Shown: piece after piece, positions 1 to 64,000 of the stretch
Numbering within the stretch: the first letter of the stretch is position 1
How the letters are laid out: every line of letters begins with the position of its first letter
NCBI GenBank assembly: GCA_041665365.1
Contig: JBAYIY010000001.1
Coordinates: 104,720-168,719, forward strand
DNA from: Patescibacteria group bacterium
GTDB lineage: Bacteria > Patescibacteriota > Patescibacteriia > UBA9570
Reading direction: 5' to 3'
Length of the DNA stretch: 64,000 bases
Translations under genes and position numbers: made by a program
The notes under the pieces: generated by a model
Database searches by the model: none
What the model was told of the DNA's origin: nothing
Seen by the model: only the letters and a program-made list of their open reading frames with translations

Positions 1-741
1 AAAACCCTTCACAGCATTGATACTCAACATGGCTTTACCTAAATCGGCCGGAAGTTTATCAAACACGGGTTCACCTAAACCAGCTGGCACGTTTTTAATT
101 ACTCCCCTAATCACACCACCTAACGAGTCACCTTCAGCTTTAACTGTTTCAATCAGTTGAATCATTTTTTTAGCTGTCACCTGATCTGGACAACGGACAA
201 TATTTGATTCAATTTCTGTCAGGGACACTTTATTAAAATCAATGTTAGTTTTAATATCGCCCACTTGCTCCACATAGCTTAAAATTTCAACGCCTAACTT
301 TTCTCGTAAATACTTTTTAGCAATCGCTCCGGCCGCGACACGGGCTAATGTTTCCCTAGCACTGGCTCGACCGCCACCACGCCATTCGCGCAGACCGTAT
401 TTTTGTTGATAGGTTAAATCGGCATGACCCGGCCGAACAGCCTGTTTGAGATGGTTGTAATCTTCTGATTTGTGATCTTCATTATAAGCCAGCAACAAAA
501 TTGGTGTACCGGTAGTTTGGTCGTCAGTTACTCCAGACAAAATATGAATCGTGTCAGACTCGTTGCGCGCCGTGGTAATATTGCTTTGACCCGGTCGCCG
601 TCGATCTAACTCTATTTGAATATCGGCCTCACTTAATTTTAGTTGAGGTGGGCACCCATCGATGATTACACTAATCGCACCACCATGAGATTCGCCCGCC
701 GTAGTGATTTTGAAAAGTTGTCCAAATGAATTGCCTGGCAT
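1..741 (-). CDS. aroC: Chorismate synthase, N-terminal about 247 aa (C-terminus beyond window edge)
   Basis: Reverse-strand translation from ATG at 739-741 gives [23 protein letters not shown]...[43 protein letters not shown], a close match to the chorismate synthase N-terminus. Not in the ORF track because it is truncated by the window edge. Confidence 0.8.
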
Positions 742-744
742 AAT

Positions 745-1821
745 TTATGGTTTACAACCTAATTGAGTTAGTACTTTAAACACTACTTTATCAGACACTG
801 GGTGTGCATACTGACCGTTCACTTTATAGACCTGACCAATTTTTTTAAGTAAAATATAATAAACCAGACCGGCTTGAACTTTTTTATCAGAATGCGTAAC
901 AGATATAATTTCTCGGGCAGAATACTTACTAAATATTTGTTTGGTAATACCAAATTTTTGCAAGATTTTTTGTATCGCCAAATTTTCTTTTTCACTCAAA
1001 ATTCCCAGTGCTTGCGCAATTGAACATTCTGCAATAATGCCATAACCAACCGCGTAACCATGCGGCAGTGTATACTTAGACATTTTTTCTAAAGCATGCC
1101 CGATAGTGTGGCCAAAATTTATCACCCGCCGCTCGTTACTTTCATGTTCATCTCTCATCACAATAGCCGACTTAATTTTCACCGATCGCGAAATTATTTT
1201 ATCTAATTTATATTTATTAATTATTAATTTAACAGCTGCTCGATCGGAGGTTAAAAATGTTTTTAGAGCTTCTATTAATCCACTGACTTGTTGTGTGTGC
1301 GGCAAACCACGCAAACGATTCATATCCATAATCACGCCAACTGGCTGATAAAAAGCACCGATGGTATTTTTACCATACACAGTATCTATACCCACTTTGC
1401 CACCCACCGAAGCGTCCACCATGGCTAAAACGGTAGTTGGTACCTGGATATATGGTACACCGCGTAAGTAGGTGGCTGCCACAAAACCGGCTAAATCCCC
1501 CACTACGCCGCCACCTAAGGCAATAATGAGCGTATCCCGACCGTAGTGTTTTTTTAATAAAGTATGTTGCAGTTTAGTAACTTGAGGTTGAGTTTTGTTG
1601 GTTTCTCCGGCCGGTATAACTATCATATCAACATTTAACTTGGTCGTTTTAAGTTGTTTTAATAATTTACTTCCCTGATTATGGGCTAAATGTTCATCAG
1701 TAATTATCACTAACTTCTCAGCCTTCACTTGTTTAATAAGTTTGATTAGTTTGCTATCCAAATCTGACCCAATAATAATTGGATAGATACGAACATTAGT
1801 AGTTTTTATATTAAGCAACAT
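745..1821 (-). CDS. aroB: 3-dehydroquinate synthase
   Basis: 358 aa. Has the GGGVVGDLAGFVAATYLRGVPYIQVPTT NAD/metal-binding signature of DHQ synthase. Sits in the shikimate operon. Confidence 0.85.
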   Translation of the reverse strand: MLLNIKTTNVRIYPIIIGSDLDSKLIKLIKQVKAEKLVIITDEHLAHNQGSKLLKQLKTTKLNVDMIVIPAGETNKTQPQVTKLQHTLLKKHYGRDTLIIALGGGVVGDLAGFVAATYLRGVPYIQVPTTVLAMVDASVGGKVGIDTVYGKNTIGAFYQPVGVIMDMNRLRGLPHTQQVSGLIEALKTFLTSDRAAVKLIINKYKLDKIISRSVKIKSAIVMRDEHESNERRVINFGHTIGHALEKMSKYTLPHGYAVGYGIIAECSIAQALGILSEKENLAIQKILQKFGITKQIFSKYSAREIISVTHSDKKVQAGLVYYILLKKIGQVYKVNGQYAHPVSDKVVFKVLTQLGCKP

Positions 1822-2854
1822 ATAATTTTGTCATATCATAAATTAATTTTTCTGTGTCAAACCAACTCAAACACGGGTCAGTAATGGACAAACCAGATCG
1901 ATCAATTGTATTAGTGTTTAAAGCATCTAAGTTTTGTTTGCCTTCTTTGATAAAACTCTCGACCATAAAACCTTTTACTAGTTTTTTTAATTCTGAATTA
2001 ACATTCATCGTCGCCAGTGTTTCTTTAATCACCATCGGTTGCATCGTACAATCTTTCACCCCATTCACTAAACAATTATCATGGCTCGCATCAATTATTA
2101 TGGCCGGATTTTGAATTTTAGCTTTGGCGAACAAAGCGGCTGCCTCATGAATATATTCGGCGCCATAATTGGGCCCACTGGTTTTTCCCCGCAACACCAA
2201 ATGCGCATACGGATTACCGTTGGTTTCAACTTGGTAGCCATTAAACACCGCATTGTGTTGATACTGGGCAGAAATAATACCATTAACGGCAATGGCGATT
2301 GAACCAGTGGTACTATTTTTCATACCCACGGGGCATTCCACGGCGGAAGCAAACACCCGATGTTCTTGATCTTCCACACTGCGTGCCCCAATCGCTACCC
2401 AACTTAATAGTTCCACAAACCCTTTGGCATTGTGTGTAAATAGAGCCTCGTCAGCAATCGGTAAACCCAGCTCAATTATTTTTACCATCAAGCTACGACA
2501 ATATTTTATCCCCGCAGTAATATCCGATGGAGCAAACGGATCAGGTTGATTAACCGGCCCTGTCCAACCTTTGGTGGTGCGCGGTTTTTGAATATATACG
2601 CGCATCACAATTTTAATTGTATCCTTAACATTATCAGCGACTTTTTTTAACCGCGTAGCATATTCGAGCACGGCCTCTTTTGGCCAAGCCGAACACGGAC
2701 CAACTATCAACAATAAACGTTTATCCTGACCAGAGATAATATCACGTACTTCTTGCCGATCTTTAACAACGCGTTCGTGTCCCTGTTCAGATAAAGGATA
2801 GAGTTGAATAATTTCATCGGGTGTTGGAATTTTTTTTATAACAGTTATGTTCAT
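1811..2854 (-). CDS. 3-deoxy-7-phosphoheptulonate (DAHP) synthase, class I
   Basis: 347 aa. LLLIVGPCSAWPKEAVLEYATRL and GARSVEDQEHRVFASAVECPVGMKNSTTG resemble AroG/F/H-type DAHP synthases. Confidence 0.75.
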   Translation of the reverse strand: MNITVIKKIPTPDEIIQLYPLSEQGHERVVKDRQEVRDIISGQDKRLLLIVGPCSAWPKEAVLEYATRLKKVADNVKDTIKIVMRVYIQKPRTTKGWTGPVNQPDPFAPSDITAGIKYCRSLMVKIIELGLPIADEALFTHNAKGFVELLSWVAIGARSVEDQEHRVFASAVECPVGMKNSTTGSIAIAVNGIISAQYQHNAVFNGYQVETNGNPYAHLVLRGKTSGPNYGAEYIHEAAALFAKAKIQNPAIIIDASHDNCLVNGVKDCTMQPMVIKETLATMNVNSELKKLVKGFMVESFIKEGKQNLDALNTNTIDRSGLSITDPCLSWFDTEKLIYDMTKLYVA

Positions 2855-2858
2855 AATA

Positions 2859-4073
2859 TTATGTTGTTAACCATAACTCTATTTGTGCCCTACCTTGTGC
2901 TTCAAACATGGTAATACCAGAAATAGTTTTAGCCCCGCGTTGTTTAGCTAATTTCAACAGTTTAGTCTCAATTGGATTATACACTATATCAAAGACGGTC
3001 ATATGACTAGTAATGATAGATTCTAAGATTGGCTGCCAGTCAGGTACTGTATTTATAACGATATCAAGTGGTTGATTTAAACTAAATATTTTTCCACCGA
3101 ATTTTTCTATTAATTGTTTGGCTTTAAATTCAGTTCGATTTAAACAATATATATTACCTTGTTCAGATTTAATGACTGCCGCCACCGCATAAGCCGCACC
3201 GCCGGCTCCAACAATTAACACATTTTTATTATTTATTTTTATATCAGTCAAAGCATGCTTAATACCAATAATATCGGTATTATATCCAATTAGTACACCA
3301 TTTCTATTTATCACAGTATTAACAGCACCAACTGCTTGTGCCGGCTCATCAATTACATCTAAATATGACATAATCGTTTGCTTGTGCGGAATAGTGACAG
3401 CTACTAATGTTAAAGGTTTATTACGAATTAATTGAACTAGTTCTTCAATATTTTCACCGGCATAACTGGTCATCTCGGCATTGATCTGTTTAGTTTTGTA
3501 GATAGCATTATGTAATTTTGGACTCAGGCTATTAGTTAACGGAAAGCCAATTACACCGTTATGTATCTGCTGGGACAATTTATTAATTATATTTTCCACT
3601 ACAACATCTAAACTGTTGTTATTATTAATAGTCATTATGGCTAAAGCGTCGTAATGTGGAGTTCGTTCCAGCCACAGTTTTTGAAATGATATATATGGAT
3701 CAACTTCTTGCGGAAAAAAGGCCGGCCAACCATTCACCATAATGCGTTCAAACACCACACCTTTAGGAGCTGTCACGTTTATCACTAGATGATTTTTTAA
3801 TAATATTTGATTACGTAATTCGATGGGTATTCCTCCTCCGACTGCTATCACTCGTTGCGCTTCATTACTCAATAACTGTTTTAATACCTCATGTTCTAGA
3901 TCACGAAAATAGGCTTCACCTTGTGCGCGCATAATTTCCCGGCAGGATAAATTGGCTTGTGCGGCAATCACACTATCTGTATCCATGACAGGTAAATTAA
4001 GTTTATCGGCTAATAATTTAGCAATACTGGATTTACCGACGTGTTTAAAACCGATTATGACGATGTGTTGCAT
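2859..4073 (-). CDS. Bifunctional shikimate kinase / shikimate dehydrogenase (AroK-AroE fusion)
   Basis: 404 aa. N-terminus IIGFKHVGKSSIAKLLADKLNLPVMDTD is a P-loop shikimate kinase. Residues from about 170 (GVIGFPLTNSLSPKLHN ... NTDIIGIK ... VLIVGAGGAAYAVAAV) are a shikimate dehydrogenase with a Rossmann fold. Confidence 0.7.
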   Translation of the reverse strand: MQHIVIIGFKHVGKSSIAKLLADKLNLPVMDTDSVIAAQANLSCREIMRAQGEAYFRDLEHEVLKQLLSNEAQRVIAVGGGIPIELRNQILLKNHLVINVTAPKGVVFERIMVNGWPAFFPQEVDPYISFQKLWLERTPHYDALAIMTINNNNSLDVVVENIINKLSQQIHNGVIGFPLTNSLSPKLHNAIYKTKQINAEMTSYAGENIEELVQLIRNKPLTLVAVTIPHKQTIMSYLDVIDEPAQAVGAVNTVINRNGVLIGYNTDIIGIKHALTDIKINNKNVLIVGAGGAAYAVAAVIKSEQGNIYCLNRTEFKAKQLIEKFGGKIFSLNQPLDIVINTVPDWQPILESIITSHMTVFDIVYNPIETKLLKLAKQRGAKTISGITMFEAQGRAQIELWLTT

Positions 4074-5287
4074 ATAGCCCCTAAACTTTTTATCAGTTGA
4101 ATAAATGGTGGACAGGTTTTATTAATACTCTCGGCTGTAGCTATGGTGGTTTCACCGGAGGCGACTAACCCGGCAATGGTGAGTGCCATGACAGTGCGAT
4201 GATCATTATAGCCAGGCACAGAAGTTCCGGTTAGTTTACTTTCTTGAATAATTAACCCATCTGATAATTCTGTGACTTTTGCTCCTAATTTGGTTAAGCC
4301 ATCAAACATCGAGTGTAACCGATCAGTTTCTTTCAACCTTGCTTGTGGTACATTTATTAATTCAGTCACTCCATAAGCCTGGGTAGCAATTACCGCTAGG
4401 GTTGGCACCAAATCAGGTATGTCATTACAATCTATAATTTGACCAGTTAATTTGTTTCCACCGTGTATCACTAGCTGCCCTGTTGGTTTTTGAATAATAT
4501 CTGCCCCCATGTGTTGTAAAATTTCTATTAACCGTTTATCACCTTGCATGTCACTAAAATCCAACCCTTGTACAATTACTTCATCACCACATAACACTCC
4601 GGCCGCAATCAGATATGACGCTGAAGAAAAATCTCCGGGAATAGTTTTATTAAAAGCCTGATAGGTTTGTCTTCCAATAATTTTAAAAATATCTTTAGAA
4701 TCTATTTGGATCCATGAATATTTTATATTAAGTTCATCTAACCAGCGTGTGGTCATTTTCACATAAGGTCGTTCGTTTAAATTATTTACAGTCACGATAG
4801 AATCATGCTGTGCTAAAGGTAAGGCTAGCAACAAGGCTGAGAGATATTGTGAAGTGGTTCCATCAATATTTGTTGCGCCTCCCACCAAACGACCAGAAAT
4901 TTTTAATGGATAAATCGTTCCAGGAGTTTCTGTAATACTCATGCCCAACTCCCGCAAAGATTGCAGTAAAGGATCAATTGGCCGAACGCGCATTTGTTGA
5001 CTACAATCCAGTGTCACTTGGTCAGTCGTATCAAAACGTAAACCAAGCAAAGGTAAAATAAACCGAGTAGTAATACCAGAGTCGCCGGTAAAAATACTAG
5101 ATTTATTTTTGAGATCAGCCAAAACCGTGCGCGCAGTGTTTGTGTCATCTGATTCAAGTATGTTAGTCAATTCAGATTTACCTTGTGCCACACTAGCCAA
5201 CAACAAAGCCCGGATCGATTGCGATTTGGAACTTGGCACTACTACTGTACCAGTTAGATGTTTAGTTGATTTTACTATTATGTTCAT
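4055..5287 (-). CDS. aroA: 3-phosphoshikimate 1-carboxyvinyltransferase (EPSP synthase)
   Basis: 410 aa. LPSSKSQSIRALLLASVAQGKSEL is the AroA N-terminal motif. First gene of the minus-strand aro operon. Confidence 0.85.
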   Translation of the reverse strand: MNIIVKSTKHLTGTVVVPSSKSQSIRALLLASVAQGKSELTNILESDDTNTARTVLADLKNKSSIFTGDSGITTRFILPLLGLRFDTTDQVTLDCSQQMRVRPIDPLLQSLRELGMSITETPGTIYPLKISGRLVGGATNIDGTTSQYLSALLLALPLAQHDSIVTVNNLNERPYVKMTTRWLDELNIKYSWIQIDSKDIFKIIGRQTYQAFNKTIPGDFSSASYLIAAGVLCGDEVIVQGLDFSDMQGDKRLIEILQHMGADIIQKPTGQLVIHGGNKLTGQIIDCNDIPDLVPTLAVIATQAYGVTELINVPQARLKETDRLHSMFDGLTKLGAKVTELSDGLIIQESKLTGTSVPGYNDHRTVMALTIAGLVASGETTIATAESINKTCPPFIQLIKSLGAICNTSS

Positions 5288-5521
5288 ATATTTTACCTAC
5301 CCGAATAAAGAAAAAACCCCGGTGTTCCGAGGTTATTGTTTATGCGCGTAATGGTTTAATCATGCAGCCAAACAAGCCCCGGGTGTGGTAGGAGTAAAAC
5401 TAAAGTAGAAATTAAAGGATTGTGAGTGTTGCATGTGTACACAAAGTATCAGGCTAGTCATTTGGTGTCAATTAGCCCTGATAATATTGGTGTGGATAAC
5501 TAACATGTGATCTAAATAATA

Positions 5522-6211
5522 TTATTGCAATATTTCTTTTACTGTTGCGTCCACCAATATTTTCATTGTGTCAAATATTTTTAAACGTGGATGTTTCGGA
5601 ATTAATAATTGCAGGTCAGTGCAAGCCAGTGCTACACAGTCAACACTCTTATTTTCAAAGTCACTAATAATTTTAATAAGCTCCTCACGATCACGATTTT
5701 TTTGCTGACCAGTAACGAGATTAAGAATAAATTTACCCATTTTTGCCTGCTGCAAAGCGTCGGGTATAACATAGGTTATGCCATATTCCTCAAAGGCTGT
5801 TTCGTATAATTTATTCTCAATTGTTGCCGAGGTAGATATTATACCAATCTTTTTAAAATCTTTCTGCTTGAAATACTTTACAGTTTCTTCAACTATACTT
5901 AACATTGGGACATTGACAGCGTTCCTTATTTTCTTGATAAAAACATGGAGAGAATTACAAGGCATGACGATAAAATCGGCTCCGGCTTTTTCCAACCTTT
6001 TCGCCTCGTTGATTAAAAAAGGGATATACCGTTCAGAACCTTTGTTTTGTGTGATTAGATCCTCCTCGATTTCATAAGGCAAAGGCACGCTCGAGATTAT
6101 TATTCCCGGCCTAATCTTTTTATTTTCCCTATAACATGAAAAAACTATGTCGAGATAAAATTCCGCTGTTGTTTCTGGTCCGAGACCACCAATTATTCCT
6201 ACAGTTTTCAT
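5522..6211 (-). CDS. Aspartate/glutamate racemase family protein
   Basis: 229 aa. MKTVGIIGGLGPETTAEFYLDIV N-terminus is typical of Asp/Glu/hydantoin racemases. Has two-Cys active-site architecture. Confidence 0.65.
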   Translation of the reverse strand: MKTVGIIGGLGPETTAEFYLDIVFSCYRENKKIRPGIIISSVPLPYEIEEDLITQNKGSERYIPFLINEAKRLEKAGADFIVMPCNSLHVFIKKIRNAVNVPMLSIVEETVKYFKQKDFKKIGIISTSATIENKLYETAFEEYGITYVIPDALQQAKMGKFILNLVTGQQKNRDREELIKIISDFENKSVDCVALACTDLQLLIPKHPRLKIFDTMKILVDATVKEILQ

Positions 6212-6236
6212 AATAACTACTTAGAATTTTCTACCT

Positions 6237-6785
6237 TTAACTGCTCACCGGACGTGGAAACACTTCCAAACTCAATATTTTCGTAGCTTCTTTTGGTGAA
6301 AAGACTTTTTTATCTTCCAAAAGATGCACAATCTTGATGGTTTTTTTATCCTCAGTTTTTAATGGTTGAAATAGTTCAGCTTTAAATTCACCAAATTTTT
6401 CATCTAAGTAGGATTTGGTCACCATCTGAGTTTTGAACTCTGCTAGATCAGTTTTAGTAGCCATGGTGGACTTAATATTATCAATTTCCTTCTTTAGCTC
6501 ACCTTTCGTGACCATATTGGCCTCAATACGATCAAACCGTTGTTCATGGTGAATAGACATAGTCGCAACAGCTGAAACAAACTCGTCTACTTTTGATGAA
6601 ATGCTATCAACACTAACTTTAACACTAGCCACGTCTGATTTAACACTAGCCACGTCTACTTTTACACCAGCGACGTCTTTTTTTACCTCAGCGAGACTTA
6701 ATTCAATCTTATCAACCTTTGTATTCAAAGAATCTACGTTAATTTTAACCTCTTTAATTGTTGTTTGATTCGTGTTTTGTTCCAT
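6237..6785 (-). CDS. Hypothetical coiled-coil protein with VKxDVASVK heptad-like repeats
   Basis: 182 aa. Repeats VKVDVASVKSDVASVKVSVDSI, with the nucleotide-level tandem repeats visible at 6620-6700. Confidence 0.45.
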   Translation of the reverse strand: MEQNTNQTTIKEVKINVDSLNTKVDKIELSLAEVKKDVAGVKVDVASVKSDVASVKVSVDSISSKVDEFVSAVATMSIHHEQRFDRIEANMVTKGELKKEIDNIKSTMATKTDLAEFKTQMVTKSYLDEKFGEFKAELFQPLKTEDKKTIKIVHLLEDKKVFSPKEATKILSLEVFPRPVSS

Positions 6786-6881
6786 AAATACAATAATTTA
6801 ACGATGCTACCTTAAAAAAATGATACTGTCAATACTATAATTTTTTTGTAATTATAGTATTAGTGTGGATAAGTTAATTAA

Positions 6882-7679
6882 TTATTTTTTTGGGTAAGGA
6901 ATTGGAAAAATTCCGGTTAATTTAATAATGGCTGGTGCAGCAGTTTTGGCGTTTATTTTGGCAGTGAATTTGTACTTATCTTGTGTGACCAGTTCTTTTG
7001 GATCCATGTCAGAATGGTATTTGTTGATTAGATTAGCAGTTTCTGTGTCGATAAAATAACACAAAATATGATTGGCAGTTTCTACTAAACGCTCAAAAAC
7101 ATCAGTGCGATAATGCATGGATGTTTGATCAGATAATATACACAGGGAGCCTTTTTCTTGGTTTTGTATAATTTCTTCAACTATTGTTTCATAATTATGT
7201 GCTTCATCAAGCGCGAGTGTGCGATTTTTTCCTCCCACCACCTGCCAATACTGTTTCACTAAGTAGATACCAAGCTCTCTAGCCACAGCTTGCCCCAGAG
7301 TTCGGTAATCAATCTTACAGAGTAAAAACTTTTGCTCATCATTTTTCATTTCAGTAAAATCAATTTCCTGATGAAATTTTTTGATATTATCATCCAGCGT
7401 GCCTGGTTGAGCAGCAAAAACCGCCACCTTATTTATCTTGTCGGCGGGAATGTATGATTGAATATCTTTGACTAGATCACCGTAAGGTTCAATAAACATA
7501 CCGCCTCTTCCATTATAAATATCTGAAATTATTATACTTTCAAGTGTAACTGATTTACCACAGCCGCTGCGACCCAGTAGATGTAAAATTCCAACATGCT
7601 CTTCACGCTTTAAACTAAGTGTTTCTCCATTTTCTTGGACACCAAGTGGTGTTAATATTTTTTTAGTGATGTTTTTCAT
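6882..7679 (-). CDS. P-loop NTPase (DUF87/TraG-VirD4-like short ATPase)
   Basis: 265 aa. Walker A LLGRSGCGKSVT and Walker B LALDEAH. Confidence 0.45.
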   Translation of the reverse strand: MKNITKKILTPLGVQENGETLSLKREEHVGILHLLGRSGCGKSVTLESIIISDIYNGRGGMFIEPYGDLVKDIQSYIPADKINKVAVFAAQPGTLDDNIKKFHQEIDFTEMKNDEQKFLLCKIDYRTLGQAVARELGIYLVKQYWQVVGGKNRTLALDEAHNYETIVEEIIQNQEKGSLCILSDQTSMHYRTDVFERLVETANHILCYFIDTETANLINKYHSDMDPKELVTQDKYKFTAKINAKTAAPAIIKLTGIFPIPYPKK

Positions 7680-7696
7680 ACTATTTGTTAATGATA

Positions 7697-8377
7697 TTAA
7701 TTCTTCGCATACACACTATCCAGCAACCTATTAAAAAAAGACATGTCCTCTTCATGGTAGTATTGATTCAACATTTCCAAAACTTCTTCTCGGCTTTTGC
7801 CTTGGTCTTTTAGAAATTCAAATTGCTTGGTAAAAGTATATTGCTCCACTGGATTATTTGGATATGGATAGTCAGTTTTTAAATCCTCAAAAGCGAATCT
7901 TTGCATATTACCTTGATATGCTTCAGACGATTCAGAATCTAAAAAGTTTTGGCAATGCGCCAATTCATGGCATAACCAAGCAATTTCATCGGGTTTGTCC
8001 TGCACTTCAAAATAACTCTGTTTGACTAAGATTAGTTTTCTTTCAGCACTTGATTCAGATGGTTGATTGCCTTTGAACCATAAGTCATCCGGCACAACTG
8101 CAATCATAATCACATCCAATCTACTATCATTAAGTATCTCTCGCTGAGCTTGATAATGTTCTGGAAGATTGATTGCTTCCAATAATTTTATCCTGTCAGC
8201 ATTTTTTTGTTCAATACCGAGGTATTCCTGTAAATGTTTTTTTATTTCATGTTCAGCTGGATTAACTCGATCATCAATCTCAGGTAATGCGGTCAATATA
8301 ATATCAGTTGATTCTGGTTGTGAATCAATATGTTGAATAATTGTACCCGGACGAAAATGATTTTCAGGATCTTTCAT
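7697..8377 (-). CDS. Putative zincin-like metallopeptidase (HExxH)
   Basis: 226 aa. The only recognisable motif is CHELAHCQN (HExxH). Confidence 0.4.
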   Translation of the reverse strand: MKDPENHFRPGTIIQHIDSQPESTDIILTALPEIDDRVNPAEHEIKKHLQEYLGIEQKNADRIKLLEAINLPEHYQAQREILNDSRLDVIMIAVVPDDLWFKGNQPSESSAERKLILVKQSYFEVQDKPDEIAWLCHELAHCQNFLDSESSEAYQGNMQRFAFEDLKTDYPYPNNPVEQYTFTKQFEFLKDQGKSREEVLEMLNQYYHEEDMSFFNRLLDSVYAKN

Positions 8378-8400
8378 AAATAAAGATAAATTGAGACCTA

Positions 8401-9303
8401 TTACAATTTAACATGATCACTATCATCGATTAACGGGCTATTTAGAATCCTAAATTTCTTTTTTGTTTTCCAAATCTGTACCAACTCATCAAAGCTTTCA
8501 TCTGGTTCTAACATCAATTCAGCCAATTCATCAATCTCTAAAAAATCTTTCTCGGTTAATATATCAAATTTGTTTGCTACATAAGCCGGTATTTGCAAGT
8601 ATAGTATTTCATTGTTCATTAAGCAATGAAAATCATACAGTACCGCCCACAACACCGGCATAAGACCTTTATAACCTCCGGCGTTAATAAAATTATCTGC
8701 CTCTACCCTTCCTCGTCTTATACCAAGCCAAGTATCAGCGGCCCAATCAAATTTATCGTTAGGTATATTATATTGATCAAAACCAATTGTGCTATCAAAA
8801 AAACCATCCGCATCAAAAGTAATCCATGTTTGCTTTGTATTATCCCAGTACTGATTGATCCAATGATCACAACTGCCTTGGCAAAAATATGGAGCAAACC
8901 CAGATCGAACTCGGCATGGAATTTCTTTAGATTTTAGAATGGCTGCCATTAGAATAGCCACATTACGACATGTCACCACGATTTTATTTTCTACTTTTCT
9001 ATCAGATACAAAACCGCTGACGTCAAGTCTTAATAATTCTGCCGTCATCGCCACAGCCGTAGGTAAAACATCATCCTCACATCTTAATCTATACCACGGA
9101 AAATTATTCATATCACCATAACGCAAATCTTGATTGGCTTTTGTGTTACCTTCTTTTAAGGTCACGCGATGTATGATTTGATGACTTATTAACTTACCAA
9201 GTTCATTGACACTGTCTGGTAATGTTTGAAAAAACACTTTATAACAACCAGGGTTAGTAAAAGTACCAAACTCTCTATAGTGATTTAAAATTTTATTATC
9301 CAT
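8401..9303 (-). CDS. Transglutaminase-like cysteine protease domain protein
   Basis: 300 aa. Cys (CRNVAILMAAILKSKEIPCRVRSGF), His (CDHWINQYWD) and a downstream Asp match the transglutaminase-core triad pattern. Confidence 0.5.
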   Translation of the reverse strand: MDNKILNHYREFGTFTNPGCYKVFFQTLPDSVNELGKLISHQIIHRVTLKEGNTKANQDLRYGDMNNFPWYRLRCEDDVLPTAVAMTAELLRLDVSGFVSDRKVENKIVVTCRNVAILMAAILKSKEIPCRVRSGFAPYFCQGSCDHWINQYWDNTKQTWITFDADGFFDSTIGFDQYNIPNDKFDWAADTWLGIRRGRVEADNFINAGGYKGLMPVLWAVLYDFHCLMNNEILYLQIPAYVANKFDILTEKDFLEIDELAELMLEPDESFDELVQIWKTKKKFRILNSPLIDDSDHVKL

Positions 9304-9312
9304 ATAATAATA

Positions 9313-10437
9313 TTATTCAATCACAATCATCTTTGGTTGACCAGTGGCCATATTGGTTTCTGGAATAGTTAAATCATGAATCGCTGGTATTAAGATGTTT
9401 TCAGGAATATGATATTGTTCCCCATATCGCGTACCCGGATCATGCACAATAAAGTCACTCCCTTCATAACCAACCACCAAAAGCATGTGATAATACGGGC
9501 CGCCATTACGGTAGTGTGGGTTGTGTAAAGCCTGACCAAACACCGGCACAATAACTGGCTTCTTTTGAGCAATTGCAACGCGAATAGTAGTGGCACTAAC
9601 ATCAGTGGAAACTTCAGCCTGCAAATTATAGAACTCACGTGCGGTTCGAGCGGTTTCATCAGCCGAAGTATCTTCATGGTGTCCATAAGTTTTCATCTCC
9701 CACGCCACTATCGAGCTAATGTCATTATTGGCTTCGTCGGCAGACAAACTAGTACCATCTGCCCAGTTGTGTAACATAACCAAAATAGCTTCCTCGCAGG
9801 CTTCATTATAAGGTGAACTCCAATCCCCAAACGGCGCCTGAGCGGTAAAGGGTACATCAATAAATGCTGAAACAGCGGTGTCATTAAACTGATCAACTTC
9901 ATTTAACAAAATCTGGTATAAATTATCATCCGTAATACCCACCCCTAGACGACTCATAATTTTATAAGCATCGGCTGGGCGACCTAAATAATAGCGTCGA
10001 TTGTTAGCTGGGTTTACATACCAAGCCTCACCATGATTTTCTACTTGCAATAAAATGCGCCCACGCACCCGCTCCAGCAGTGCAGCATCTGCATCCCAAT
10101 TTGTGCCGGCTTGTGGTATGTCTGCCAACTGTTCATTAGTAATACCCAATCCTAAATAGCGCATGATAGCAAAAGCATCGTCCGGTCTACCTAAATAATA
10201 CCGACGTTGATCAACTGGATTCACGTACCAAGCCTCACCATGTTGCTCAACCTGCAAAACAATGTGGCCACTCACGCGGCTGGACACCGTACTGGCCAAA
10301 CTAATTTTAGGCAGCACCAAAAACATTATTCCTAAAAAAATAATGTTTACAATAATACTGTGTTTATAAATCGGCGTAGACACCACCGGAAATTTTAATG
10401 CGACCAAAAGCAAGAAATACCCAACTGACCGCAGCAT
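9313..10437 (-). CDS. Secreted C39-like papain-fold peptidase with two tandem about 66-aa HGEAWYVNP...RRYYLGRP repeats
   Basis: 374 aa. The likely true start is the internal MFLVLPKISLA signal peptide. Tandem repeat at the nucleotide level, about 9870-10275. C-terminus YYHMLLVVGYEGSDFIVHDPG is C39_2-like. Confidence 0.45.
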   Translation of the reverse strand: MLRSVGYFLLLVALKFPVVSTPIYKHSIIVNIIFLGIMFLVLPKISLASTVSSRVSGHIVLQVEQHGEAWYVNPVDQRRYYLGRPDDAFAIMRYLGLGITNEQLADIPQAGTNWDADAALLERVRGRILLQVENHGEAWYVNPANNRRYYLGRPADAYKIMSRLGVGITDDNLYQILLNEVDQFNDTAVSAFIDVPFTAQAPFGDWSSPYNEACEEAILVMLHNWADGTSLSADEANNDISSIVAWEMKTYGHHEDTSADETARTAREFYNLQAEVSTDVSATTIRVAIAQKKPVIVPVFGQALHNPHYRNGGPYYHMLLVVGYEGSDFIVHDPGTRYGEQYHIPENILIPAIHDLTIPETNMATGQPKMIVIE

Positions 10438-11167
10438 AAAATAAGAAATGACTCAGATACATAATCTGATAGATCGGCAAACCAAAAGTTTCTTCGAGTA
10501 AATCATAAAAAATATATGGTACGGTGGATAACATTATCAAACTGATCGCAACCAATAAGAACCTAGTGAAACCGGTAGAAATAGCCACGTATTTGCCAAT
10601 GCGCTTAACTTTCATTAGTGTCATTAAACCAAATGCAAACACTAATAAAGTATAAATATACGGCGTTGGCTCATCTAACTCTAACGATATTAAATCTGTT
10701 TTTGTCGTAAACACAAATATTAAAACAACAAAAGTAACAATTAATCCAATGAGAACTCTGATTTGCATCGCTGATCGACTATCATGCACTTTTAAAAAAG
10801 CCTCCGCGCCAATGGCTATCAACAACAAACTTATCAAATAAAAATTGACTGTATTCACCAACACATGATCAGAATAGTTAACAAACGCACCCATACTCAT
10901 GCTGAAATATTCCACAATATGCGATATGGTGAAAACAAATAAAGCCGCTAAACTGGCTTGAAAAAATTTTTCTAGAATTGGATCGTAAGAATAATACCGC
11001 ACAAAAATTCTGACAATCGCTAAGGCAATAAAGAAAACAGCGATCATATGAATGATACCAAATTGAAAGAATAATTGTCCGGTAAATTCTGTTATGGCGA
11101 TAATGGCTAAGTTAACAAAAAACAACACCACTGGACTAAATATTTTTTCGGTTTTGATTTTATCCAT
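10364..11167 (-). CDS. Polytopic membrane protein, hypothetical
   Basis: 267 aa with 7-8 hydrophobic spans. Confidence 0.45.
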   Translation of the reverse strand: MDKIKTEKIFSPVVLFFVNLAIIAITEFTGQLFFQFGIIHMIAVFFIALAIVRIFVRYYSYDPILEKFFQASLAALFVFTISHIVEYFSMSMGAFVNYSDHVLVNTVNFYLISLLLIAIGAEAFLKVHDSRSAMQIRVLIGLIVTFVVLIFVFTTKTDLISLELDEPTPYIYTLLVFAFGLMTLMKVKRIGKYVAISTGFTRFLLVAISLIMLSTVPYIFYDLLEETFGLPIYQIMYLSHFLFYAAVSWVFLAFGRIKISGGVYADL

Positions 11168-11257
11168 AAGTACAGATTAATTTTTTTATAAATAGATAAT
11201 GTAATAAGTATACTACATTTTACCAAAATTGCTATCTGACAACTGGAATTATGACCC

Positions 11258-11815
11258 TTATAATTCTTTCTTAATGGCCTCTAATAACAAAACAAATTTA
11301 TTGTAACCAGCGGCGTCATTAAAATGACCGGCGTTTTTGACTAGTGTAACAGTAACACCCAACTCAGTGGATAATTTATTAGCGGCATTGATCGGCACAT
11401 AGGGATCATTATCCGAGTAGAATAAATAGAATTTTGGACAATTTTGTTTTATGTTTGGCCAAATAAAACTTCTGTCGACAAAAGTCTTATTGATCTCATC
11501 AAACGCTGGGTTGTCCAATAAACTAATAAAGCCAGCCACGAAAAAAGCTGCTTTGATTGGTTGGTTAATCCTTTCCAAAACATCTAACAAAAAAGCCACG
11601 CCTAGACTATGCCCAATCACTATAGAGTTCTGATCTAATAATTTTTCGTATTCACTAAAAACATCTTTCCAACTAGCCAGAGTTTGGTTATCTGGTGTCG
11701 GAAATTTCGGCACATAAACTGTATTACCTAATGTCTCTAATTCACTCTTCAACCAAGGCAACCAATTTTCTTTTGGTTGTCCAAAGGCACCGTGGATAAT
11801 AAATATGTTGGACAT
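11258..11815 (-). CDS. Alpha/beta hydrolase (YdeN/RBBP9-like serine hydrolase)
   Basis: 185 aa. IIHGAFGQPKENWLPWL and a GHSLGV nucleophile elbow. Confidence 0.6.
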   Translation of the reverse strand: MSNIFIIHGAFGQPKENWLPWLKSELETLGNTVYVPKFPTPDNQTLASWKDVFSEYEKLLDQNSIVIGHSLGVAFLLDVLERINQPIKAAFFVAGFISLLDNPAFDEINKTFVDRSFIWPNIKQNCPKFYLFYSDNDPYVPINAANKLSTELGVTVTLVKNAGHFNDAAGYNKFVLLLEAIKKEL

Positions 11816-11822
11816 AATTTTG

Positions 11823-11895
11823 TCGGGGTAGCCAGACTTGAACTGACGACCTCACGCACCCCATGCGTGCGCGCTACCAACTGCGCCATACCCCG
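11823..11895 (-). tRNA. tRNA-Pro(GGG): tRNA-Pro (anticodon GGG)
   Basis: Reverse complement CGGGGTATGGCGCAGTTGGTAGCGCGCACGCATGGGGTGCGTGAGGTCGTCAGTTCAAGTCTGGCTACCCCGA folds as a cloverleaf. Anticodon stem CACGC/GCGTG, loop AUGGGGU, with a GTTCAAGT T-loop. CCA is not encoded. Confidence 0.8.
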
Positions 11896-12339
11896 TTATA
11901 TTAACACTGCCAAATCGTTCAACACTTGTTCTACATGCTCAGCCGGTTTGACGTGCTCATAGATTTTAGCAATTTTACCAGCCGGGTCAACTAAAAACGA
12001 ACTCCGTTTGGTGCCGAGTAAACTAGTTACACCATAGGCTTTAACCATGTCTTTCTTTTCATCAGACAGTAATGTAAAAGGTAAACCGTACTTATCAACA
12101 AATTTTTTATGGCTAGCCACGGAATCAGTACTGATACCAACCACGATAGCATCAACATTTTTAAACTTTGGTAAGTTATCCCGAAATGAGCAGGCCTCTT
12201 TAGTACAACCAGGGGTATCATCTTGTGGATAAAAATAAACCAGCACCCACTGCCCGGCCCAATCGGCTAAGGCATGCAGCGCACCGGTATAATCTGGTAA
12301 ATTAAACTCCGGGGCTTTATCCCCAATCTTGAGTGTCAT
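11896..12339 (-). CDS. bcp: Thiol peroxidase / peroxiredoxin (Bcp type)
   Basis: 147 aa. YFYPQDDTPGCTKEACSFRD is the Bcp/PrxQ active-site motif. Confidence 0.8.
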   Translation of the reverse strand: MTLKIGDKAPEFNLPDYTGALHALADWAGQWVLVYFYPQDDTPGCTKEACSFRDNLPKFKNVDAIVVGISTDSVASHKKFVDKYGLPFTLLSDEKKDMVKAYGVTSLLGTKRSSFLVDPAGKIAKIYEHVKPAEHVEQVLNDLAVLI

Positions 12340-12679
12340 TGTCTTCTTCGTTATTGTTGGTCACTCCGGCCACGGTGGCAATGTCGGCATCTTGAAACAA
12401 CACATGTTCTTGCTCGAATAACTTATTTAAACCGGTCACATCTTTTTCGGCTAACATTTTTTTCTGTAGTTTTACACCAGCCACCACGGCGCGGATTTTT
12501 TGGGGGTGATCCAAGAAATAATCCATGGCCGCCTCCCGTTTGGTATCAGGCACAATATCCAGCACTTTAAAAAAAATATCCTGATCACGTCTGGTCAGAC
12601 CATCAAATGGATCAGCAATCGAAGCTTCTGCGTCTTCTGAAAAGCTATCGTCTAACCATGTTTCTTCAAAGTCCCCCAT
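12317..12679 (-). CDS. Hypothetical acidic protein
   Basis: 120 aa, compact and co-directional with its neighbours. No recognisable motif. Confidence 0.35.
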   Translation of the reverse strand: MGDFEETWLDDSFSEDAEASIADPFDGLTRRDQDIFFKVLDIVPDTKREAAMDYFLDHPQKIRAVVAGVKLQKKMLAEKDVTGLNKLFEQEHVLFQDADIATVAGVTNNNEEDNDTQDWG

Positions 12680-12687
12680 AAACTTTA

Positions 12688-12921
12688 TTAAGCAGCTTGT
12701 TGTCTAACCCTAAATCTTTCTAAAAACTGATCTTCTAAAGATATATTATTATTAGCAGCATCGTCGTCAAATAACTGAACGGCACCTTCAAGAACTTCCC
12801 CTAAATTATTAGAGGCCAAACGTTTCTCTGCTGCTATTTTCACTCGTTCCTCGAGTGATACTATATTACCGCGTTCTAAGTTCTTCATAAAATAGATAGA
12901 TTGAATAATGTTTACTAACAA
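12688..12921 (-). CDS. Hypothetical small protein
   Basis: 77 aa, ORF only. Confidence 0.3.
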   Translation of the reverse strand: MLVNIIQSIYFMKNLERGNIVSLEERVKIAAEKRLASNNLGEVLEGAVQLFDDDAANNNISLEDQFLERFRVRQQAA

Positions 12922-12978
12922 GACTTATCAGAAAAAAACGATTTTGTCAAGAGCCTGTGATTAGTATATCATATCGAC

Positions 12979-14202
12979 ATGATTTGTCGACAATGCCAGC
13001 AGCCATTTACAGTGTTTCCGGATGAAACAGAGCTTCATCAGAGTTTTGGTCTACCAGCACCAACCTTGTGCCCGGTTTGCCGTTTACAAGGCAGATTAGC
13101 GTTTCGTAATGAACGTTCGTTATATAATCGCACATGTGACCTGTGTCATCAACCCATTGTGTCAATTCATAAGGGAACAGCCCCTTACCCAGTATATTGC
13201 CAACCCTGTTGGTGGAGTGACCAATACGATGCTATGGCATCGGGCCAACCATTTGATTTTTCTAAAACATTTACGGAGCAATTTAAACAATTACAACTGG
13301 CTGTCCCACACGCTGCCCTCTACCAAACTAATGCCACTAATAGTACTTATAATAATTACGTCTTGAATATCTCTGATTGTTACCTGTTATTCGGTGGCGG
13401 TAATAACGAACACTGTTTATATGGCAAATATATTATTGATTGTAAAGATGTGCTGGATGTCTATTCCAGTATCCAAAATGAACTAGGTTACGAATTAGTT
13501 GGCTCTGATCATTGTTATAATTGCCGGTATGCGGATTTTAGCCGTAACTGTCGTGATTGTGCGTTTATTGCCGAGTGCCTTGCCTGTAGTGATTGCATCA
13601 TGTGTTACGGTTTACAACATAAACAATATTATTACCAAAATAAATATGTCGGCCCGGAAAAGTTTGCCGTGTTGAAAGACCAATATGATCATCTCACCGC
13701 GGCGGGTTGGGAAAATGCTGTCCAAGAATTTAAAGACTTTAGAAAAACCTTTCCGCAACGCGCCAGTCATATCTATGCCAGTGAAGATTGTACCGGTGAT
13801 TTAATTTCGAATAGTGTGGATTGTCACGAATGTTTCGATATTAAAGAATCTGAACATTGCCGCTATGTCTCGTATATTCCCTTGGCCAAGGATAGTGTAG
13901 ATTGTACGTTTGGTGCGCCGTATGGTGTCGAACACTGTTATAATTTATGTTCCGCCACCGGCAATAAAAATTGTCATAATGCTTTTTTAATCTGGAACAG
14001 TTACGACGTAGCTTACTCAACCGAGTGTCATCTCAGTCATGATTTATTTGGCTGCGCCGGTTTACGCAAGCAACAATACTGTATTTTAAATAAACAATAT
14101 AATCCTGCAGAGTATCAAGCATTAAAAGAAAAAATTATTACCCATATGACAACCACCGGCGAATGGGGTGAATATCTATCTCCAGAATATGTTACATTGT
14201 AA
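12979..14202 (+). CDS. Cysteine-rich protein with N-terminal zinc-ribbon and many CxxC pairs
   Basis: 407 aa. N-terminus CRQCQQPFTVFPDETELHQSFGLPAPTLCPVCR, followed by more than 15 CxxC/CxC pairs. Confidence 0.5.
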   Translation: MICRQCQQPFTVFPDETELHQSFGLPAPTLCPVCRLQGRLAFRNERSLYNRTCDLCHQPIVSIHKGTAPYPVYCQPCWWSDQYDAMASGQPFDFSKTFTEQFKQLQLAVPHAALYQTNATNSTYNNYVLNISDCYLLFGGGNNEHCLYGKYIIDCKDVLDVYSSIQNELGYELVGSDHCYNCRYADFSRNCRDCAFIAECLACSDCIMCYGLQHKQYYYQNKYVGPEKFAVLKDQYDHLTAAGWENAVQEFKDFRKTFPQRASHIYASEDCTGDLISNSVDCHECFDIKESEHCRYVSYIPLAKDSVDCTFGAPYGVEHCYNLCSATGNKNCHNAFLIWNSYDVAYSTECHLSHDLFGCAGLRKQQYCILNKQYNPAEYQALKEKIITHMTTTGEWGEYLSPEYVTL

Positions 14203-14443
14203 ACGCTGTCAGGCATCTTTTAAGATTATTCCAGACGAACAGGCTTTGTATAAACAATTACACGTGCCTGAACCGGTGATGTGTTTTAATTGTCGTCATG
14301 CTGATAGAACTACTCGGCGGAGACCTTACCAATTACGTTCAATTCAGTGTAGTAAATGTCAAAAACCAATCATGACCAACTCTCCTCGAGACATGGGTAA
14401 TGTGATATACTGTGAGCAGTGTTTTATTGAGTCATTAATTTAA
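14168..14443 (+). CDS. Small zinc-ribbon protein, paralogous to the N-terminus of the upstream Cys-rich protein
   Basis: 91 aa. CKRCQASFKIIPDEQALYKQLHVPEPVMCFNCR shows the same CxxC...F.I.PDE...P.P..C..CR pattern. Overlaps the previous gene by 35 bp in another frame. Confidence 0.4.
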   Translation: MNIYLQNMLHCKRCQASFKIIPDEQALYKQLHVPEPVMCFNCRHADRTTRRRPYQLRSIQCSKCQKPIMTNSPRDMGNVIYCEQCFIESLI

Positions 14444-14469
14444 TAAATTAAATAAATAAAAAAAACTTT

Positions 14470-16674
14470 ATGTTGACACGTACTCTAATTTGCCTCTTAT
14501 TGCTACTGCCCAGTTTAAGTTTGGCCGAAACCATTAATCAAACTACGGCTCGGGCGACTAACTTAGGTATTTTTGGAGGAGAAGTGCGCGATGTAGCAAT
14601 TGATACCACTAACAATGTTTGGTATATCACCACCTACTCACCAACTGGTTTTTTCCATTCCAGTGATAATGGTGCTACCTGGCTTGGTTTAGATAGTACC
14701 ACAAATAATTTAGGTCAACCCAGTGGTGTAGACATTGATGCCGACGGCAACGTGTTTACTATAATGGGTGGAAATCTTTATGAGAGTACTGACCATGGTA
14801 TAACTGTCACAGAAATAGGCGATTTTAATGGTTACGCCAATTTGGTGCATTATGCTGATGGGATATTATATGTCGGCCGACAAGATGGTAATATTTCTAT
14901 CAGTACAAATGGTGGTAATAGCTTTTCAGATGTCTTAGTTGATCGCACCGATCAATATCCCGTCTCACTGGCTACCTCCTCAACTAGTAACATTGTTTAT
15001 GTGGTAATGGAAGATGGCAATAATTCAGTCTTGTACGTATCAAGTAACGGCGGACACACCTGGGCAGTAGCCAATACCGATGATGTCGCTGAGCGCTATG
15101 TGGTTATCGCCGTTGATCCGACTGATGAAACCCACTTGATTCTGACGAGCCATGATGAATCGGCCAGTAATTGGCAGAGTTATAACGCCGGGGCAACTTG
15201 GGATCCTATCGTTGGAGTGAATTACACAAAAACTGTCACCTTTGATAGTACCGACCGCATTTATATGGGTGTGTCATACTCTGATGATAATGGTGTCACT
15301 TGGCAAAGTATCACCGATACTACACCTAGTAGTCGTGTGAACCAATCGGTTTGGGTAGATACTAGTAACAATAATAATCTATTTGGTGCCAGTTTTGCTG
15401 CACTGGCTGTCAGCACTGATCGTGGAGTTACTTGGACAGATAGTAATAATGGCATTACTGCAGTTACTGTAAAAGATCTGGCGCAATCGACGGATAAAAA
15501 TACCGTTTGGGCGGCGACTAATTCTGGTCTGGCGAAAACGACTGACTTTTTGTCCGCTAGCCCCACCTGGGAATTCCCGATTTTTTATGATTCATTTCCG
15601 GAATCGGTTTGGTTAGATGCGGCCAATTCCGATCATGTTGTAGTGGGTGGTATGGGTGCGATGTATGTGTCGACTGATGGGGGTGATAATTGGACAACCG
15701 CCACGGGTTGGGATAGTAATCTCACGGCTTACCAAATAGCCAGCGCTGTAGGTGAATCTAATACACTGTATGCCGCTGCCGCTGTGCAATCGCTTGAAGC
15801 CACCAGGACGGGTGAGGTGTTTAGTAGTACCGACGGCGGTGCTACTTGGACATCGTTAAGCATTCCAGGTGATGCCGCTGTCCAAAGTTTGGCTGTTACC
15901 ACCACTGGTGAAGTGTATGTTGGTGCCGGCATTATCGGTATCTCTGGAGCGGGTGCCACGGGCATTTATAATTATGATGGCACTTGGCACTATTTAGATA
16001 ACAGTCCAACTGAAGAAATCACGAGCATAATTGTTGATCGAAGTGATGATAATACTCTCTATGCGACCGCCAGCGATTTTAGCAGCACCCAAACGAGTGC
16101 TGGCGGTGTTTATAAAACTACCGATAGTGGTAATAGTTGGACACAACTGACCAGTGGTTTAGAAAATGCCTCACAGTATCGCGTAATTTCACAACAGATT
16201 AGTACTAACACCTTATATGTTTCCGGCACTGATACGGCGAATAATTCTGGAGCGTTGTGGAAATCAACCGATGGCGGAAATACTTGGGGTGAATATTATG
16301 TTGGTTTGAAAGATGAGGATTTTAATTGTTTGTTATTCGATGGTTTAATGACCGGTAATAGTCGTGGTGCCTACAACCTTAAAGGTAAGGCGAAACTGAA
16401 AATTACTGTTACCAATACTACGCTCTCATCAACTTTAAAAGATGCGGCTACCCACAAAAAATTAAAACACAAAAAAGTGACCCTTTGGAAAAAACACAAC
16501 GACTCTTGGACAAAGATTGGCACGACTACTAGTAACAACAAAGCCAAGGTTCATTTCACAGTACATCCACGGAAAAAAACCACGTATCGTTTACAATACA
16601 AACCAACCGGTCAAGCGGCCGAAGAATATACTAAGTCTTACTCAAAAACGTTGACGTTGACGGTGCCCAACTGA
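14470..16674 (+). CDS. Secreted BNR/Asp-box repeat beta-propeller protein with lysine-rich C-terminal tail
   Basis: 734 aa, signal peptide. At least 10 SxDxGxTW Asp-box motifs (SSDNGATW, STDHGITV, SSNGGHTW, SDDNGVTW, STDRGVTW, STDGGDNW, STDGGATW, TTDSGNSW, STDGGNTW). C-terminal tail is K-rich. Confidence 0.7.
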   Translation: MLTRTLICLLLLLPSLSLAETINQTTARATNLGIFGGEVRDVAIDTTNNVWYITTYSPTGFFHSSDNGATWLGLDSTTNNLGQPSGVDIDADGNVFTIMGGNLYESTDHGITVTEIGDFNGYANLVHYADGILYVGRQDGNISISTNGGNSFSDVLVDRTDQYPVSLATSSTSNIVYVVMEDGNNSVLYVSSNGGHTWAVANTDDVAERYVVIAVDPTDETHLILTSHDESASNWQSYNAGATWDPIVGVNYTKTVTFDSTDRIYMGVSYSDDNGVTWQSITDTTPSSRVNQSVWVDTSNNNNLFGASFAALAVSTDRGVTWTDSNNGITAVTVKDLAQSTDKNTVWAATNSGLAKTTDFLSASPTWEFPIFYDSFPESVWLDAANSDHVVVGGMGAMYVSTDGGDNWTTATGWDSNLTAYQIASAVGESNTLYAAAAVQSLEATRTGEVFSSTDGGATWTSLSIPGDAAVQSLAVTTTGEVYVGAGIIGISGAGATGIYNYDGTWHYLDNSPTEEITSIIVDRSDDNTLYATASDFSSTQTSAGGVYKTTDSGNSWTQLTSGLENASQYRVISQQISTNTLYVSGTDTANNSGALWKSTDGGNTWGEYYVGLKDEDFNCLLFDGLMTGNSRGAYNLKGKAKLKITVTNTTLSSTLKDAATHKKLKHKKVTLWKKHNDSWTKIGTTTSNNKAKVHFTVHPRKKTTYRLQYKPTGQAAEEYTKSYSKTLTLTVPN

Positions 16675-17913
16675 ACCGCCGGAACGACGGCCACTGAAAC
16701 CACCTCTACGTCCACCAAAAGATCGTCCACCGAAAGATTTTCGGCCGGCTGGGTGACTGCTGGCAGCGGGTAGATCAATTGTTTCGATTGATGTCATTTT
16801 GCGCTGAGTCATTGGTTTAGTCGTGAAACGTTGAATTCTACGAAACAAATCAGACTGATCAATTGCCACTAATGATATTGCTTTACCCATTCGACCCGCT
16901 CGACCAACTCGACCAATGCGATGAACATAATCTTCAGCCTGTTCAGGTAAATCATAGTTAATTACCACATCTAAGTGGGCAATATCAATACCACGACCAG
17001 CGATGTCGGTAGCTACTAATATTTTGGAACGTTTGCTTTGTAAGGCCGCTAAGGCTTGTTTACGTTGAAACAATGAGCGATTGGAATGTAATTCTTCGGC
17101 GCGCCAACCTTTTTCCCGTAATACTTGAGTTAAACGTTTGGCGCCATGTTTTGTGCGTGTAAAAATTAGAGCTGTGGTATTTTTATCAGCAATTAATTCA
17201 AAAATCGCTGTATTTTTTTGGCCAGTTCCAACCACCACAAATTCCTGCTCAATATTTTCGGCGGTTGTGCCACTCGGTGCCACTTCAATCGATACCGGTG
17301 TACGCATCGATTGCGTCACTAAACTGCGAATACTGCTGGGCATAGTAGCGGAAAACAATAAAGTTTGACGCTGCGCGGGCGGTACGACATGTTTTAAGAT
17401 ATCTTTAATTTGAGGAGCGAAACCCATATCAAACATGCGGTCTGCTTCATCTAAAATTAAGGTATTGACCGCTTGTAAATTAACAGTACGTTGGCGTAAA
17501 TGATCCAATAAGCGACCGGGTGTAGCAATTATGCAACGCGGTCGTCGTTTCAAAGCCGAAATTTGTGCCCCCATCCCCGCTCCACCAATTACCACGGCAT
17601 AAGGTAAACGCAAATCGCGCTCAAACCATTGCCATACGTCGGCGACCTGCTGAGCTAATTCACGCGTTGGGACTAAAATTAAAGCCTGTCCTGGATTCTG
17701 AGCCAATTTCATTACGGTTGGTAAGACAAACACTAGTGTTTTACCGGTGCCGGTCTGGGCTAAACCAATCACATCGTGTCCTTGCAAAACCGGCGGTAAC
17801 GCCTGATGTTGAATGGGTGTGGGGATATTAATATGGCGTTGTTGCAACAACCGCAGAACGGCTGGAGCAATGCCAAGATCAGCAAAAGTTGCTGGTGTCG
17901 CAGTGGTACTCAT
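16642..17913 (-). CDS. DEAD-box ATP-dependent RNA helicase with C-terminal RGG/arginine-rich tail
   Basis: 423 aa with Q-motif, GTGKT, DEAD (LDEADRMFDMGF), SAT and HRIGRVGRAG motifs. Tail is GGRSFGGRRGGFSGRRSGG. Its 3' end overlaps the convergent BNR gene by 33 bp. Confidence 0.85.
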   Translation of the reverse strand: MSTTATPATFADLGIAPAVLRLLQQRHINIPTPIQHQALPPVLQGHDVIGLAQTGTGKTLVFVLPTVMKLAQNPGQALILVPTRELAQQVADVWQWFERDLRLPYAVVIGGAGMGAQISALKRRPRCIIATPGRLLDHLRQRTVNLQAVNTLILDEADRMFDMGFAPQIKDILKHVVPPAQRQTLLFSATMPSSIRSLVTQSMRTPVSIEVAPSGTTAENIEQEFVVVGTGQKNTAIFELIADKNTTALIFTRTKHGAKRLTQVLREKGWRAEELHSNRSLFQRKQALAALQSKRSKILVATDIAGRGIDIAHLDVVINYDLPEQAEDYVHRIGRVGRAGRMGKAISLVAIDQSDLFRRIQRFTTKPMTQRKMTSIETIDLPAASSHPAGRKSFGGRSFGGRRGGFSGRRSGGSVGHRQRQRF

Positions 17914-18263
17914 AGAATGTGTATAATGTTAACCGATACTCCGGAACATTTCCACAAACCAGAGAACCGATACGAATAAATAAAACGTGATGAGTATATA
18001 GGAACCGGCGGTTCCTGTCAAGAACACACCCCGTTGATTAATATATATTCATTCAAAAATAATTTTTCGGGTTGTCAATAATATATTTCCTTATATTGCA
18101 TAATTCATGTTCAGTACGAATAATATGATCATGATACCGCGGTTGCCATTGAAAACTATAACCGGATGACCAAATACGTTTGGTACAGATCGATTTGAAT
18201 TGGTTGATGATGGAACCAAGTGAATTGGGTAATAAACGCGGTTTGTGCGTTGAAACAACCCGT

Positions 18264-18292
18264 GTAGAGACGTCCCGCCGGGACGTCTCTAC
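18264..18292. repeat. 29-bp near-perfect palindrome GTAGAGACGTCCCGCCGGGACGTCTCTAC (copy 1 of a palindromic repeat family)
   Basis: 13-bp arms with a 3-nt centre. Overlaps the stop of the SRPBCC gene. No T-run on either side. A second, longer copy lies at 25981-26027. Confidence 0.7.
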
Positions 18293-18684
18293 GAAAAATA
18301 CTCTTTCATTGGTGCGAAATAATGTTCTTCCCAGCCTTCCCGATATGACGCTTCCTGATTTTTTGGTGTGCCGACATGCTTGAGTTTTAAACTGGTACCA
18401 GTTTTGGTGGCTTTTAATTCAATCGTCAGAATTGAATCTGGATCAGCGTCAGAAAATTCGGTTGTTCTCCAGGTTTGCACAATCTTTTTTCCAGGCACTA
18501 ATTCCAGGTTTTTCCCCGAAATATATCCATCCCAAGCCGTAAATTTTTCACCAACTTTTTTTGAGGCGGTGGCTTGACCGCCGGTCATGGCACCGTGTTT
18601 TTCCCCGTCCAACCAGGCTGTGTAAACCGCTGTTGAACTAGCGGGTAATTTTGTTGTGAGTTTTATCATAACCGTAGTATACAT
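18289..18684 (-). CDS. SRPBCC-family protein (AHSA1/YndB-like)
   Basis: 131 aa. Pattern typical of Activator-of-Hsp90-ATPase-homolog/START-like small proteins (VQTWRTTEFSD...LKLKHVG...EGWEEHYF). Confidence 0.6.
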   Translation of the reverse strand: MYTTVMIKLTTKLPASSTAVYTAWLDGEKHGAMTGGQATASKKVGEKFTAWDGYISGKNLELVPGKKIVQTWRTTEFSDADPDSILTIELKATKTGTSLKLKHVGTPKNQEASYREGWEEHYFAPMKEYFS

Positions 18685-18713
18685 AATAAAAGAAAAATGT
18701 TATAGTACGCGTA

Positions 18714-19091
18714 ATGTCTGAACAAAAATTGATACTAATAGCCGAAGATGAACCAGCTCTAGCCAGAGCCATGCAACTCAAATTAGAGCGCAGTGGTTTC
18801 GCTGTGGAGGTCGCGAGCGATGGTGAAGTTGTACTGGAAAAATATGTCCCGGGTAAATATGACTTAATCTTATTAGATTTAATGATGCCAAAGAAAAACG
18901 GTTTTGACGTTTTAACCGCTTTGCAGAAATTAAAAAATACCACACCAATTATTGTCAGTTCTAACCTTAATCAAGCGGAAGATGTATCTCGTACCAAAGA
19001 ACTAGGTGCCGTGGATTACTTAGTAAAATCTGAAATTCCCATCTCAGAAATTATCACTAAAATAAAAAGTCGCCTGACACCTACTACTTAG
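18714..19091 (+). CDS. Stand-alone response-regulator receiver (REC) domain protein
   Basis: 125 aa. LIAEDEPALARAM...DLILLDLMMPKKNGFDVL carries the phospho-acceptor Asp signature. Lies immediately upstream of pilB. Confidence 0.75.
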   Translation: MSEQKLILIAEDEPALARAMQLKLERSGFAVEVASDGEVVLEKYVPGKYDLILLDLMMPKKNGFDVLTALQKLKNTTPIIVSSNLNQAEDVSRTKELGAVDYLVKSEIPISEIITKIKSRLTPTT

Positions 19092-19122
19092 CCACTCAGA
19101 TAAAAATAATAAACAAAAAAAT

Positions 19123-20766
19123 ATGGCCAAACGAGAATTCAATGTTCGAGCCGTGCAAAGCATTTTAGTGCGTGAAGATTATATTACCTCACAAGATGTA
19201 GCCAAGGCTGAAAATTATGCCAAAACCTACAACGCTAGCCCACTTGAATATTATTTGTCTAGTGGCGTACTCACTGAAGAATTACTTGGCCAAGCTTTAG
19301 CTGAAGCGTTTAATGTAACATTCGTTGATTTGCTGACTAATCTACCAGACGCCACCCACATTCAACTTATTCCCAAAGAAACTAGTGAGGCCTTACGGAT
19401 TGTCGTTTACAAGATAGACGATCAAACAGTCACACTAGCGACCGACGATCCAACTCAGCTCGATATCAATAAACTAACCAACCAACTGTTTCCTGATCGT
19501 CAGTTAAAAATTGTTTACGCTTTACCATCTGCCATCGATTTTGCACTCGCCACCTATCGTTCTTCATTGGATTCTCAACTCCAAAATTTATTTTCCGGCG
19601 ATGCCTTACAGGCTCCGGAAGGCATCCAAATTATTGTCAGCGAAGCGATTTTGCACCGGGCGTCGGATATTCATTTTGAGCCCAGCGAAACTGAAGTCAT
19701 TCTTCGTTATCGCATTGATGGTATGCTGCATGAAATGGCCAAATTAAAACACGATTTTTTTGATCTACTAGTTAATCGTATTAAAGTCATGTCCCGCCTA
19801 CGAATTGATGAGCATATGACTCCTCAAGACGGTGCCATGCGCATGGTAATAGATAATAAACCAGTTGATTTACGCGTCTCATGTGTACCAATGTTAGATG
19901 GTGAAAAAATTGTCATGCGCGTGCTGGCTCAATATGTAAAAGATTTTTCTTTGCAAGATATTGGTTTATTAACTGATCATCAAACCAAAATTAAAGAAGC
20001 TCTCAAAAAACCGTATGGTATGGTGTTAACCACTGGTCCAACTGGCTCCGGTAAAACTACCACGCTCTATGCTTTGATAAAATTGCTTAATACTCCTTAC
20101 GTCAATATCACTACCATTGAAGATCCAGTCGAATATAAAATCAGTGGTGTCAATCAAATGCAAGTGAACAATATCATGAACGTCACTTTTAGTACTGGTT
20201 TACGTTCGTTGATGCGGCAAGATCCTGATGTTATTTTGTTGGGCGAGGTGCGCGATTTTGATTCCGCCAACAATGCAGTTAATGCTGCCTTAACTGGCCA
20301 TTTAATGTTTTCTACGTTTCACGCTAATGATGCCGCTACCACTATCCCCCATTTGCAAGAAATGGGGATTGAACCATTTCTACTAGCCTCAGCTTTAGAA
20401 TTGATTATTGCCCAACGGTTAGTACGTAAAATTTGTAGTCATTGTCGCATTAGTTACGTTGTGCCACGTAAAAGCTTAAAACCAATTGTGCGCGCCCACT
20501 ACGGCAGTGAAACTGCCACTCTCTATAGAGGTAAAGGTTGCGTGGCTTGTAACCAGTTGGGTTACATGGGTCGGGTGCCAGTCTTTGAAATGATTCAAAT
20601 GACGAGTGAAATGCGTGATTTAGTACTTAACCATGCTTCATCTGAACAAATTTGGGAATTAGCTTTACAACAAGGTAGCCAATCGTTTTTTTCTGATGGT
20701 ATGAAGAAAGTTAATCTTGGATTAACTACTTTGGAAGAATTACTGCGCGTCATTCCAACAAAATAA
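19123..20766 (+). CDS. pilB: Type IV pilus assembly ATPase (GspE/PilB family)
   Basis: 547 aa. Walker A TGPTGSGKTTTLYA, GEVRD Asp box and a tetracysteine CSHC...CVAC motif. Confidence 0.85.
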   Translation: MAKREFNVRAVQSILVREDYITSQDVAKAENYAKTYNASPLEYYLSSGVLTEELLGQALAEAFNVTFVDLLTNLPDATHIQLIPKETSEALRIVVYKIDDQTVTLATDDPTQLDINKLTNQLFPDRQLKIVYALPSAIDFALATYRSSLDSQLQNLFSGDALQAPEGIQIIVSEAILHRASDIHFEPSETEVILRYRIDGMLHEMAKLKHDFFDLLVNRIKVMSRLRIDEHMTPQDGAMRMVIDNKPVDLRVSCVPMLDGEKIVMRVLAQYVKDFSLQDIGLLTDHQTKIKEALKKPYGMVLTTGPTGSGKTTTLYALIKLLNTPYVNITTIEDPVEYKISGVNQMQVNNIMNVTFSTGLRSLMRQDPDVILLGEVRDFDSANNAVNAALTGHLMFSTFHANDAATTIPHLQEMGIEPFLLASALELIIAQRLVRKICSHCRISYVVPRKSLKPIVRAHYGSETATLYRGKGCVACNQLGYMGRVPVFEMIQMTSEMRDLVLNHASSEQIWELALQQGSQSFFSDGMKKVNLGLTTLEELLRVIPTK

Positions 20767-20771
20767 TCACT

Positions 20772-21839
20772 ATGCACATACCTGGCTTGAAAAATTTTGG
20801 ACTGCGTAAAGAAGTCTACATTATGGTGGAAAATTTATCTGATTTGCTCACCAGTGGCATGAGTATTATCACGGTATTAGATTCCATTGCGTCTGAAGTA
20901 CGCACCACTCGCTTACGAAAACGGATCTATAGTATTTCTAAACAAGTACAAAGTGGTTCAACTTTAGCTAGTGCCTTTGCCAAAGAAGATCTGCTTCCAC
21001 CCCGCATGATTACGCTAATTAGAATTGGTGAAAAAACTGGTAAACTATCAGAAAACCTTAAAGTCTTAGTGCTGCAAAACCAAAAAGATGAGATGTTTCG
21101 TTCGAAAGTACGCTCTTCCCTACTCTATACCACAATCATTATGGTGCTGACAGTATTAATTGGCGGTGGCACTGCCTGGTACGTTTTACCAAAACTAACT
21201 TTAGCTTTTGAGCAGTTTGATGTGGTTTTGCCTTTACCAACTCGCATTATGTTGTGGTTTGGTACCATACTGAGTCGATTTGGTTATATTATTATGCCGT
21301 TAGTCGCCTTGATATTAATAAACGTATTTTATTTTCTGTTTAGTTTTCCGCGCACTAAATTTATCGGGCATAGAATACTGTTTCACGTCCCGTTAATAAA
21401 GACTCTGATTCGTGACGTCGAAATTGCCCGCTTCGGGTTTATTTTAGGCACGATGGTTCAAGCTGGCGTACCAATTGTACCCGCTTTGGAAGCACTAATT
21501 GACACCACTACATATAAAAATTATCAAGCTTTGTACAGCTATTTGGCAAAATCAATTGGTCAAGGCAAATCATTCCGGCAGTGTTTTCATGAATATCCAG
21601 GGATTGATAAATTATTTCCGAATACAGTGACGGCTTTGATTATGGCTGGCGAATTATCCGGCAATCTGGATAAACAATTACTCCATATTGGCGAACGCTA
21701 TGAACGCTTTGTTGATGAAGTCGCGCGCAATTTACCTATCATCATTGAACCAATTCTGATTGTTGGCGTTGGCATCGCGGTGGCTTTTTTAGGTGTCAGT
21801 ATTATTTATCCAATTTATCAATTGGCTGATTCTATTTAA
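20772..21839 (+). CDS. pilC: Type IV pilus platform protein (GspF/PilC family)
   Basis: 355 aa, polytopic. Two T2SSF-like repeats. Follows pilB. Confidence 0.75.
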   Translation: MHIPGLKNFGLRKEVYIMVENLSDLLTSGMSIITVLDSIASEVRTTRLRKRIYSISKQVQSGSTLASAFAKEDLLPPRMITLIRIGEKTGKLSENLKVLVLQNQKDEMFRSKVRSSLLYTTIIMVLTVLIGGGTAWYVLPKLTLAFEQFDVVLPLPTRIMLWFGTILSRFGYIIMPLVALILINVFYFLFSFPRTKFIGHRILFHVPLIKTLIRDVEIARFGFILGTMVQAGVPIVPALEALIDTTTYKNYQALYSYLAKSIGQGKSFRQCFHEYPGIDKLFPNTVTALIMAGELSGNLDKQLLHIGERYERFVDEVARNLPIIIEPILIVGVGIAVAFLGVSIIYPIYQLADSI

Positions 21840-21840
21840 C

Positions 21841-22272
21841 ATGCTGCCACGGGCGGGGTTTAGCTTAATCGAATTAATTGTAGTTCTAGCCGTAGTTAGT
21901 TTATTAGCGGTGTTATCTATTTCCACTTACGGCACAATTAGCGTTCATCATGATGTTAATAGTTCGGTTACAATGTTGCGTAGTAATATTGAGGCAGCCA
22001 AACACAGAGCGGTGGCTGGAGTGAACGATTCAAACTGGGGTATAAAGTTATTAGCTGATCGCATGGTGATATTTAGAGGTGTCAGTTATGCCGCTCGAGT
22101 AACAGCCTCTGATATTACCACCTACTGGCCACAGGGTGTAACATTTACTGGTACAGATGAAATCGTGTTTACTAAACTGACCGGCTCGCCCTCAACCACT
22201 ACTGCCTGGCAGTTAACGAAAAAAAACTTTTCCACTAACTTAACGCTCAATGCGACTGGAACATTACAATAA
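21841..22272 (+). CDS. Prepilin-type N-terminal cleavage/methylation domain protein (pilin/pseudopilin)
   Basis: Internal start MLPRAG|FSLIELIVVLAVVSLLAVLS directly after the pilC stop. Class III signal peptide. Confidence 0.6.
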   Translation: MLPRAGFSLIELIVVLAVVSLLAVLSISTYGTISVHHDVNSSVTMLRSNIEAAKHRAVAGVNDSNWGIKLLADRMVIFRGVSYAARVTASDITTYWPQGVTFTGTDEIVFTKLTGSPSTTTAWQLTKKNFSTNLTLNATGTLQ

Positions 22273-23632
22273 TAAAGCAGGTTTCTCTTTAGTTGAAGTA
22301 GTGGTAGCTACGGCCATTCTGGCGTTGCTGGCTACTGCTGTCACTGGAGTAATGATTTATGGTAGCCGCATCGGTTACACTGTCAATCAAAAACAGCAAG
22401 CCTCAGCCCTAGCCGAAGAAGGTTTGGAAGCCGCCCGCAATATCGCTGATAATAATTTTAGTAATCTAGTTAATGGCACTTACGGTTTGGTGATTAGTGG
22501 TAATCAGTGGACATATTCTGGAGCCAATGACACAACCGGCAGTTTTACTCGTACTACGACCATTAGTACGGTTGATGCTAATACCAAATCGGTCGCTGTT
22601 AACGTCTCTTGGACCGGTTTATTTGGGAGCAGCTCAACGAGTGCTACATCTTACTTGACCAACTGGAAAGCCGCTACCTATACTCCTTGGCAAACGCCTG
22701 TGGTATTTACTAGTTTAAATTTAGCCGCTGGACACGATGGATTAAAATTAGATCAATCAGGTAATTCTATTTATTTAGTACGCTCGAATGCTACGGTTAA
22801 CCTGATAGATGTTTCTACTCCATCCGCACCAACCTTAACTAGTTTTTTCACGGCCACGGTATCACCGAACAATTTAGCAGTGAGTGGCACAAATGTATTT
22901 TTATCCTCATCAGCCAATGCCCGAGAACTGGAAATAATTAGTTTTGCTACGCCACTTAGCCCGGTGTATGTTGGCAGTTATAATGCCGCTGGAACAGATA
23001 ATGCTACTAGTATCGCAGTGGTTGGTACGACGGCTTACCTAACACGAGTTAATGGCACTAATCCTGAATTTAATATTATTAATGTCTCAACTCCAGCAAC
23101 TCCAACCTTAACTGGATCATTAAACCTTTTAGGTAGCGCCAATGACATTAGTGTTAGTGGTAGTTATGCTTATATCGCTAGTAGTGAAGATACTCAAGAA
23201 TTACAAGTGGTGAATATTTCCGTACCGGCTACACCCAGTTTAGCTGGTACATTAGGTTTAACCGGCACCGCTGACGCTACCGCCATAGTTATCTATGGAA
23301 CGACTGTTTATGTCGGCCGTACCGATGGCAGTGTGGCCATTATTAGTGTCGCTACTCCAGCTACACCAACTTTATTAGGTACCTTTACTTCAGCCACGGC
23401 CATAAATGATCTTAAAGTAAACCCCACTGGTACCTTAGTATTTATTGCGGCCACACTTGGCACGGCCGAATTTCAAGCCATTGACGTTACGATACCGGCT
23501 ACCCCAACTTTATATAGTAGCTTAAATTTATCTGACACTTTATACGGCATAGTTTATCAAACTTCACCTGAATACGCTTTTGGTGCATCAGCCGATAATG
23601 CCGCCGAGTTTCAAGTGTTTAGCCCCAATTGA
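22250..23632 (+). CDS. Large pilin-like protein with prepilin N-terminus and LVIVD-type beta-propeller repeats
   Basis: 460 aa. NNKAG|FSLVEVVVATAILALLATAV, then at least 5 repeats of about 55 aa with VSTP(A/S)(A/T)PTL(T/A)G...A..I.V.G..AY (LVIVD-repeat-like). Confidence 0.55.
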   Translation: MRLEHYNNKAGFSLVEVVVATAILALLATAVTGVMIYGSRIGYTVNQKQQASALAEEGLEAARNIADNNFSNLVNGTYGLVISGNQWTYSGANDTTGSFTRTTTISTVDANTKSVAVNVSWTGLFGSSSTSATSYLTNWKAATYTPWQTPVVFTSLNLAAGHDGLKLDQSGNSIYLVRSNATVNLIDVSTPSAPTLTSFFTATVSPNNLAVSGTNVFLSSSANARELEIISFATPLSPVYVGSYNAAGTDNATSIAVVGTTAYLTRVNGTNPEFNIINVSTPATPTLTGSLNLLGSANDISVSGSYAYIASSEDTQELQVVNISVPATPSLAGTLGLTGTADATAIVIYGTTVYVGRTDGSVAIISVATPATPTLLGTFTSATAINDLKVNPTGTLVFIAATLGTAEFQAIDVTIPATPTLYSSLNLSDTLYGIVYQTSPEYAFGASADNAAEFQVFSPN

Positions 23633-23633
23633 T

Positions 23634-24113
23634 ATGAATAAACATACAACCGGTTTTACTTTAATTGAATTGATTGTCTATATAGCCATAGCCAGTATTT
23701 TGATTTTAACCGCCGCTGGTTTTATTCAAAGTATTTTACAAATTCAACGCACGCAAAAAATCGCTTCGTTGCTCGAGGCCAATGGTAATAATGCCATGCG
23801 GCGTATTACCCAAGCGGTGCGTAACGCCGATAGTATTACACTACCAACCACCGGAACCAGTGGCACCACGTTAACAGTGGCTACCTATAGTGGACCAACT
23901 AATCCAACTAGTTACACGCTCAGTGGTGGTCAATTACGTGAACAATTGGGCGCTGGTAGTGTCACACCTATCACTAGTACCGAGGTCACTGTTTCAGCGT
24001 TATCTTTTTATAATCTGTCACGAGCCGCAACACCGGGCGCTGTCCGTATTCAATATACCGTCACTTATGGTACACAAAGTAAAACATTCTATGGCACTGC
24101 TACACTCCGTTAA
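23634..24113 (+). CDS. Prepilin-type pseudopilin
   Basis: MNKHTTG|FTLIELIVYIAIASILILTAAGF starting at the ATG 2 nt after the previous stop. Confidence 0.55.
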   Translation: MNKHTTGFTLIELIVYIAIASILILTAAGFIQSILQIQRTQKIASLLEANGNNAMRRITQAVRNADSITLPTTGTSGTTLTVATYSGPTNPTSYTLSGGQLREQLGAGSVTPITSTEVTVSALSFYNLSRAATPGAVRIQYTVTYGTQSKTFYGTATLR

Positions 24114-24492
24114 ACCAAGTAATGGCTACACTATTTTAGTAGCAGTTATTTTAATATCAGCTGTGGCTTTAATTGTAGCTACCACCCTGGCCTTAACCAG
24201 TATTAATAGTTTGCGCGATCAAAGAATTGATAATGCCGCTGTTATTGCTCAAGCCACCGTCAACGGCTGCGGTGAATTAGCTTTATTGGCCATTCAACAA
24301 AATACCAGCTTCACCGGCACTGTTAACACTACAGTGAACGGTAATGCTTGTACCTACATAGTTACCAACACAGGCGGTAGTACACGCACCGTGACTGCTA
24401 CAGCGACATACAACACAGTCACAAGAAATATCACTATACTGGTTAATCAGGTAACGCCCAATATTACTTTCACGAGTTGGTTAGAAAATTAG
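24091..24492 (+). CDS. Minor pilin-like protein (hydrophobic N-terminal helix)
   Basis: MALLHSVKPSNGYTILVAVILISAVALIVATT, read from the internal ATG overlapping the previous stop. The upstream part of the ORF-track ORF is antisense noise. Confidence 0.4.
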   Translation: MALLHSVKPSNGYTILVAVILISAVALIVATTLALTSINSLRDQRIDNAAVIAQATVNGCGELALLAIQQNTSFTGTVNTTVNGNACTYIVTNTGGSTRTVTATATYNTVTRNITILVNQVTPNITFTSWLEN

Positions 24493-24496
24493 GTTT

Positions 24497-25957
24497 TTAC
24501 TTTAATAAAGTTTCCAAATCCAACCGCTCTGTAACATTTATTTGATTCAAGAATTCTTGATCGTGACACACTAAAATAATGGCTCCAGCAAACTTATTCA
24601 GCGCCTCAGCAATAATTGGTAAGTGTCGAAAATTTATATGGTTAGTTGGTTCATCCAGAATTAATAAACCGGGTTGTTGCACCATAAAACGAGCGTAACA
24701 AAGCAAACCTTTTTGGCCTTCTGATAATGACCCAATGTTATTTTGTAACAAATCTCCGGTTAACATAAAATGCGCCGCCGCCCGATAGACCGTTTCATCT
24801 CCCCCACTATTTTCCAATTGACTAGCCCGCAATGTTTTCATGGCTGTACTGGAAAAATCTAAACCGGAAAAATCTTGCTCATAATACCCTACTCTTAACC
24901 CCGCCGGCGGTGTTTGCGCCAGACGTTTAAGAGCCGTAGTTTTGCCGATGCCATTGGGCCCAATAATATGTAAAATATCTTTTTGGCGTAAAATAATATC
25001 AACCGGTTTATCTAAAATAGAGGTCAATTTTATCACCGGATTGCCAATATTTTGTGCCTGAATAATAAATGGCCGAATGGTTTTATCTTCTTGTCTAACA
25101 TCTACTATATTCTCTTCACTCTCTTCAATTTGATCGCGTAATTTACTGGCTAACTTCCGCATCTTGCCCCCTTTATGTGAGAAGAAGTTCACTTTATCTT
25201 TACGATCTTGAATGTTTTTTTGCAGTTGAGCATTTTTATGTTTCTCACGCTCTATTTGCGCCGCGATTTCTTCCACCACATCAAAGTAATTACCAACATA
25301 TTGTTGTACGGTGTGTGTAAAAACATCTAAATTTAATACACCGTCAGTGAAAGTATTTAAAAAACCAGCGTCATGGGAAATAACAATGACAGTTTTTTCG
25401 TAACCTAATAGAAAGCCGGTCAGATGATCTATCCCGGCACTATCTAAATTATTAGTCGGCTCATCTAATAATAAAATGTCCGGCTCTTGAATTAAGGCTT
25501 GGGCTAATAATAACCGCGCTTGTTGACCACCCGATAATTGTTTGACTAAACGATCTAGTGGTATATCCAAATTTACTACCTTAAATATTTTCTCAATCCG
25601 TCTAGACAAATCATAAACTTTGTCCGGAAAGGCTCTCGTAAAAAAATCCTGTACAGTAATGTCTAAACAATCACGCGGTACAACTTGGGCTGCCAAGGCA
25701 ATACTAGCACCCGGTTGAATATGAATATTCCCACCCTGAGGTTGTAATTGCCCAGTGATTAATTTAAATAAGGTGCTTTTACCGGCTCCATTTTGACCCA
25801 TGATGGTAATTTTAGCGTTGGCGCGCACCGAAAAATTCGCCTCAGTCAAAATAACCTTAGTTTCGTTATAATGATAAGTGACATTATTAAATCGAATGGC
25901 AACAACTTGGTCAGTCATACAGTGGCTCACACTAATAGATTTCACCAGTTTGGTCAA
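24497..25957 (-). CDS. ABC-F family ATPase (tandem ABC domains, no TMD)
   Basis: 486 aa. Two Walker A motifs (GQNGAGKST; GPNGIGKTT) and two LSGGQ signatures (LSGGQQARLLLAQAL; LSEGQKGLLCYARF), with an inter-domain linker. Confidence 0.8.
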   Translation of the reverse strand: MTKLVKSISVSHCMTDQVVAIRFNNVTYHYNETKVILTEANFSVRANAKITIMGQNGAGKSTLFKLITGQLQPQGGNIHIQPGASIALAAQVVPRDCLDITVQDFFTRAFPDKVYDLSRRIEKIFKVVNLDIPLDRLVKQLSGGQQARLLLAQALIQEPDILLLDEPTNNLDSAGIDHLTGFLLGYEKTVIVISHDAGFLNTFTDGVLNLDVFTHTVQQYVGNYFDVVEEIAAQIEREKHKNAQLQKNIQDRKDKVNFFSHKGGKMRKLASKLRDQIEESEENIVDVRQEDKTIRPFIIQAQNIGNPVIKLTSILDKPVDIILRQKDILHIIGPNGIGKTTALKRLAQTPPAGLRVGYYEQDFSGLDFSSTAMKTLRASQLENSGGDETVYRAAAHFMLTGDLLQNNIGSLSEGQKGLLCYARFMVQQPGLLILDEPTNHINFRHLPIIAEALNKFAGAIILVCHDQEFLNQINVTERLDLETLLK

Positions 25958-25980
25958 ATCGCATCACTATGTCACTTGAA

Positions 25981-26027
25981 ATTAATCAAGTAGAGACGTG
26001 CCGGCGGCACGTCTCTACTTGATTAAT
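25981..26027. repeat. 47-bp near-perfect palindrome ATTAATCAAGTAGAGACGTGCCG-G-CGGCACGTCTCTACTTGATTAAT (copy 2 of the GTAGAGACGT palindromic family)
   Basis: 23-bp arms. Flanked by the direct repeat AATCGCATCACT (25966-25977 and 26044-26055). A T-rich tract lies on the plus side. Confidence 0.7.
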
Positions 26028-26049
26028 TTTATTTGGTTTGATAATCGCA

Positions 26050-27132
26050 TCACTTGATCAGTTCAACGACCTCATCTGTCGCATCAGATATTTCTTCAGT
26101 CTTAATTTTTTCAACCACAGAAGTGAGTTTTTTTGTGCGTGTAACCGATACTTTTTGGTATTGATCTGAGGCCGATTGGAGCCGAGTACCTAAAGTATCT
26201 AACTCTTCATTAAATTTTGTGTATTCTAATTCAAATGTTTTTATTAATTTAATAATATCGTGTAAATTTTCTTGATAGCGAAAATTACGATAGGCTTGAT
26301 AAACCATACGCAATAGGGCTGTGAAACTAAATGGTCCGGCTAAAATCACCTTTTGTTTTAACGCATCTTCCCAAATATCTGGCATTTTTTCATAGATGAA
26401 ACTAAAGATCATTTCATTTGGTACAAACATCACCACAAAATCCAAAGTCTGTTCGGCCGGATTAATATAATCACGCGAGGTGGCTTGTTTGATTTTTTGT
26501 TTAACATCCTTGGAAAATTCCCGTAAATATATGTCTTTATCGACTTTAGTTTCGGCGGCTTGATATTTTAACAATGACTGAAAAGGAAATTTAGCATCAA
26601 TGTTCAATTTGGTTTTATCTGGTAACAGAATCGTAAAATCTGGCCGAGTGGTGACAGTATCTAAGGCGGTATTAGCTAAATATTGTTGCCCCTTAACAAA
26701 GCCAACTGACAATAATAGATTTTCAGCCACTTCTTCACCATAGCGTCCACGCAATTGATTGTTCGATAAAATATTTTTCAAATCATCCGTCGAGGTTTTT
26801 AATTCACTAGTCACTAATTTATGTTCGTCCACCACACTCTTGAGGGCACTGAATTGGCTAATCCGGGCTTGCTCGGATTGTTCAATTTTTTTCTGACTCG
26901 CCTCCAGATCATGTCCGATCCGATCAACTAGTTCTTTAATGGCATCTTTTTTACTATCCAGCGTTTGCGCACCTTGTTTCATTTTTTCATCTAAAACTGA
27001 TTGTAAACGCTGCTGCATGACATCGGTCGCTAGAGTTGTAATATAATGCACAATTGGTTTCTGCAGAACAAACAGCAGTGCCGTGCCAAGTGCAATGGTA
27101 GCCAGAATAGTCAAAATAATGGTGGTAATCAT
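26050..27132 (-). CDS. rmuC: DNA recombination protein RmuC-like
   Basis: 360 aa. N-terminal TM, a long coiled coil and C-terminal NIDAKFPFQSL...VVMFVPNEMIF resembling the RmuC C-terminal domain. Confidence 0.6.
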   Translation of the reverse strand: MITTIILTILATIALGTALLFVLQKPIVHYITTLATDVMQQRLQSVLDEKMKQGAQTLDSKKDAIKELVDRIGHDLEASQKKIEQSEQARISQFSALKSVVDEHKLVTSELKTSTDDLKNILSNNQLRGRYGEEVAENLLLSVGFVKGQQYLANTALDTVTTRPDFTILLPDKTKLNIDAKFPFQSLLKYQAAETKVDKDIYLREFSKDVKQKIKQATSRDYINPAEQTLDFVVMFVPNEMIFSFIYEKMPDIWEDALKQKVILAGPFSFTALLRMVYQAYRNFRYQENLHDIIKLIKTFELEYTKFNEELDTLGTRLQSASDQYQKVSVTRTKKLTSVVEKIKTEEISDATDEVVELIK

Positions 27133-27145
27133 ATAAATAATATTG

Positions 27146-28153
27146 TTATAAAGCCTGCGTCAGTAACTCCTTAATAAATTTTAAATTGTTGTATTTAGCG
27201 TGTCGGCCGACTAATTCAAGAAAACCATCGCCTGTTACCGGCTTCCCTGCCATCGTACCACACACCTGTAGTGGACCTTCCCAGTAATTCATTTTTCCAA
27301 AGATCATTTCTTGCTGTTTGACTTTTGGTGTGACTGTGACATCCAATTTTATGGCTGGAATTTTTATATGCCAGGTTAATTGATAAGTGGCACTGGTATT
27401 AGGACTAGTCCAGGCAGTACCAACTGGCTCAAGCGTAAATTTTTTATTATGAACTTGAGTATTATCTGGAAAAGATACGCTGGCACTATTTTTAAATTTT
27501 TCATTATCCTTAAAACGAGCCAACAAAATATCAGTTTTATTATCCAGTTGTAAGGAAAACCACGTCCAGTCAAAATCAACGAATCGCGCCTCAGCCCACT
27601 GATGATCCATCCAAGCAATCCCCTGTACTGGAATGAGGTTATTGTTCCACTGGATATTACCAGACACATATAATCTGGGTATTGAATAATAACATGATGA
27701 TTTACCTTGATATTTCATAATACCCGTTCCACCTACTAAGAGGGGCGGTTTTTCGGACAATAATTGGAGGTGCATTTTATCGGTTTGCACAACATAATGA
27801 AATGGTTCCAGTTCGTCTAGGCGCTGCGGTGCTTGTAATGGTTTTAATGGGAGACTACACGATAAAGACAACAACTTAGCTCTAGGAGGCTGTGTATGTA
27901 AGGCTAAATAACTAATTTGCCGTTCACAACTTTTTTGGCTAACATTAGTTAATACAGCATGGGGAAAATAGATTGACTCCACTGGTAAATATTCCAAAAT
28001 GGGTAAACTGGATTTTTTTGGATTAACATGAAAAATACAGTACATAAAAGCATACTGTTTGTTGTATTTATCGGTCAGATGCCCATTAATGTACCACCAC
28101 TCTCCGGCGACATTGTGGGGTAACTCATCGTGAGGGAATCGTAGTGCTTTCAT
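27146..28153 (-). CDS. AttH/CrtC-like lipocalin-fold protein (hydroxyneurosporene-synthase-like family)
   Basis: 335 aa. N-terminus FPHDELPHNVAGEWWYINGHL matches the CrtC/AttH signature. Confidence 0.55.
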   Translation of the reverse strand: MKALRFPHDELPHNVAGEWWYINGHLTDKYNKQYAFMYCIFHVNPKKSSLPILEYLPVESIYFPHAVLTNVSQKSCERQISYLALHTQPPRAKLLSLSCSLPLKPLQAPQRLDELEPFHYVVQTDKMHLQLLSEKPPLLVGGTGIMKYQGKSSCYYSIPRLYVSGNIQWNNNLIPVQGIAWMDHQWAEARFVDFDWTWFSLQLDNKTDILLARFKDNEKFKNSASVSFPDNTQVHNKKFTLEPVGTAWTSPNTSATYQLTWHIKIPAIKLDVTVTPKVKQQEMIFGKMNYWEGPLQVCGTMAGKPVTGDGFLELVGRHAKYNNLKFIKELLTQAL

Positions 28154-28218
28154 AGTTACCCTGTATGATATAGAATAACCTCAGTCTAGACAACTCTAAA
28201 CATTTTTTTAATATCACT

Positions 28219-28989
28219 ATGAAACCCATCGCTGAACTATTTAATCTAACTGGCCAAACTGCTATTGTCACCGGTGGCGCTATGGGCATTGGTCAGGGCA
28301 TCGTCCAGCGTTTACACGAAGCCGGAGCTAATGTCATAATTGCCGACGTTGCTGAACCGAAAAGCTTAACAGATAATGAGTTTTACATAAAAACCGATAT
28401 CAGTGATGAAACGAGTATAAAAAATTTAGTTACTGCTGTACAAAAACAATTTGGTCGAATAGATATACTAGTAAACAACGCCGGTATCTTTCCACAACAA
28501 CCAGTCTTAGCTATGGAGTTATCCTTCTGGGAAAAAATCCAGGCGGTTAATTTAAGAGGGACTTTTTTGTGTTGCCGCGAAGTTGGTAATGTCATGGCCA
28601 AGCAAGGTCGAGGTAATATTGTTAATATCGCCTCAATTGATGCGTTACACCCCAGCATGGCCGGGTTAGCCGCCTATGATGCTTCCAAGCACGCTGTATG
28701 GGGCTTTACGAAAAACTTTGCCTTAGAGGTAGGTAAGCTAGGTATTCGTGTTAACGCCATCGCGCCGGGCAGTATAAACACTGAGGGTGTAAAAAACCTG
28801 AATTCAGGAGCCGTACCGGCCGGTGTTGATATGACCGCCATCATGAAACAATTTTTAGCCAAAATACCATTAGGCCGCATGGGTGAACCGGATGATATCG
28901 CCATGGCAACACTATTTTTAGCCAGTGCTGCCTCTAGTTACATGACCGGTAGTATGATGGTAGTAGACGGCGGCGTGTTGTTGTCTTAA
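28219..28989 (+). CDS. Short-chain dehydrogenase/reductase (FabG-like)
   Basis: 256 aa. TGGAMGIGQGI Rossmann motif, NNAG, and catalytic S...YDASKHAV (YxxxK). Confidence 0.8.
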   Translation: MKPIAELFNLTGQTAIVTGGAMGIGQGIVQRLHEAGANVIIADVAEPKSLTDNEFYIKTDISDETSIKNLVTAVQKQFGRIDILVNNAGIFPQQPVLAMELSFWEKIQAVNLRGTFLCCREVGNVMAKQGRGNIVNIASIDALHPSMAGLAAYDASKHAVWGFTKNFALEVGKLGIRVNAIAPGSINTEGVKNLNSGAVPAGVDMTAIMKQFLAKIPLGRMGEPDDIAMATLFLASAASSYMTGSMMVVDGGVLLS

Positions 28990-28992
28990 AAA

Positions 28993-29532
28993 CTACTGAA
29001 TCGCGTTTAAGCGCACTTGAAATTGCAAAGTAGCATTGGGTGGAATAGCGGCGCCGGCACCCATAGAACCATAACCTAACTCAGATGGAATCACTAAAAT
29101 TCTCTCTTGCCCAATTTTCATACCAGCGACACCTTCATCCCAACCGGCAATCACTTGACCAACGCCTAAGGTAAAGGTAAAAGCCTGACCACGATCAAGC
29201 GAACTATCAAATTTCGTACCATCGGGCAACATGCCAGTATAATCCATTACAACATTATCACCAGCTTTGGCAGTATCGGTAGAAGTACCAACCGTTAAAT
29301 CTTTATATTTTAAACCAGATGTAGTAGTGGTTAATGTACTCATATCAGTGATGGGTAATTGCAAACCACTGCTAAACTCACCACTTGATATATTAACATT
29401 TGCATTCATATTTTTTGTAGTAGATTTATTAACGTTTATATTCGTATTTGAAGAAGTGGTAGTGGTGCTAGCACAGCCACTGATTAACACTAGTGATAAA
29501 ATAATGGTAGTTATTTTAAAAACATTTTTCAT
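28993..29532 (-). CDS. FKBP-type peptidyl-prolyl cis-trans isomerase, lipoprotein
   Basis: 179 aa. Lipobox LISGCAS, an N/T-rich linker and an FKBP core (VMDYTGMLPDGTKFDSSLDRGQAFTFTLGVGQVIAGWDEGV). Confidence 0.8.
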   Translation of the reverse strand: MKNVFKITTIILSLVLISGCASTTTTSSNTNINVNKSTTKNMNANVNISSGEFSSGLQLPITDMSTLTTTTSGLKYKDLTVGTSTDTAKAGDNVVMDYTGMLPDGTKFDSSLDRGQAFTFTLGVGQVIAGWDEGVAGMKIGQERILVIPSELGYGSMGAGAAIPPNATLQFQVRLNAIQ

Positions 29533-29557
29533 AGAATTGATTTATTTATTAATCAAT

Positions 29558-29609
29558 GATATCACATTGTCTCGATTGCGACTAGAAAAGCCTACACTAG
29601 TGATGGGTA
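29558..29609 (-). promoter_or_regulatory. Conserved about 50-bp intergenic motif, copy A (upstream of FKBP gene)
   Basis: Plus-strand sequence GATATCACATTGTCTCGATTGCGACTAGAAAAGCCTACACTAGTGATGGGTA. On the minus sense it ends about 25 nt before the FKBP ATG and contains a TGTGATATC (-10-like) element. Confidence 0.4.
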
Positions 29610-29683
29610 CAATTCACAATTAGTATGATGAAGCTATATTTAAAAAAAGTCTGGATTTTGTTTAGGTTCCAGAAACCATGTTT

Positions 29684-30316
29684 CTACTCGCAGCCCTCAT
29701 CGACTACGAAGTCGCAATCGTTGTCCTGCCCGTCGCAGAGCTCGGGCGCTCCGGGGTAGACACTGTCGTCCCCTTCACTACAGTCGGCATCTTCGACCAT
29801 CAGCGCCCACCCATCGGGCTGAGTGCAGTCGACAACTCCATTGAACGGGTTGATGTACCCGTCCTCATCCTCATCCTCGTACCAGGTAGACGGGCCAGCA
29901 ACATCTGAGTCGGCGTCGTCACAGTCAGTGGAGGCCGCCACCCCGTCGCCATCGGAGTCGGGCCAAGTACCCTCGTCGATGTCTCCATCGCAGTCGTTGT
30001 CGAGACCGTCACACAACTCCGGGGCTCCGTTGTAAACCGTCGCATCGCCGTCGTCGCAGTCGGTCGCATCGGCCAGGTACCCATCGGGCTGAGTACACGA
30101 CATGATGGGACTATCCTCCTGACCATGACCGTCCCCGTCATCGTCAGAGTGCCAAATCTCAGCTAACTCTGACGTCACGCCTTCAATGCAAACATCGTTG
30201 AGGTTGCAGCCGGAAAGCAGAAACAAAGAAATAGAGATAAACATGAATACCTCACATGTTGGTGGCCTGGGGTTTGGCTGTGGTTGAAAGTAAAACCCCG
30301 CGCTTGCCATTACCAC
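29684..30316 (-). CDS. GC-rich secreted lipoprotein with MopE-like Cys-rich repeats (CDGxDNDCDGxxDEG)
   Basis: ORF of 210 aa. Probable start at the internal MFISISLFLLSGC lipobox (about 30247). Repeats ATDCDDGDATVYNGAPELCDGLDNDCDGDIDEG and SEGDDSVYPGAPELCDGQDNDCDFVVDEG. Local GC is about 58% against an AT-rich background. Confidence 0.55.
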   Translation of the reverse strand: MVMASAGFYFQPQPNPRPPTCEVFMFISISLFLLSGCNLNDVCIEGVTSELAEIWHSDDDGDGHGQEDSPIMSCTQPDGYLADATDCDDGDATVYNGAPELCDGLDNDCDGDIDEGTWPDSDGDGVAASTDCDDADSDVAGPSTWYEDEDEDGYINPFNGVVDCTQPDGWALMVEDADCSEGDDSVYPGAPELCDGQDNDCDFVVDEGCE

Positions 30317-30422
30317 TTGGTACTGAACAGTGCGGGACTTACTTTCGCCTCATCCACCAAACTATGCGGCTAAACCGAGCTTAGCCACATAGCCTGTGTT
30401 AGCTGATGTTGGGCTGATTTTA

Positions 30423-31001
30423 TTAGAATTTCAATGTTGAGATAATCTCTTTTAGGGCTTCATTATCTCTCTCAGTCCAATAAACTCTAAAAGCGACGAT
30501 CTGATTATTGTGTTTTGTGTAGTATCCTGTCACGTCGAACATATCGCTAACTGTGATTTTGACAAAATCATTGTCGCCGATTTTTACATTCTCATATTTA
30601 ATGCCGGTTTGTGCTGACATTTCTGCCAAGGTTGTTCCCGGCAAGTCGTAATCACTAATGATTTGTTGATCCACGGTGTTATTTGACGTTGTGGCTTTTA
30701 CTTGTACTTCTGGTATCTGACATGTGTCGCAAGCTTCAGGCGGATTTATATGTCTTTGATAACCTTCTTCTGTCCAAAGTCCTTTATCATCTGCTGTATA
30801 TCCTTTTTGATATGTGAATGAAAATCCGCTACCCTCAAATGTTTTGTCAGTTTCAACTGCTGGAACTGGCGTTTTGTCTTTTGTCTCTTGTGTAATTTGT
30901 GGGGTTTCCACTTCTTTGTTTTGTTGCCAGAAGTAAAAGCCACCCCCGACAACGATTGCCGTAATTATGACGGCGACAATGATTTTCCATGTTTGATTCA
31001 T
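30423..31001 (-). CDS. Membrane-anchored hypothetical protein
   Basis: 192 aa with an N-terminal TM (IIVAVIITAIVVGGGFYFW). Flanked by inverted 14-bp and direct 15-bp repeats (see findings). Confidence 0.45.
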   Translation of the reverse strand: MNQTWKIIVAVIITAIVVGGGFYFWQQNKEVETPQITQETKDKTPVPAVETDKTFEGSGFSFTYQKGYTADDKGLWTEEGYQRHINPPEACDTCQIPEVQVKATTSNNTVDQQIISDYDLPGTTLAEMSAQTGIKYENVKIGDNDFVKITVSDMFDVTGYYTKHNNQIVAFRVYWTERDNEALKEIISTLKF

Positions 31002-31081
31002 AAGAATTATTTAAATTATATATTAAGTCGCTTTTAAAATCAGCCCAACCTCATCCACCAAACATTCTGTGATGTGTACGC

Positions 31082-32476
31082 TTACTCTATCTGTAACGAT
31101 TCAATGATGGGTGCAATGTCACTATCATGCCCTTTTAATACAATATGATAACCGGCGGGCGCATTCGGGATGTAGTAGCTCCAGAATTCAAACTCACCGG
31201 TTACTTTCAACGCATCATGCCCATCTACTGTTGACCTGGTTACATCAATACGTGTGTGATCCGCTTCTGGATAGAGTGTGTTTTCTAGCTCTTCATCTGA
31301 TTGGGCAAAGTCAATACAATTAAAACAGAAATTAGCGCCAGTATCTCGATCACCCGTTTTTTCAAAATCTATGGTTTGGTACCAAAATAGAAATGTCCCT
31401 TCTTCTGCACCGTTTAGAGATGTATCTTCTCCGCCTTCAAACGTAATCGCGTAATATTCTCCTATCTTGGCTTCATCTCCAATTGCTGAAGGTTCAATGA
31501 TCGGCGCTCCCCAGGCGGGATCATAACAAAAGGATAACGCGACATCCGCTAGCGCGTAGCGTTCCCAGCCATCCGTGGCACAGGCAGTCTCAGCTGTATC
31601 TGCAGTAGCCACATTCAATTTCAAACTTGGTTCAACAACTTTTTTCACTTCGTCACAGCCAATCGGTAGCCCTGATCCATCGTCAAATCCACTGCCACAG
31701 GAATCTTCAAACAGCAGCCAGTCTGTATTGAGCATTGTAGGATATAAACTTCCTCCGGTAGCACATATATCCCAGTCATTTTTGAACTGATCTAGAGATG
31801 TATAACCTGCCGTATTAGGGATGAGTGTTACTTTAAAAGTATCTGCTGTTTGACTGGCCCCAGTATATTTAAAGTCATATGTTGTCATGACCGTGCCATT
31901 AAACATGGTAACCAATTGATCAAAATAGCCACTTTCATGTTGTGAACCACACTCAGTTGCGTTGCTCTGTAGTTGATCAGCAGTGTAATCAAATGGTGCT
32001 GTCGTTTTTGAAACCGCTACGGAAACGCCGCTGGTTGAATAAGACAGTGGCTCTGATTGTCCTATAGCCACTTTAAATTCTTGCAATAAGTTAGCAATGG
32101 TTACGGTGGCTTCATGATAGGTCGGAGCTGCATCGGCATCACCTCTCATTAAGGCAGTAGTTAAACGTTGAGAAATGTTCACGATGTCAATGGACGCATC
32201 ATCGTGGGTGGCAATGAAGGTTTGCAGATGGGTACTGACGCTAGACATAGCCGTCATAAACTCACTATAACTTGGAGCTGCATCGGCATCACCGCGTTGC
32301 ATGGCTGTCGACCATTCGGTGTCAATGTCGGTTAATTCAGGAGAAGTTGTGTCAGAAACTGTTGTAACTACGTTTGTATTTTTGACTGGATCCACCGGTG
32401 TTGGCGTGGTACAACTGGCTCCAATGAGAGTTATTAATCCGACTAAGCTCGTGATAAGATAGGTAGTGCTTTTCAT
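31082..32476 (-). CDS. Secreted lipoprotein, hypothetical, with internal duplicated M(Q/R)GDADAAP(S/T)Y segment
   Basis: 464 aa, lipobox LIGASCTT. Two copies of ALMRGDADAAPTY / AMQRGDADAAPSY. Confidence 0.45.
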   Translation of the reverse strand: MKSTTYLITSLVGLITLIGASCTTPTPVDPVKNTNVVTTVSDTTSPELTDIDTEWSTAMQRGDADAAPSYSEFMTAMSSVSTHLQTFIATHDDASIDIVNISQRLTTALMRGDADAAPTYHEATVTIANLLQEFKVAIGQSEPLSYSTSGVSVAVSKTTAPFDYTADQLQSNATECGSQHESGYFDQLVTMFNGTVMTTYDFKYTGASQTADTFKVTLIPNTAGYTSLDQFKNDWDICATGGSLYPTMLNTDWLLFEDSCGSGFDDGSGLPIGCDEVKKVVEPSLKLNVATADTAETACATDGWERYALADVALSFCYDPAWGAPIIEPSAIGDEAKIGEYYAITFEGGEDTSLNGAEEGTFLFWYQTIDFEKTGDRDTGANFCFNCIDFAQSDEELENTLYPEADHTRIDVTRSTVDGHDALKVTGEFEFWSYYIPNAPAGYHIVLKGHDSDIAPIIESLQIE

Positions 32477-32497
32477 AGATTGTATTGGTTAAATTGT

Positions 32498-32821
32498 TTA
32501 TTTAAGAGCTTGTTGAATAGTTTTAATGACTGCTTGCACGAATGGATTATTATGTTCAAGTTTGGGAAAAACTTTTTTTCCATTTCGCTCCTTTTGCAAT
32601 ATATTAGCGTGTACTAAAATTTTGATGTGTTGCGAGGCTAACGGTACGGAAATGTTGAGAATTCTGGCGATATCACCAACCGTCAGTTTGGGCTGTTTGG
32701 CAAGCACCATGAAAATGCGGTAACGATTCACGTCGCTGAGCACCTTAAATACCCCTGCCATGGTTATATCGGTTTCACTGAATGTTTGACGATTTTTACG
32801 CACTTCTTTTTCACTGAGCAT
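32498..32821 (-). CDS. ArsR/SmtB-family HTH transcriptional regulator
   Basis: 107 aa. LSDVNRYRIFMVLAKQPKLTVGDIARILNISVPLASQHIKILVHANIL is the ArsR winged-helix pattern. Confidence 0.75.
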   Translation of the reverse strand: MLSEKEVRKNRQTFSETDITMAGVFKVLSDVNRYRIFMVLAKQPKLTVGDIARILNISVPLASQHIKILVHANILQKERNGKKVFPKLEHNNPFVQAVIKTIQQALK

Positions 32822-32907
32822 TAAAATATAGTTTAATACTTAAACAAGTGTTAAACTTATACCACGCCATAATTTATCTGTCTAGAGCAAGAGTTCTTTC
32901 TGATATC

Positions 32908-33040
32908 GAGCTGGCTTGCCAGCCGGAGTAACGAACCTTGTGAGTTACGTAGGCTGGACGTACTGGTCTAGAACCTAGACCACCGAGGGTTTACTTGGGT
33001 TAAATTCGGAGTTACCAACAGGGTTGTTGGGTCACCTAAA
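32908..33040. repeat. Island repeat R1: degenerate tRNA-Gln 3'-end-like segment with hairpins (GCTGGCTTGCCAGC; GGTCTAGAACCTAGACC)
   Basis: Near-identical to 36017-36150 (R3) and partially to 34994-35052 (R2). Confidence 0.6.
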
Positions 33041-33066
33041 TGAGACAAACGAGACAGTATAAAAAG

Positions 33067-33120
33067 GATATCATACTGTCTCGATTGCGACTAGAAAAAA
33101 GCCTAGACTTGTGAGGGGTA
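33067..33120 (-). promoter_or_regulatory. Conserved about 50-bp intergenic motif, copy B (downstream of heliorhodopsin 1, upstream of ArsR gene)
   Basis: GATATCATACTGTCTCGATTGCGACTAGAAAAAAGCCTAGACTTGTGAGGGGTA. Preceded by the inverted repeat GAGACAGTAT(33051-60)/ATACTGTCTC(33073-82). Confidence 0.4.
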
Positions 33121-33142
33121 TTGTTGCGTAATATGCTGTAAA

Positions 33143-33913
33143 CTATACAGGGCGTAATGTACCGGCAAACACCTGCCAGGCCAGTAAAGATTTCGCCACC
33201 AGACTTAGGATAATATACACTTTTTCGCCATAGGTATACTCTTTCCATTTCCCGATTTTCTTATATTGCAATAACATATTCACTGCAAATGAATTGAAGA
33301 AGAGAAACATCGAGAAAAAAATCCAATACACAAAGGTGGGTGCATGATGATCCGCATCACCGGAAAAGGCTAAATAGCACGCAATCACAATCCAAGGGAT
33401 AGCTCCTGCAATGCAGCCAAAGATATAGGCTGTCCAATCAGTTTTTTTGGTAGATTGATTATGCAATTCCATCATCCAGCCAAACAAAATCATCATGGCA
33501 TTTAAGCCAAACATCAGCAGCAAACTAAATACATCATAGATACCAACCAACATACCAATCACTACAATCATCAGCGACGAGCTCAGTGAATATTCAACCC
33601 AACGAGCATAGTTCGCGCCCTTTTTTAAATGGTTCACATACCATTCATAGATACCGGGTAACGACACCATTAAATGTGCTAGGGCCGACAAGGCAAAAAA
33701 ACCTGCCACCAGGGGCCCTACCGATACAGTAGTTAACTCTTGCAAATTTTGTTGCAGCGTGAAGTTTTGAGTATTGAAACTTAAAAATGCAGTCGTTAGT
33801 GGTACTGCAAACGAATTGCTCAATACCAGTACAGCGACAGCTTGCACGGCATGCAAACAAAACATGACGATATTCCAGCGTCGCAAATTAAGAAATGTAT
33901 TTGGGTTCGGCAT
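33143..33913 (-). CDS. Heliorhodopsin (paralog 1)
   Basis: 256 aa, 7 TM. Heliorhodopsin family signatures: LRRWNIVMFCLHAVQA, ARWVEYSLSSSLMIVVIGML, MILFGWMME, FGCIAGAIPW, LFFNSFAV, YIILSLVAKSLLAWQVFAGTL (putative Schiff-base Lys in TM7). Confidence 0.85.
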   Translation of the reverse strand: MPNPNTFLNLRRWNIVMFCLHAVQAVAVLVLSNSFAVPLTTAFLSFNTQNFTLQQNLQELTTVSVGPLVAGFFALSALAHLMVSLPGIYEWYVNHLKKGANYARWVEYSLSSSLMIVVIGMLVGIYDVFSLLLMFGLNAMMILFGWMMELHNQSTKKTDWTAYIFGCIAGAIPWIVIACYLAFSGDADHHAPTFVYWIFFSMFLFFNSFAVNMLLQYKKIGKWKEYTYGEKVYIILSLVAKSLLAWQVFAGTLRPV

Positions 33914-33938
33914 AGTCCTCCGTATGCTTAATGATAAA

Positions 33939-34973
33939 TTAATTATTTACGGCTTGTACGATAATATAGAGCACCAATGCAGTAGTAATAGTAGCAGAGA
34001 CCATCATGCCAATAAATAATTGCCGTTTAATTGGTTTGGCCGAAAAACCTGAAAACTGACTCAAGTCATCAAGCTCTTTTACGTTAGCTACTAATTCATC
34101 TTTGGTTAAAATAGTACTTTTGCTGACATAACTATCGGTCACAAAGTGTTGAGCATAGGGAAAACACACCACTTGAATTGGTTGTGGTTCAAATAAACCT
34201 GGATACCAGCTATTGGTTTCAACTGTGACGTGTTCAAGCGGAATGCGTAGCGCCTGTTCAACTTCTAATGGATCAAACTGCAGCGAAAATACATTCGATT
34301 TACCATCCGATACGTTTGTACCATAATCGATCGATAAATTGCCTTCCAACCATAGTCGTTGATCGAGCGGCCACATGGTTCCAGCGGTACTATCTGCTTC
34401 TACGACGAGTTTACGAGAAGCATCGTCACGTTCCATATGTACGAGCACCTTGCCATGATGCGTAGTGGTCATCACTGAATTTGTGCTATTGGCATTCACT
34501 AAACCATGTTTGGGATCATAACTATTGGTATTGGTATCGTAATCTACAATCACCCAACTGAGTAACCCGGTGTGTTTATTTTCTGCAATCACATACATTT
34601 CAATTCTACTTCCCCAGAAGGCACTGGTATGGGCGGTCACGCAACCAAAAATAATATAGTACTCTGGTTCATCGTCAGCAAATATTTTGGTTTTGATCAT
34701 TTCATAATCTGCCGAGATTAAACTTTGTGCTAAGGCAACATTTTTAAGTTTATAACACAAAAACAGACTATACGGCTCCACCACAAAACCCATGTGCGGG
34801 ATGGTCTTGGCAGTACTGGTCATCAACTTCTTTTGAATTGGCTTGGGAATAAGCTTGGTAAAGGAATTTAAAAAGCTAATTGCCACCACGTCGGTTGGTT
34901 TCACTAAACGTTCTACACCTTTAATAAATTGAGTTGTGTCGATTTCCTCCATGATTGATGAGTAGTATAGCAC
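33939..34973 (-). CDS. Hypothetical protein with C-terminal TM anchor, co-transcribed upstream of heliorhodopsin 1
   Basis: 344 aa with no recognisable motif. Hydrophobic C-terminal segment FIGMMVSATITTALVLYIIVQA. A 25-bp gap separates it from the HeR start. Confidence 0.45.
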   Translation of the reverse strand: MLYYSSIMEEIDTTQFIKGVERLVKPTDVVAISFLNSFTKLIPKPIQKKLMTSTAKTIPHMGFVVEPYSLFLCYKLKNVALAQSLISADYEMIKTKIFADDEPEYYIIFGCVTAHTSAFWGSRIEMYVIAENKHTGLLSWVIVDYDTNTNSYDPKHGLVNANSTNSVMTTTHHGKVLVHMERDDASRKLVVEADSTAGTMWPLDQRLWLEGNLSIDYGTNVSDGKSNVFSLQFDPLEVEQALRIPLEHVTVETNSWYPGLFEPQPIQVVCFPYAQHFVTDSYVSKSTILTKDELVANVKELDDLSQFSGFSAKPIKRQLFIGMMVSATITTALVLYIIVQAVNN

Positions 34974-34984
34974 ATATCAATGAC

Positions 34985-35073
34985 GAGGACTTTTGAGAGG
35001 GTGAGGTTAGCTGGCTTGCCAGCCGGAGTAACGAACCTTGTGAGTTACGTAGGCTGGGGCGGTAGGGTTCGAA
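34985..35073. repeat. Island repeat R2 ending in an exact 21-bp copy of the tRNA-Gln 3' end (GCTGGGGCGGTAGGGTTCGAA, 35053-35073)
   Basis: GAGGACTTTTGAGAGG...GTAGGCTGG followed by CTGGGGCGGTAGGGTTCGAA, identical to 57466-57486. Confidence 0.7.
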
Positions 35074-35141
35074 AATCACCTTTGATTTCGAAGCTCATCC
35101 TAAATTATCAATAAATACCAGTGTCGCAGGTTAGTCGAGCA

Positions 35142-35681
35142 TCACAATGACGGTGTAGAAATGACGGCTTTGATCTGTGTGGAGTTGGCATGCCACCAGG
35201 CTCGGATCTCATCGGCTTTGCCGACCCCGCTAAACTGATTGACGGAAAATGCATTGCCTGCAAGCGCTGCTTGTTCGAGCTGTCTGCGCAGTTCTCCACC
35301 CACTCTGGAAGCTGCGTAGGAAGATATAGTTGTATTCAAGGCATCGTTTGACATCTCTCCCGTGAACATAATCGTACCGGTTGTCATCGTTGCGGAGTCC
35401 GTTGCCCCCATTGCGTTGAGTGACACGATGTCTGGGCTCCCATCGGCGGCGAGAAGGTCATGCAATTCAGATGCCTTCTCGGGTACGACCAAGCGGACAA
35501 GTACTTCTACCTGATCAGTGCCCTGACTCGCCAACATCGCGTCGAGATTCTGCTCGTACGCCGTCGCACCAAACGGTGGTTCTCCATTGCTTGCCGGCTG
35601 TGACGGAAGCCCAATTTTACAGCCAGTCGTGAGGCCGAGAAGGATGACGACGGTGGCGTACGCATATGTTCGCATAGGCAT
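35142..35681 (-). CDS. GC-rich lipoprotein, hypothetical
   Basis: 179 aa with lipobox LGLTTGCKI. Local GC is about 55%, far above the background. Confidence 0.45.
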   Translation of the reverse strand: MPMRTYAYATVVILLGLTTGCKIGLPSQPASNGEPPFGATAYEQNLDAMLASQGTDQVEVLVRLVVPEKASELHDLLAADGSPDIVSLNAMGATDSATMTTGTIMFTGEMSNDALNTTISSYAASRVGGELRRQLEQAALAGNAFSVNQFSGVGKADEIRAWWHANSTQIKAVISTPSL

Positions 35682-35756
35682 ATTTTAGGCCTGGAAAGCC
35701 AGTGCTGTCAACAGCCCGCGGAGACGGGCTATACAACCTGACAGGTCCAGAACCTA

Positions 35757-36000
35757 GACCACCAAGGCTTTATCGGTCAGCTTATTCCGGGTCTCTTGGC
35801 CAAGCATGCGCTTCTCGATCCATTTGTCTGATCTGCCTAGTTCCTGCCAATTTTCTCGAGCTCGATTAAGACCCAACTCTGGATCAACAGTTTCTTGTAA
35901 GCGCTCATAACCAACTTTAGCTAGCCATTGTTTAAATGGTTCTGCTTTACTAAAATACCATTTCTCCTCGGCTTCAGCCCAAATACGACGGACTGGGCTA
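35757..36000 (-). pseudogene. C-terminal gene remnant (about 80 codons, no start codon)
   Basis: The reverse frame translates to SPVRRIWAEAEEKWYFSKAEPFKQWLAKVGYERLQETVDPELGLNRARENWQELGRSDKWIEKRMLGQETRNKLTDKALVV*. The open frame runs into repeat R3 at about 36003. Confidence 0.3.
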
Positions 36001-36003
36001 TAT

Positions 36004-36160
36004 GAGGACTTTTGAGAGGGTGAGGTTAGCTGGCTTGCCAGCCGGAGTAACGAACCTTGTGAGTTACGTAGGCTGGACGTACTGGTCTAGAACCTAGACC
36101 AGTCGGGGTTTATTGGGATTAGATTTCGAGTTACCTACAGGGTTGATGGGTCACCTAAAT
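36004..36160. repeat. Island repeat R3 (same as R1 plus the GAGGACTTTTGAGAGG head)
   Basis: GAGGACTTTTGAGAGGGTGAGGTTAGCTGGCTTGCCAGCCGGAGTAACGAACCTTGTGAGTTACGTAGGCTGGACGTACTGGTCTAGAACCTAGACC...GGGTCACCTAAATGAGAC. Confidence 0.6.
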
Positions 36161-36185
36161 GAGACAGTTGAGACACTATAAAAAG

Positions 36186-36238
36186 GATATCACGTTGTCT
36201 CAGTTGCGACTAGAAGAAGCCTGGACTTGTGAGGAGTA
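36186..36238 (-). promoter_or_regulatory. Conserved about 50-bp intergenic motif, copy C (downstream of heliorhodopsin 2)
   Basis: GATATCACGTTGTCTCAGTTGCGACTAGAAGAAGCCTGGACTTGTGAGGAGTA. Confidence 0.35.
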
Positions 36239-36260
36239 TAGTGGCGTAATATTCTGCACT

Positions 36261-37031
36261 TTATACTGGACGTAATGTACCGGCAAATACTTGCCAAGCC
36301 AAGAGTGATTTAGTCACCAAACTCATGACAATATACACTTTTTCACCATAGGTATAATCTTTCCATTTCCCGACTTTCTTGTATTGCAATACCATATTTA
36401 TCGCAAAACTATTGAAGAAGAGGAACATCGAGAAGAAAATCCAGTAGACAAAGGTTGGGGCTTTAAATTCTCCTTCTCCAGCAAACGCTAAATAGCAGGC
36501 GATGATAATCCACGGAATGGCACCAGCAATGCAACCAAAGATGTATGCTGTCCAGTCCGTTTTTTGTGTGGATTGATTATGTAGCTCCATCATCCAACCA
36601 AACAGAATCATCATGGCATTCAAACTAAACATCAGCACCAGGCTAAAAACGTCATACATGCCGGTCAACATCGCAATGACCACAATCATTAACGACGAAC
36701 TGAAGGTATACTCTACCCAGCGAGCATAGTTAGCCCCTGACTTTAAATTCTTCACATACCATTGATACACACCAGGCAATGAAACTATTAAGTGGGCCAA
36801 AGCTGACAGGGCTAAAAATCCAGCAATTAACGGGGCAATCGGTACTGTGGTCAGTTGCTGTAAATCTTGGCCGAGACTGCGCGTTTGCGGATTAAATTCA
36901 ACAAACAATGTCGTCAACGGTAACGCAAAGCTATTACTGACTACCAGCATGATTGTGGCTTGGATTGAATGCAGGAAGAACATCGCAATGTTCCACCGGC
37001 GTAAGTTACGAAACTTGTTAGTTATTGGCAT
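36261..37031 (-). CDS. Heliorhodopsin (paralog 2)
   Basis: 256 aa with the same signatures as paralog 1 (LRRWNIAMFFLHSIQA, ARWVEYTFSSSLMIVVIAML, FGCIAGAIPW, YIVMSLVTKSLLAWQVFAGTLRPV). The 3' coding end and about 250 bp downstream are near-identical to paralog 1. Confidence 0.85.
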   Translation of the reverse strand: MPITNKFRNLRRWNIAMFFLHSIQATIMLVVSNSFALPLTTLFVEFNPQTRSLGQDLQQLTTVPIAPLIAGFLALSALAHLIVSLPGVYQWYVKNLKSGANYARWVEYTFSSSLMIVVIAMLTGMYDVFSLVLMFSLNAMMILFGWMMELHNQSTQKTDWTAYIFGCIAGAIPWIIIACYLAFAGEGEFKAPTFVYWIFFSMFLFFNSFAINMVLQYKKVGKWKDYTYGEKVYIVMSLVTKSLLAWQVFAGTLRPV

Positions 37032-37076
37032 AATCGTCCTCCTAAGTAGTGTATAAAATACTAGGCTTAGGATTAA

Positions 37077-37127
37077 GATATCATATTGTCTCGATTGCGA
37101 CTAGAAAAAACCTAGACTTGTGACGGC
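37077..37127 (-). promoter_or_regulatory. Conserved about 50-bp intergenic motif, copy D (about 50 nt upstream of heliorhodopsin 2 start; GGAGGA RBS follows)
   Basis: GATATCATATTGTCTCGATTGCGACTAGAAAAAACCTAGACTTGTGACGGCA. Confidence 0.4.
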
Positions 37128-37145
37128 ATGGCGGCGTAATACGAA

Positions 37146-38117
37146 CTAGCTTTTTTGAGTATGGTGATTAGCCTTTACGCTCTGATGGGCGTCCTGTAGT
37201 AAGGATTTTAGGGTAGAGGCAAAGGTTGGATGACCTAATAACTGTGGTAACTGTATGCTGCGAATCTCATCTGGCAAAGACAAGTTGGCAAATACTGACA
37301 CCTGACTCATTTTTAATTCTTCTACCGGAACAATATCAAGTAAAGAACCCTGCCTTTGCTCAAAGCGTTCTACTAGCTTAGTTAATTCCTGCTTAAACTC
37401 TTCGGGATATTGTTTAACATAACGTTTGTTCGTGAACCCTACTCTGCTAGCCAATTGAATGATATCTTGCGGTTGTATATTCTCACCTAAAAATCTACGA
37501 ATGAGAAGTACCTCGTTGGAAGTACCCTCTAGCATTGATAAATTATTTTGCGCAAAATCAATCCTTTTTTTATGAATAATAGCAACCATTAAGGCTTGCT
37601 GAGCGTAGGATCGGAAAGTCCCTTTATCATGATGATTTAATAATCTCAAAATTTCTTCAGCGGCCAAATCAAAATTACCAACCAGCAACTGACGCTCAAG
37701 ACCATAGTAGTATAAAAAGACATAACTTAGATTAGTTTCTTGAGTGACATCCCGCAACCAATTAATATATTGATACCGTTGTTCAGGCGTAAGTCCAGTA
37801 TATGATGGATAGTAAAGCTTATCCTGTTCAAGCTCATCATTTTGCTCCACTGGTAATTGCGTCCAAATTAAACTGGGTTCAGCAAAAAAATTATGTCGAT
37901 CTGGTATGTTAGTCCTTATACCGTCTGGACCCAGACTAATAGTGATATTGATGGTAGTGGCGGATTGAATTTTAGATGGGGGTTCATCTGTAAACCAAAG
38001 TAAGGACAGCGTAGGTTGAGGTATATGAAAAGAATTACGCAGTATAGACGGTATACTTGGCACTAGCGCTTGGTGCCTTGGAATTAAAGGTGAAAAAAGC
38101 TTTTTGAAAATGTTCAT
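37146..38117 (-). CDS. Hypothetical protein (last gene of five-gene defence-like operon)
   Basis: 323 aa. Its start overlaps the stop of the upstream HEPN-like gene by 4 nt. No confident domain; a TerB-N-like assignment is only a guess. Confidence 0.4.
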   Translation of the reverse strand: MNIFKKLFSPLIPRHQALVPSIPSILRNSFHIPQPTLSLLWFTDEPPSKIQSATTINITISLGPDGIRTNIPDRHNFFAEPSLIWTQLPVEQNDELEQDKLYYPSYTGLTPEQRYQYINWLRDVTQETNLSYVFLYYYGLERQLLVGNFDLAAEEILRLLNHHDKGTFRSYAQQALMVAIIHKKRIDFAQNNLSMLEGTSNEVLLIRRFLGENIQPQDIIQLASRVGFTNKRYVKQYPEEFKQELTKLVERFEQRQGSLLDIVPVEELKMSQVSVFANLSLPDEIRSIQLPQLLGHPTFASTLKSLLQDAHQSVKANHHTQKS

Positions 38118-38866
38118 TTTATAGATTCAAAATATTTTCTTGCTGCGCTTGTAAAATACAGGTAATCTTTTACTGCATTATAAACATTTTTCTGCTCTTC
38201 TTTGGAACAAGCAAATAAATGATTATTTTTAGACCAAAACCCTTGTTTAAACATTATGGATTTCTTTTTTACTTTCCCAAAATATAGATTCTTCCAAACT
38301 AAATTGCCTCTCTCAATATGATGCTTGCTACTCTTATCTTTTAGAATACCTTCCAAATAACCATTCGTGAAATAATTAGCACTATTATTGGCTGTGTTTT
38401 CTTCTAACTTCTTCCAGCCGATTTTTTTGATAAAATGATTGATACGTTGAGTATCACTACAGCTAAAAAATCTCAACTGCCAAACAAGTTCATCTAAAAC
38501 TAGTAACCAAGATCGTTTAGCATAAAATGGGAAATCAGGATAGCGAACAAAGTTATAAACACTTAAGTTCTTTACCAAATCAAGGCACTCTTTGTAGATG
38601 TTAAAAGATGGAATATTAGATTTACATAAATTATACAAATACTCTAGTTCATGCCATTGATTACCAGTTGCATTTCTGGGAACTTTTACGCCGTTGTATA
38701 AAAGTATCGATTTCAAATATTTCTCAATACTTTGATGAGCTAAAGTAAGGAACTGATCCAAGCACTGGTTGCGGAACAGTGTACGTGCAGCAATGTAGTC
38801 TCTATCAGCATAGGATCTAAAATCACTAGCTATCGCATTTCTATGGATAATACTTTCGTCGATCAT
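38114..38866 (-). CDS. HEPN-domain-like protein
   Basis: 250 aa. N-terminal DRDYIAARTLFRNQCLDQFLTLAHQSIEKYLKSIL is the HEPN helix-pair pattern, plus RNATGNQWH (a loose Rx4-7H). Confidence 0.45.
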   Translation of the reverse strand: MIDESIIHRNAIASDFRSYADRDYIAARTLFRNQCLDQFLTLAHQSIEKYLKSILLYNGVKVPRNATGNQWHELEYLYNLCKSNIPSFNIYKECLDLVKNLSVYNFVRYPDFPFYAKRSWLLVLDELVWQLRFFSCSDTQRINHFIKKIGWKKLEENTANNSANYFTNGYLEGILKDKSSKHHIERGNLVWKNLYFGKVKKKSIMFKQGFWSKNNHLFACSKEEQKNVYNAVKDYLYFTSAARKYFESIK

Positions 38867-38897
38867 AATAAGTATTATAATCCTAGGTACATTTTAA

Positions 38898-40067
38898 TCA
38901 TAGCCGTATCTTAGAATGATCACTGCCAGTCACATCCCATTCATCCGTTTCTTTTTTTATCTTTGGTAATTTTAATAAACCTTTCTTGAGCCGAGATATG
39001 ACCAGCTGTTTAATAGCATCCTCTTGGTCATAACCATGTAAACGGCCTGTCAGTACTCCCATTCTAAAGGTTAAGCCTTCAGACATTAGTGACCAGTTGG
39101 TGGCCGCTAAATTCTTTTCAAGCAACCTGGTCAAAGTTCTGATGCTATCGTATGACTGGCGCGTTGATTCATCTTGGACTGAAAAGCCAATCTGCACATC
39201 TTTACTAATCGCCGGCTGTTCAAAAGTGATTTGAGTATATTCGTTTTTTGTAGCTAGTGCCTCTACACGCTTGCGTAACTGCGGGACAGTGAGTCGTTCA
39301 ATGGACGCAATTAATTCATAAAGCCCCTTATGCTCTTCCTGTTCTTTGGCTTCATCGGTTATCTTTTTCATTTCTTCTAAATCTACCAGAAACTTCAAAT
39401 ACTCATGACCCTCTTCATCGGAAATGCAATATTTCTTACGCAATTTCTTAAACTCAATTTCACTCATTTCATCCTTTTTTTCTGTTTTTAAATCAAGCAC
39501 ATCTACAGTTTTGTGATGGCATTTCGTACAACGCTCTATAGTTGTAATAATATCTCCCTTACGTGATCGTTCTGTTTTAATTGTTTGCCGATGACAACGC
39601 ACACAAACTTTTGGTTGCGATACGTATTCAATGCCATCATGGTAGAAAGCCCGGCCCCGATGTTTACTTGGACAAGTGTAAAAGAATAAGACGACGTCTT
39701 TGCCGTCTCGATCAGTTAATGTTTTAAAGTCAGATTGTATAGACTCATGGCATGTGGAGCAGTAGATATTTTTTGGAGCAATTGCTGCTTCAAGTAACTG
39801 ATCCCGCACCCTGTCACGCTCCATCCATTCTTGGATTGTTTTTTCTTTGTTTTTCCATAGCTCACCTTTTTCAAAATACATTTGCAATTCAAGATTCATT
39901 TTTGAAAAAGTTTTATATTGCGCAAACTCAGGGGTTCCTTTCTTAAAATTTTTAGCTTCACTGACACGCTGCTGTGCATGCTCGATCATCTGACAATACT
40001 TGATAGTATGCAAGTCATATCTATCATCATAATGAGTTCTTTCTTTCAGCTCTCGTACAGTACCCAT
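38898..40067 (-). CDS. Zinc-finger protein, hypothetical
   Basis: 389 aa. CSTCHES...CPSKHRG...CVRCHRQ...CTKCHHK form repeated C-x2-C-H treble-clef-like knuckles. A coiled-coil middle region follows. Confidence 0.45.
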   Translation of the reverse strand: MGTVRELKERTHYDDRYDLHTIKYCQMIEHAQQRVSEAKNFKKGTPEFAQYKTFSKMNLELQMYFEKGELWKNKEKTIQEWMERDRVRDQLLEAAIAPKNIYCSTCHESIQSDFKTLTDRDGKDVVLFFYTCPSKHRGRAFYHDGIEYVSQPKVCVRCHRQTIKTERSRKGDIITTIERCTKCHHKTVDVLDLKTEKKDEMSEIEFKKLRKKYCISDEEGHEYLKFLVDLEEMKKITDEAKEQEEHKGLYELIASIERLTVPQLRKRVEALATKNEYTQITFEQPAISKDVQIGFSVQDESTRQSYDSIRTLTRLLEKNLAATNWSLMSEGLTFRMGVLTGRLHGYDQEDAIKQLVISRLKKGLLKLPKIKKETDEWDVTGSDHSKIRL

Positions 40068-40082
40068 CTAAGCTTTGTACAA

Positions 40083-41180
40083 CTATTTTTTTGTATGCGC
40101 TTCAAGTACGTCAATATAATTTTCCAAACGGCTAAGCAATTCATCATAAGTGACTATTACCACATCTTTCAATCCCTGCGTGAGTAGTCGCAAGTCATCT
40201 TTCTGCTTTTGCTCAGTTAAAATGGAAGCATTCCCTGCTAAGATAATGCCTCGTGGACGCAAGACCTGCAGTTGAATTTTATGTTTATCTATCAGATAAC
40301 TTCGAATAGCATCACCATGACGATGAACTTGGGACATGTAATTCTCGGTTTGAATAATAGCTTTAGAAATTTCTTTATCAAAGTAATAATTGCCTCGGCT
40401 ATCATCTGGCAGAAGCAGATTGGTATCCGGTTTTTTTATTTCTAGAATATCTAAATAGTTATCATGTGTTATTAAAGCAAAGTCAGGTAATTTTGTATTA
40501 CCAATTGCTACATTCATTTTCTCTATTGCTTTAATGTACCCTTGTTGAATAAGTAAAATATTATCCCGAATATATTTTTGCCACCACGACTCCGCATGCT
40601 TCGATTGGATGGCTTTCTTGAGATAAGCTGCCAACTCTTTCAATGATTTAATTTGTGCTTGGGCTTTTAAGAGGTTAACGCTACTAATTGATTCAGATGC
40701 AATATACCCCGGTAAAAACTTATTCAGAACATCCCTATCCTCTGAGGAAAGCTGAGGTATCATCGCTGGACTAATAACCTTAGATAATAAACCTGGCACA
40801 TATACTTGGATATCCTCAGCAGCAAAATGATTCGGATATGTTGCAGCAAAAAAATGATCAACAATATCATTTTTAATATCTCGGTTTCGTGTAATGCTCT
40901 CTCCACCCATTTTAGAAAGCAATGTTTTTGAAGTGTAAACAAGGTATTTTCCTCTAAAAAGATCTATGTGAGAATCTGAGTCTGTGATAATCCACTTATA
41001 ATTGCCTGGAAATTTACGTTGCAACTTTTGCAAAATATGTTTTCCAAAAGATATCATGCCATCCTTTTTTAAATTCGATGGCTTTTTGCCTTCGTAATAA
41101 ATACAAACTCCTTTAAGGGCATTACCATAAGTTCTATTCTTGATTTTGACATGTTTTAATTTTTTCTTTACAGCTCTCAT
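40083..41180 (-). CDS. DUF4263 (Shedu SduA-like) PD-(D/E)xK nuclease-domain protein
   Basis: 365 aa. C-terminal half ESWWQKYIRDNILLIQQGY...LPDFALITHDNYLDILEIKKPDTNLL...QTENY...RPRGIILAGN fits the DUF4263 D...E-x-K nuclease core and family pattern. Confidence 0.5.
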   Translation of the reverse strand: MRAVKKKLKHVKIKNRTYGNALKGVCIYYEGKKPSNLKKDGMISFGKHILQKLQRKFPGNYKWIITDSDSHIDLFRGKYLVYTSKTLLSKMGGESITRNRDIKNDIVDHFFAATYPNHFAAEDIQVYVPGLLSKVISPAMIPQLSSEDRDVLNKFLPGYIASESISSVNLLKAQAQIKSLKELAAYLKKAIQSKHAESWWQKYIRDNILLIQQGYIKAIEKMNVAIGNTKLPDFALITHDNYLDILEIKKPDTNLLLPDDSRGNYYFDKEISKAIIQTENYMSQVHRHGDAIRSYLIDKHKIQLQVLRPRGIILAGNASILTEQKQKDDLRLLTQGLKDVVIVTYDELLSRLENYIDVLEAHTKK

Positions 41181-41189
41181 AAGTTCATT

Positions 41190-41750
41190 TTATTGTTTGA
41201 TTGTGTTCACTTGAAATTTACACAGCCGACAAATACCATTCACGTTGGTATTTGTGTTAACGTAAAATTCAAATCGATCCTTATTACATACTGGGCATAA
41301 TACTAGTCCATTTTTATTTTTAGTCTCTCGTATTGCATTCAAAACAGTTTTAGCATTGCGGACATACTGATCTACTTTTTCTTTGTTATCAATATACCCC
41401 TTTACCCAAAGATCTGTGGTAATACGTCCGGCTGATGTTTCACGATATAAAATTTTGCCTTGGTTTAATAATTTTTCCCAATACTGACGACTATGCCCGT
41501 ATTGTTTGGCGATATCACTGGATGATAATATTTCAGCATTGGCCGGGATGTAGCCCCTTTGCTCCATGAATCTAATGCAATCCTTTAAAGCTTGGGCCAA
41601 AGCTGATTCCTTTTTTGCTTTTGACAAGCCTTGCGCAAGAGTTAACCTAACACTGAGTGTTCCTCCACTTGAAGTATTGGCGTGCCAGTAAAATTTATTT
41701 GAATCTTTAAGCATTGTGCCAATGCTAACATATCTGGTTTCTTTTGGCAA
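41190..41750 (-). CDS. Hypothetical protein with C-terminal zinc ribbon (first gene of operon)
   Basis: 186 aa. CPVCNKDRFEFYVNTNTNVNGICRLCKF. Confidence 0.4.
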   Translation of the reverse strand: MPKETRYVSIGTMLKDSNKFYWHANTSSGGTLSVRLTLAQGLSKAKKESALAQALKDCIRFMEQRGYIPANAEILSSSDIAKQYGHSRQYWEKLLNQGKILYRETSAGRITTDLWVKGYIDNKEKVDQYVRNAKTVLNAIRETKNKNGLVLCPVCNKDRFEFYVNTNTNVNGICRLCKFQVNTIKQ

Positions 41751-41769
41751 CCTATGTTAAACTGTCTCT

Positions 41770-42663
41770 ATGGCTACAAAATTTAAAGCTCAGGGGAAAA
41801 ATATCCTACATAACCAAGATAGATTTTGCTTGGTACTTAAAGACTATGGATTAGTTAGCACCCCTTTCGTGCTAAATGAATTCAGCAAACAGGACTTACT
41901 GAAACCAGGTAAGGGAAAGCAATATCAACAAGAACAGATTATTGTTTATGATAATATTCGAAGGCATTTGTTTAAACAATATCAGTTACCGATTATTTTT
42001 CAGCAACACATGAATGATGGTAAGACATTCGCTACAATGCTTTCGAGTTCACCCCAAGTCATTAAAAATGATTTAAAAAAATTAAGTACAATTTTATCTT
42101 TTTTAAAAAAAATCAATAACATCTGTGCGGATGCAGGACTAAATATTGAACGCATTTTAATTGATAGCAAGGTAAATGGTTACAATAGAAAAGATATAGA
42201 ACGTGACTATAAAGCAAGTAGGAAGCACGAACTCAAAAATACTGTTATTCCAGGGTTGAAGAAACTGATCAAGACTTTTGGTTTTAGTATAAAGGATCTT
42301 CAGGAGTGGCAATCAGAGTTTGCATTTTTAGGAAAACAACATGATGACACAAAAGACTTTTTTGGTTACATGGAATGTATTCCACTCGTAGTACGACGTC
42401 GCGCAAAAAATCCGTACCGGCTAGCGATGCTTTACTACGATTACTCTTATGACTTGGAATGGGTATTACGTCAGTTGGACGAAAAAACCGTACACCTTCA
42501 TACCCTGGTTACAAATATGCCTTATCAAAAAGTTTGCGTGTATTGTAACGCAGAATACGAACCAGTAAGAGCCGATAGTAAGAATTGCGCTAAAAAAGCA
42601 TGCCAACAGGCCTATAAAAACCATCAAAAGCGTATTCAACGAGAACTTGGCAACTACAGCTAG
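41770..42663 (+). CDS. Hypothetical protein with C-terminal CxxC...C...C zinc ribbon
   Basis: 297 aa. CVYCNAEYEPVRADSKNCAKKACQQAYKNHQ. Divergent from the defence-like operon. Confidence 0.4.
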   Translation: MATKFKAQGKNILHNQDRFCLVLKDYGLVSTPFVLNEFSKQDLLKPGKGKQYQQEQIIVYDNIRRHLFKQYQLPIIFQQHMNDGKTFATMLSSSPQVIKNDLKKLSTILSFLKKINNICADAGLNIERILIDSKVNGYNRKDIERDYKASRKHELKNTVIPGLKKLIKTFGFSIKDLQEWQSEFAFLGKQHDDTKDFFGYMECIPLVVRRRAKNPYRLAMLYYDYSYDLEWVLRQLDEKTVHLHTLVTNMPYQKVCVYCNAEYEPVRADSKNCAKKACQQAYKNHQKRIQRELGNYS

Positions 42664-42747
42664 CGGAACTTTACGGAACTTTCCAAATCTCCAAACACCC
42701 TATGCTTAAATGTATTGGGTGTTTTTAATTACTAAGAAAAATAACTT

Positions 42748-44028
42748 ATGAATCAACCCATTCAAACCGTTCAGGTTAAGATAGTCGACCTAAACCCTGC
42801 CCCCTATAACCCGCGGCGCTGGGACGAAGCAGCCAAAACTCATCTCAAAGACAGCATTCAGCGCTTTGGCTTAGTAGATCCAATTATTGTTAATAATAAT
42901 CCAGACCGTCACAATATTGTTATCGGAGGACATTTCCGGCTGCACATTGCAAAAGAACTAGGATATGTAGAGGTGCCCGTGATCTATCTCAATATCGCTG
43001 AGGTTGCCAAAGAAAAAGAACTTAATCTTCGGCTCAACAGGAATGTGGGGTCATGGAACTTCGAGTTGCTTAAAGAATTTGATCTGAACCTCTTGCTCGA
43101 TGTTGGATTTGATGATGCAGACCTTTCTATCATTTGGGATGAAATGTTAGAGGTAGAAGATGATCACTTTCATACCCAAAAAGAATTCAAAGAAGCACAA
43201 CATACTACTATTCAAGCTGGTGATTTGTTTGCGCTCGGTGATCATCGCGTCATTTGTGGTGACGCTACTCAACCCGAGGTGATTCAAGCACTGCTAGGAG
43301 GTCAGCATGTACAGATGATTTACTCTGATCCCCCATACAACATTGCCTTAAATTATTCTAAGGGTATAAGCACCCAAGGCAAGTATGGCCATAGCCAGCT
43401 GAATGATCATCAATCCGATTCTGAGTATCAACTATTTTTACAACGTTCCCTAGAAACCGCGTTGACAGTACTGGATGATGCAGGTCATGTGTTTTACTGG
43501 TGCGATGAGCGATATATTGGCTTGTTGCAGCAACTGTATACCACAGTAGGGATCAACCACAAACGGGTCTGTCTTTGGATTAAAAACAACCACAATATGA
43601 CTCCCCAAGTGGCATTTAATAAACTATATGAACCATGTGTCTACGGCACTCGTGGTAAACCTTATCTGGCTGAAATTAAAAACCTGCACGAAATTCTGAA
43701 CAAGGAAGTGGGTACCGGCAATCGCGCTATTGATGATCTCCAAGACCTCTTAAATATTTGGTTCGAAAAACGCCTGCCTGGAATGCAATATACACACCCC
43801 ACTGAAAAGCCAGCTACCCTACATGAAAAGCCCATACGCCGTTGTACTAAGCCCGGTGACCGTATATTGGATAGCTTCGGAGGTTCTGGTTCAACGTTAA
43901 TCGCCTGTGAACAACTAAAGCGGGTAGCCTATGTAGCTGAAATCGACCCTATTTTTACACAATTAATACTCAATCGCTATGAACAACTTACTGGAAATAA
44001 AGCCAAACAGCTCAACGGAACTAAATGA
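42748..44028 (+). CDS. ParB-like nuclease domain fused to N6-adenine/N4-cytosine DNA methyltransferase
   Basis: 426 aa. N-terminus VKIVDLNPAPYNPRRWDE...IVIGGHFRLHIAKELG (ParB/Srx fold), DPPYN catalytic motif, C-terminal SFGGSGSTLIACEQLKR (SAM-binding motif I). This architecture is common in phage. Confidence 0.75.
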   Translation: MNQPIQTVQVKIVDLNPAPYNPRRWDEAAKTHLKDSIQRFGLVDPIIVNNNPDRHNIVIGGHFRLHIAKELGYVEVPVIYLNIAEVAKEKELNLRLNRNVGSWNFELLKEFDLNLLLDVGFDDADLSIIWDEMLEVEDDHFHTQKEFKEAQHTTIQAGDLFALGDHRVICGDATQPEVIQALLGGQHVQMIYSDPPYNIALNYSKGISTQGKYGHSQLNDHQSDSEYQLFLQRSLETALTVLDDAGHVFYWCDERYIGLLQQLYTTVGINHKRVCLWIKNNHNMTPQVAFNKLYEPCVYGTRGKPYLAEIKNLHEILNKEVGTGNRAIDDLQDLLNIWFEKRLPGMQYTHPTEKPATLHEKPIRRCTKPGDRILDSFGGSGSTLIACEQLKRVAYVAEIDPIFTQLILNRYEQLTGNKAKQLNGTK

Positions 44029-44749
44029 ACCACAACAGTTAGGTTACCACTACGTCATGTGTGGCGATGCTACTAATCCAACTGATGTCGCTCAACTGAT
44101 AGGAAAACAGAAAATTAATCTAGTACTGACGGATCCACCGTACGGAGTTGGCTATGTAGAAAGTAAACAAGGTTTTCAAACTCTTCGTCATGAAAAAGTG
44201 ATCGCTAATGACCACGTCCAAAGCGAAGAGGAATATCAAAACTTTATGGAGCAATGGCTAAAACTGACAGTGCCGCATTTAGCCAAACGGAATGCTTTCT
44301 ATGTATTTAACTCAGATAAGATGCTATTTGCCCTCCGCCGTGCCATGGATAACCACAAGTTACACTTTGCTCAGTTACTAATCTGGATGAAACAACATGC
44401 TGTTATTGGTCGCTTAGATTACCTGCCACAACACGAGCTCATTATGTATGGCTGGTACGGCACGCATCGTTTCTATAAAAATAAAGATAAGTCCGTCCTC
44501 TTCTGCCCAAAGCCGCAGCGGAGTCGCCTGCACCCAACCACCAAACCAGTGAGTTTGCTACGCCGCCTCATACTGAATAATACCCAGGTGGGTGACGTTG
44601 TGTACGATCCCTTTGGTGGCTCAGGGTCGACGCTGATTGCATGTGAACAAACCCAACGCCGTTGTCTCATGATGGAACTTGATCCAGATTATTACACGAC
44701 GATTCTACAACGCTTTGAGCAGCACATTTTGAAATATGGGGATCAATAA
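43979..44749 (+). CDS. DNA methyltransferase (DPPYG; beta-class N6/N4)
   Basis: 256 aa. HYVMCGDATN, LTDPPYGVGY, DPFGGSGSTLIACEQTQR. Paralogous to the MTase domain of the upstream gene. Overlaps that gene by 50 bp. Confidence 0.75.
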   Translation: MNNLLEIKPNSSTELNEPQQLGYHYVMCGDATNPTDVAQLIGKQKINLVLTDPPYGVGYVESKQGFQTLRHEKVIANDHVQSEEEYQNFMEQWLKLTVPHLAKRNAFYVFNSDKMLFALRRAMDNHKLHFAQLLIWMKQHAVIGRLDYLPQHELIMYGWYGTHRFYKNKDKSVLFCPKPQRSRLHPTTKPVSLLRRLILNNTQVGDVVYDPFGGSGSTLIACEQTQRRCLMMELDPDYYTTILQRFEQHILKYGDQ

Positions 44750-44751
44750 AT

Positions 44752-45189
44752 ATGGAACCTAAACACAAGAGAAGAATGACCATTGAAAAACGTCAGCAAA
44801 CCCAAAAGGACGCCTTAATTGAACTACTGAAGAAAACACCCATCATCCAAGCGGCTTGCCAAAAGATGGAGCTGGGACGGGCTACCTACTATCGCTGGCT
44901 AAAAGATGACCCAGCATTTGCAGAGGCAGTACACACTGCACTCGACCATGGCGTGGGACTGGTAAATGATATGGCAGAGTCGCAGTTAATTTCTGCGATT
45001 AAAGATCAAAATATGACGGCCATCATCTTCTGGCTAAAACATCACCACATGGCTTATACAACACGTATTGAATTGACGGGCGGTCAATCTACGGATCTGC
45101 CTGAATTAACTCCAGAACAGCAGCGTGTAGTTCAAGTTGCTCTTGAACAAGCACGACTCCTAAATAATGAGTCACCACAGATACTATGA
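44752..45189 (+). CDS. Terminase small subunit-like HTH protein
   Basis: 145 aa. AACQKMELGRATYYRWLKDDPAFAEAV is an HTH, with the gene directly upstream of terL and overlapping it by 4 nt. Confidence 0.45.
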   Translation: MEPKHKRRMTIEKRQQTQKDALIELLKKTPIIQAACQKMELGRATYYRWLKDDPAFAEAVHTALDHGVGLVNDMAESQLISAIKDQNMTAIIFWLKHHHMAYTTRIELTGGQSTDLPELTPEQQRVVQVALEQARLLNNESPQIL

Positions 45190-46733
45190 ACACAGCTGAA
45201 CAATTTGCGATTATCAGCAGCACAAAATCGGTACGGAAAGCTATAACAATGCAATCGCATTTTTGGTTTTTTCATGTTTACCTTAATCAATATATCACCT
45301 ACGAAACGGCGCCGTTTCATCGAGAAATGTTACAGCTGACTGAAAACCCACAATTGAGTTTATTGGTCTTTATGGCGTTCCGGGGTTCTGGCAAATCCAC
45401 TATCTTATCCTTGTCCTATCCCTTATGGGCCTTGCTAGGGAAGAAAAAGAAACGCTGTATCTTAATTTTAAGTCAGACCCAGTATCAAGCGCAGTCATTA
45501 TTGCAGCACATTAAACATGAACTGGAGGAAAATATTTTATTACGTAAAGATTTTGGACCATTTGTCACACGCACTACGCAATGGAGCGCGGACACCATTG
45601 TTATTCCTCGGTACGATGCCAAAATTATTGCTGCTTCTACAGAACAAAGTATTCGTGGAATTCGTCATGCAGAAGTAAGGCCCGACCTCATTATTTGTGA
45701 TGATATTGAAGATTTGTCATCAGTTAAAACCATGGAGTCAAGAAACAAAACATTTCAATGGTTAAGTGGTGAAATCATCCCTGCCGGTGACCGACACACG
45801 CAGACCGTCATTTTAGGAAATTTACTACATGAAGATTCCTTGCTGATGCGGATCAATAAACTGATTGATGATGACCGGATTGATGGTATTGTAAAACGCT
45901 ATCCCATCATCTCAGAGGGCAAACCTTTGTGGGCTGCTAAATTTCCTAACGAAGCGAGTCTGGTTCAGGAACAGCGTAAGATTGGTAATCCCATTGCCTG
46001 GAAACGCGAATTTGAATTACAAATTGTACCCGAAGATGGACAAGTCATTAGCTATGATGATATTCATTATTACGACACACTCCCTGAACCCAAGGAACCA
46101 GAACAGCGAGAGCTGGATGATTACACAAATGTTATCCGTTTAGAAAAGGTCTGTACTGGTATTGATTTAGCCATTAGTAAAAAAGACTCTGCAGACTATA
46201 CAGCAATGGTTTCTATTGAAATATTTAGTTTTGAGCACGAGGAAATTAAATTCTATGTGTTGCCGCACCCTATCAATAAACGTCTTAGTTTTGCCGAAAC
46301 GATTGAACAGGCGGATAATATTAGTAAACGTTTAGGTAAAACGCATCCTACTCAACTCTACGTCGAGCAGGTAGCTTATCAGGCTAGTGCTGTGGAAACC
46401 CTCAAGGAACGTCGTCTGCCGGTGGAAGGCATTACTGTGACCGGGGCAGATAAACGAGCCCGATTACAAATCGTCTCACCTTTGATTGAACAAGGCCAGA
46501 TCCTGTTTCCACGTACGGGTGCAGAGGATTTAATTGCCCAAATCGTTGGATTTGGAGTAGAGCGCCATGACGATTTACTAGACGCCTTTACCTTAGTCAT
46601 CATGCAGGTGATGAATATGCGGCCAGCTTGGCAGCTAAGTGATATGAATAATGAACCCATTAAACGGATGCGCATGTACAGTAAATGCGTACCAGGAGGC
46701 TACTTTGATCCCCCAAACTGGAACATTATCTAA
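45186..46733 (+). CDS. terL: Phage terminase large subunit
   Basis: 515 aa. Walker A FMAFRGSGKSTILS, Walker B LIICDDIED, and a C-terminal RNaseH-like nuclease (TGIDLAISKKDSADYTAMV ... DDLLDAF). Confidence 0.75.
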   Translation: MNTAEQFAIISSTKSVRKAITMQSHFWFFHVYLNQYITYETAPFHREMLQLTENPQLSLLVFMAFRGSGKSTILSLSYPLWALLGKKKKRCILILSQTQYQAQSLLQHIKHELEENILLRKDFGPFVTRTTQWSADTIVIPRYDAKIIAASTEQSIRGIRHAEVRPDLIICDDIEDLSSVKTMESRNKTFQWLSGEIIPAGDRHTQTVILGNLLHEDSLLMRINKLIDDDRIDGIVKRYPIISEGKPLWAAKFPNEASLVQEQRKIGNPIAWKREFELQIVPEDGQVISYDDIHYYDTLPEPKEPEQRELDDYTNVIRLEKVCTGIDLAISKKDSADYTAMVSIEIFSFEHEEIKFYVLPHPINKRLSFAETIEQADNISKRLGKTHPTQLYVEQVAYQASAVETLKERRLPVEGITVTGADKRARLQIVSPLIEQGQILFPRTGAEDLIAQIVGFGVERHDDLLDAFTLVIMQVMNMRPAWQLSDMNNEPIKRMRMYSKCVPGGYFDPPNWNII

Positions 46734-46806
46734 GAGAAAGTTACCAACAAGTTACCTACAGCTGTCACTGGATAGCCTACAAAGGGTGTGACATTACTGT
46801 AGATAG

Positions 46807-48120
46807 ATGATTACCACTACCCTAGATACAACTCGAGTCAACCTTAAGTACTGCCTGTATGCGCGTAAGTCTTCAGAGGAAGACGAACGGCAAGCCATGT
46901 CGATTGAATCACAAGTCAATGAAATGCTGCAGCTTGCTGAGCAACAGGGGCTACAGGTCACTGATATCCGCCGTGAGGCCCATTCAGCTAAAAATTCAGG
47001 CCAGCGCGAAGTCTTAAATACTCTCTTGGCAGATATTGCCACAGATATGTTTGATGGAATACTCACGTGGGCGCCAGATCGATTAAGTCGTAATGCTGGC
47101 GACCTAGGCTCAATTGTCGATCTGATGGATCAAGGGCACATCAAAGAAATTCGTACCCACGGCCAGACGTTCAGCAATTCACCTAATGAAAAATTCCTAC
47201 TGATGATTCTGGGTTCTCAGGCCAAGCTGGAAAATGATCACCGGGGTCTTAATGTGAAGCGCGGCCTACGGGCCAAAGCCGGTACGGGCTGGCGTCCAGG
47301 GATGCCGCCACTTGGATACAACATCATGAAAGCGATTGGACCAAATGACAAGAAGATTGTGATTGATCCAGAGCGAGCTGAGACGATCCAACTGATCTTT
47401 AAAAAGGTAGGGCTCTATGGGTTTAGCGGCCGGATGATTCATCGCTGGTTAAAAGAAGAAACTCCCTTTACTACACGTAGTGGTAATATGCTGGCACTAA
47501 GCGCCATTTTCCGCATGATGAAAAATCCATTTTACTATGGCATGTTCGAATTCCCTGAGGGCAGCGGTAACTGGTATGTTGGTAAACATGACCCACTCAT
47601 TACGAAAGATGTCTTTGATGCTGCTAATGAACAGATGCAGCGGCCAGATACTGAAATAACAGTCTGGGGAGCAAAGAATTTTCACTTTACACAACTCCTC
47701 ACCTGCGGAGGATGTGGTTCAGGAGTAACCGCAGAAGAAAAGTTTAAAAAGTTGCTCGATGGAAGTAAGAGGCGGTACGTGTATTATCACTGCACACGAG
47801 GACGTGATGTGAACTGTGCCGAAAAGTTTATTCGGGAAGAGGAACTTCTAAAACAACTACTGTACATTATTGATCAGGTTGATTTAAACACGATTGCAGC
47901 TAAGCGAAAATTCCAGGAAGAACTAGAACGCTTCAGAAAATTTGCACGAGGCGTGCTTGGACAGGTGACAGATGGCTCAACTGGCCAAAAAGTCGTTGAT
48001 ATGAAGATGTATGTGAGATATGTGCTGCAAGAAGGAACTAGAGAAGAGAAGCAGGAGATACTAAAATGTTTGGATAGTAAGCTGATGTTGAAGGATCAGA
48101 AAGTGAATATTGAAAATTAA
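46807..48120 (+). CDS. Large serine recombinase (integrase/resolvase family)
   Basis: 437 aa. N-terminal resolvase domain with catalytic Ser (LYARKSSEEDERQAMSIESQ), a recombinase domain, and a zinc ribbon CGGCGS...YYHCTRGR. Confidence 0.8.
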   Translation: MITTTLDTTRVNLKYCLYARKSSEEDERQAMSIESQVNEMLQLAEQQGLQVTDIRREAHSAKNSGQREVLNTLLADIATDMFDGILTWAPDRLSRNAGDLGSIVDLMDQGHIKEIRTHGQTFSNSPNEKFLLMILGSQAKLENDHRGLNVKRGLRAKAGTGWRPGMPPLGYNIMKAIGPNDKKIVIDPERAETIQLIFKKVGLYGFSGRMIHRWLKEETPFTTRSGNMLALSAIFRMMKNPFYYGMFEFPEGSGNWYVGKHDPLITKDVFDAANEQMQRPDTEITVWGAKNFHFTQLLTCGGCGSGVTAEEKFKKLLDGSKRRYVYYHCTRGRDVNCAEKFIREEELLKQLLYIIDQVDLNTIAAKRKFQEELERFRKFARGVLGQVTDGSTGQKVVDMKMYVRYVLQEGTREEKQEILKCLDSKLMLKDQKVNIEN

Positions 48121-48380
48121 ATTTCTGATTTTTCTATATTCTTCTTGAAACAATCTTCAACTTGCTTCCAATTCTCATTCAAATAATATTGTATGCTTGC
48201 TATACTACATACTTCACAAGTAATGTTTAGTGACCGATTATCACAAATTTTGTTTACAAAATTAGGTTCAGTTTTAACATCATGAACGCTAAATATTTTA
48301 TTATTAGCTTGTTTTACTAGTAATACGTTTCCTGGATTTTTTAGAGGATTAACTTTAGGCATAAAGATATAAGATAACAA
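48117..48380 (-). CDS. Hypothetical small protein
   Basis: 87 aa, ORF only. Confidence 0.25.
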   Translation of the reverse strand: MLSYIFMPKVNPLKNPGNVLLVKQANNKIFSVHDVKTEPNFVNKICDNRSLNITCEVCSIASIQYYLNENWKQVEDCFKKNIEKSEI

Positions 48381-48451
48381 GTTAGTCTTGTTGGGTTAAA
48401 AAACAAACGTTCTGAGTATGGTGACAACTGGCCTCAGCAAATCAGAGGTGC

Positions 48452-48793
48452 TTATTGATTATTTTTTAAATCATTAAGTGACTTGATCTTGTTCTCTTTT
48501 AAGTAGGTACCCAGATGCATATCTGAACGAACTTTTAGATTCAATCTATATTGCTGTTCAATGGTACCAATATGAGTGTCATCACGCTTATCGCGTAATT
48601 GGCCACTTTTATTGCGGGAACGATATCCACGCATACCTGGTGCGTCTTTTGCCATATCAATTTTAACATTAATTTGGAAGAGCTCGACCACATCTCTCCG
48701 ACTGCTTAATGCAGTCTGCTGCAACCTGCAACAATCGGAACATGAGTAGAACGGCTGAGACCAGCTCACCGAAATATATTGTATAATTAGCAC
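48452..48793 (-). CDS. Hypothetical small basic protein
   Basis: 113 aa, ORF only. Overlaps the next ORF's 3' region. The real extent is uncertain. Confidence 0.25.
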   Translation of the reverse strand: MLIIQYISVSWSQPFYSCSDCCRLQQTALSSRRDVVELFQINVKIDMAKDAPGMRGYRSRNKSGQLRDKRDDTHIGTIEQQYRLNLKVRSDMHLGTYLKENKIKSLNDLKNNQ

Positions 48794-48837
48794 TCTCCAT
48801 AGTCAAGTGCCAATTATTATCTATCAACCAACTTAGG

Positions 48838-50331
48838 CTATGAAGCAACTGAAGCTGATGGCTTGTTATCGTCTCTGGCATCAATAAGAATAATATTTTC
48901 TTGCCCACTCATTTCTAGTGCCTTAAGGATATGATCAACGCCGATTTTTTCCTGCTCAGAAAAATAGAAAATAACATAGATACCCTTATCGGTAGCATTC
49001 GCTTCTTTATAGATTTGCAATTGCTTTTGTAAATTTGTTCTCAGATGGGTGTTACTGGCTAATTTAAATTCGACCATTGTTTTATCGGCCGCGCCCATAG
49101 ACACCTTAAAATCAGCTGGGCCTCTACCATTATTGACCTCTGCATTAAAATCATACTCTGAACCATACCAAACCAGTTTAAAAACTATTTGAAAATCTGA
49201 CTCTCGTTTCACAGGATGACCATCAATATAAAATAGCTTATAGCCATCTTGTTTTTCAATAACATCCTTTAGATATTTAATTCTACGCATGCTTTCTGCG
49301 TACGAATTAATTGGCGTTCTTAAAAAATTGGTATTTTTACCAAGTAGCTTTAGAAGTTCCTTAGTATTCTCAATAAACAGTTGTTCAGAAAACTGAACCT
49401 TCAAATCACTTATTGCTTCAGCCTGGTCACCTGTTTTTTCTTTATAGCGAATGTAGTGGTCAATTACCTCAGGGAATTCTTTAATAGCTCTTTGTCCGGC
49501 TTCTTTCTTTTGTTTATCTTTAGAATCATCAGGAAGTACTTTTTGAAAATATCGATCTAAGTTACTTCTTAAGTTATCATCATCAATCGCATTTCCAATA
49601 CTTACAACTTCTTTTACTAAATCTGGATAATTAATCCAACTTTCATCTTTAGTCAATAAATCTTTCGGTGTCAAGATAATGTAGTCACCATTATATGTAG
49701 GAAGAATATATTGCTTTTGTACCCATGTTTCTGTTTTATAATTAAACCAGACTCTGCTTACCGCAAATTCTCTACATAACGCAGGATCAATATACTCCCT
49801 TGCAAACTGTGCCGTATACTCTAGTAAGAAACCTTTTATTAGATTAACAGTAAAATCACTTATACTATCTCTGCCAACACCCGGTTGAATAAGACCTAAT
49901 TTTTCAAGATGGCTACTAGCCGTAATTTGTTCTTCGCCAAAATTTCTTAAAATCGAAGACAACCCGGAATGCAGCGCCTTGGCAAATTTTGGTCCCAGGC
50001 CACGCCCCTTATTTCCGCCGACTGTGAAACCAAACCAATTCTGTTCAACTTCCTTAAAATGAAATAACTCTTTTCTTAAACCAGATGAGATAGTTTCATG
50101 CCTTATAGAAATTTCTCTCAAGAAACGAAGATACTTGAGAATTTCCAAATGTAAATTCTGATATACTTCCTTTTCACTGTGAAAAATTAAAAATGGATCA
50201 ATAAACAATGGTAGGTCAGTCACTAAACTTATATTAAACGCCCCGTATTCCTCTAAATGTTGTGGAGGCACCTTAAAATAGTCACTAAATAGTAGACTGG
50301 GCTCAGATGTAGGGAGTGTTTGAGCAATCAT
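48838..50331 (-). CDS. Hypothetical 497-aa protein with possible C-terminal PD-(D/E)xK-like motif
   Basis: C-terminus GPADFKVSMGAADKTMVEFKLASN...GIYVIFYF. No confident family assignment. Confidence 0.4.
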   Translation of the reverse strand: MIAQTLPTSEPSLLFSDYFKVPPQHLEEYGAFNISLVTDLPLFIDPFLIFHSEKEVYQNLHLEILKYLRFLREISIRHETISSGLRKELFHFKEVEQNWFGFTVGGNKGRGLGPKFAKALHSGLSSILRNFGEEQITASSHLEKLGLIQPGVGRDSISDFTVNLIKGFLLEYTAQFAREYIDPALCREFAVSRVWFNYKTETWVQKQYILPTYNGDYIILTPKDLLTKDESWINYPDLVKEVVSIGNAIDDDNLRSNLDRYFQKVLPDDSKDKQKKEAGQRAIKEFPEVIDHYIRYKEKTGDQAEAISDLKVQFSEQLFIENTKELLKLLGKNTNFLRTPINSYAESMRRIKYLKDVIEKQDGYKLFYIDGHPVKRESDFQIVFKLVWYGSEYDFNAEVNNGRGPADFKVSMGAADKTMVEFKLASNTHLRTNLQKQLQIYKEANATDKGIYVIFYFSEQEKIGVDHILKALEMSGQENIILIDARDDNKPSASVAS

Positions 50332-50684
50332 ATTTAAACAAGTTCACCCTTAAACGCTTTTTGCATCAATGCTTGAAATTGGGTTTCTATTTTTACAGAT
50401 TGAACATGCATGGTTTGTTTTAGGGATTCTGTTTTTTATAAAATTTGAGCAAATTTCGTTTAAAACTTAATAAGTCTATTTGTTGAATTCTGAATAATTC
50501 CAAGTTTCATAATGATTATATTACTCCCTAATCGGTAACATTACTAATGTAAAAAGGATGCCCCGGACACAATCGTGAGATCATGCCGGGGCGAAGTACA
50601 GGAACGGATCACGTTGCCGTGACGGTGTTCACTGTTGGTCTGCGTTGCAAAGAACGAGCTGCTGCACCGTAGCCTTCCTAGGGT

Positions 50685-53516
50685 CTACAACCCATAGCCA
50701 TAGCTGAAGGTCCAAACACCAGTCTGGCTCCCGTTGGGGGTGATGGTGTCGGTGCAGTGGAGCAGAGCACCTCGCACGACGCAGATGCCGTCAGTGCCAT
50801 CACCGTCGAAGTCCGCGAAGTACCACTGGCTATCCAAGGTGGTATCACCGAAGGTGAACCAGTAGTCGTAGACCCCAGAGGTATTGTCGTCGACGTAGAA
50901 CCGGTTACCTTCACGGAAGATCAGGTCAGCCAGGCCGTCACCGTTGAGATCGGCCAGGTAGTAGTCGTCGGCTCCGTTGCCCGTACCGTAGTACAGGTAG
51001 GTGTCCATGATACCGTCGAGATTGCGGTCGATCTGGAGCTGGCTGCCAAAGCGAGCTGCGATGGTAGTGTGCCAGTACAAGAACTGGTCAGCGGACACGT
51101 CCGCATAGACCAACACGTAGTCGGCGATGCCGTCGGCACCCATGTAGTCGTAGTAGCTGGTGCGGCCGGAACGCCAGATGATGTATTCTCCCGTTCCGAT
51201 CACTTCGCCCGGAACCGTCCACGTGCCGTAGAGGCCGTCGTAGAGGCAGAGCAAGGTGGTTGCACGCCGGACGCAGGGATCATCGTCACCGTTGCCGTCG
51301 AAGTCGAAGAAGATGTATTGATCCTCGAAGAGGAAATCTTCATCGATCTCGCCGTCACAGTCGTTGTCGAGGTCGTCGAGGAGTTCGGGAGCACCCGGAT
51401 AGGTGTGGTCAGCCGTGTCGTCGCAGTCGCCGTTGGTGCTGGACCAACCATCGTAGTCGTTGTCACCGACTTCGTCGGTCACCCCGTCACAATCGTTGTC
51501 GAGACCGTCGGGAATCTCTACGGCATAGGGGTTGATGTTGTTGCTCTGTTCGGAGCAGTCACCCTGGTCGTAGGACCAACCGTCACCGTCGAGGTCGAAG
51601 GCTTCGTCGATCAGGGCATCACAGTCGTTGTCGAAGGTGTCCCACAGTTCCGGGGCACCCGGGTAGGTGTGGTCGGCCGTGTCGTCGCAGTCGCCGTCGT
51701 CGGGGGTGTAGGAGTCGTAGTCCTGATCCAGATCGTTGTCAGCCACTTCGATGTAGACGAATGGAGCAGTGCAGTCAGACTGCAGACCACCAAAGTTGCC
51801 GAACAGCAACGTGCCATCCGTCGGCAGGTTGCTGACGATGTCCTGCTGATCTCCCTGTTCTTCGAAGGTCGTGGCACTGGTGTGCTGACCCAAGTAGAGC
51901 GTGCCGGAACTGTTCAGACGGAGCAGATCAGGGTAGTCGTCGTTGTAGTCGAGCGGGTAGACGAAGTAGTCTCCGTCGGTGCCACCGACATCGTTGGCCA
52001 TCGTACTGACACTCAGCCACTGCAGCGTGCTGCTGTACTGGGCCAGGTAGGCTTCCACGGTGCTGTTCGTTTCGTCGATCCGCAGGAAGTCGTCCCGGCC
52101 ATCGGCATCGGCATTGAGGTTCGACACGAGGTAGGTGTTGCTGGGTGAACCCCAACCGGTCGCGATGGTCGCACTGTTTCCAGTTGTATCCAAGCGCTGC
52201 CAGCCCAGTTCGACTCCACCGCTGTTGGTGGTGCCGACCAGGATTTCACCCTTACCGTTACCGTTGAAGTCTCCGACCAAGAAGTGACTGTCGGTGGAAC
52301 CGAAGGACTCACTCCAGGTGGTCAGGTCAGCGAAGTCGCTGCCGATGTTGGTGCCGATCCGCCACTTGATGCTGCTCCCATTGGGATAGCCGAGTACCAG
52401 GTCCAGATCGTCGTCGTTGTCCATGTCGGTCAGGAAGGCGTGGCTGTAGCCGTTGTTGGCCTTCAGCCAGCGATCGCGACCGACGAAGGTGCCATCACCG
52501 TTGCTGACGTACACCTGAACGTAGGTGTAGTTGCCGTTGTCCGTGACGTTGACGATATCGTCGTTACCGTCATTGTCCAGGTCGCCTACCAGCCAGGTGT
52601 TGACGTTGTTGGTGTTGCCCAGGCCAGTCATGGTGTAGCTACTGTCGGGCAGCTTGAGGCTGACGCTGTTCCCAGAACCGGTGTGGTAGTAGGGTTTGAT
52701 GGTGAAGGTGTGGGTACTGGCGTCTGCGGTGACGGTGAGCAGGTGAATGGTGTAAACGTCGGAGGTGCAGGTGGAGACTTCGGCATTGTAGGTCGGAGGA
52801 CAGCTGGCCCAGAGGTAGTCTGAGTCAGTTGCTGCATCGCAGTCGAAGTCCGAATGCTGGCTGGAAGTGCCTTCGTTGGGACAGCCATTCGGGATATCAC
52901 AGCAGGTAGCGTTGTCGTCATTGAGGTTGTAGGGATCGAGCCAGTAGTCATGACTGAGGTACTGAAGTGATCCGTAGTCCTGAACGCCGAAATGGAGATG
53001 CGCGCCGTCAGAGTAGCCCGAGTTACCCATTTGACCGATGAGGGTGTTGGAACTGACGGAGTTGCCGACCGCCACGGTGATAGAACCAGACACGAGATGA
53101 GTGTACTTGGTGGTGTAGTCGTAGATGCTGTCACCATCCACATCATGCTTGATATCCACGAAGCAGCCCCAAGTAGGATTTCCATTGGGGTACGTATTAG
53201 GACAGTCACTGTTCTGGATATTAGACACGACACCAGAAGCGGCGGCGTAGACGTTGTCGCCTTCGTCGCCGTCGAAGTCATATCCACCGTGGCTCGCGGG
53301 CAACGGATAATAATCGACTTCATACTGCGCGGCAGAACAACTCACACTGTAGTTCCAGGCACCGCCATTGATCTCGACGCTGTTGTTGTGGATCGGCAGA
53401 ACGAAGGGACCATAGGCCAGAGCCTTGGTGGTGGGCAAGAAGAAGCCCAGGATCATGAGAAGCAGAACGAACAGAGGCTTGCGCATTGGAGTTTCCTTTT
53501 GACTTTGAATTGTCAA
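50685..53516 (-). CDS. GC-rich secreted multidomain protein: M23 peptidase + FG-GAP/VCBS-like repeats + MopE-like Cys-rich repeats
   Basis: 943 aa, signal peptide. M23 motif HLVSG...GQMGNSGYSDGAHLHFGVQDYG. FG-GAP-like repeats LVGDLDNDGNDDIV, FLTDMDNDDDLDLVLG, LVGDFNGNGKGEILVG. Repeats YPGAPELWDTFDNDCDALIDE and YPGAPELLDDLDNDCDGEIDE. GC is about 58%. All overlapping ORF-track ORFs in this span are antisense artefacts. Confidence 0.65.
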   Translation of the reverse strand: MTIQSQKETPMRKPLFVLLLMILGFFLPTTKALAYGPFVLPIHNNSVEINGGAWNYSVSCSAAQYEVDYYPLPASHGGYDFDGDEGDNVYAAASGVVSNIQNSDCPNTYPNGNPTWGCFVDIKHDVDGDSIYDYTTKYTHLVSGSITVAVGNSVSSNTLIGQMGNSGYSDGAHLHFGVQDYGSLQYLSHDYWLDPYNLNDDNATCCDIPNGCPNEGTSSQHSDFDCDAATDSDYLWASCPPTYNAEVSTCTSDVYTIHLLTVTADASTHTFTIKPYYHTGSGNSVSLKLPDSSYTMTGLGNTNNVNTWLVGDLDNDGNDDIVNVTDNGNYTYVQVYVSNGDGTFVGRDRWLKANNGYSHAFLTDMDNDDDLDLVLGYPNGSSIKWRIGTNIGSDFADLTTWSESFGSTDSHFLVGDFNGNGKGEILVGTTNSGGVELGWQRLDTTGNSATIATGWGSPSNTYLVSNLNADADGRDDFLRIDETNSTVEAYLAQYSSTLQWLSVSTMANDVGGTDGDYFVYPLDYNDDYPDLLRLNSSGTLYLGQHTSATTFEEQGDQQDIVSNLPTDGTLLFGNFGGLQSDCTAPFVYIEVADNDLDQDYDSYTPDDGDCDDTADHTYPGAPELWDTFDNDCDALIDEAFDLDGDGWSYDQGDCSEQSNNINPYAVEIPDGLDNDCDGVTDEVGDNDYDGWSSTNGDCDDTADHTYPGAPELLDDLDNDCDGEIDEDFLFEDQYIFFDFDGNGDDDPCVRRATTLLCLYDGLYGTWTVPGEVIGTGEYIIWRSGRTSYYDYMGADGIADYVLVYADVSADQFLYWHTTIAARFGSQLQIDRNLDGIMDTYLYYGTGNGADDYYLADLNGDGLADLIFREGNRFYVDDNTSGVYDYWFTFGDTTLDSQWYFADFDGDGTDGICVVRGALLHCTDTITPNGSQTGVWTFSYGYGL

Positions 53517-53620
53517 CGTACTATCTTGCTGTAGCCTTGTATGGCGAGCAAGTCAGGGTGAGGATTCACCGCTGAAGCCATCTCATCAATCCGGTGCTGA
53601 TGAGATGAATCAGGAGTGAA

Positions 53621-54388
53621 TTAGAATTGTAAAGAGTTCAATAGTGTGTCAGGATCTATACCGGTAGCGGCTTCATCTGTTAACCTAATTTCTAATGTTT
53701 TTTCGTCTGAGTCTAAGTAATAATACTCAGCTACATCTTGAAGTTTATGGTCTTCATCGACTGGATAATTACCAGTTAGTCCTTGCACTCTAAAATTTTC
53801 TCCATAATATTGCTGGACTGAGTAGGTAGTTTCATTGACTACATTGTCATAACTACCGTCTGGCCTGGGTCCGAGTACAGATTGAACAGAATTGATTTCA
53901 CTCGTTGTTGGGTGAGCAACAATACTATCGAAAAGAGTAATTCTTACTGGATCTATCTGTAAATCAGTTCTATCAATCATAAATACAGCGCCGGCATCGT
54001 CAATAAAGTCGGCTCGGGTTGATTTACTAACACTTACTGAATAAATTTTTGGATACTTAAAACTAAACCCATACTCCTCATTCGTATAAGTTAGCCAATC
54101 GCTGGTATCGAGAACCCCTTCATCAACTGTGACTTGCTCCCAATCACTAGTATCTACTTCACTTACTATTTCTGTATTTGTATTCTCATTGGTTAAATTG
54201 GTATTTTCATTAACTACAGTGACATTTATATTTTCGTTGGTATTCACTTCGGCATTTGTATTCACTGGGTTTACATTAACAATCTCATTAGTGACGGCCA
54301 CCGTATTTACATTCGTCGATGGACCCGCACACCCAGTCAGTGTCAGAGCAAAAACTGCTGCTGTAGTTAAAAATAGTTTTTCTTTCAT
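53621..54388 (-). CDS. Lipoprotein with N/T/V-rich low-complexity linker, hypothetical
   Basis: 255 aa. Lipobox LTLTGCAG and an NVNTVAVTNEIVNVNPVNTNAEVNTNEN linker. Confidence 0.45.
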   Translation of the reverse strand: MKEKLFLTTAAVFALTLTGCAGPSTNVNTVAVTNEIVNVNPVNTNAEVNTNENINVTVVNENTNLTNENTNTEIVSEVDTSDWEQVTVDEGVLDTSDWLTYTNEEYGFSFKYPKIYSVSVSKSTRADFIDDAGAVFMIDRTDLQIDPVRITLFDSIVAHPTTSEINSVQSVLGPRPDGSYDNVVNETTYSVQQYYGENFRVQGLTGNYPVDEDHKLQDVAEYYYLDSDEKTLEIRLTDEAATGIDPDTLLNSLQF

Positions 54389-54433
54389 AGGTATTTATTA
54401 ATAAGGTGTGTTAGAGAACAAATATTTACATAT

Positions 54434-55204
54434 CTAATAAATTCTTTCCGGATACCTGACCATTTCACCTATAGTCTTTTCCGGCACCTTAACAACATGA
54501 TTCTGTATATAGGTAAGTAACTGGCTATTGGACATGACAGTCAAATCATCAATCTCATCGATATCTGGAATAAAATATAATTTACCATCACTCTCGGCTG
54601 CCATGATGACACGTCCAACTAAACGTTGCTGTAAATTATCATATAGTTCCTCACGACCCATAAGAACATCACTACAAGCTGCTCCCTCGCCATAGTCTAG
54701 ACAAGCTAGTGCTTGAATATCTAAATCTGATGCAGGCGTAACACGAGAATCACCTTTAATCGCAGTTTCTAAAAACGCCGAATAAATGTTTTTTAATTTC
54801 AATTTGTGTTTATAACCATCAGCTACCCAGTAATATCTATTTTTTTTAACCTGATAAAAACCATCAGGTAAATATCTGTAACGTATTGGTAAAATATCAG
54901 AGGTATCTACCAAGTACATTTCCCCAGCATGCTGGGCACGTAAAATAACTCTGCCTTCTAAATCCTCCCATATAGGGTCACACAATCGTCCTAATGCAGT
55001 TGTGATTGCATCACTAGATGCGCTGTCGGCTACATTGTAACAACGACTATCTAACAACTCTTTATAAGAAGATTCACTAATACCAATGATGTCAGGGGTA
55101 AGATTAACCACTGCCATAGCGTTAGTTAAGGATGGTAGTACTAACGCAAGTACCAATAAACTAGCAGTTAGGGTGGAAATGAGGATGGTTTTGGGTTGGG
55201 TCAT
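54434..55204 (-). CDS. Secreted hypothetical protein
   Basis: 256 aa with an N-terminal signal/TM. Confidence 0.4.
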   Translation of the reverse strand: MTQPKTILISTLTASLLVLALVLPSLTNAMAVVNLTPDIIGISESSYKELLDSRCYNVADSASSDAITTALGRLCDPIWEDLEGRVILRAQHAGEMYLVDTSDILPIRYRYLPDGFYQVKKNRYYWVADGYKHKLKLKNIYSAFLETAIKGDSRVTPASDLDIQALACLDYGEGAACSDVLMGREELYDNLQQRLVGRVIMAAESDGKLYFIPDIDEIDDLTVMSNSQLLTYIQNHVVKVPEKTIGEMVRYPERIY

Positions 55205-55348
55205 AGGGTCGTATAGATGAAAAAACGTCCAGTAACAGCTACAGATGGTTAGATCTGCATATTGTTAAGGTGGACGCCTTTAAGATTGTTAATAAAATGT
55301 ACCTCAAGTATAGCACGCGCCCATACGGTGTACAGGGTATTAATAAGC

Positions 55349-56122
55349 TCATTCGCTTCGACCTACTACCACATTATTATGCTGCGTAACAAGCTCTGGT
55401 TTAATCTTTTGACGCTTAAAAATCGTATTGGGAACACCAGGTTGTTCAAACGCTATTTTTTCAACAATAATCTGGTAAATGGATGCAAAAATATCCTCGT
55501 CAGAAAATGTTAGTCCAGCTTTCTTTTTGAGGGCACGGCGTAAGAGATTACCAACCTCTGTGGAATAAAGGTACTTGCACAGATTATTTGGCTCGAGTGC
55601 CTGAAACCGAAGCCAGAAATCATCCAGCTCATTTTTCAACATGCTGCGTTTGGTCATCATCGCAAAATACTCAATGGATTGTTTGAGTTGGGCTTTATCC
55701 TTGAGGTCAAATGAACAGATGCGTTTATGCGTAATCGGTTTTTTAAAGACTACTCGATACAGTGAAAAGACTCTGCCGTTAGTGAGTAACACCCAGTCTA
55801 CACCTTCATTAGCGGCATAATTAATGGATTGGTAAATATGCTTATCCGACAAATCAATCTGGATAGCTTTCACTTCAACGATGATATACTTTTTGCGTTG
55901 GACTTGGATAATGTAATCAGCGTAGGTATTATTGATCTGGTACTCTGTTTTAATCTCATCCAGTTCAGCATAACCCAGTACCTCTGTTAGAAAACTATTA
56001 ATCATCAGGCGAGTAGCTGACTCATCTAACGTCTCGTATTTCTTCGACAGGTAACGCTTAGCATACTCTTTGAGTCGTTTAGCTATTTGGTCTTTTTGAG
56101 TTTGTGTAGGCATAGTGATCAA
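55349..56122 (-). CDS. Restriction-endonuclease-like (PD-(D/E)xK, HsdR-N/Mrr-type) protein
   Basis: 257 aa. ADYIIQVQRKKYIIVEVKAIQIDL (D...EVK core) plus VDWVLLTNGRVFSLY. Confidence 0.45.
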   Translation of the reverse strand: MITMPTQTQKDQIAKRLKEYAKRYLSKKYETLDESATRLMINSFLTEVLGYAELDEIKTEYQINNTYADYIIQVQRKKYIIVEVKAIQIDLSDKHIYQSINYAANEGVDWVLLTNGRVFSLYRVVFKKPITHKRICSFDLKDKAQLKQSIEYFAMMTKRSMLKNELDDFWLRFQALEPNNLCKYLYSTEVGNLLRRALKKKAGLTFSDEDIFASIYQIIVEKIAFEQPGVPNTIFKRQKIKPELVTQHNNVVVGRSE

Positions 56123-56125
56123 AAG

Positions 56126-57058
56126 TTATAAGGAAAGCATTAACTCACCCTCAACTAGTCCAGCACGAATGCTCGGGTGGATAGATTGGTATTCAGTATT
56201 ATCCTGCATAGTTTGGTAGATGGGCTGAAACTCTAAGTTTTCCCAGTTAAACTTTTCAAATGTCTCTTTTCCCATCTGCAAACCAACTGCATCTTTTATA
56301 GATTCAGCTCCAAATTCGTCAACGAATGGCACCTGGTAAGAGATGTCAACATACTCTACCCCATCAACCCTGAAAGCCTCCTGACCAAATTTGATGAAGT
56401 CAGTATATGTATCTTCGACTAAGTCTTGCTCGTCCCAAAAGGTATCTTGTGTACGTGTTAGCCATGCTGTCTTATATTCCTCGTCCCATTGCACATCATA
56501 ACCATTGCGTGTCCTGATGCTATCGTCTAAAGCAATCCAGAGTTTATCTAGTGTCGTTGGTTCCGGCTTAGGTTCTTCTTTGACTTCTTCAACCACAGCG
56601 GGAGCAACTTCTTCTTGAACGGGTTCCTGGACCACATTGGTATTTGATACAACGGGAGCATTAACTACATCTGCCGTATTGGTATCTTCGTTTGGTACCA
56701 CTTCGTTCGTATTCACTACTGCGTTAGTAGCTACGTTGGTATTCTTATTAGTGTTTTGAGCTATTTTAGCTGTATTGTCCGTCGAGCTCGGAAAAGTAAA
56801 TATTGATGCTGCAATGAAAAACGTACCTATAAAGAAAGCCATGAGACGAGGTATTTTTTTATGAATTATACTCTCAAACCATTGACGTGATGGTGGAAGC
56901 AGTAACAACCCGAGCAGTAGCATGGCTAGTCCTGATACAATGCTGCTAAACACGAGCAAGATACTGATGAATATAATGACGATGCCAAATACCCATCCAA
57001 GGATGTGGTTACCTTCTTTGGCGGAAGGTGTTGTGACTTGCGAATTTTCGCTGGCCAT
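56126..57058 (-). CDS. Membrane protein with N/T/V-rich low-complexity region, hypothetical
   Basis: 310 aa with two N-terminal TMs. NTNKNTNVATNAVVNTNEVVPNEDTNTADVVNAPVVSNTNVV. Confidence 0.45.
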   Translation of the reverse strand: MASENSQVTTPSAKEGNHILGWVFGIVIIFISILLVFSSIVSGLAMLLLGLLLLPPSRQWFESIIHKKIPRLMAFFIGTFFIAASIFTFPSSTDNTAKIAQNTNKNTNVATNAVVNTNEVVPNEDTNTADVVNAPVVSNTNVVQEPVQEEVAPAVVEEVKEEPKPEPTTLDKLWIALDDSIRTRNGYDVQWDEEYKTAWLTRTQDTFWDEQDLVEDTYTDFIKFGQEAFRVDGVEYVDISYQVPFVDEFGAESIKDAVGLQMGKETFEKFNWENLEFQPIYQTMQDNTEYQSIHPSIRAGLVEGELMLSL

Positions 57059-57384
57059 ATTGTTGTGTAGTTAGGGATTTGTTAGATTGGTTCAGAAAAC
57101 ACAAAGGGTCCCCTGAACCAGCGACAGCCCTTACGGAACTGCCACCCATCCTTTCGAATGGGTACCCTAACTACAAGATGCTGATCAGGAGACCTTCTCT
57201 ACGTAGTTAGGGATTTATAACCATGCCGCTGGAAATCAACGGTTTAGGCCATTAAATTGTATTTAAAGTATAGCTTGAAAAGCACCAGAAAGAAAGTCTG
57301 GGATTTTGAAGTTACCAACAATCACCCCATTCAAGCCACGTGCAAGCATGTGGGGTTTTAGACCCAAACTGGGACACTGACTCA

Positions 57385-57413
57385 CAAAACAAAAATCCTC
57401 GCGGTGTACGAGG
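57385..57413 (-). terminator. Rho-independent terminator downstream of tRNA-Gln
   Basis: Minus sense reads CCTCGTACACCGCGAGG (hairpin) followed by ATTTTTGTTTTG. Confidence 0.5.
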
Positions 57414-57466
57414 ACTTTTGAGAGGATGAGGTTGATGGGTCACCTCCAGAACTTTCTGAAATCAAG

Positions 57467-57539
57467 CTGGGGCGGTAGGGTTCGAACCTACGAAATGGCG
57501 GCGCCAAAGGCCGCTGCCTTACCACTTGGCTACGCCCCA
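57467..57539 (-). tRNA. tRNA-Gln(UUG): tRNA-Gln (anticodon TTG)
   Basis: Reverse complement TGGGGCGTAGCCAAGTGGTAAGGCAGCGGCCTTTGGCGCCGCCATTTCGTAGGTTCGAACCCTACCGCCCCAG. It has a U1:A72 start, as in E. coli tRNA-Gln. Anticodon stem GCGGC/GCCGC, loop CUUUGGC, and a GTTCGAAC T-loop. CCA is not encoded. Confidence 0.8.
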
Positions 57540-57595
57540 ATGTAAATAAACGCTATTTGTATATACCATATACTTGTTTTGTGTTCAAGTGATTA

Positions 57596-58097
57596 CACCT
57601 ATCCCCCGGCCCCTTTCCTAAACAGGAAAGGGGTGTTAGACTACGGTTAGAAAAGCGCTGCCGAAGTTTGGGGCGCTATTATGTTAATACAGGGTTATCA
57701 TCCACATAAACTTAGCTATGATCGCAAACTACGATCAATCGCTGAACAATTTAGAGATAATGCCACTGAGGCTGAACAACTCTTATGGAAAAGTTTAAAA
57801 GGTAAACGTTTAGGCTATAAGTTTCGCCGACAACATCCTTTACATGGATTTATTGTTGATTTTTATTGTTATGAATTAATGTTGGTAATTGAACTAGACG
57901 GTCCAATTCATCAAGATCAAAAAGAACGCGATTCTTTAAGAGATATAACCTTATCCCATCATGGCTTCAAAACATTGCGCTTCAGTAACGAAATAGTACT
58001 AACTGAATTACATTCAGTTATAAAAAAGATTTTCGATCACACTTCTTCCACCTCCCCCTTTCCTGCATAGGAAAGGGGGCCGGGGGGATAGGTGTTC
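57596..58097. mobile_element. Small cassette: DUF559 endonuclease gene flanked by about 24-bp terminal inverted repeats
   Basis: Left CACCTATCCCCCGGCCCCTTTCCT (57596-57619). Right AGGAAAGGGGGCCGGGGGGATAGGTG (58072-58097). Each end also forms a local hairpin (CCCCTTTCCTAAACAGGAAAGGGG; CCCTTTCCTGCATAGGAAAGGG). Confidence 0.45.
57681..58070 (+). CDS. DUF559 (Vsr-like very-short-patch-repair endonuclease fold) domain protein
   Basis: 129 aa. ATEAEQLLWKSLKGKRLGYKFRRQHPLHGFIVDFYCYELMLVIELDGPIHQ...DSLRD...GFKTLRFSNEIV matches the DUF559 pattern. Confidence 0.7.
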   Translation: MLIQGYHPHKLSYDRKLRSIAEQFRDNATEAEQLLWKSLKGKRLGYKFRRQHPLHGFIVDFYCYELMLVIELDGPIHQDQKERDSLRDITLSHHGFKTLRFSNEIVLTELHSVIKKIFDHTSSTSPFPA

Positions 58098-59011
58098 TAC
58101 ACCTTCAAGTATCTCCCAATCGAAAGCATACTACTCCCCAAAGCCAGCGCTAATGATATTAAGAATTGGCTCAGAACAATAATCCAGAAATTACTCAAGA
58201 AAAATACATTCAAGCTGAAATTATAGCCGGCAAAAAAACTATCGACATAAGGTGAAGCGGAAAATACGGTGATGGCTAAGGCCACAGTGGCTAAGGTACA
58301 GGCACAGACGGCATACAAAACACCTTCCCATAAGAAGGGGGCACGAATAAACCAATTAGTGGCTCCGACCAACTTCATAATCCCCAACTCTTCTCGGTGA
58401 GAATAGATGGCTACCCGAATGGTGTTATATAACATAATTACCGATATCAACACAAATATGCCACTAATCAATAAACCACCTTGATAAATCCGTTTGGTAA
58501 TTTCGGATAATTTCGTAATGGCGGCTTGGTGATCAGAAAAATTCTTCTTATCCACTAACACATTATATTCGGATGCCGAAAAAGCATCACTAATTACTTG
58601 GTAGTTATCCAGGTCATTAGATTGCACACTAAGTGTGGCTGGTAACGGGTTCTCATCTAGTTCACCTAAGGCCGCTTGAATATCAGGATCATCGGCATGA
58701 GTTTCAGTAAAGCTAGACAAGGCTTCCGCTTTGGAAATATAACGCACATTGGTCACTTCGGGTAATGATTCTAAATAAATTTTAGCTTTTAATATATCGC
58801 TTTCATCCGTACTGGCTTTAAACGTGAAATCAATATTGATTTTTTCCTCAACGGCATTAATCGCTTGGTCGGCCACTAAATTTAGCGTGCTCACTAAACC
58901 AACAATAAATAAGGTTAACGATAAAATCAGAATGGTGATACTGGAAATCCAGAGGTTTCTCCAAAAATGTTGAGTGGCATACTTAGTCGTGCGCGTTATA
59001 AAAACCAACAT
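58097..59011 (-). CDS. ftsX: Cell-division ABC transporter permease FtsX
   Basis: 304 aa. N-terminal TM, a large periplasmic loop and 3 C-terminal TMs. Directly follows ftsE. Confidence 0.75.
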   Translation of the reverse strand: MLVFITRTTKYATQHFWRNLWISSITILILSLTLFIVGLVSTLNLVADQAINAVEEKINIDFTFKASTDESDILKAKIYLESLPEVTNVRYISKAEALSSFTETHADDPDIQAALGELDENPLPATLSVQSNDLDNYQVISDAFSASEYNVLVDKKNFSDHQAAITKLSEITKRIYQGGLLISGIFVLISVIMLYNTIRVAIYSHREELGIMKLVGATNWFIRAPFLWEGVLYAVCACTLATVALAITVFSASPYVDSFFAGYNFSLNVFFLSNFWIIVLSQFLISLALALGSSMLSIGRYLKV

Positions 59012-59012
59012 A

Positions 59013-59693
59013 TTATAAAGTATACTTACCGGCTTCTTGATCGGATACTATCACGCCATCATCAATGGTGACTACGCGTCGCCGTAAGCGATCCACAATA
59101 TCTTTATTATGTGTGACTAACATAATAGTAGTACCTAAGGTATTTATTTTTAATAACAAATCTATCACTTCTTGGGCATTAATGGTATCTAAACTGCCAG
59201 TCGGTTCATCGGCTACTAGCACTTTTGGTCGGTGTACTAGGGCTCGACCAATGGCCACACGTTGCTGTTGACCACCGGATAATTGGTGCGGAAATTTATC
59301 CCGTTTATTCTCCAAACCAACCACTTTTAACACTTGCGGCACAATCGTATTGATTTTACTTTGTTCTACCCCACACACTTCTAAAGCAAACGTGATGTTT
59401 TCATAAACCGTTCTTTTGGGTAATAATTTATAATCTTGAAACACTACTCCAACCTGCCGCCGTAAGACTGGAATGTCATGGGATTTTATATCGGTAATAT
59501 CCCAACCACCGATCACTACTCTACCCCGGGTTGGATGTTCCTCGGCAATTACCATCTTAGCTAAAGTCGTTTTACCAGTGCCAGATTGGCCAACAATTGA
59601 AATGAATTCACCCGAGCGCACTAACAAAGACAAATCACGGGCGGCGTAAGTGTTATCGGAATATATTTTGGTTACTTTTTTGAATTCGATCAT
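59013..59693 (-). CDS. ftsE: Cell-division ABC transporter ATP-binding protein FtsE
   Basis: 226 aa. GQSGTGKTT, LSGGQQQRVAIGRAL, LVADEPTGSLD. Confidence 0.85.
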   Translation of the reverse strand: MIEFKKVTKIYSDNTYAARDLSLLVRSGEFISIVGQSGTGKTTLAKMVIAEEHPTRGRVVIGGWDITDIKSHDIPVLRRQVGVVFQDYKLLPKRTVYENITFALEVCGVEQSKINTIVPQVLKVVGLENKRDKFPHQLSGGQQQRVAIGRALVHRPKVLVADEPTGSLDTINAQEVIDLLLKINTLGTTIMLVTHNKDIVDRLRRRVVTIDDGVIVSDQEAGKYTL

Positions 59694-60424
59694 GGTACTA
59701 ATTGAACTGTCACGGTGGCAACGCCAGCTGACAAATCGGCTATTTTTGAAAAATCATCGCGGGTTAAATCTACTACTCGCCCCGGAATAAATGGTCCGGT
59801 GGAAACAATAGTGGAATCGACATAAGCACCGGTGGCCACATTGGTAGTTCGAATCCGACTACCCATTGGGAAAGAGTTACACGCCGCTCCTGTCCAATCA
59901 TACCAACTAGCCAAGCCCTCGACAACCTCTCCGCTGGCATTCTTTTCGAACAAAGCAATAATAGCGTGTTTTTTAAGTAATCTGCCTCTTTGCACCAATA
60001 AATTATTAACATTAGATTGTTTACCAACGGGGCGCCAACGGTTTACTACTGAATCATAATACTTAACCACTATTGTCTGACCACCATAACTGGCCGGATA
60101 AGACAGTTGCAGTGCCACGGGCTGTTTTAATTTAAAAGTATCTTGACTTTGAAAGCTGTAACGATATAAATCAGAGATCGGTTGGGAGGTGCCATAATAT
60201 TTTTCCGGATGAGCCACTTTACTTAATTTAACCCGGAGTTTTTTGGCACCGGATACACTGGCCGCCGGCAAACCGAGCCAAGCTGTTTGCGTTGGATTGA
60301 CTAGTGTATAACCAGACCGCAAAGCATCCCGCCGCAATACAGTCTCCACACTGAAAAGATCAGCCGCCAAAGTGGGTAATGTGACCGATAATAAAACTAT
60401 ACCCGTTAGAAAATAATATTTCAT
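59690..60424 (-). CDS. RlpA-like double-psi beta-barrel (DPBB) secreted protein
   Basis: 244 aa with signal peptide. GLASWYDWTGAACNSFPMGSRIRTTNVATGAYVDSTIVSTGPFIPGRVVDLTRDDFSKI is RlpA/expansin-like. Confidence 0.55.
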   Translation of the reverse strand: MKYYFLTGIVLLSVTLPTLAADLFSVETVLRRDALRSGYTLVNPTQTAWLGLPAASVSGAKKLRVKLSKVAHPEKYYGTSQPISDLYRYSFQSQDTFKLKQPVALQLSYPASYGGQTIVVKYYDSVVNRWRPVGKQSNVNNLLVQRGRLLKKHAIIALFEKNASGEVVEGLASWYDWTGAACNSFPMGSRIRTTNVATGAYVDSTIVSTGPFIPGRVVDLTRDDFSKIADLSAGVATVTVQLVP

Positions 60425-60427
60425 AAA

Positions 60428-60841
60428 TCAAACTAAAGCGTTAATTTCCTCAACAATTTGTTTTGGCACCACGTTTGATTTTACGATGTAACCATTGGCT
60501 CCCAAAGTTTCGGCCATTTGCCGATCTTCATTATTATCCAAATTAGTCATGATAATAACCGGCACCAACTCATACCATTTATTCTGCCGTAACCATTGCA
60601 AAATTTCGAACCCGGCTCGATCCCTAAATTTTACAGCTTCTGTGCGCGCTCCAGGCAAAATTAGATCGAGCAACACTACGGACGGCTTTTTATTTTCGGC
60701 CAGTAACCGCTCAAATAACTCGAAAGCATCCTGTTTGGTGCTAGCTGCTAACACCTGACCAATTTTATGTAGACCAAAGCTGTATAATGATACGAGCGAT
60801 GGTTCATCTTCAATCAGGACAATCCTTAAATCGCTTGACAT
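60428..60841 (-). CDS. Stand-alone response-regulator receiver (REC) domain protein
   Basis: 137 aa. RIVLIEDEPSLVSLY...VVLLDLILPG. Confidence 0.7.
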   Translation of the reverse strand: MSSDLRIVLIEDEPSLVSLYSFGLHKIGQVLAASTKQDAFELFERLLAENKKPSVVLLDLILPGARTEAVKFRDRAGFEILQWLRQNKWYELVPVIIMTNLDNNEDRQMAETLGANGYIVKSNVVPKQIVEEINALV

Positions 60842-60927
60842 ACGGGCTGAATGATACTATTTTTACTCTCGTTCGTCAACCCCCACACTAGCCGACTTGT
60901 CGGCCGGAGTGAATCTGATGAACGAAG

Positions 60928-61003
60928 GCCGATGTAGCTCAGCTGGTAGAGCAACGGTATCGTAAACCGTGGGTCGCCGGTTCAATTCCGGCCATCGGCT
61001 CCA
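60928..61003 (+). tRNA. tRNA-Thr(CGU): tRNA-Thr (anticodon CGT), CCA encoded
   Basis: GCCGATGTAGCTCAGCTGGTAGAGCAACGGTATCGTAAACCGTGGGTCGCCGGTTCAATTCCGGCCATCGGCTCCA. Anticodon stem ACGGT/ACCGT, loop AUCGUAA, and a GGTTCAATTCC T-arm. Confidence 0.8.
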
Positions 61004-61013
61004 ATGTTTTGAT

Positions 61014-61637
61014 CTAGTCTTTATCAGCAAACACCACTAGCCGCGTGGCATATTGTTTAGCATTCTTGTCCCAGGTACCGGAACAGGTAATCAGATTGAG
61101 ATGTGCCTTGTTATCGTTTGAGGTAAAAACATCCGTCGCATCAGCTTCAGCATCATACGTTCGGCTATCACGCACAATAAAACTAACTAACTGTCCGGTA
61201 CTATCCTCCAGGGTAATTTTATCGCCGGTTTTTAATTTATTTAAATCTTCAAATACTCCAGTGGCACCGTTGTACCAATCAACATGTCCGGCGATAACGG
61301 CACTGCCTGTTTCTCCCGGGCGAGGCCCTAATTCATACCAGCCACCGTTTAACGGGTCTTGCGGCACGGCCATTGAGCCATCATCAGTTAAACCCACTGC
61401 TTCAACCGCAGCATCAACTGCAATACTCGGGATTTTAAGACGTTGCGGTAAGCCAATTGCAGAAACGTCTGGCGTTTCATTATTAATTACGATTTCAGGT
61501 TCACTTTTTTCATTCACTACCACATGAGGAGTAAAAACATTTCTCCAAACTAACAGACCAAACAGCACAACTGCTAGAGCGGCTAAGGTTAGTATTATAT
61601 TGACTGGATTAAGTATTTTTTTATGCATGCCTTTCAC
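61014..61637 (-). CDS. Sortase-family transpeptidase
   Basis: 207 aa. N-terminal signal-anchor, AGHVD His, LNLITC Cys motif, ATRLVV Arg. GTG start at 61637 overlaps the upstream stop (GTGA). An alternative ATG lies at 61628. Confidence 0.65.
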   Translation of the reverse strand: MKGMHKKILNPVNIILTLAALAVVLFGLLVWRNVFTPHVVVNEKSEPEIVINNETPDVSAIGLPQRLKIPSIAVDAAVEAVGLTDDGSMAVPQDPLNGGWYELGPRPGETGSAVIAGHVDWYNGATGVFEDLNKLKTGDKITLEDSTGQLVSFIVRDSRTYDAEADATDVFTSNDNKAHLNLITCSGTWDKNAKQYATRLVVFADKD

Positions 61638-63964
61638 TGCTCAGGCTCGACGCCTGTATCAGGTAATCCAGGTACAAATACAACTGTGTCTGTAGGTGAT
61701 GGTAATGCTGTAGCCACAACGACCGTAATAATAGCAAAGTCGCGCGCGATCAAACCGTTGGCCTCACCTGTCGCGACGGCCGTATTTGTGGTAGTTTCCG
61801 TAAGATTTGTCTGACAGGTGTACACCCATGATTCGGTCGGATCAAGTTTAGAATCGTCATTGATGTCGCCCGACACAAATGTTAACGGACTACATTTATC
61901 ATCCGAAAGCGTCACATGACTCAATGGGACAGTTCCTGGGTTAGTGATTGTTTCCGTATAAGTGACCAGCCCCCCATCAACTGACAACGCCAGCGGATCT
62001 GGAATTTTTGTGACGTGGATCAACGGCGGCACAACTGGAACACCAACCACCACCGTGGCACTGGCAATATCCGTGGCGCTGATACCGTTGGCCCAACCAG
62101 TCGCAACAACCGTGTTGGTATGCGTTTCCTGAAGCGTAGTGGTACAGGTAAATGTCCATGTTTCATTCAGATCGAGTTTCGCGTCAGCATTAGCATCACC
62201 AGATATAAGTACAATGGGGCTACAAGTATCACCAACCAATGTAATATCAGTTACCGGCAGAGTCCCAATATTAGTTAATGTGTAGGTGTATTCCACTTTC
62301 CCTGGACCATCTGGCAAAGACAGTAGATTCGGCACCTTCACTACATCAATGATAGGCGGTACAACATTAGGTGGAACCACCACAGCGGCTATGTCATTAT
62401 TCGTGATAATACAGAACAAGTTGTCGCCCGGATTGAGAGCCATCTGACCATTACTATTACAATCGCCTGATATTGTCTGCGTATAATTAGGGTCATCGGT
62501 TTCAGACACCGTATATGTTGCCGGTGCGGAAAACGTGTTGGTTTCGCCAGAAATGACGCTAGTAGTACCCACAAACAATGGAAAATCACCCACAGTCTTA
62601 GTCCCACCATTATCATTCACAACCGTTTTGACGACATTGATTGTCGCAGTCGGCACTACAACAGCTGCCATATCATTATTCGTGATGGTGCAGGTCTGGT
62701 CATCAGCCAAGGAAAGTGTCACGTGGCCCGTTGCATCACAATCCCCACTAAACGTTGCATTATATCCAAAAAATGCATCCTCACTCACAACATATGCACC
62801 GGCATCTAAGGTATATGCAGTTCCAGGCGATGCCGCTCCAGGTGCCGGGCTTCCTGACACATCCACGCCTCCATTCTTCACATACAAATTAAAATCAGAT
62901 CGCACAGCCGTTCCACCATCATTGTTCACAACACGTTTAATGACGTGTAAAGTGGCTGGAATATCATTGTTAATAATCCTGCAAGTCTTGTCCTCACCCG
63001 CCGCCAGCGTAATGTTACCGCTCGCATCACAATCCCCTGTGAAACTTTGTGTATAGGAGGTATTTACATCTTCACTGACCGCATAGGTTCCTGCAGTTAG
63101 GGTATAAGCTGTGCCAGGGGATGCAACACCAGGTGCCGGACTGTCGGCGACGTCTGCACCACCCGTCATCACGTGCAGATTAAAGTCAGACCGCACAGCC
63201 GTACCGCCATTGTCATTGGTAACCGTTTTTATCACACGCAGAGTTGCGGGAACGGGAGCACATGTGGCACGCGTAATGGTATTAGTATCTAAAGTAACGG
63301 CACCATTTCTGGCTAAAACGCGACCTTCGACATTAGCTCTGGTGGTAAGAGTAGCTGAGGTTAAGGCCAGAATATTACCTTTAAAGGTGGAGGTGGCACC
63401 GAGTGTAGCGGAACTGCCGACTTGCCAAAAAACGTTACACGCCTGAGCACTATTAATAAGACTTACCGTACTTGCTCCTGCTGTAATCAGAGTGGAAGCG
63501 GTTTTAAAGATAAAAACCGCATTAGGGTCACCCTGGGCGTCCAGCGTCAGGGTTCCTGTGATTCCAAAGGTGCCTGAGGCAGAGTTATAAACCCCTGAAG
63601 TTTTAGTCGTTCCCCCAAGCTCAGTTGCGACTGTAGAAACTGGTGTTTGTCCGGCGGCGTTTGTATAGGCTGTTACCAGATCAACTTTAGCCTGCACAGC
63701 AGTAGCATCGGCTACATGGGACGTTCCATTCAACGTTCCTGGTGGAAAACCAGTAACAGACGTACCGGGGCTAAGACCGAGATCGCCATTTAATACACTC
63801 GACCCCGTGTTAGTGACGGTTGAGCCGCCTAACACGACAAAATTATCCGCTGAGCCAAGATCCACGGCCGTAGCCGCACTAACTGCATTAATTCTAGCTA
63901 GACCAAATGCAAATACAGTAGTTAAAACGATAGCTGAAAATCTACTAAAATCTTCACCTACCAT
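61634..63964 (-). CDS. Surface protein: ice-binding-like (DUF3494) N-domain + three prealbumin/Ig-like repeats + two DUF11-like repeats + C-terminal LPDTG
   Basis: 776 aa with signal peptide. AVDLGSADNFVVLGGSTVTNTGSSVLNGDLGLSPGTSVTGFPPG (DUF3494 head). Three repeats of about 95 aa L.VIK.V.NDNGGTAVRSDF.L.V...GDCD...C.I.NND. Two repeats of about 95 aa Y(T/E)(L/I)TN(I/P)GT(L/V)P. Ends ...VFVPGLPDTGVEPEQ*. Confidence 0.65.
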   Translation of the reverse strand: MVGEDFSRFSAIVLTTVFAFGLARINAVSAATAVDLGSADNFVVLGGSTVTNTGSSVLNGDLGLSPGTSVTGFPPGTLNGTSHVADATAVQAKVDLVTAYTNAAGQTPVSTVATELGGTTKTSGVYNSASGTFGITGTLTLDAQGDPNAVFIFKTASTLITAGASTVSLINSAQACNVFWQVGSSATLGATSTFKGNILALTSATLTTRANVEGRVLARNGAVTLDTNTITRATCAPVPATLRVIKTVTNDNGGTAVRSDFNLHVMTGGADVADSPAPGVASPGTAYTLTAGTYAVSEDVNTSYTQSFTGDCDASGNITLAAGEDKTCRIINNDIPATLHVIKRVVNNDGGTAVRSDFNLYVKNGGVDVSGSPAPGAASPGTAYTLDAGAYVVSEDAFFGYNATFSGDCDATGHVTLSLADDQTCTITNNDMAAVVVPTATINVVKTVVNDNGGTKTVGDFPLFVGTTSVISGETNTFSAPATYTVSETDDPNYTQTISGDCNSNGQMALNPGDNLFCIITNNDIAAVVVPPNVVPPIIDVVKVPNLLSLPDGPGKVEYTYTLTNIGTLPVTDITLVGDTCSPIVLISGDANADAKLDLNETWTFTCTTTLQETHTNTVVATGWANGISATDIASATVVVGVPVVPPLIHVTKIPDPLALSVDGGLVTYTETITNPGTVPLSHVTLSDDKCSPLTFVSGDINDDSKLDPTESWVYTCQTNLTETTTNTAVATGEANGLIARDFAIITVVVATALPSPTDTVVFVPGLPDTGVEPEQ

Positions 63965-64000
63965 TTAATCACTCGCTTATTCAAATAAGAATATAATAAC

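Follow-up and report, generated by a model that had tools for sequence, protein, structure and literature searches.

A Shedu nuclease gene and its four neighbours on a Patescibacteria mobile island probably form an ordinary defence-island stack

Patescibacteria (CPR) are uncultured bacteria with very small genomes in which CRISPR is reportedly scarce. In a 64,000-nt stretch of DNA from a Patescibacteria group bacterium (hereafter, the window), five minus-strand genes lie close together next to methyltransferase and terminase genes. Do these five genes work together? A first-pass annotation considered that they might represent a novel multi-component defence system around a Shedu nuclease or a stack of small systems. 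We followed up both options by profile searches and by a census of the neighbourhoods in which homologues of each gene are found.

Table 1. Genes of the cluster (g1 to g5) and of the island backbone, with positions in the window
Feature	Position	Strand	Description
g1	41190..41750	-	186 aa from TTG; ATG at 41714 gives 174 aa; C-terminal Zn ribbon
g2 (SduA)	40083..41180	-	365 aa; Shedu nuclease
g3	38898..40067	-	389 aa; member of a rare family
g4	38114..38866	-	250 aa; HEPN-family protein
g5	37146..38117	-	323 aa; TerB_N-domain protein
297-aa divergent gene	41770..42663	+	C-terminal Cys pairs; backbone slot; no family match
Two overlapping DNA methyltransferases	42748..44749	+	ParB_N-N6_N4_Mtase (426 aa) and N6_N4_Mtase (256 aa); Pfam
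TerS (145 aa) and TerL (515 aa)	44752..46733	+	PHROGs terminase small 7e-8, terminase large phrog_38 1e-74; NCBIfam
Large serine recombinase, 437 aa	46807..48120	+	Resolvase, Recombinase and Zn_ribbon_recom families; presumed integrase, island end

All five reading frames are present as previously annotated (Table 1); for g1, gene callers prefer the shorter ATG version. The spacers had been described as 4–30 bp. The close packing and the 4-nt overlap, formed by the g4 stop and the g5 start, hold, and the remaining gaps measure 9, 15 and 31 nt. The tight linkage of these partners had been called unusual, but short gaps are the norm here: co-directional neighbours across the whole window are separated by a median of 25 nt, 57% of the gaps are ≤31 nt, and g1–g5 sit within a run of 14 co-directional genes. 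The tight co-directional spacing of the cluster is therefore no more than expected by chance. A promoter and terminator scan of the cluster yielded only background counts and placed no terminator between genes. Since no terminator-like site separates g1–g5, the genes may well be co-transcribed. No RNA element was detected in the cluster by an Rfam scan.

The assignment of the 365-aa protein to the DUF4263/Shedu nucleases was confirmed by profile search. The g2 product matches Pfam SduA_C (PF14082) with 87.1 bits (cut-off 27; E=1.9e-24) and 22 SduA profiles of PADLOC (best 4.4e-30). It consists of a family-specific N-terminal domain (residues 1–190) followed by the DUF4263 PD-(D/E)xK domain (~190–365). 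Across 32 homologues, residues D233, D244, E247, K249, Q277, E279, N280 and Y281 do not vary, and the catalytic residues, with D..ExK intact, align to the fiDia...LDiiEvKKP segment of the solved SduA 8ps4. The subfamily is distinct and well populated, with 475 homologues that are full-length at 52–62% identity and come from several phyla; an IMG/VR search returned no relatives of it. From its sequence, g2 is thus predicted to encode a standard single-gene Shedu nuclease with its catalytic residues intact.

In the literature, Shedu is a single-gene system, often found in restriction-modification (R-M) loci, transposons and prophages, and the context of g2, a mobile element with adjoining methyltransferases, has already been reported. 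Like E. coli SduA (PDB 8ps4) and B. cereus Shedu (8ti8), g2 joins a variable N-terminal domain to the nuclease. Unlike in the solved members, its first 190 residues have no match among solved Shedu structures or Pfam families, the g2 profile matching 8ps4 (2.9e-17) and 8ti8 over residues 192–364 only, and its host is a Patescibacteria MAG. By analogy with characterised Shedu, SduA would act alone as an autoinhibited oligomeric nuclease, and its family-specific N-terminal domain may sense invading DNA and license cleavage.

A two-component Shedu has been described, KELShedu, in which the dsDNA-binding protein KELA accompanies the DUF4263 nuclease KELB. g1 is likewise a small, plausibly DNA-binding gene directly upstream of the nuclease with a spacer of a few nucleotides; compared by size and description only, it encodes 186 aa with a Zn ribbon versus 111 aa for KELA. 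A g1 homologue precedes SduA in only one of 32 homologous loci, so g1 is not a subfamily-wide partner of the kind that a KELShedu-like system would co-inherit. This sole homologue, in locus L015, is 66% identical over residues 1–184, and none was found in the 31 other SduA loci, in IMG/VR or in phage genomes. Matches of g1 to Zn-ribbon Pfam families are weak (E 0.008–0.02), with a PADLOC match to PDC-M06B at 4.8e-5. In a related island, L003, the g1 slot holds a Peptidase_S24 repressor-like gene and DUF2188. We infer that g1, which takes up the first of the island's cargo slots, probably encodes a DNA-binding regulator and would fill a regulatory position there. Separately, a helix-turn-helix can be read in g1 by eye, with no profile match behind it.

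The 250-aa protein had been described as HEPN-like with a loose Rx7H. The first part stands, as g4 matches Pfam HEPN (PF05168) over residues 14–115 with 39.5 bits (cut-off 22; E=7.4e-10). The canonical Rx4-6H motif is absent: no His lies 5–7 residues after the invariant R108 (RYPDFPFY), and the same holds across the 46-sequence family alignment. The motif is a non-canonical R108-Y109, and the invariant His, H72, lies elsewhere in the protein. The family counts 450 representative clusters, mostly of ~250 aa with a conserved C-terminal extension, and its invariant residues are D21, Y24, R28, E48, Y50, K52, H72, R108, Y109, D125, R132, G169, W191 and N193. A PDB sequence search with the g4 profile gave no match.

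The closest homologues of g4 either lie between hsdM and hsdS or follow a Type ISP enzyme, and this HEPN family is mostly found inside type I R-M operons. Other members occur on (pro)phage contigs, one precedes a TerB_N gene, and the 6 IMG/VR loci of the family have none of the other cluster genes. Through its HEPN match and the placement of its homologues, g4 resembles both HEPN abortive-infection proteins and R-M-embedded accessories (PrrC-/Fic-type, between hsdM and hsdS). It differs in lying outside an R-M operon here, the island methyltransferases being on the other strand with no restriction gene found, and in being without the canonical RNase motif. A HEPN-MNT toxin-antitoxin pair was also considered and rejected, as no nucleotidyltransferase family is matched in the five proteins or the flanks. 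g4 would serve as an R-M-associated back-up module, acting either through a non-canonical RNase active site or as a non-catalytic adaptor.

The 323-aa protein, first listed as unknown, carries a TerB_N domain (PF13208, E=2e-17). Most of its 259 homologues are from Patescibacteria. Its predicted structure (AF2) has a pLDDT of 85; no PDB fold or sequence match was obtained, and the C-terminal half matches no known fold. g5 also matches PADLOC SngA (3.2e-16), a partial match covering profile positions 66–198 of 528. In Shango, the TerB_N protein SngA works with the ATPase SngB and the helicase SngC; g5 matches the TerB_N region of SngA, but neither an ATPase nor a helicase domain was found in the cluster or directly beside it. 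The neighbours of TerB_N genes are highly variable across 80 metagenome and 21 IMG/VR loci, with 51 singleton neighbour families of mixed Pfam content. g5 would thus appear to be a separate defence-island gene.

Where do these genes reside? Profile searches agreed with the earlier description of the flanks as a mobile island with a ParB-methyltransferase, a second methyltransferase and terminase genes. The element probably spans ~11 kb (~37.1–48.1 kb), with the serine recombinase, TerL, TerS and the two methyltransferases as backbone and g1–g5 as cargo arm. GC content is 0.32–0.39 in the cargo versus 0.42–0.45 in the backbone. At least seven loci share this backbone, and the cargo reassorts among them. 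The terminase genes are conserved in L003, L015, L028, L057, L063 and L081, the methyltransferases share 62–72% identity with those of L003 and L015, and recombinase homologues of 48–76% identity flank related islands. The slot of the 297-aa gene is occupied in L003 and L015 by a 260-aa or 270-aa gene without detectable similarity. A search for att sites gave a 15-nt repeat (14/15) at 37153–37167 and 48410–48424, where an estimated four or so such repeats are expected by chance, and a 47-nt repeat that flanks a heliorhodopsin gene, not the island.

The combination of an integrase and packaging genes with cargo that varies among relatives, and with no capsid or tail gene between 37.1 and 48.1 kb, would fit a phage satellite or an integrative island with a defence hotspot. 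The element is small like P4-like, PICI and PLE satellites and shares with them the integrase, the packaging genes, the lack of capsid and tail genes and the variable defence arm. It differs from them in its CPR host, in pairing TerS with TerL, and in its two methyltransferases and large serine recombinase. We also considered whether the island methyltransferases and the cluster make up an R-M system; this was rejected because the methyltransferases belong to the conserved backbone, lie on the opposite strand and come with no restriction endonuclease domain.

The islands that share this backbone (L003, L015, L028, L057, L063 and L081) differ in how the same modules are combined. L003 (backbone identity 65–76%) has S24-DUF2188-DUF4917-g3 as cargo, and L015, a Kerfeldbacteria island with a backbone 62–73% identical, has a cargo that includes g1-SduA-g3. 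TerB_N-g3 is found in L057, DUF2188-SduA in L028 and TerB_N in L063. On one JGI contig, TerB_N, g3-like and SduA genes occupy separate places within ~13 kb.

The census gave the same picture gene by gene: all five families are also found outside the cluster, where a member of one mostly lacks members of the other four. In 31 of the 32 species genomes with close SduA homologues, g1, g3, g4 and g5 are all missing; L015 is the only one of these species-representative loci with g1 and g3, and g4 and g5 are in none. The immediate neighbours of SduA are otherwise unrelated (30/32 close homologues are without a conserved neighbour). Small ORFs of ~100–160 aa lie downstream of many SduA homologues; as a candidate hidden partner they proved unrelated to each other in sequence, save for two pairs, and the window lacks any such ORF. 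No TerB_N-anchored locus has the HEPN gene (0/80 metagenome and 0/21 IMG/VR, 0/101 in all), and nine of ten HEPN loci are without TerB_N. Outside the window, the full order was found only on contigs with identical protein and gene order (L001 and L002), and all but two of the pairwise gene associations fail in >90% of homologous loci.

These counts weigh heavily on the idea that the five genes are one integrated five-component defence system. It would fit the co-directional, tight arrangement without a predicted internal terminator, and the fact that all genes belong to defence-associated families or occur in defence settings. However, gaps of this size are typical of the genome, modules reassort among related islands, and neither the order nor most of the pairs is kept elsewhere, which makes such a system highly improbable. 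The novel multi-component system suggested around Shedu thus fails for want of co-conservation (31/32 SduA loci are without g1, g3, g4 and g5, and 101/101 TerB_N loci are without the HEPN gene), and the comparative data support the other option, the stack of small systems, by the differing cargo of related islands. We consider it likely that the cargo is not one machine but a stack of defence-type genes that are independent of each other and reassort horizontally.

Two partial groupings do recur, each once. g1-SduA-g3 is found in the same order in L015 (66/57/42% identity), and g4-g5 is found with an overlapping junction in L134 (58/52% identity), a contig of only 1.8 kb. Together with the 4-nt g4/g5 overlap in the window and the KELShedu precedent, they would be compatible with two side-by-side modules: a three-gene Shedu variant, with g1 as DNA-binding partner and g3 as accessory, and a HEPN-TerB_N two-gene system. 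We regard this arrangement as unlikely, and equally doubtful the division of labour that would go with it, in which TerB_N senses and HEPN acts, or the reverse. L015 belongs to the same island family, so the shared g1-SduA-g3 order can be inherited rather than selected, and 30 further SduA homologues from this subfamily, which share its N-terminal domain (52–62% identity), are without either partner. In addition, g3 pairs with unrelated systems elsewhere, and the association of HEPN with TerB_N fails at nearly all loci of either gene. Within the stack that we favour, g4-g5 is the only candidate multi-gene unit, and its overlap may reflect translational coupling.

g3 belongs to a rare family, with 13 clusters in 5.8 billion proteins. 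The protein starts with a three-helix domain, followed by two Zn ribbons and a coiled coil, and ends with a ferredoxin-like domain; no enzymatic fold was found. Of the four C-x2-C-H knuckles and coiled coil noted in the first-pass annotation, the coiled coil and the Cys pairs hold up: C103, C106, C132, C155, C158, C180, C183 and C214 are invariant in the family, but the His after the Cys pairs is not. Weak CXXCH and decahaem matches raised the reading of a multi-haem c-type cytochrome, which was rejected because the His of CxxCH is not conserved; the scores of this type are far below curated cut-offs, with the exception of a marginal Paired_CXXCH_1 without a significant stretch.

Elsewhere, neighbours of the g3 family include complete known systems, namely Avs4 (PADLOC E=0), GajA/GajB (Gabija) and PDC-S21. 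The gene follows a type I R-M operon in L007 and stands alone by a Schlafen/AlbA_2 gene in L008, with a Por_Secre_tail protein nearby. No relatives were found in the phage genomes searched. These settings suggest that g3 is a separate defence-island gene. It could instead be a non-defence accessory of the mobile element (as possibly could g1), serving for instance in regulation, in replication or packaging, or as a recombination directionality factor; this would account for its travelling with serine-recombinase islands whatever their cargo, as it lies in or next to such islands in the window, L003, L011, L015, L057 and L133, and for a protein of Zn ribbons and coiled coil without an enzymatic fold. 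Such a role seems to us improbable, somewhat more so than the two modules above: the fetched flanks of L007 and L008 show no island backbone, several related islands (L028 and L063) are without g3, and its place within the cargo varies.

In the window, L057 and L079, a g3-family gene is adjacent to a TerB_N gene or one gene away from it, and a 222-aa fragment of the family is similarly placed in L081. This closeness seems frequent for so rare a family. The g3 family might be a new kind of defence gene whose product acts together with TerB_N in a so far undescribed modular system of Patescibacteria islands, with an optional small nuclease-type third gene and, as carrier, a new family of terminase-bearing satellite-like CPR elements; we hold this only tentatively and think it unlikely. 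The candidate third gene would be the HEPN gene in the window, which is also found by TerB_N in L134, and an RNase_H_2-superfamily gene in L079.

Overall, the cluster is probably an ordinary defence-island stack, and the five-gene "operon" dissolves once neighbourhoods are censused. For defence discovery this is a caution against taking tight co-directional spacing in compact genomes as a sign of a functional unit. Worth keeping as leads are the rare family of the 389-aa Zn-ribbon protein, the HEPN family of ~250 aa found in R-M operons, and this family of islands. Shedu and other defence genes, carried as swappable cargo on small terminase- and recombinase-bearing islands, add to the picture of phage resistance in CPR.

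Genes called independently on the source contig match the five minus-strand ORFs of the first-pass annotation, here g1 to g5 (see table). Spacers of 9, 15 and 31 nt and one 4-nt overlap (g4/g5) separate these genes, and no terminator-like site was found between them in a scan that was at background level overall. This tight linkage had been considered unusual, but it is not distinctive: co-directional neighbours in the window have a median gap of 25 nt, 57% of the gaps are of 31 nt or less, and g1–g5 sit within a 14-gene co-directional run. Their GC content is 0.32–0.39, compared with 0.42–0.45 for the island backbone. Directly upstream, the opposite strand carries a 297-aa gene and the genes for two methyltransferases (the first a ParB_N-methyltransferase), TerS, TerL and a large serine recombinase, in agreement with the methyltransferase and terminase flanks described earlier; the island lacks capsid and tail genes. 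In the interval 41714–41770, only 19 nt separate the TTG start of g1 (41750) from the start codon, ATG (41770), of the divergent 297-aa gene. This long form of g1 seems real because its first 12 residues are conserved in the homologue at L015, a Ca. Kerfeldbacteria locus, and the promoters of both genes must overlap coding sequence.

Coordinates of the features discussed (window positions unless a locus is named)
Feature	Position	Strand	Remarks
g1, 186 aa	41190–41750	minus	
g2, SduA, 365 aa	40083–41180	minus	
g3, 389 aa	38898–40067	minus	
g4, HEPN family, 250 aa	38114–38866	minus	
g5, TerB_N, 323 aa	37146–38117	minus	
Heliorhodopsin paralogue 1	33143–33913	minus	
Heliorhodopsin paralogue 2	36261–37031	minus	Pfam E=1.6e-99
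Direct repeat arms	36186–36232; 37077–37123		47 nt, 85% identical
943-aa protein	50685–53516	minus	Peptidase_M23, FG-GAP, MopE-type metal-binding repeats
310-aa gene	56126–57058	minus	No family match
LOOT RNA (Rfam RF03000)	57123–57250	minus	71 bits; gathering score 46
tRNA-Gln gene	57466–57539		
Recurrent ~11-kb element	37100–48200; L003, L015, L028, L057, L063, L081, L011/L013		
SduA loci with small downstream ORF	L011, L018, L023, L025, L028, L032, L037, L042, L043		

The proposed Shedu-like DUF4263 nuclease held up well. With 87 bits against Pfam SduA_C (cut-off 27), matches to 22 PADLOC SduA profiles, and D233, D244, E247, K249 and the QxENY segment invariant among 32 aligned homologues, g2 is predicted to be a bona fide Shedu nuclease. 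Alignment of the family profile with 8ps4 and 8ti8, two solved Shedu structures, is confined to residues 192–364, and the N-terminal 190 residues form a family-specific domain for which no known match was found. g2 is a further member of the known SduA family and conforms to the literature description of Shedu as a single-gene system, often embedded in R-M loci, transposons or prophages. Like characterised Shedu proteins, it would most likely work as an oligomeric, autoinhibited nuclease whose activation would come through the N-terminal sensor domain. About a third of the close homologues have a small co-directional ORF (~100–160 aa) 0–20 nt downstream of SduA. Apart from two pairs that cluster, the small ORFs share little sequence relationship; they may encode a partner conserved in structure, or may be mere neighbours.

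g1 gave weak Zn-ribbon matches only, and a weak match to a PADLOC candidate. The g3 family is very rare (13 clusters among 5.8 billion proteins). Eight Cys are invariant across the family, but the His of the supposed C-x2-C-H knuckles is not; haem sites were ruled out on this ground, and the conservation pattern indicates two Zn ribbons instead. The AF2 model of g3 (confident, pLDDT 85) has a helical N-domain, a β-rich Zn-ribbon region, the expected coiled coil and a ferredoxin-like C-domain, and structure comparison returned generic structural neighbours only. The HEPN assignment of g4 stands at the family level, where it clears the Pfam threshold, but not for the catalytic motif. Across a 46-sequence alignment of the family, the polar residues that never vary are D21, R28, E48, K52, H72, R108, Y109, D125 and R132, and no His follows R108 by 5–7 residues, so g4 lacks the canonical Rx4-6H RNase motif. 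HEPN-MNT membership fails because a nucleotidyltransferase is absent. g5, previously left as unknown, is a TerB_N protein (Pfam, 2e-17). It also has a partial match to the PADLOC SngA profile, but membership of Shango fails because no ATPase or helicase partner is present. Both g4 (450 representative clusters) and g5 belong to populous, uncharacterised subfamilies.

Censuses anchored on SduA, TerB_N, HEPN and g3 did not recover the five-gene order elsewhere, apart from contigs with the identical protein and gene order. With a profile of close full-length SduA homologues, 32 loci were recovered from species-representative genomes, whose taxa include Patescibacteria, Acidobacteriota, Bacteroidota and Oligoflexia, among others. 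At 31 of them g1, g3, g4 and g5 are all missing (tblastn with every window protein), and the immediate neighbours of SduA are unrelated to one another. The exception is L015, where g1 (66% identity), SduA (57%) and g3 (42%) keep their order inside the same island backbone (62–73%), followed by an IS3-type transposase in place of HEPN or TerB_N. TerB_N loci showed no HEPN homologue by tblastn or phmmer (0 of 80 metagenome and 0 of 21 IMG/VR loci). The neighbours of TerB_N are extremely diverse (51 singleton families); by Pfam they include DUF2779 nucleases and helicases at one extreme and housekeeping genes at the other. Throughout these censuses, many metagenome contigs are so short that partner absence is sometimes uninformative.

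No other window genes were found at six IMG/VR HEPN-family loci. The closest g4 homologues occupy R-M contexts: those at L139–L141 are flanked by hsdM and hsdS within type I R-M operons, one on a short contig (L137) immediately precedes an hsdS gene, and one (L138) directly follows a Type ISP R-M enzyme, insertions reminiscent of PrrC-like R-M passengers. Junctions in these contexts are of 0–2 nt, with a Fic gene upstream once. Relatives of g3 adjoin PDC-S21/DUF4917 (L003, same backbone at 65–76% identity), a type I R-M operon (L007), a Gabija pair (L011) or TerB_N genes (L057, L079, L102). Others lie beside (L004) or near (L133) Avs4, or with nothing recognisable alongside (L008), and L081 carries a 222-aa g3-family fragment beside a TerB_N gene. 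ORFs in retrieved loci were called by a simple longest-ORF heuristic, and the contexts of g1 and g4 rest on few loci. In L004 (3161–8000) Avs4 is spread over two ORFs, of 1379 and 222 aa, which jointly align with what is one 1581-aa Avs4 in L133 (1016–5761); the L004 gene is probably a frameshifted or pseudogenised copy.

A small integrative element with independent defence-type modules stacked in its cargo arm fits our data. Such a stack was one of the two options raised by the first-pass annotation; the other, a novel system of all five genes, is effectively ruled out by the census. An arrangement in two modules is unlikely, and was retained because two sub-blocks recur, once each (g1–SduA–g3 in L015 and HEPN–TerB_N in L134), and because g4 and g5 overlap in a way that would allow translational coupling. 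L134 shows HEPN (58% identity) followed by a TerB_N homologue (52%) with an overlapping junction, but this 1.8-kb contig is too short for judging the wider context; the L015 island is of the same lineage, and the common gene order may therefore be inherited, not selected. KELShedu, a two-gene Shedu, offers a precedent, but g1 is not a partner across the whole SduA subfamily.

Just downstream of g1–g5, this Patescibacteria genome has two heliorhodopsin genes. A direct repeat brackets the second, with one arm between the g5 stop codon and the heliorhodopsin start. Elsewhere in the window, the LOOT RNA lies just upstream of the 310-aa gene and ~215 nt from tRNA-Gln. The region of the 943-aa protein is markedly GC-rich (up to 0.58, window 0.41), and its long ORFs on both strands are a compositional artefact.

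The probable stack of independent modules sits in an element that recurs. Protein clustering of eight related loci showed a conserved backbone (serine recombinase, TerL, TerS, ParB-methyltransferase) and independent reassortment of SduA, TerB_N, g3 and DUF2188 in the variable arm; on one JGI contig, TerB_N, a g3-like gene and SduA are found within ~13 kb of each other but in separate cassettes, of which two abut serine recombinases. The ~11-kb element combines this backbone, with or without the second methyltransferase, with a divergent variable arm, and lacks capsid and tail genes. Its backbone shares 40–76% aa identity across several Patescibacteria-type contigs, and its cargo varies (Shedu, TerB_N, g3, PDC-S21, PDC-S16, Gabija). 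A combined reading, in which g3 would cooperate with TerB_N in a new modular system and the islands would be satellite-like elements of CPR bacteria, is unlikely. The island, in a CPR host, is similar to defence hotspots in satellites and integrative islands, and the elements may represent a family of CPR islands that are satellite-like or competent for packaging.

Follow-up and report, generated by a model that had tools for sequence, protein, structure and literature searches.

A GC-rich transcription unit for a predicted secreted M23 peptidase in a Patescibacteria genome looks like a long-kept family trait

MopE repeats abound in Myxococcota-like lineages. Two described systems bear on the locus reported here: UmbA4, whose teichuronic-acid-binding propeller determines species specificity (PMC13274773), and the Borrelia vls gene-conversion locus, which has a GC content of 49% versus 28.6% in an AT-rich genome (PMC11499132). 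Our locus lies in a stretch of 64,000 nucleotides (the window) from a member of the Patescibacteria, a tiny bacterium with, probably, a parasitic lifestyle. The window had a GC content of 41.2%, with 1-kb bins of 58-59% at 51-53 kb compared with 33-48% in the other bins; in 100-nt steps, GC rose from 0.25-0.41 in the flanks to 0.56-0.66 between approximately positions 50600 and 53600, and was 0.36 at 53601. The sharp GC anomaly that an initial annotation placed at 50560-53580 was thus confirmed by exact sliding-window computation, both in extent and in size (GC 0.575 for the gene within it). Against a background of 59 ORFs (GC3 0.356±0.052, maximum 0.49), three ORFs stood out, all on the minus strand like every feature below unless marked (+): 50685-53516 (GC 0.575, GC3 0.76, z=7.7), 29684-30316 (GC 0.58, GC3 0.66-0.68, z=6.3) and 35142-35681 (GC 0.54, GC3 0.57, z=4.1); the window ORFs included no further composition outliers. 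Since the three proteins would have an expected GC3 of only 0.34-0.39 under background codon usage, their GC excess is synonymous. In the first ORF, which holds the M23 gene, third positions were 0.05 A and 0.57 C, and the sense codons TTA, CTA and TCA numbered 0, 0 and 3. The near absence of these codons explains the long antisense ORFs, which the ORF listing showed, as had been claimed, to be confined to GC-rich DNA (one of 463 aa, at 50757-52148(+), shares the register of the sense codons). Across M23 family loci, such in-register open stretches varied from 161 to 769 codons.

By its sequence, the GC-rich block at 50561-53620 is a single, complete predicted transcription unit, with a leader, a coding sequence, a 3' untranslated region and a terminator. 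The coding sequence (50685..53486), delimited by the ORF, Pfam matches and homologue N-termini, specifies a 933-aa secreted M23/beta-propeller/MopE protein. The mechanical ORF of 943 aa reaches a TTG at 53516; the ORF itself stood but its start did not, because the homologues all begin at ATG 53486 and an AGGA lies upstream, making this ATG the most likely true start (MRKPLF...ALA/YGPF). The leader, from the stop of the partner gene to the M23 start (53487..53620), contains three predicted hairpins and the AGGA ribosome-binding site. Its mean column identity was 76% among the window and loci L001, L003, L004 and L012, and one run of 28 nt, GAGATGGCTTCAGYGGTGAATCCTCAC, is invariant among them and occurs once in the window, whereas synonymous sites in the coding DNA beside it were saturated. 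An Rfam search of the leader gave no match, and covariation support for the hairpins was thin (3 of 29 pairs). On the other side, a GC-rich 3' untranslated stretch runs from the stop codon (50592..50684; GC 0.56 in 50601-50700) to a terminator-like hairpin, CCCCGGCATGATCTCACGATTGTGTCCGGGG, followed by a T-run (50561..50591), which was read from the sequence and would close the unit. This hairpin occurs once in the window and was absent from a consensus terminator scan because its loop is longer than the scan allows; a near-identical hairpin lies 3' of the M23 gene of L015, whose protein is just 43% identical. Non-coding DNA 3' of the M23 gene was likewise GC-rich in L001 (0.54), L002 (0.63) and L018, whereas L016 and L017 lacked this feature. 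We counted the GC-richness of the window gene's 3' untranslated region toward selection on the nucleic acid, and the composition of the L016 and L017 regions against it.

Its motifs mark the 933-aa protein as a Sec-secreted, catalytically intact zinc endopeptidase of the M23 LytM/lysostaphin type. The Sec signal peptide, MRKPLFVLLLMILGFFLPTTKALA, recognized in the translation (53415..53486), has a predicted cleavage site before YGPF and contains no lipobox, and the ALAYGPF junction is invariant in the M23 family alignment. The M23 (LytM-type) metallopeptidase domain (52971..53294; PF01551, 58.8 bits, cut-off 28.7; residues 75-182 in the 943-aa numbering; core GNSGYSDGAHLHF) has intact HxxxD (SHGGYD), catalytic His (YTHL) and HxH (AHLHF) motifs, whose residues are invariant or near-invariant in a 12-member alignment and are spanned by PDB alignments to 9gy1 and 6jmx; Foldseek matched the fold of this domain to DipM, lysostaphin, Csd1/2, ShyA and LytM. 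A Cys-rich family-specific linker follows (52767..52970; YWLDPYNL..ATCCD.P.GCP.E...H..FDC..A...YLWASCPPTY), which the alignment showed to be an invariant block in the five closest family members and which was of low confidence in the AF2 model. The next region, a variable beta-sandwich with a lectin-like FG-GAP beta-propeller (51777..52766; FG-GAP_3, 39 bits), is proposed to be a targeting module; the AF2 model had a pLDDT of 73.7 overall and 80-95 over residues 245-570 (propeller). In this region, identity with any homologue is only 29-39%, while L001 and L004 share 81% with each other. Three MopE repeats, Cys/Asp-rich and putatively metal-binding (51333..51740; PF11617, 71.7 bits in three stretches), have a 132-nt DNA period and correspond to repeat family D2 of the DNA (51325-51697); of the 16,311 matches in a representative search, most were to the MopE region alone. 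The same search delineated a C-terminal FG-GAP-like domain (50688..51320; DFDGNGDDD..., DLNGDGLADL...) common to P0145 (query 723-933, 94% identity) and P0279 (712-933, 40%), the latter having two copies. A full-length structure model had a pLDDT of 34, leaving the C-terminal third without structural support. The Pfam scores for M23, FG-GAP_3 and MopE all exceed their cut-offs, and the domain calls of the initial annotation were upheld, as was its view that the three products are secreted or lipid-anchored (a signal peptide in the M23 protein; lipoproteins for the small genes).

Directly upstream of the M23 gene, in the same orientation in all ten loci, is a partner gene, which in the window is an AT-rich gene for a PsbP-like lipoprotein (53621..54388; GC3 0.28; lipobox LTGC and a DTSDWLTYTNEEYGFSF.YP motif); PsbP_2 matched six of eight partner proteins (best E 1.6e-6). 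Genes around the pair vary by lineage, and in a Kerfeldbacteria MAG the pair adjoins EF-Tu and the ribosomal-protein operon. GC3 was 0.51-0.82 (mean 0.72) in the M23 genes versus 0.21-0.51 (mean 0.33) in the partners (Wilcoxon p=0.002), with most partners at 0.21-0.34. The M23 alleles are separated by saturated synonymous divergence (dS at least 1.0), all retaining a GC3 of 0.69-0.81, and the amino-acid composition of the window M23 gene is host-like (GARP 0.213 versus a background of 0.206). Polarised synonymous changes, in small, parsimony-based counts, comprised 34 GC-to-AT and 20 AT-to-GC, whereas amelioration would predict approximately 5:1. Because the same contrast is seen at ten related loci, the GC-richness of the M23 family, in synonymous sites and untranslated regions, looks like a stable, long-kept trait rather than the scar of a recent arrival from a GC-rich donor.

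Alleles of this family also appear to move. L004 and L012 share 1.7 kb of sequence at 100% identity that ends at the start codon, past which identity falls to 52-80%, and L001 and L011 match at 100% across the 2,458 nt of partner plus M23, with a neighbouring orthologue at 48% amino-acid identity; these swaps were read from metagenome contigs, in which strain-level chimeras could mimic them. In addition, phylogenies of the M23 protein domains conflict. At the sequence level, these comparisons show apparent recombination of whole M23 alleles between related genomes of AT-rich composition, in the manner of a polymorphic effector locus, with the catalytic head kept while binding modules are swapped.

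The other two GC-rich genes differ from the M23 gene, and from each other, in their histories. The MopE gene, which is separate from the M23 unit, most likely starts at ATG 30244 and would encode a 186-aa lipoprotein (MopE186; 29684..30244; GC3 0.68, PF11617 twice), shorter than the 210-aa ORF; this product is 100% identical to NCBI MFA6474706.1, and the junctions of the gene are reproduced in L006 and L007. Its mRNA structure z was -2.24, and the gene may be under the same kind of constraint as the M23 gene. The 179-aa orphan lipoprotein (35142..35681), by contrast, had no match in Pfam and only a self-match among 5.8 billion proteins, and its mRNA structure z was +0.31. It lies with a truncated gene fragment in an insert (34985..36076) bounded by perfect direct repeats at 34985-35057 and 36004-36076 (73 nt at 100% identity by blastn; a pattern search gave 72 nt without a mismatch, against a chance expectation of 0), and the same structure is present in JGI contig L008 at 99.76% identity. 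Because of these repeats, the adjacent truncated gene, the GC-type amino-acid composition (GARP 0.296 versus 0.206) and the lack of homologues, it is probably a recent insertion, the sole one of the three genes to fit that description.

In all ten M23 family members, the native coding sequence was more stably folded than its synonymous shuffles (whole-gene shuffles, z -0.4 to -6.2; block shuffles, mean z -3.5), whereas 47 control genes centred on zero. Specifically, 16 window genes had a mean z of -0.11 and 18 flank genes +0.09 (Mann-Whitney p=1.7e-5 for the family versus the flank genes), and 13 that lie within or next to GC-rich stretches ranged from -3.55 to +1.44, 11 of which came from L002 (-1.21 to +1.44); the value of -3.55 belongs to gene3 of L003, which has the same codon signature as M23. 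The signal is a trend of the family and is weak in the window gene (z -2.35 with whole-gene and -1.23 with block shuffles). The excess amounts to 1-5 kcal/mol per 120 nt, which alone may be too small to account for a 40-point shift in GC3.

Several other origins for this composition were weighed. It is extremely improbable that a chimeric assembly fused the gene of a GC-rich organism to an AT-rich contig, or that the true gene is one of the long antisense ORFs. Although the protein search returned same-genome neighbour proteins but no exact 933-aa match, the AT-rich partner/GC-rich M23 junction and the conserved leader across it recur in contigs from the other loci examined, which differ in sample and assembler. 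The window ORF is uninterrupted and comes with a signal peptide, a ribosome-binding site and a terminator; the Pfam domains and homologues fall on the sense strand; and the scarcity of TTA, CTA and TCA accounts for the antisense stretches. Three independent assemblies (an ENA 365-kb contig, Logan SRR6484324 and JGI 3300037810) likewise contain the junctions of the two small genes, at 99.8-100% identity, and the mis-assembly that the initial annotation had named as a possible refutation appears to be ruled out at the level of sequence. The same annotation regarded the three genes as recent acquisitions from one high-GC lineage (Myxococcota-like, for example), not yet ameliorated. Their strongly atypical composition, the Myxococcota or Deltaproteobacteria names of the best non-self matches of the MopE lipoprotein, the position of the M23 gene in a region rich in defence genes and mobile elements, with a serine recombinase and a terminase 2.5 kb away, and the insertion hallmarks of the 179-aa gene would fit such a donor, but we consider it very unlikely. 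The M23 gene is GC3-rich beside the same AT-rich partner at 10 of 10 loci with saturated dS, has a host-like amino-acid composition, and lacks a predominance of GC-to-AT substitutions; the Myxococcota matches reflect the repeat motif, at 35-45% identity, and MopE repeats occur in AT-rich genes too (the P0016 orthologue of MopE186, 64% identical, with GC3 just 0.42, and an S8 peptidase of L002, GC3 0.37). Codon signatures also differ among the three genes, Glu being 80% GAA in M23, 79% GAG in MopE186 and mixed in the 179-aa gene, and GGG having a share of 6% in M23 versus 33% in MopE186, which argues against a common donor. Searches of 5.8 and 15 billion proteins, and of viral contigs, phages and plasmids, turned up no donor with a GC-rich context. 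What stands of the proposed horizontal acquisition is the mobility of M23 among AT-rich relatives and the probable recent insertion of the 179-aa orphan. A somewhat less doubtful, though still unlikely, alternative is that M23 alleles evolve on unseen GC-rich elements or phages and are repeatedly recombined into the chromosome, so that every chromosomal copy is young. The L002 pair lies within a block of at least 15 kb with 55-60% GC, abutting genes of 41% GC and containing an integrase, PIN, HTH/M78 and a methylase; allele swaps break at start codons; the conserved leader and terminator could act as recombination anchors; and dS between the window and L001 was 0.30 in the N-terminus and 1.7 in the flank. 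However, the L002 M23 gene has a lower GC3 (0.57) than copies in AT-rich contexts (0.68-0.82) and only a weak structure excess (z -0.4 and -0.85), whereas the excess is present in the copies from AT-rich genomes; the 11 L002 island genes showed no excess synonymous structure; the viral contigs, phages and plasmids held no relatives; and the L001/L011 transfer carried the AT-rich partner along, between AT-rich genomes, arguing, with the host-like amino-acid composition, against such a reservoir.

GC-biased gene conversion, in which very frequent recombination of divergent alleles drives AT-to-GC fixation, a process suspected at other recombining loci, is improbable. The mosaic alleles and swaps indicate intense recombination, G- and C-ending codons are both enriched together with some non-coding flank, and Borrelia vls offers a precedent for a GC-rich recombining locus in an AT-rich genome, but the co-transferred partner, approximately 130 bp away, is not GC-enriched; the GC boundary is sharp, within 100 nt, at the transcript ends; the N-terminal part, the most conserved and pairable, has the lowest GC3 (0.68 versus 0.80); the window has no silent cassettes; G or C runs are not clustered (25 C runs of at least 3 observed, 35 expected); and biased conversion would not yield structure in excess of synonymous shuffles. 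Extremely high expression, with M23 using the optimal codons of the organism, is highly improbable. Two-fold boxes favour NNC over NNT (0.80 against 0.2-0.3), the EF-Tu and ribosomal-protein genes of the relative L017 also lean to NNC (0.44-0.76), and the codon shift vectors correlate (r=0.38). Yet these L017 genes prefer A/T-ending four-fold codons and avoid GCG (0.09), CCG (0.10), ACG (0.11) and CTG (0.04), whereas the adjacent M23 gene has ACG 0.47, CCG 0.47, GCG 0.36, AAG 1.0 and CAG 1.0; M23 GC3, at 0.80, is far above the 0.34-0.55 of ribosomal-protein genes, GroES and GroEL of L002 are AT3-rich, and the non-coding untranslated region is GC-rich as well. Selection acting on the nucleic acid itself is the most likely reason why the GC-rich, structured transcript is kept. 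It might pay off by prolonging the life of the mRNA, or by slowing the translation of a dangerous wall hydrolase through a dependence on rare codons. With moderate confidence, we favour a joint reading in which the locus encodes a peptidoglycan hydrolase that is polymorphic and surface-targeted, and in which such selection maintains its GC-rich, structured coding sequence.

The enzyme would be exported via Sec, its propeller and MopE modules would bind an envelope polymer of another cell, either the epibiont's host or a competitor, and the M23 domain would then cleave peptidoglycan cross-bridges; the partner lipoprotein may anchor, chaperone or neutralise the enzyme. The earlier suggestion of a host-directed wall hydrolase is plausible, for a host or a competitor, because the organism belongs to the Patescibacteria/CPR, and it gains support from the propeller, whose best PDB fold match is UmbA4 (9oee_A; Foldseek E 3.4e-10, 369 columns). 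Compared as an AF2 model, the window protein would thus resemble UmbA4 in its propeller fold, that of a cell-wall-glycopolymer lectin.

The base composition of the window (41.2% GC) changes abruptly at the gene for a large secreted protein with an M23 peptidase domain (50685-53486, minus strand; the M23 gene). We found 58-59% GC in 1-kb bins at 51-53 kb and, in 100-nt steps, a rise from 0.25-0.41 to 0.56-0.66 at about 50600 and a return to 0.36 at 53601, bearing out the anomaly that the initial annotation had placed at 50560-53580. Three of the 62 ORFs in the window were outlying by third-position GC (GC3), for which the background was 0.356±0.052 with a maximum of 0.49: the M23 ORF (50685-53516; GC3 0.76, z=7.7), that of a lipoprotein with MopE repeats (29684-30316; GC3 0.66-0.68, z=6.3) and that of a 179-aa lipoprotein (35142-35681; GC3 0.57, z=4.1), all on the minus strand. 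Under background codon usage the three proteins would be encoded with an expected GC3 of 0.34-0.39, and the excess is therefore synonymous rather than driven by amino acids. Specifically, the M23 gene has 57% GC, as against 41% for the window, a third-position GC skew of -0.52 (a C-rich coding strand), and a product with a GARP content (0.213, compared with 0.206 for the window background) like that of the AT-rich host; the 179-aa protein has a GC-type composition (GARP 0.296), and no codon signature was common to the three genes. The long antisense ORFs noticed earlier are present, the largest being in register with the sense codons and open because TTA, CTA and TCA are nearly missing from these; an overlapping antisense gene was ruled out, since the open stretches are not conserved across the family. 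A chimeric assembly, about which the initial annotation had cautioned, is suggested by nothing that we found: the window is 100% identical to a 365-kb ENA contig and to Logan contigs and 99.76% identical to a JGI contig, and in these contigs the junctions of both small GC-rich genes recur.

The likely start of the M23 gene is the ATG at 53486, with AAAGGAAAC upstream, giving a protein of 933 aa. The N-termini of all homologues follow the pattern MR/CK..LF...A.A and then YGPF, a Sec signal peptide without a lipobox. Pfam searches matched Peptidase_M23 (PF01551; 58.8 bits against a cut-off of 28.7, E 6.4e-16), FG-GAP_3 (PF13517; 39 bits against 26.9) and three MopE repeats (PF11617; 71.7 bits), and the Peptidase_M23 profile was also matched by all family members examined. 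Both the domain calls made earlier (M23, FG-GAP and MopE) and the predicted secretion were thus right. The zinc motifs HxxxD and HxH and the catalytic His align with those of solved M23 enzymes (SHGGYD with SYHSGTD of PDB 6jmx, GAHLHF with GPHLHF) and are conserved in 12 family members, in whose alignment H66, D70, H130 and H163 are invariant or nearly so; the second His of AHLHF was read from the sequence. A full-length AF2 model built on a five-sequence alignment was unusable (pLDDT 34), and residues 1-575 were modelled with 12 sequences instead (pLDDT 73.7; 80-95 at residues 245-570 and 73-85 at residues 68-180). The M23 part of this model matched the LytM domain of DipM, lysostaphin, Csd1/2, ShyA, LytM and EnpA at probability 1.00, and by profile, motif and fold the product is a putative peptidoglycan endopeptidase of the M23 family. 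Residues 295-570 are modelled as all-beta with high confidence, and the top PDB fold match over residues ~245-570 was UmbA4 (9oee; E 3.4e-10, 369 columns), integrin alpha chains also being listed. The lectin UmbA4 is a beta-propeller; it binds teichuronic acid and determines the species specificity of the umbrella toxins of Streptomyces (PMC13274773). From the fold similarity and the hypervariability of the region (29-39% identity), we infer that the propeller is a putative module for binding surface glycopolymers and setting specificity. The architecture is new, within the known kinds of M23 lytic enzymes, propeller lectins and MopE repeats, and we hold with moderate confidence that the predicted enzyme acts on the wall of another cell.

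The window also carries type IV pilus genes, the shikimate pathway, two heliorhodopsins, sortase and FtsEX. The sortase gene adjoins that of a 776-aa ice-binding-like/SpaA-fold surface protein (61014-63964, minus strand), and the FtsE and FtsX genes adjoin that of a DPBB (RlpA-like) protein (58097-60424, minus strand), so that further cell-envelope genes lie near the M23 locus. A stretch rich in defence and mobile-element genes (37146-50331 and 55349-58070) flanks the M23 gene and its upstream neighbour. It encodes SngA-like, HEPN, Shedu SduA (E 4e-30) and PDC-M36A-like (E 1e-23) proteins, a ParB-methylase, a second N6/N4 methylase, a terminase large subunit, a large serine recombinase, an HSDR_N_2 protein and a DUF559 endonuclease. 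A full-length LOOT RNA (Rfam RF03000; 71.3 bits against a gathering threshold of 46.4) lies at 57123-57250 on the minus strand, between a 310-aa ORF and tRNA-Gln. In addition, the 719-aa protein P0253 (NCBI MFA6474791.1), encoded by a full gene outside the window, is an M23/FG-GAP/MopE paralogue; it appears to belong to the same MAG as the window, its accession being 85 away from that of the MopE-repeat lipoprotein.

By standard practice, recent horizontal transfer is called on the basis of atypical GC content and codon usage, and the initial annotation had read the M23 gene as a likely recent import, suggesting a common high-GC donor. Its relatives tell otherwise. We compared DNA context at ten loci, two duplicates not being counted and true family members being few. 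At all ten, the M23 gene lies about 100-130 bp downstream of a co-oriented gene for a PsbP-like lipoprotein (53621-54388, minus strand, in the window; hereafter the partner). GC3 at these loci was 0.51-0.82 (mean 0.72) for the M23 gene and 0.21-0.51 (mean 0.33) for the partner (Wilcoxon p=0.002). The other partner proteins are 18-52% identical to that of the window, with G19 and C20 of its lipobox (LTLTGC) invariant in eight orthologues, and the genes beyond the pair differ by lineage; for example, those in the Candidatus Kerfeldbacteria MAG (L017) are EF-Tu and a ribosomal-protein operon. Although M23 alleles have diverged to saturation at synonymous sites (dS 1.0-2.1), their GC3 stays at 0.69-0.81, and polarised synonymous changes, counted on few short branches and in small numbers, were 34 GC-to-AT and 20 AT-to-GC, whereas about 5:1 would be expected under amelioration. 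No GC-rich donor was found among 5.8 billion and 15 billion proteins, viral contigs, phages and plasmids, the searches of viral contigs, phages and plasmids yielding only generic M23 domains, and the exact 933-aa protein was absent from the protein collections searched. Named family members are assigned to Patescibacteria, Kerfeldbacteria or simply 'bacterium', apart from one contig titled 'uncultured Gammaproteobacteria'. The contexts looked up were all AT-rich, except one mixed (L003) and one GC-rich (L002), and the copy in this sole GC-rich context has a GC3 of 0.57, below those in AT-rich genomes. As regards insertion scars, a serine recombinase gene lies 2.5 kb from the M23 unit with two AT-rich ORFs between, and searches for flanking direct or inverted repeats gave chance-level matches only. 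Thus, among the marks of a horizontal island, the M23 gene shows atypical composition, and patchy presence, a donor clade and amelioration or donor-like amino acids were not found. The constant linkage to an AT-rich partner, the saturated dS, the host-like GARP content, the failure to find a donor and the lower GC3 in L002 together do not support a recent high-GC import. We conclude with high confidence that the excess is family-wide and old, and atypical composition gives the wrong history for this gene.

The contig with the copy in a GC-rich context (L002) is itself heterogeneous, with at least 15 kb at 55-60% GC (1-14855) abutting genes at 41% GC (15258-21637). The former encodes thymidylate kinase, ACPS, a phage-type integrase, PIN, HTH/M78, a methylase, three Cys/Asp-rich secreted proteins, the partner and the M23 protein; the latter an S8 peptidase with MopE-like repeats, Wzy and GroES/GroEL. 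The block may represent an integrative element, a GC-heterogeneous genome or a chimeric contig. The GTDB-representative MAG with the closest homologue (L001/L005) bears the title 'uncultured Gammaproteobacteria bacterium', which conflicts with its gene content and was given no weight here; the record is probably mislabelled, as gene content and relatives point to Patescibacteria.

Recent acquisition from a common high-GC donor, as first suggested, holds at most for the 179-aa gene and fails for the M23 gene, and the codon signatures differ. The MopE-repeat lipoprotein (186 aa; 29684-30244, minus strand; lipobox LLSGC) has two MopE repeats (66.6 bits), is 100% identical to NCBI MFA6474706.1 from 'Patescibacteria group bacterium', and has a 64%-identical orthologue in another context whose gene has a GC3 of 0.42; MopE-like repeats also occur in the AT-rich S8 peptidase gene of L002. 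The 179-aa lipoprotein (lipobox LTTGC; all three lipoboxes were read from the sequence) is an orphan, with no homologue among 5.8 billion proteins, which is compatible with recent acquisition. Its gene lies with a truncated ORF fragment (36002-35760, ...WLAKVGYERLQETVDPELGLNRARENWQELGRSDKWIEKRMLGQETRNKLTD; no Pfam match) in a 946-bp insert bracketed by perfect direct repeats of 72/73 nt (34985-35057 and 36004-36076), a partial copy of 49 nt being present at 32909-32957. The insert looks like an insertion or duplication scar, and the 179-aa gene fits a recent insertion. Two heliorhodopsin paralogues (33143-33913 and 36261-37031, minus strand; Pfam E 1e-99 to 1e-101), 2.3 kb apart, stand on either side of the insert; they are 81.6% identical in nucleotide sequence, downstream regions included, and the 179-aa gene and a 344-aa ORF lie between them. 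A 27-nt motif, TAGTCGCAAYYGAGACARYRTGATATC, occurs four times on the minus strand (29558-29584, 33067-33093, 36186-36212 and 37077-37103), compared with zero copies expected. Two copies lie 25-70 nt upstream of the starts of an FKBP gene and heliorhodopsin 2, and the motif may serve this organism as a promoter or operator.

The M23 gene is NEVERTHELESS mobile among AT-rich relatives. For example, two loci (L004 and L012) are 100% identical over 1.7 kb, comprising two partner paralogues and the leader, and 52-80% identical exactly from the M23 start codon; two others (L001 and L011) share 2,458 identical nt spanning partner, leader and M23 gene, the next upstream genes being orthologues with 48% amino-acid identity. 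These four are metagenome contigs, in which strain-level mis-joins are possible. Trees of the domains also disagree: over residues 1-240 the window protein is 93% identical to that of L001, whereas over residues 241-430 L001 is 81% identical to L004 and the window protein 29-39% identical to all others. As read from the sequences, the locus behaves like one for a polymorphic effector: the catalytic head is conserved, and the putative binding modules are swapped.

The GC-rich block holds, besides the coding sequence, a leader of about 130 nt, a 3' UTR of about 95 nt and a terminator-like hairpin (50561-50591), and so spans one whole transcription unit. The leader (53487-53620, minus strand, in the window; 5233-5366 in L001, 345-454 in L003, 1805-1936 in L004 and about 1650-1794 in L012) is conserved far beyond neighbouring synonymous sites, with an invariant run of 28 nt and three predicted hairpins with variable loops. 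RNAalifold recovered the three hairpins with almost no covariation, and neither leader nor UTR matched Rfam, so we make no claim to an RNA family; nor was the leader motif found upstream of other GC-rich genes or in more distant loci, and there is thus no signal of a shared regulon. The leader could be a candidate regulatory RNA, an operator or a recombination anchor. The 31-nt terminator hairpin (minus strand) is virtually identical at about 6465-6500 of L015, where the M23 protein is 43% identical to that of the window and the C-terminal domains are unrelated.

What maintains the composition may be sought in translation, in recombination or in the nucleic acid itself. Translational optimisation was ruled out by comparison with the ribosomal-protein genes and EF-Tu of the Kerfeldbacteria MAG, which favour NNC codons and avoid G-ending ones (GCG 0.09, CCG 0.10, ACG 0.11) and have a GC3 of 0.34-0.55, whereas the M23 gene of the same genome has ACG 0.47, CCG 0.47, AAG and CAG 1.0 and a GC3 of 0.80. 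Three observations speak against GC-biased gene conversion, which would raise GC3 at a recombining locus: the partner, 130 bp away and transferred together with the M23 gene, is AT-rich; the change in GC is abrupt and falls at the ends of the transcript; and GC3 is lowest in the most conserved part of the M23 gene. We also compared native coding sequences with synonymous-codon shuffles for mRNA structure in 120-nt windows. Native sequences were more stably folded in all ten family members, with whole-gene z values of -0.4 to -6.2 and a mean of -3.5 when shuffled in 60-codon blocks; in the window's own gene the effect is modest (-2.35 and -1.23, respectively). Background genes had mean z values of -0.11 (16 in the window) and +0.09 (18 flank genes at other loci; Mann-Whitney p=1.7e-5 against the M23 genes). 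Thirteen further controls were taken in or beside GC-rich stretches: 11 in L002 (ten island genes at 51-60% GC and the partner at 48%) gave -1.21 to +1.44, one in L015 (8405-9478) -0.69, and one in L003 -3.55. The two small GC-rich genes gave -2.24 (MopE-repeat lipoprotein) and +0.31 (179-aa gene). The L003 gene (3878-4807), with an M23-like codon signature (A3 0.06, C3 0.55, GC3 0.82), encodes a secreted protein with a proprotein-convertase P-domain and MopE repeats, suggesting that it and the M23 genes form a small class.

Most economically, these results are read as selection acting on the nucleic acid, either for a transcript that is GC-rich and structured or for structured ssDNA, and we have moderate confidence that selection for transcript structure maintains the GC3 excess. 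As to the benefit, we suggest with low confidence longevity of the mRNA, slowed or rare-tRNA-dependent translation of a dangerous hydrolase, or efficiency of transfer. It is conceivable, though on balance doubtful, that Patescibacteria keep polymorphic secreted effector genes recoded in rare G/C-ending codons, with a structured transcript, by long-term selection that persists across horizontal transfers. Such a gene-specific, composition-based layer of control could make translation starvation-proof, or slow and coupled to secretion; it could make mRNA extremely long-lived where ribosomes are few, or stabilise ssDNA in favour of transfer by transformation. If this is true, such GC islands, where they occur in AT-rich genomes, would mark function, not foreign origin. 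A 40-point GC3 excess persists beside an AT-rich partner across ten loci and documented transfers and, if selection on the nucleic acid holds, would represent a rare bacterial case of synonymous constraint on a whole gene, comparable to Borrelia vls without the cassettes. The M23 gene is also a good candidate for an enzyme with which ultra-small epibiotic CPR bacteria would open a partner cell's wall or attach to it; the swapped lectin-like modules could encode the host range of these lineages, and metagenomes could be searched for the whole family by its conserved features, namely the partner lipoprotein, the leader and the terminator.

Among known systems, UmbA4 (PDB 9oee; PMC13274773) and the window protein are both Ca-loop beta-propellers, and in both UmbA and the window protein the binding module is strain-diversified and the remainder conserved, which fits species-specific recognition of surface glycopolymers. 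However, the two share 16% sequence identity, the window protein lacks the trypsin-like domain and the UmbB and UmbC partners, and its propeller, for which carbohydrate binding is putative, is fused directly to a predicted lytic enzyme. With M23 enzymes of the lysostaphin/LytM/zoocin type, the product shares complete zinc and catalytic motifs, the M23 fold, secretion and a catalytic domain with a separate binding domain, and here too a neighbouring gene could protect. In contrast, the lysostaphin type is targeted by SH3b, whereas the window protein has a beta-propeller and MopE repeats, and an N-terminal catalytic domain followed by a family-specific Cys-rich linker; the neighbour is a FemABX-type immunity enzyme in the former and a PsbP-like lipoprotein in the latter.

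The vls locus of Borrelia is a GC-rich (49%, against 28.6%), GC-skewed recombining locus in an AT-rich genome (PMC11499132). Like it, the M23 gene recombines, is hypervariable, keeps its G+C across strains though sequences differ, and has a strong third-position skew. The sign of the skew is opposite, however, the M23 coding strand being C-rich, and the M23 locus lacks a silent cassette array and clustering of G-runs or G4-like sequences, the last being ruled out as C and G runs are not enriched in the gene. Its variation reflects allele exchange between genomes, whereas that of vls is intragenomic gene conversion; within the window, no further M23 copies were found beyond MopE-repeat matches.

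In Streptomyces, the bldA/TTA regulon exemplifies control of expression by rare codons, and Elf and colleagues reportedly put forward a theory of selective tRNA charging in 2003. The M23 gene likewise uses codons that its genome seldom employs and that ribosomal-protein genes avoid, and the window carries dedicated tRNAs for such codons, tRNA-Thr(CGU) and tRNA-Pro(GGG). By analogy, rare-codon control of its expression may be a lead, although the known cases involve, to our knowledge, one or a few codons and never the recoding of a whole gene of 933 codons. In the searchable literature we found nothing comparable, whether on codon usage and GC-rich genes of CPR bacteria or on M23 enzymes of epibionts. 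Finally, acquired islands of atypical composition are said to decay by amelioration, as reportedly described by Lawrence and Ochman in 1997. With such classical islands the M23 gene shares atypical GC content and codons, sharp boundaries and a location in a variable, defence-rich region near recombinase genes, but its composition is family-wide and set beside an AT-rich partner, its substitution is near-stationary and its amino acids are host-like, indicating that it is not behaving as a decaying import.

Follow-up and report, generated by a model that had tools for sequence, protein, structure and literature searches.

A DUF559 Gene Framed by BoxC/PIT/TM Triplex-motif Repeats in a Patescibacteria Genome and the Association of Gene and Repeat across Bacterial Phyla

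Organization of the Locus

The window analyzed here is a stretch of 64 kb (64,000 nucleotides) from a Patescibacteria group bacterium, in which a DUF559 open reading frame of 129 residues (57681–58070, plus strand; Pfam DUF559, E = 2.9e-32) is situated between tRNA-Gln and ftsX. The tRNA-Gln(ttg) gene (57466–57539, minus strand) and ftsX (58097–59011, minus strand) are the left and right limits of the insertion interval and lie outside the cassette. The open reading frame is flanked by an imperfect inverted repeat of 39/41 nt, with its left arm at 57595–57633 (ACACCTATCCCCCGGCCCCTTTCCTAAACAGGAAAGGGG) and its right arm at 58055–58095 (reverse complement ACACCTATCCCCCCGGCCCCCTTTCCTATGCAGGAAAGGGG). 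The two arms differ by two 1-nt indels within C runs and in the loop sequence. The tRNA gene ends 55 nt from the left repeat, and the stop codon of ftsX is 1 nt (58096) from the right unit.

The main features reported in a preliminary description of this locus are present, namely the DUF559 gene between the repeats, the neighboring tRNA-Gln, a hairpin at each end, and the contrast in GC content, which is 59–63% for the repeats, 35% for the open reading frame, and 41% for the window. The left repeat CACCTATCCCCCGGCCCCTTTCCT is located at 57596–57619, exactly as described. The right arm AGGAAAGGGGGCCGGGGGGATAGGTG is also there, but it occupies 58069–58094 and not 58072–58097, a shift of 3 nt, and the length of 24 bp given for the inverted repeat falls short of the full arms. 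The hairpins have perfect stems of 10 and 11 bp with 4-nt loops, and their DNA fold z-scores range from -2.9 to -3.8. Neither the 24-mer repeat nor the hairpin pattern occurred in 100 shuffles, and no further copy of the repeat or hairpin is found in the 64-kb window beyond the two units.

The left unit (57595–57633, minus strand) contains the 10-bp hairpin, with a folding energy of -11.2 kcal/mol and z = -3.4 on the plus strand and -2.9 on the minus strand. The right unit (58054–58095, plus strand) has a hairpin of -15.9 kcal/mol and z = -3.8, from which the last residues (..SPFPA) and the stop codon of the DUF559 reading frame are read. A degenerate stretch resembling a C-tail, TCCACCT, is found just before it at 58047–58053. 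Upstream of the gene there is a small GC hairpin (57654–57677, plus strand; AGCGC...GGCGCT), separated from the ATG by the bases ATT, and its predicted fold is weak (-6.2 kcal/mol, z = -0.9). Close homologues at loci L081, L082, and L084/85 also have a hairpin, with a T-run, directly before the ATG. The small hairpin may tentatively be assigned a role in blocking read-in transcription into the gene or in governing its translation.

An Rfam E-value search of positions 56500–58600 matched only the tRNA-Gln and a LOOT RNA and left the repeats unmatched. A terminator scan did not call the repeat hairpins as intrinsic terminators, and they lack T-runs; a promoter scan showed nothing convincing upstream of the DUF559 open reading frame. 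No direct repeat that would represent a target-site duplication abuts the cassette ends, either in the window or in L081–L085. A 7-nt sequence, TTCAAGT, occurs on both sides of the cassette; it was set aside as chance because its two copies are 5 and 10 nt distant from the ends.

The DUF559 Protein

Among bacterial domains of unknown function, DUF559 is one of the most widespread, and the family includes E. coli YcjD as well as a protein of solved structure, 3HRL. The gene in the window, which encodes a Vsr-fold, PD-(D/E)XK-related endonuclease-like protein, passes the Pfam gathering score for DUF559 (PF04480) with 111 bits against a cut-off of 20.6. The match to 3HRL is close in sequence (E = 6e-36) and in structure (Foldseek TM 0.84, rmsd 2.0, on a model with a pLDDT of 83). 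Next among the solved structures comes the homing endonuclease I-Bth0305I with its catalytic domain (3R3P; hmmsearch E = 1.5e-5, Foldseek TM 0.77). The protein has the Vsr-type α/β fold with the conserved acidic and histidine residues. Invariant in the DUF559 alignment are Thr-29, Glu-32, Trp-36, Phe-48, Arg-50, Gln-51, Asp-60, Cys-63, Glu-71, Asp-73, Gly-74, His-77, Asp-84, and Arg-100, among which Asp-60, Glu-71, Asp-73, and His-77 are the putative catalytic residues.

Pfam identifies the protein as DUF559 and finds no transposase domain in it, neither DDE nor HUH/Y1 of the IS200 type. The PADLOC defense library gave weak partial matches to the nuclease core only (DpdF, mREase_II), and the same holds for the PHROGs phage library, where the weak partial matches are to families of unknown function. 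The protein shares the superfamily fold with Vsr and Vsr-like nickases (E. coli Vsr; Caulobacter VsrA), and by homology all are predicted to be small Mg2+-type nickases. It has no match to the Vsr sequence family, however, and Foldseek against 1VSR gave only E = 0.12. Unlike the Vsr repair endonuclease, it belongs to PF04480 and has no C5-methyltransferase partner in the window: no C5-methyltransferase motif was found in the 64 kb, and the only methylases are two genes of the N6/N4 type in a prophage-like region 13 kb off. The sole functional study of a DUF559 protein is that of Caulobacter VsrA, which triggers the SOS response when m5C methylation by ScmA is missing (PMC12907096); the link drawn there is to methylation and not to repeats. 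I-Bth0305I, from a phage group I intron, has the same catalytic fold and sets a precedent for its use by selfish DNA. It differs in having additional DNA-binding domains and a target within a protein-coding gene, and the window locus contains no intron or intein.

Both Ends of the Cassette Match the BoxC/PIT/TM Triplex Motif

Catalogues of BoxC/PIT/TM repeats date back to the 1990s; the repeats abound in hundreds of genomes and have been linked to local genome instability. BoxC and PIT elements are said to go back to Bergler in 1992, Bachellier in the 1990s, and Hoyne and Maher in 2000. Judged by their sequence, both ends of the cassette are complete intrastrand triplex motifs of this type, so that tail and hairpin together constitute one known structured repeat. 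Such a motif, of class II (C-G-G), consists of a pyrimidine arm, a purine arm, and a third strand in consecutive order, with a stem of 6–15 nt and loops of 1–6 nt (PMC4666352). The third strand mirrors the purine arm, with G opposite G and A or T opposite A, and at most one mismatch is accepted.

Read on the minus strand, the left unit is composed of the pyrimidine arm (reverse complement of 57624–57633), the loop (57620–57623), the purine arm AGGAAAGGGG (reverse complement of 57610–57619), the linker CCG (reverse complement of 57607–57609), and the third-strand tail GGGGATAGGT (reverse complement of 57597–57606), with two outer bases at 57595–57596. The right unit runs on the plus strand from the pyrimidine arm (58054–58064) through the loop (58065–58068), the purine arm AGGAAAGGGGG (58069–58079), the linker CCG (58080–58082), and the third-strand tail GGGGGATAGGT (58083–58093) to an outer GT (58094–58095). 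The three-block arrangement is thus found in both, with stems of 10 and 11 nt, loops of 4 nt, and a 3-nt CCG linker, and the mirror rule (G*G; A or T*A) holds at 10/10 positions of the left unit and 11/11 of the right unit. ViennaRNA predicts only the hairpin for these units. Tail and stem also covary across DUF559 loci, the rule being obeyed at 131 of 132 A positions and 484 of 493 G positions. When the tails were permuted among units, the match dropped from 0.97 to 0.82, and the maximum in 200 permutations was 0.845.

The architecture agrees at the nucleotide level with that of BoxC/PIT/TM elements, which have a C-rich pyrimidine arm, a loop of 3–4 nt, a purine arm, a linker, and a mirror G-tail. 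In the published elements the 3-nt linker is CCG or TTA, and the tail follows the triplets G*G-C and A/T*A-T (PMC4666352). The type B TM_ECO elements of Holder et al. (PMC4666352) have the same layout and the same CCG linker as the window units. The subtype is different, with TTT/AAA in the stem and an ATAGGT tail in the window in contrast to TCT/AGA and TGAGGG in E. coli. Published units are intergenic and GC-rich and occur singly or as inverted pairs in many phyla (PMC4666352). The present host, an AT-rich member of the Patescibacteria with only two copies in 64 kb, differs from the published hosts. The latest systematic study found neither a mobility gene nor a common neighboring function for these repeats (PMC4666352), whereas here the repeats frame a DUF559 gene, and the pattern is a general one.

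DUF559 Genes and Triplex-motif Units Are Associated across Phyla

Eighty DUF559 loci were sampled from Bacteroidota, Chloroflexota, Proteobacteria, Cyanobacteria, Patescibacteria, and other groups. A flanking inverted repeat was found for 49 of 72 DUF559 genes compared with 1 of 104 neighboring open reading frames (Fisher p = 1.5e-24); about one-third of the sampled DUF559 genes have no detectable flanking repeat. Strict triplex motifs have a density of 2.25/kb at up to ~200 nt from the gene ends and of 0.075/kb at distances of >400 nt, a 30-fold difference. At 17 of 37 loci both units around one gene have the same stem core, against an expectation of 2.7. A bias in the ranking of the 80 loci, stemming from the hairpin-encoded tail of the query, was ruled out (23/37 versus 25/34).

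The units at these loci are variously oriented, with tails-out, tails-in, and direct arrangements, and are therefore no simple transposon ends. In proteobacterial loci, the G-tail lies immediately next to the start codon of the DUF559 gene. The window units contain CCGG at the junction of linker and tail, and this sequence is not conserved across loci. The recurrence of the gene-repeat pairing in many phyla suggests that the DUF559 family is the missing enzyme partner of the repeats. No report linking DUF559 to BoxC/TM was found among open-access papers and bioRxiv.

Cassette Homologues, an Empty Site, and Gene-less Units

The closest homologues of the window protein (52–72% identity) are encoded in the same type of cassette, which runs from ACACC and a tail through a hairpin, the gene, and a second hairpin to a tail and GGTGT, and they are found in unrelated gene neighborhoods. 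The preliminary description was to be refuted if the repeats proved unique to this locus and orthologous genes lacked them; this refutation fails, and the homologues carry the same ends. It had further proposed a mobile cassette. A discrete unit of ~500 bp is borne out by the shared ends and the unrelated neighborhoods; the idea of ordinary transposon terminal inverted repeats with extra hairpins is not. A transposase domain and target-site duplications, which a classical terminal-inverted-repeat transposon or insertion sequence would be expected to have, are both absent.

An empty site, which the same description had proposed to look for, is found at locus L089. In this related Patescibacteria genome, FtsX is 72% identical, the FtsE-FtsX and upstream synteny is the same as in the window, and tRNA-Gln lies 34 nt past the FtsX stop codon with no cassette between them; the empty site is defined at the level of gene order, in a relative with 72% FtsX identity, and is not nucleotide-precise. 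The FtsX-tRNA-Gln spacer of L089 contains no triplex-motif doublet and no recognizable target. Because only two units are present in the 64-kb window and the spacer of the relative lacks the cassette, the units and the gene seem to have arrived together. The cassette of ~500 bp seems to behave like an insertion, as a compact repeat-gene-repeat unit.

A search for further copies, also suggested earlier, showed that this unit type occurs in metagenome contigs both with and without DUF559. The exact 25-base pattern is present in at least 119 metagenome contigs, some of them with several copies, and in 0 viral contigs. Thirty of these at least 119 contigs have a DUF559 gene within 700 nt; no such gene is found in 36 whose flanks extend for at least 600 nt on each side. 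In 12 of the 36 the units form tails-outward, REPIN-like doublets. Among the "-+" unit pairs in metagenome contigs, 51 of 63 are spaced by <30 nt. A looser pattern, AGGAARGGGN{0,16}GGGGN{1,4}GGTGT, gave 91 single matches in viral contigs and was abandoned as non-specific. In each lineage the geometry of the doublets is that of the gene flanks, tails-out in groundwater and candidate-phyla-radiation loci and tails-in in Proteobacteria and E. coli (Table 1, PMC4666352). Given the mixed orientations and the gene-less units, a partnership like that of REP and RAYT, or homing into doublets, fits better than a classical transposon.

Discussion

The arrangement described here resembles that of REP/REPIN elements and their RAYT enzymes. 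In REP/RAYT systems, a single-copy enzyme gene has inverted short structured repeats, each a tail plus a hairpin, on both sides without target-site duplications, and singlets and inverted doublets of the repeat are also found in the genome without the gene. The elements and the RAYT (TnpA_REP) genes were reportedly described by Nunvar (2010), Bertels and Rainey (2011), and Ton-Hoang (2012). The DUF559 gene is likewise flanked by inverted repeats that are also present as gene-less singlets and doublets. The likeness is in the way of working and not in the family, as RAYT is an HUH/Y1 transposase and the protein here a Vsr-fold nuclease of ~120 residues. The REP repeat consists of GTAG and a palindrome, in contrast to the three-block triplex motif, and the enzymatic link proposed here is drawn by analogy. 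IS200/IS605-type elements are small, have subterminal hairpins, make no target-site duplication, and recognize single-stranded DNA by its structure; they lack terminal inverted repeats and encode an HUH transposase with or without TnpB. Neither their protein nor their ends are homologous to those of the window cassette.

The most likely explanation, to which we give even chances, is a repeat-enzyme partnership of the REP/RAYT kind, with DUF559 as cognate nuclease of the triplex-motif units. DUF559 would then be an enzyme that nicks or cleaves the units in a sequence- or structure-specific manner. The gene with its flanking units would be the autonomous form, which would have come into the FtsX/tRNA-Gln spacer as a single piece in this Patescibacteria lineage, and the gene-less single units and inverted doublets would be non-autonomous derivatives on which the enzyme acts in trans. 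Copying would be completed by host repair, recombination, or replication, because a 129-aa nuclease alone would be incapable of strand transfer. That the units are bound or cut by the DUF559 protein, and spread in consequence, is our inference; gene and repeat could also be linked by travelling together, with no enzymatic relationship. More broadly, the DUF559 proteins found throughout the Bacteria may be the long-missing enzymes behind BoxC/PIT/TM and, with them, represent mobile or self-propagating DNA of a new class that is structure-specific and driven by a nuclease, a proposal that we make tentatively. With similar reserve, the system may be regarded as a REPIN-RAYT analogue that pairs a Vsr-fold nickase with a repeat forming H-DNA, the window cassette being a minimal autonomous form and a fresh arrival. 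If the link is enzymatic, it would provide a second and mechanistically different case of a genome-resident repeat system of the REP/RAYT type, and a natural protein that recognizes triplex-forming or hairpin DNA.

The repeats might instead be the target and not the product of the enzyme. A free-standing DUF559 homing endonuclease would cut in or beside a pre-existing doublet, and repair would copy the gene into the cut, leaving the two halves of the doublet to look like terminal inverted repeats. The lineage-specific geometry shared by doublets and gene flanks agrees with this, as do the fold of I-Bth0305I, the lack of a target-site duplication, and loci of the L185–L206 type, which resemble a doublet into which the gene plus one extra unit has been inserted. 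At the window locus, however, no pre-existing target is evident, since the 64 kb contain no other unit and the spacer of the relative holds no doublet; the composition of the units is foreign to the AT-rich host, and they apparently came with the gene. Homing would also give no account of how the doublets arose and spread, and we regard it as unlikely. Still less probable is a function without mobility, in which the GC-rich units are cis elements that restrain a potentially toxic nuclease gene. With equally low probability, they might then act as barriers to transcription or replication, stabilize RNA by their hairpins, or be binding sites for autoregulation. Units directly at both gene ends, the G-tail at the proteobacterial start codon, the extra hairpin before the ATG in close homologues, and the blocking of DNA polymerase by PIT elements in vitro (PMC4666352) are in line with such roles. 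On the other hand, promoter and terminator activity of PIT/TM elements is absent in vivo (PMC4666352), the hairpins without T-runs are not called as terminators, and gene-less singlets and doublets, cassettes in unrelated contexts, and tail-stem covariation on both strands would have no explanation.

The phenotype of Caulobacter VsrA (PMC12907096), together with the Vsr-like fold and the CCGG at the linker-tail junction of the window units, could be taken to mean that DUF559 acts together with a DNA methyltransferase as a nickase of the Vsr type on mismatches or damage, as proposed for VsrA. The units would then be unrelated selfish or structural repeats that accumulate alongside or hitch-hike with the gene on one horizontally transferred piece of DNA. 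The window contains no C5-methyltransferase motif, and its only methylases, of the N6/N4 type, are 13 kb distant. The CCGG at the junction is not a conserved feature of the loci, and chance accumulation can hardly account for a 30-fold enrichment or for 49/72 as against 1/104 in a sample from many phyla; we consider such a repair role improbable. Recombination between the inverted repeats could also flip the gene and cause phase variation, and "DUF559 domain-containing protein" is indeed 14-fold enriched among computationally predicted targets of programmed inversion (PMC9881135), probably because of these same inverted repeats. An invertible switch is nevertheless very improbable, since no invertase or recombinase gene is adjacent, flipping a whole gene with its own upstream region would switch nothing, and direct-repeat and tails-in arrangements exist. 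The null explanation of the preliminary description, in which two terminator hairpins happen to surround an ordinary gene, draws on the convergence of FtsX and DUF559 at the right hairpin, where a 3'-end structure is therefore expected. It has almost nothing left in its favor: the repeats lack T-runs, have a chance expectation of 0, and run past the hairpins into covarying tails, and it is refuted by their recurrence around homologues in other contexts and phyla with shared cassette ends and by the 49/72 versus 1/104 contrast.

DUF559 and TM Elements in E. coli

The DUF559 gene of E. coli, ycjD, has TM_ECO #9 ~170 nt downstream and a degenerate BoxC hairpin that overlaps its stop codon. The gene is absent in 38% of complete genomes; TM loci are reported to be largely conserved among E. 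coli strains (PMC4666352). The genomes without ycjD do not provide a clean empty site, as they have the eef efflux operon in the sapF-fabI interval, which amounts to a replacement. A Leclercia DUF559 query against E. coli matched ycjD as the only DUF559 gene (68% identity), in addition to TM copies. The unit downstream of the Leclercia DUF559 gene is 95–97% identical to the E. coli TM copies.

The DUF559 Gene and Its Flanking Repeats

The gene at positions 57681-58070 (+) encodes a 129-aa ORF that is clearly a DUF559 protein (PF04480, 111 bits, E = 2.9e-32 in a Pfam profile search). An NCBIfam YcjD-type match was also obtained, and the protein is 100% identical to an annotated protein of a Patescibacteria metagenome-assembled genome. 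As the preliminary description held, the ORF is bracketed by inverted repeats with hairpins that are GC-rich against AT-rich surroundings (59-63% GC in the repeats, compared with 35% in the ORF and 41% in the window), and the cassette lies beside tRNA-Gln (57466-57539, -), 55 nt left of the repeat. The inverted repeat is imperfect and longer than the 24 bp assigned to it, with a left arm of 39 nt (57595-57633) and a right arm of 41 nt (58055-58095); the two are distinguished by the loop sequence and by two one-base indels within runs of C. The coordinates proposed for the left arm were exact; the string quoted for the right arm is present, but at 58069-58094, 3 nt further left than described. 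Each arm contains a perfect hairpin with a 10- or 11-bp stem and a 4-nt loop, and in shuffles the number expected by chance was zero for the hairpin pattern as well as for the 24-mer. The right hairpin supplies the final codons of the ORF together with its stop codon, and the ftsX stop codon is situated 1 nt right of the right unit.

The arms had been described as terminal inverted repeats with extra hairpins, a view that is not supported in that form: judged from the sequence, the tail and hairpin of each arm form one object, a known repeat termed here the triplex-motif unit. On the hairpin-first strand, the unit consists of a pyrimidine arm (CCCCTTTCCT), a loop, a purine arm (AGGAAAGGGG), a CCG linker, and a G-tail (GGGGATAGGT). 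The G-tail mirrors the purine arm, G facing G and either A or T facing A, at 10/10 positions of the left unit and 11/11 of the right. Both units correspond to the predicted G/C-rich class II intrastrand triplex motif, which was named BoxC, then PIT elements, and then TM or TM_ECO by Holder et al. 2015 (PMC4666352). The E. coli TM consensus is CCCTCTCCC-loop-GGGAGAGGG-(TTA/CCG)-GGGTGAGGGG (PMC4666352). The window units share this architecture, whereas their stem contains TTT/AAA instead of TCT/AGA and is a different sequence subtype; the tail shifts in step with the stem, with ATA in the window units and TGA in E. coli.

Association of the Motif with DUF559 Genes

A scan of species-representative genomes yielded a sample of 80 DUF559 loci from many phyla, and 72 of the genes had enough flanking sequence for analysis. 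At a score of at least 29, an inverted repeat flanks 49 of these 72 genes, compared with 1 of 104 neighboring ORFs in the same loci (Fisher p = 1.5e-24); at about a third of the DUF559 genes it is undetectable. The association is not explained by a ranking bias due to the query's hairpin-encoded tail (23/37 vs. 25/34). The 393 kb scanned contain 169 pyrimidine-first GC hairpins, of which 104 are no more than 150 nt from an end of a DUF559 gene, and strict triplex-motif units have a density of 2.25/kb close to the gene and of 0.075/kb at a distance from it. Tail and stem covary over the loci, the rule being kept at 131/132 A positions and 484/493 G positions, and when the tails are permuted among the units the fit falls from 0.97 to 0.82. 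At 17 of 37 loci the units on either side of a gene have the same stem core, where 2.7 were expected. The association of triplex-motif units with DUF559 is general.

At 20 loci there are strict units on both sides of the gene, and their orientation is heterogeneous. The tails point outward, as in the window, at 4; at 11, mostly in Proteobacteria, they point inward and the G-tail adjoins the start codon; and 5 have other arrangements. Two Chloroflexota loci (L016 and L019) contain arrays of 4-6 units beside the DUF559 gene with periods of ~40-77 nt, indicating that local amplification of units occurs there.

The Cassette in Related Genomes

The closest homologues of the window protein, P0002 (72% identity) and P0013 and P0014 (52-54%), all lie beside unrelated genes, among them queuosine synthase and SpoIID, or PRPP synthetase and an HD protein. 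All three share the layout of the window cassette: on the 5' side an (A)ACACC...C-tail, a hairpin, ~90 nt, and a small T-run hairpin just before the ATG; on the 3' side the gene runs into the right hairpin, followed by G-tail...GGTGT(T). Relatives that share the DivIC-SurA-response regulator-DPBB-FtsE-FtsX synteny of the window were identified through their FtsX homologues. In the closest one with a long contig (L089, FtsX 72% identical), tRNA-Gln(ttg) is found 34 nt after the FtsX stop codon, with no DUF559 gene or triplex-motif unit in the interval; two other relatives carry a methyltransferase gene there. Because syntenic relatives have either no cassette or a methyltransferase gene at this position, the window cassette is a lineage-specific occupant of a variable spacer, the comparison being at the level of gene order and not of nucleotide precision. 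Of the earlier suggestion, the idea of a discrete cassette is borne out, and an insertion is indicated, by recurrence of the layout in unrelated neighborhoods and by what appears, at the same level, to be an empty site in L089. No target-site duplication abuts the repeat ends in the window or in the close homologous cassettes inspected.

The small GC hairpin directly upstream of the ATG, followed by a T-run, is present in the window (57654-57677) and in L081, L082, and L084/L085, and was found in all cassettes of candidate-phyla-radiation type; in the window it folds weakly. Such a hairpin may be a shield against read-in transcription or occlude the translation start. Near the FtsEX cluster of another relative (L091, 1124-1369, -), an 81-aa GIY-YIG ORF is a further small free-standing nuclease gene in the same neighborhood.

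Copies with and without the Gene

The preliminary description had proposed a search for further copies with or without the ORF, and both kinds exist. None was found elsewhere in the 64-kb window, but an exact 25-base pattern of the window subtype matched at least 119 metagenome contigs; no viral contig matched it. Among the matches listed, 30 loci have a DUF559 gene within 700 nt, and another 36, all with 600 nt or more of sequence to either side, have none. Units are most often arranged as inverted, tails-outward doublets (51 of 63 '-+' pairs among the matches listed are <30 nt apart). Each doublet combines two slightly different subtypes, every tail fitting its own stem; REPINs are likewise imperfect palindromes. 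Some doublets are repeated on one contig or lie within a larger ~150-nt element (L212, L276). In L198, L203, L246, L276, and L298, all metagenomic, this element is an inverted repeat (ggctggtgcaaagtc...gactttgcaccagcc) that looks like a composite MITE-like element, and in L276 it forms a tandem array with a period of ~153 nt. At six loci (L185, L186, L187, L193, L197, and L206), the DUF559 gene has direct copies of one subtype (CCCCTTCCCT...GGGGGTTAGGT) on either side, and an inverted window-subtype unit forms a doublet at the 3' end of the gene.

The E. coli DUF559 gene, ycjD, adjoins fabI (envM), and BoxC was first noted in this envM region. TM_ECO #9 is situated ~170 nt downstream of ycjD, whose stop codon is overlapped by a degenerate BoxC hairpin. 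Between ycjD and TM_ECO #9 of E. coli K-12 (L086, NC_000913.3 1351040-1351830), there is a duplicated 3'-end fragment of ycjD (ggagacggtgctggagaatattc...); fragment and degenerate hairpin together suggest a past rearrangement. The gene is present in 3378 of 5426 complete E. coli genomes and absent from 38%; without it, the sapF-fabI interval holds the eef efflux operon (MFS, outer-membrane, and RND subunits), as seen in O157:H7 (L087) and strain ECNB21-M121 (L088). ycjD with its TM unit and the eef operon are alternative occupants of one site. A Leclercia DUF559 gene has a unit downstream that shows 95-97% identity to TM copies of E. coli. Gene-less TM pairs of E. coli K-12 are mostly tails-inward (Table 1, PMC4666352), which is also the prevailing geometry around proteobacterial DUF559 genes.

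Holder et al. traced BoxC to E. coli work of the 1990s and reported neither mobility activities nor a function shared by the flanking genes (PMC4666352). A search of open-access papers and bioRxiv found none linking DUF559, ycjD, or COG2852 with BoxC/PIT/TM.

The Protein and Its Possible Role

The AlphaFold model of the window protein (pLDDT 83) matches 3HRL with a TM score of 0.84 and resembles the catalytic domain of the group I intron homing endonuclease I-Bth0305I (0.77). Profile searches are consistent with these matches. Asp-60, Glu-71, Asp-73, and His-77 are invariant in the family alignment.

Our results show what the repeat is, that it is associated with the gene, that the cassette is portable and is missing from a syntenic relative, and that gene-less copies exist. 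The best-supported reading, to which we give roughly even chances, is that repeat and enzyme are partners, as in REP/REPIN-RAYT systems. The triplex-motif units would have DUF559 as their cognate nuclease, and we infer that it binds or cleaves them; the cassette of repeat, gene, and repeat would be autonomous, and gene-less singlets and doublets would be its derivatives. Copying, if any, would be completed by host repair or replication; the mechanism of spread is likewise something we infer. Homing of the gene into doublets already present is unlikely, but the layout of the six loci from L185 to L206 is what would be expected if a gene plus one unit had integrated into a doublet.

It is improbable that the units are cis-regulatory insulation of a toxic gene. 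We give the same low weight to DUF559 as a Vsr-type repair nickase accompanied by hitch-hiking repeats: the model matches the E. coli Vsr structure weakly (E = 0.12), and no C5-methyltransferase motif was found in the 64-kb window. In favor of this reading, the Caulobacter DUF559 protein VsrA has been tied to m5C methylation (PMC12907096). An inversion switch is very unlikely; DUF559 is 14-fold enriched among predicted inversion targets, where it is listed without comment (PMC9881135), and these flanking inverted repeats would account for the enrichment. A chance pair of terminators, least probable of all, is already refuted.

Other Features near the Cassette

At 42748-46733 (+), a pair of N6/N4 DNA methylase genes, of which the first carries a fused ParB N-terminal domain, is followed by a terminase large-subunit gene; the methylase pair is 13 kb from the cassette, and the region looks like prophage or other phage-derived DNA. 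Just outside the cassette, between a 310-aa membrane-protein ORF and tRNA-Gln, there is a full-length LOOT RNA match at 57123-57250 (-) (Rfam RF03000, 71 bits against a gathering score of 46, E = 7e-13). A second nuclease-like gene, a 257-aa ORF matching HSDR_N_2 (the N terminus of type I restriction R protein) and PD-(D/E)XK_3, is found at 55349-56122 (-), 1.5 kb from the cassette.
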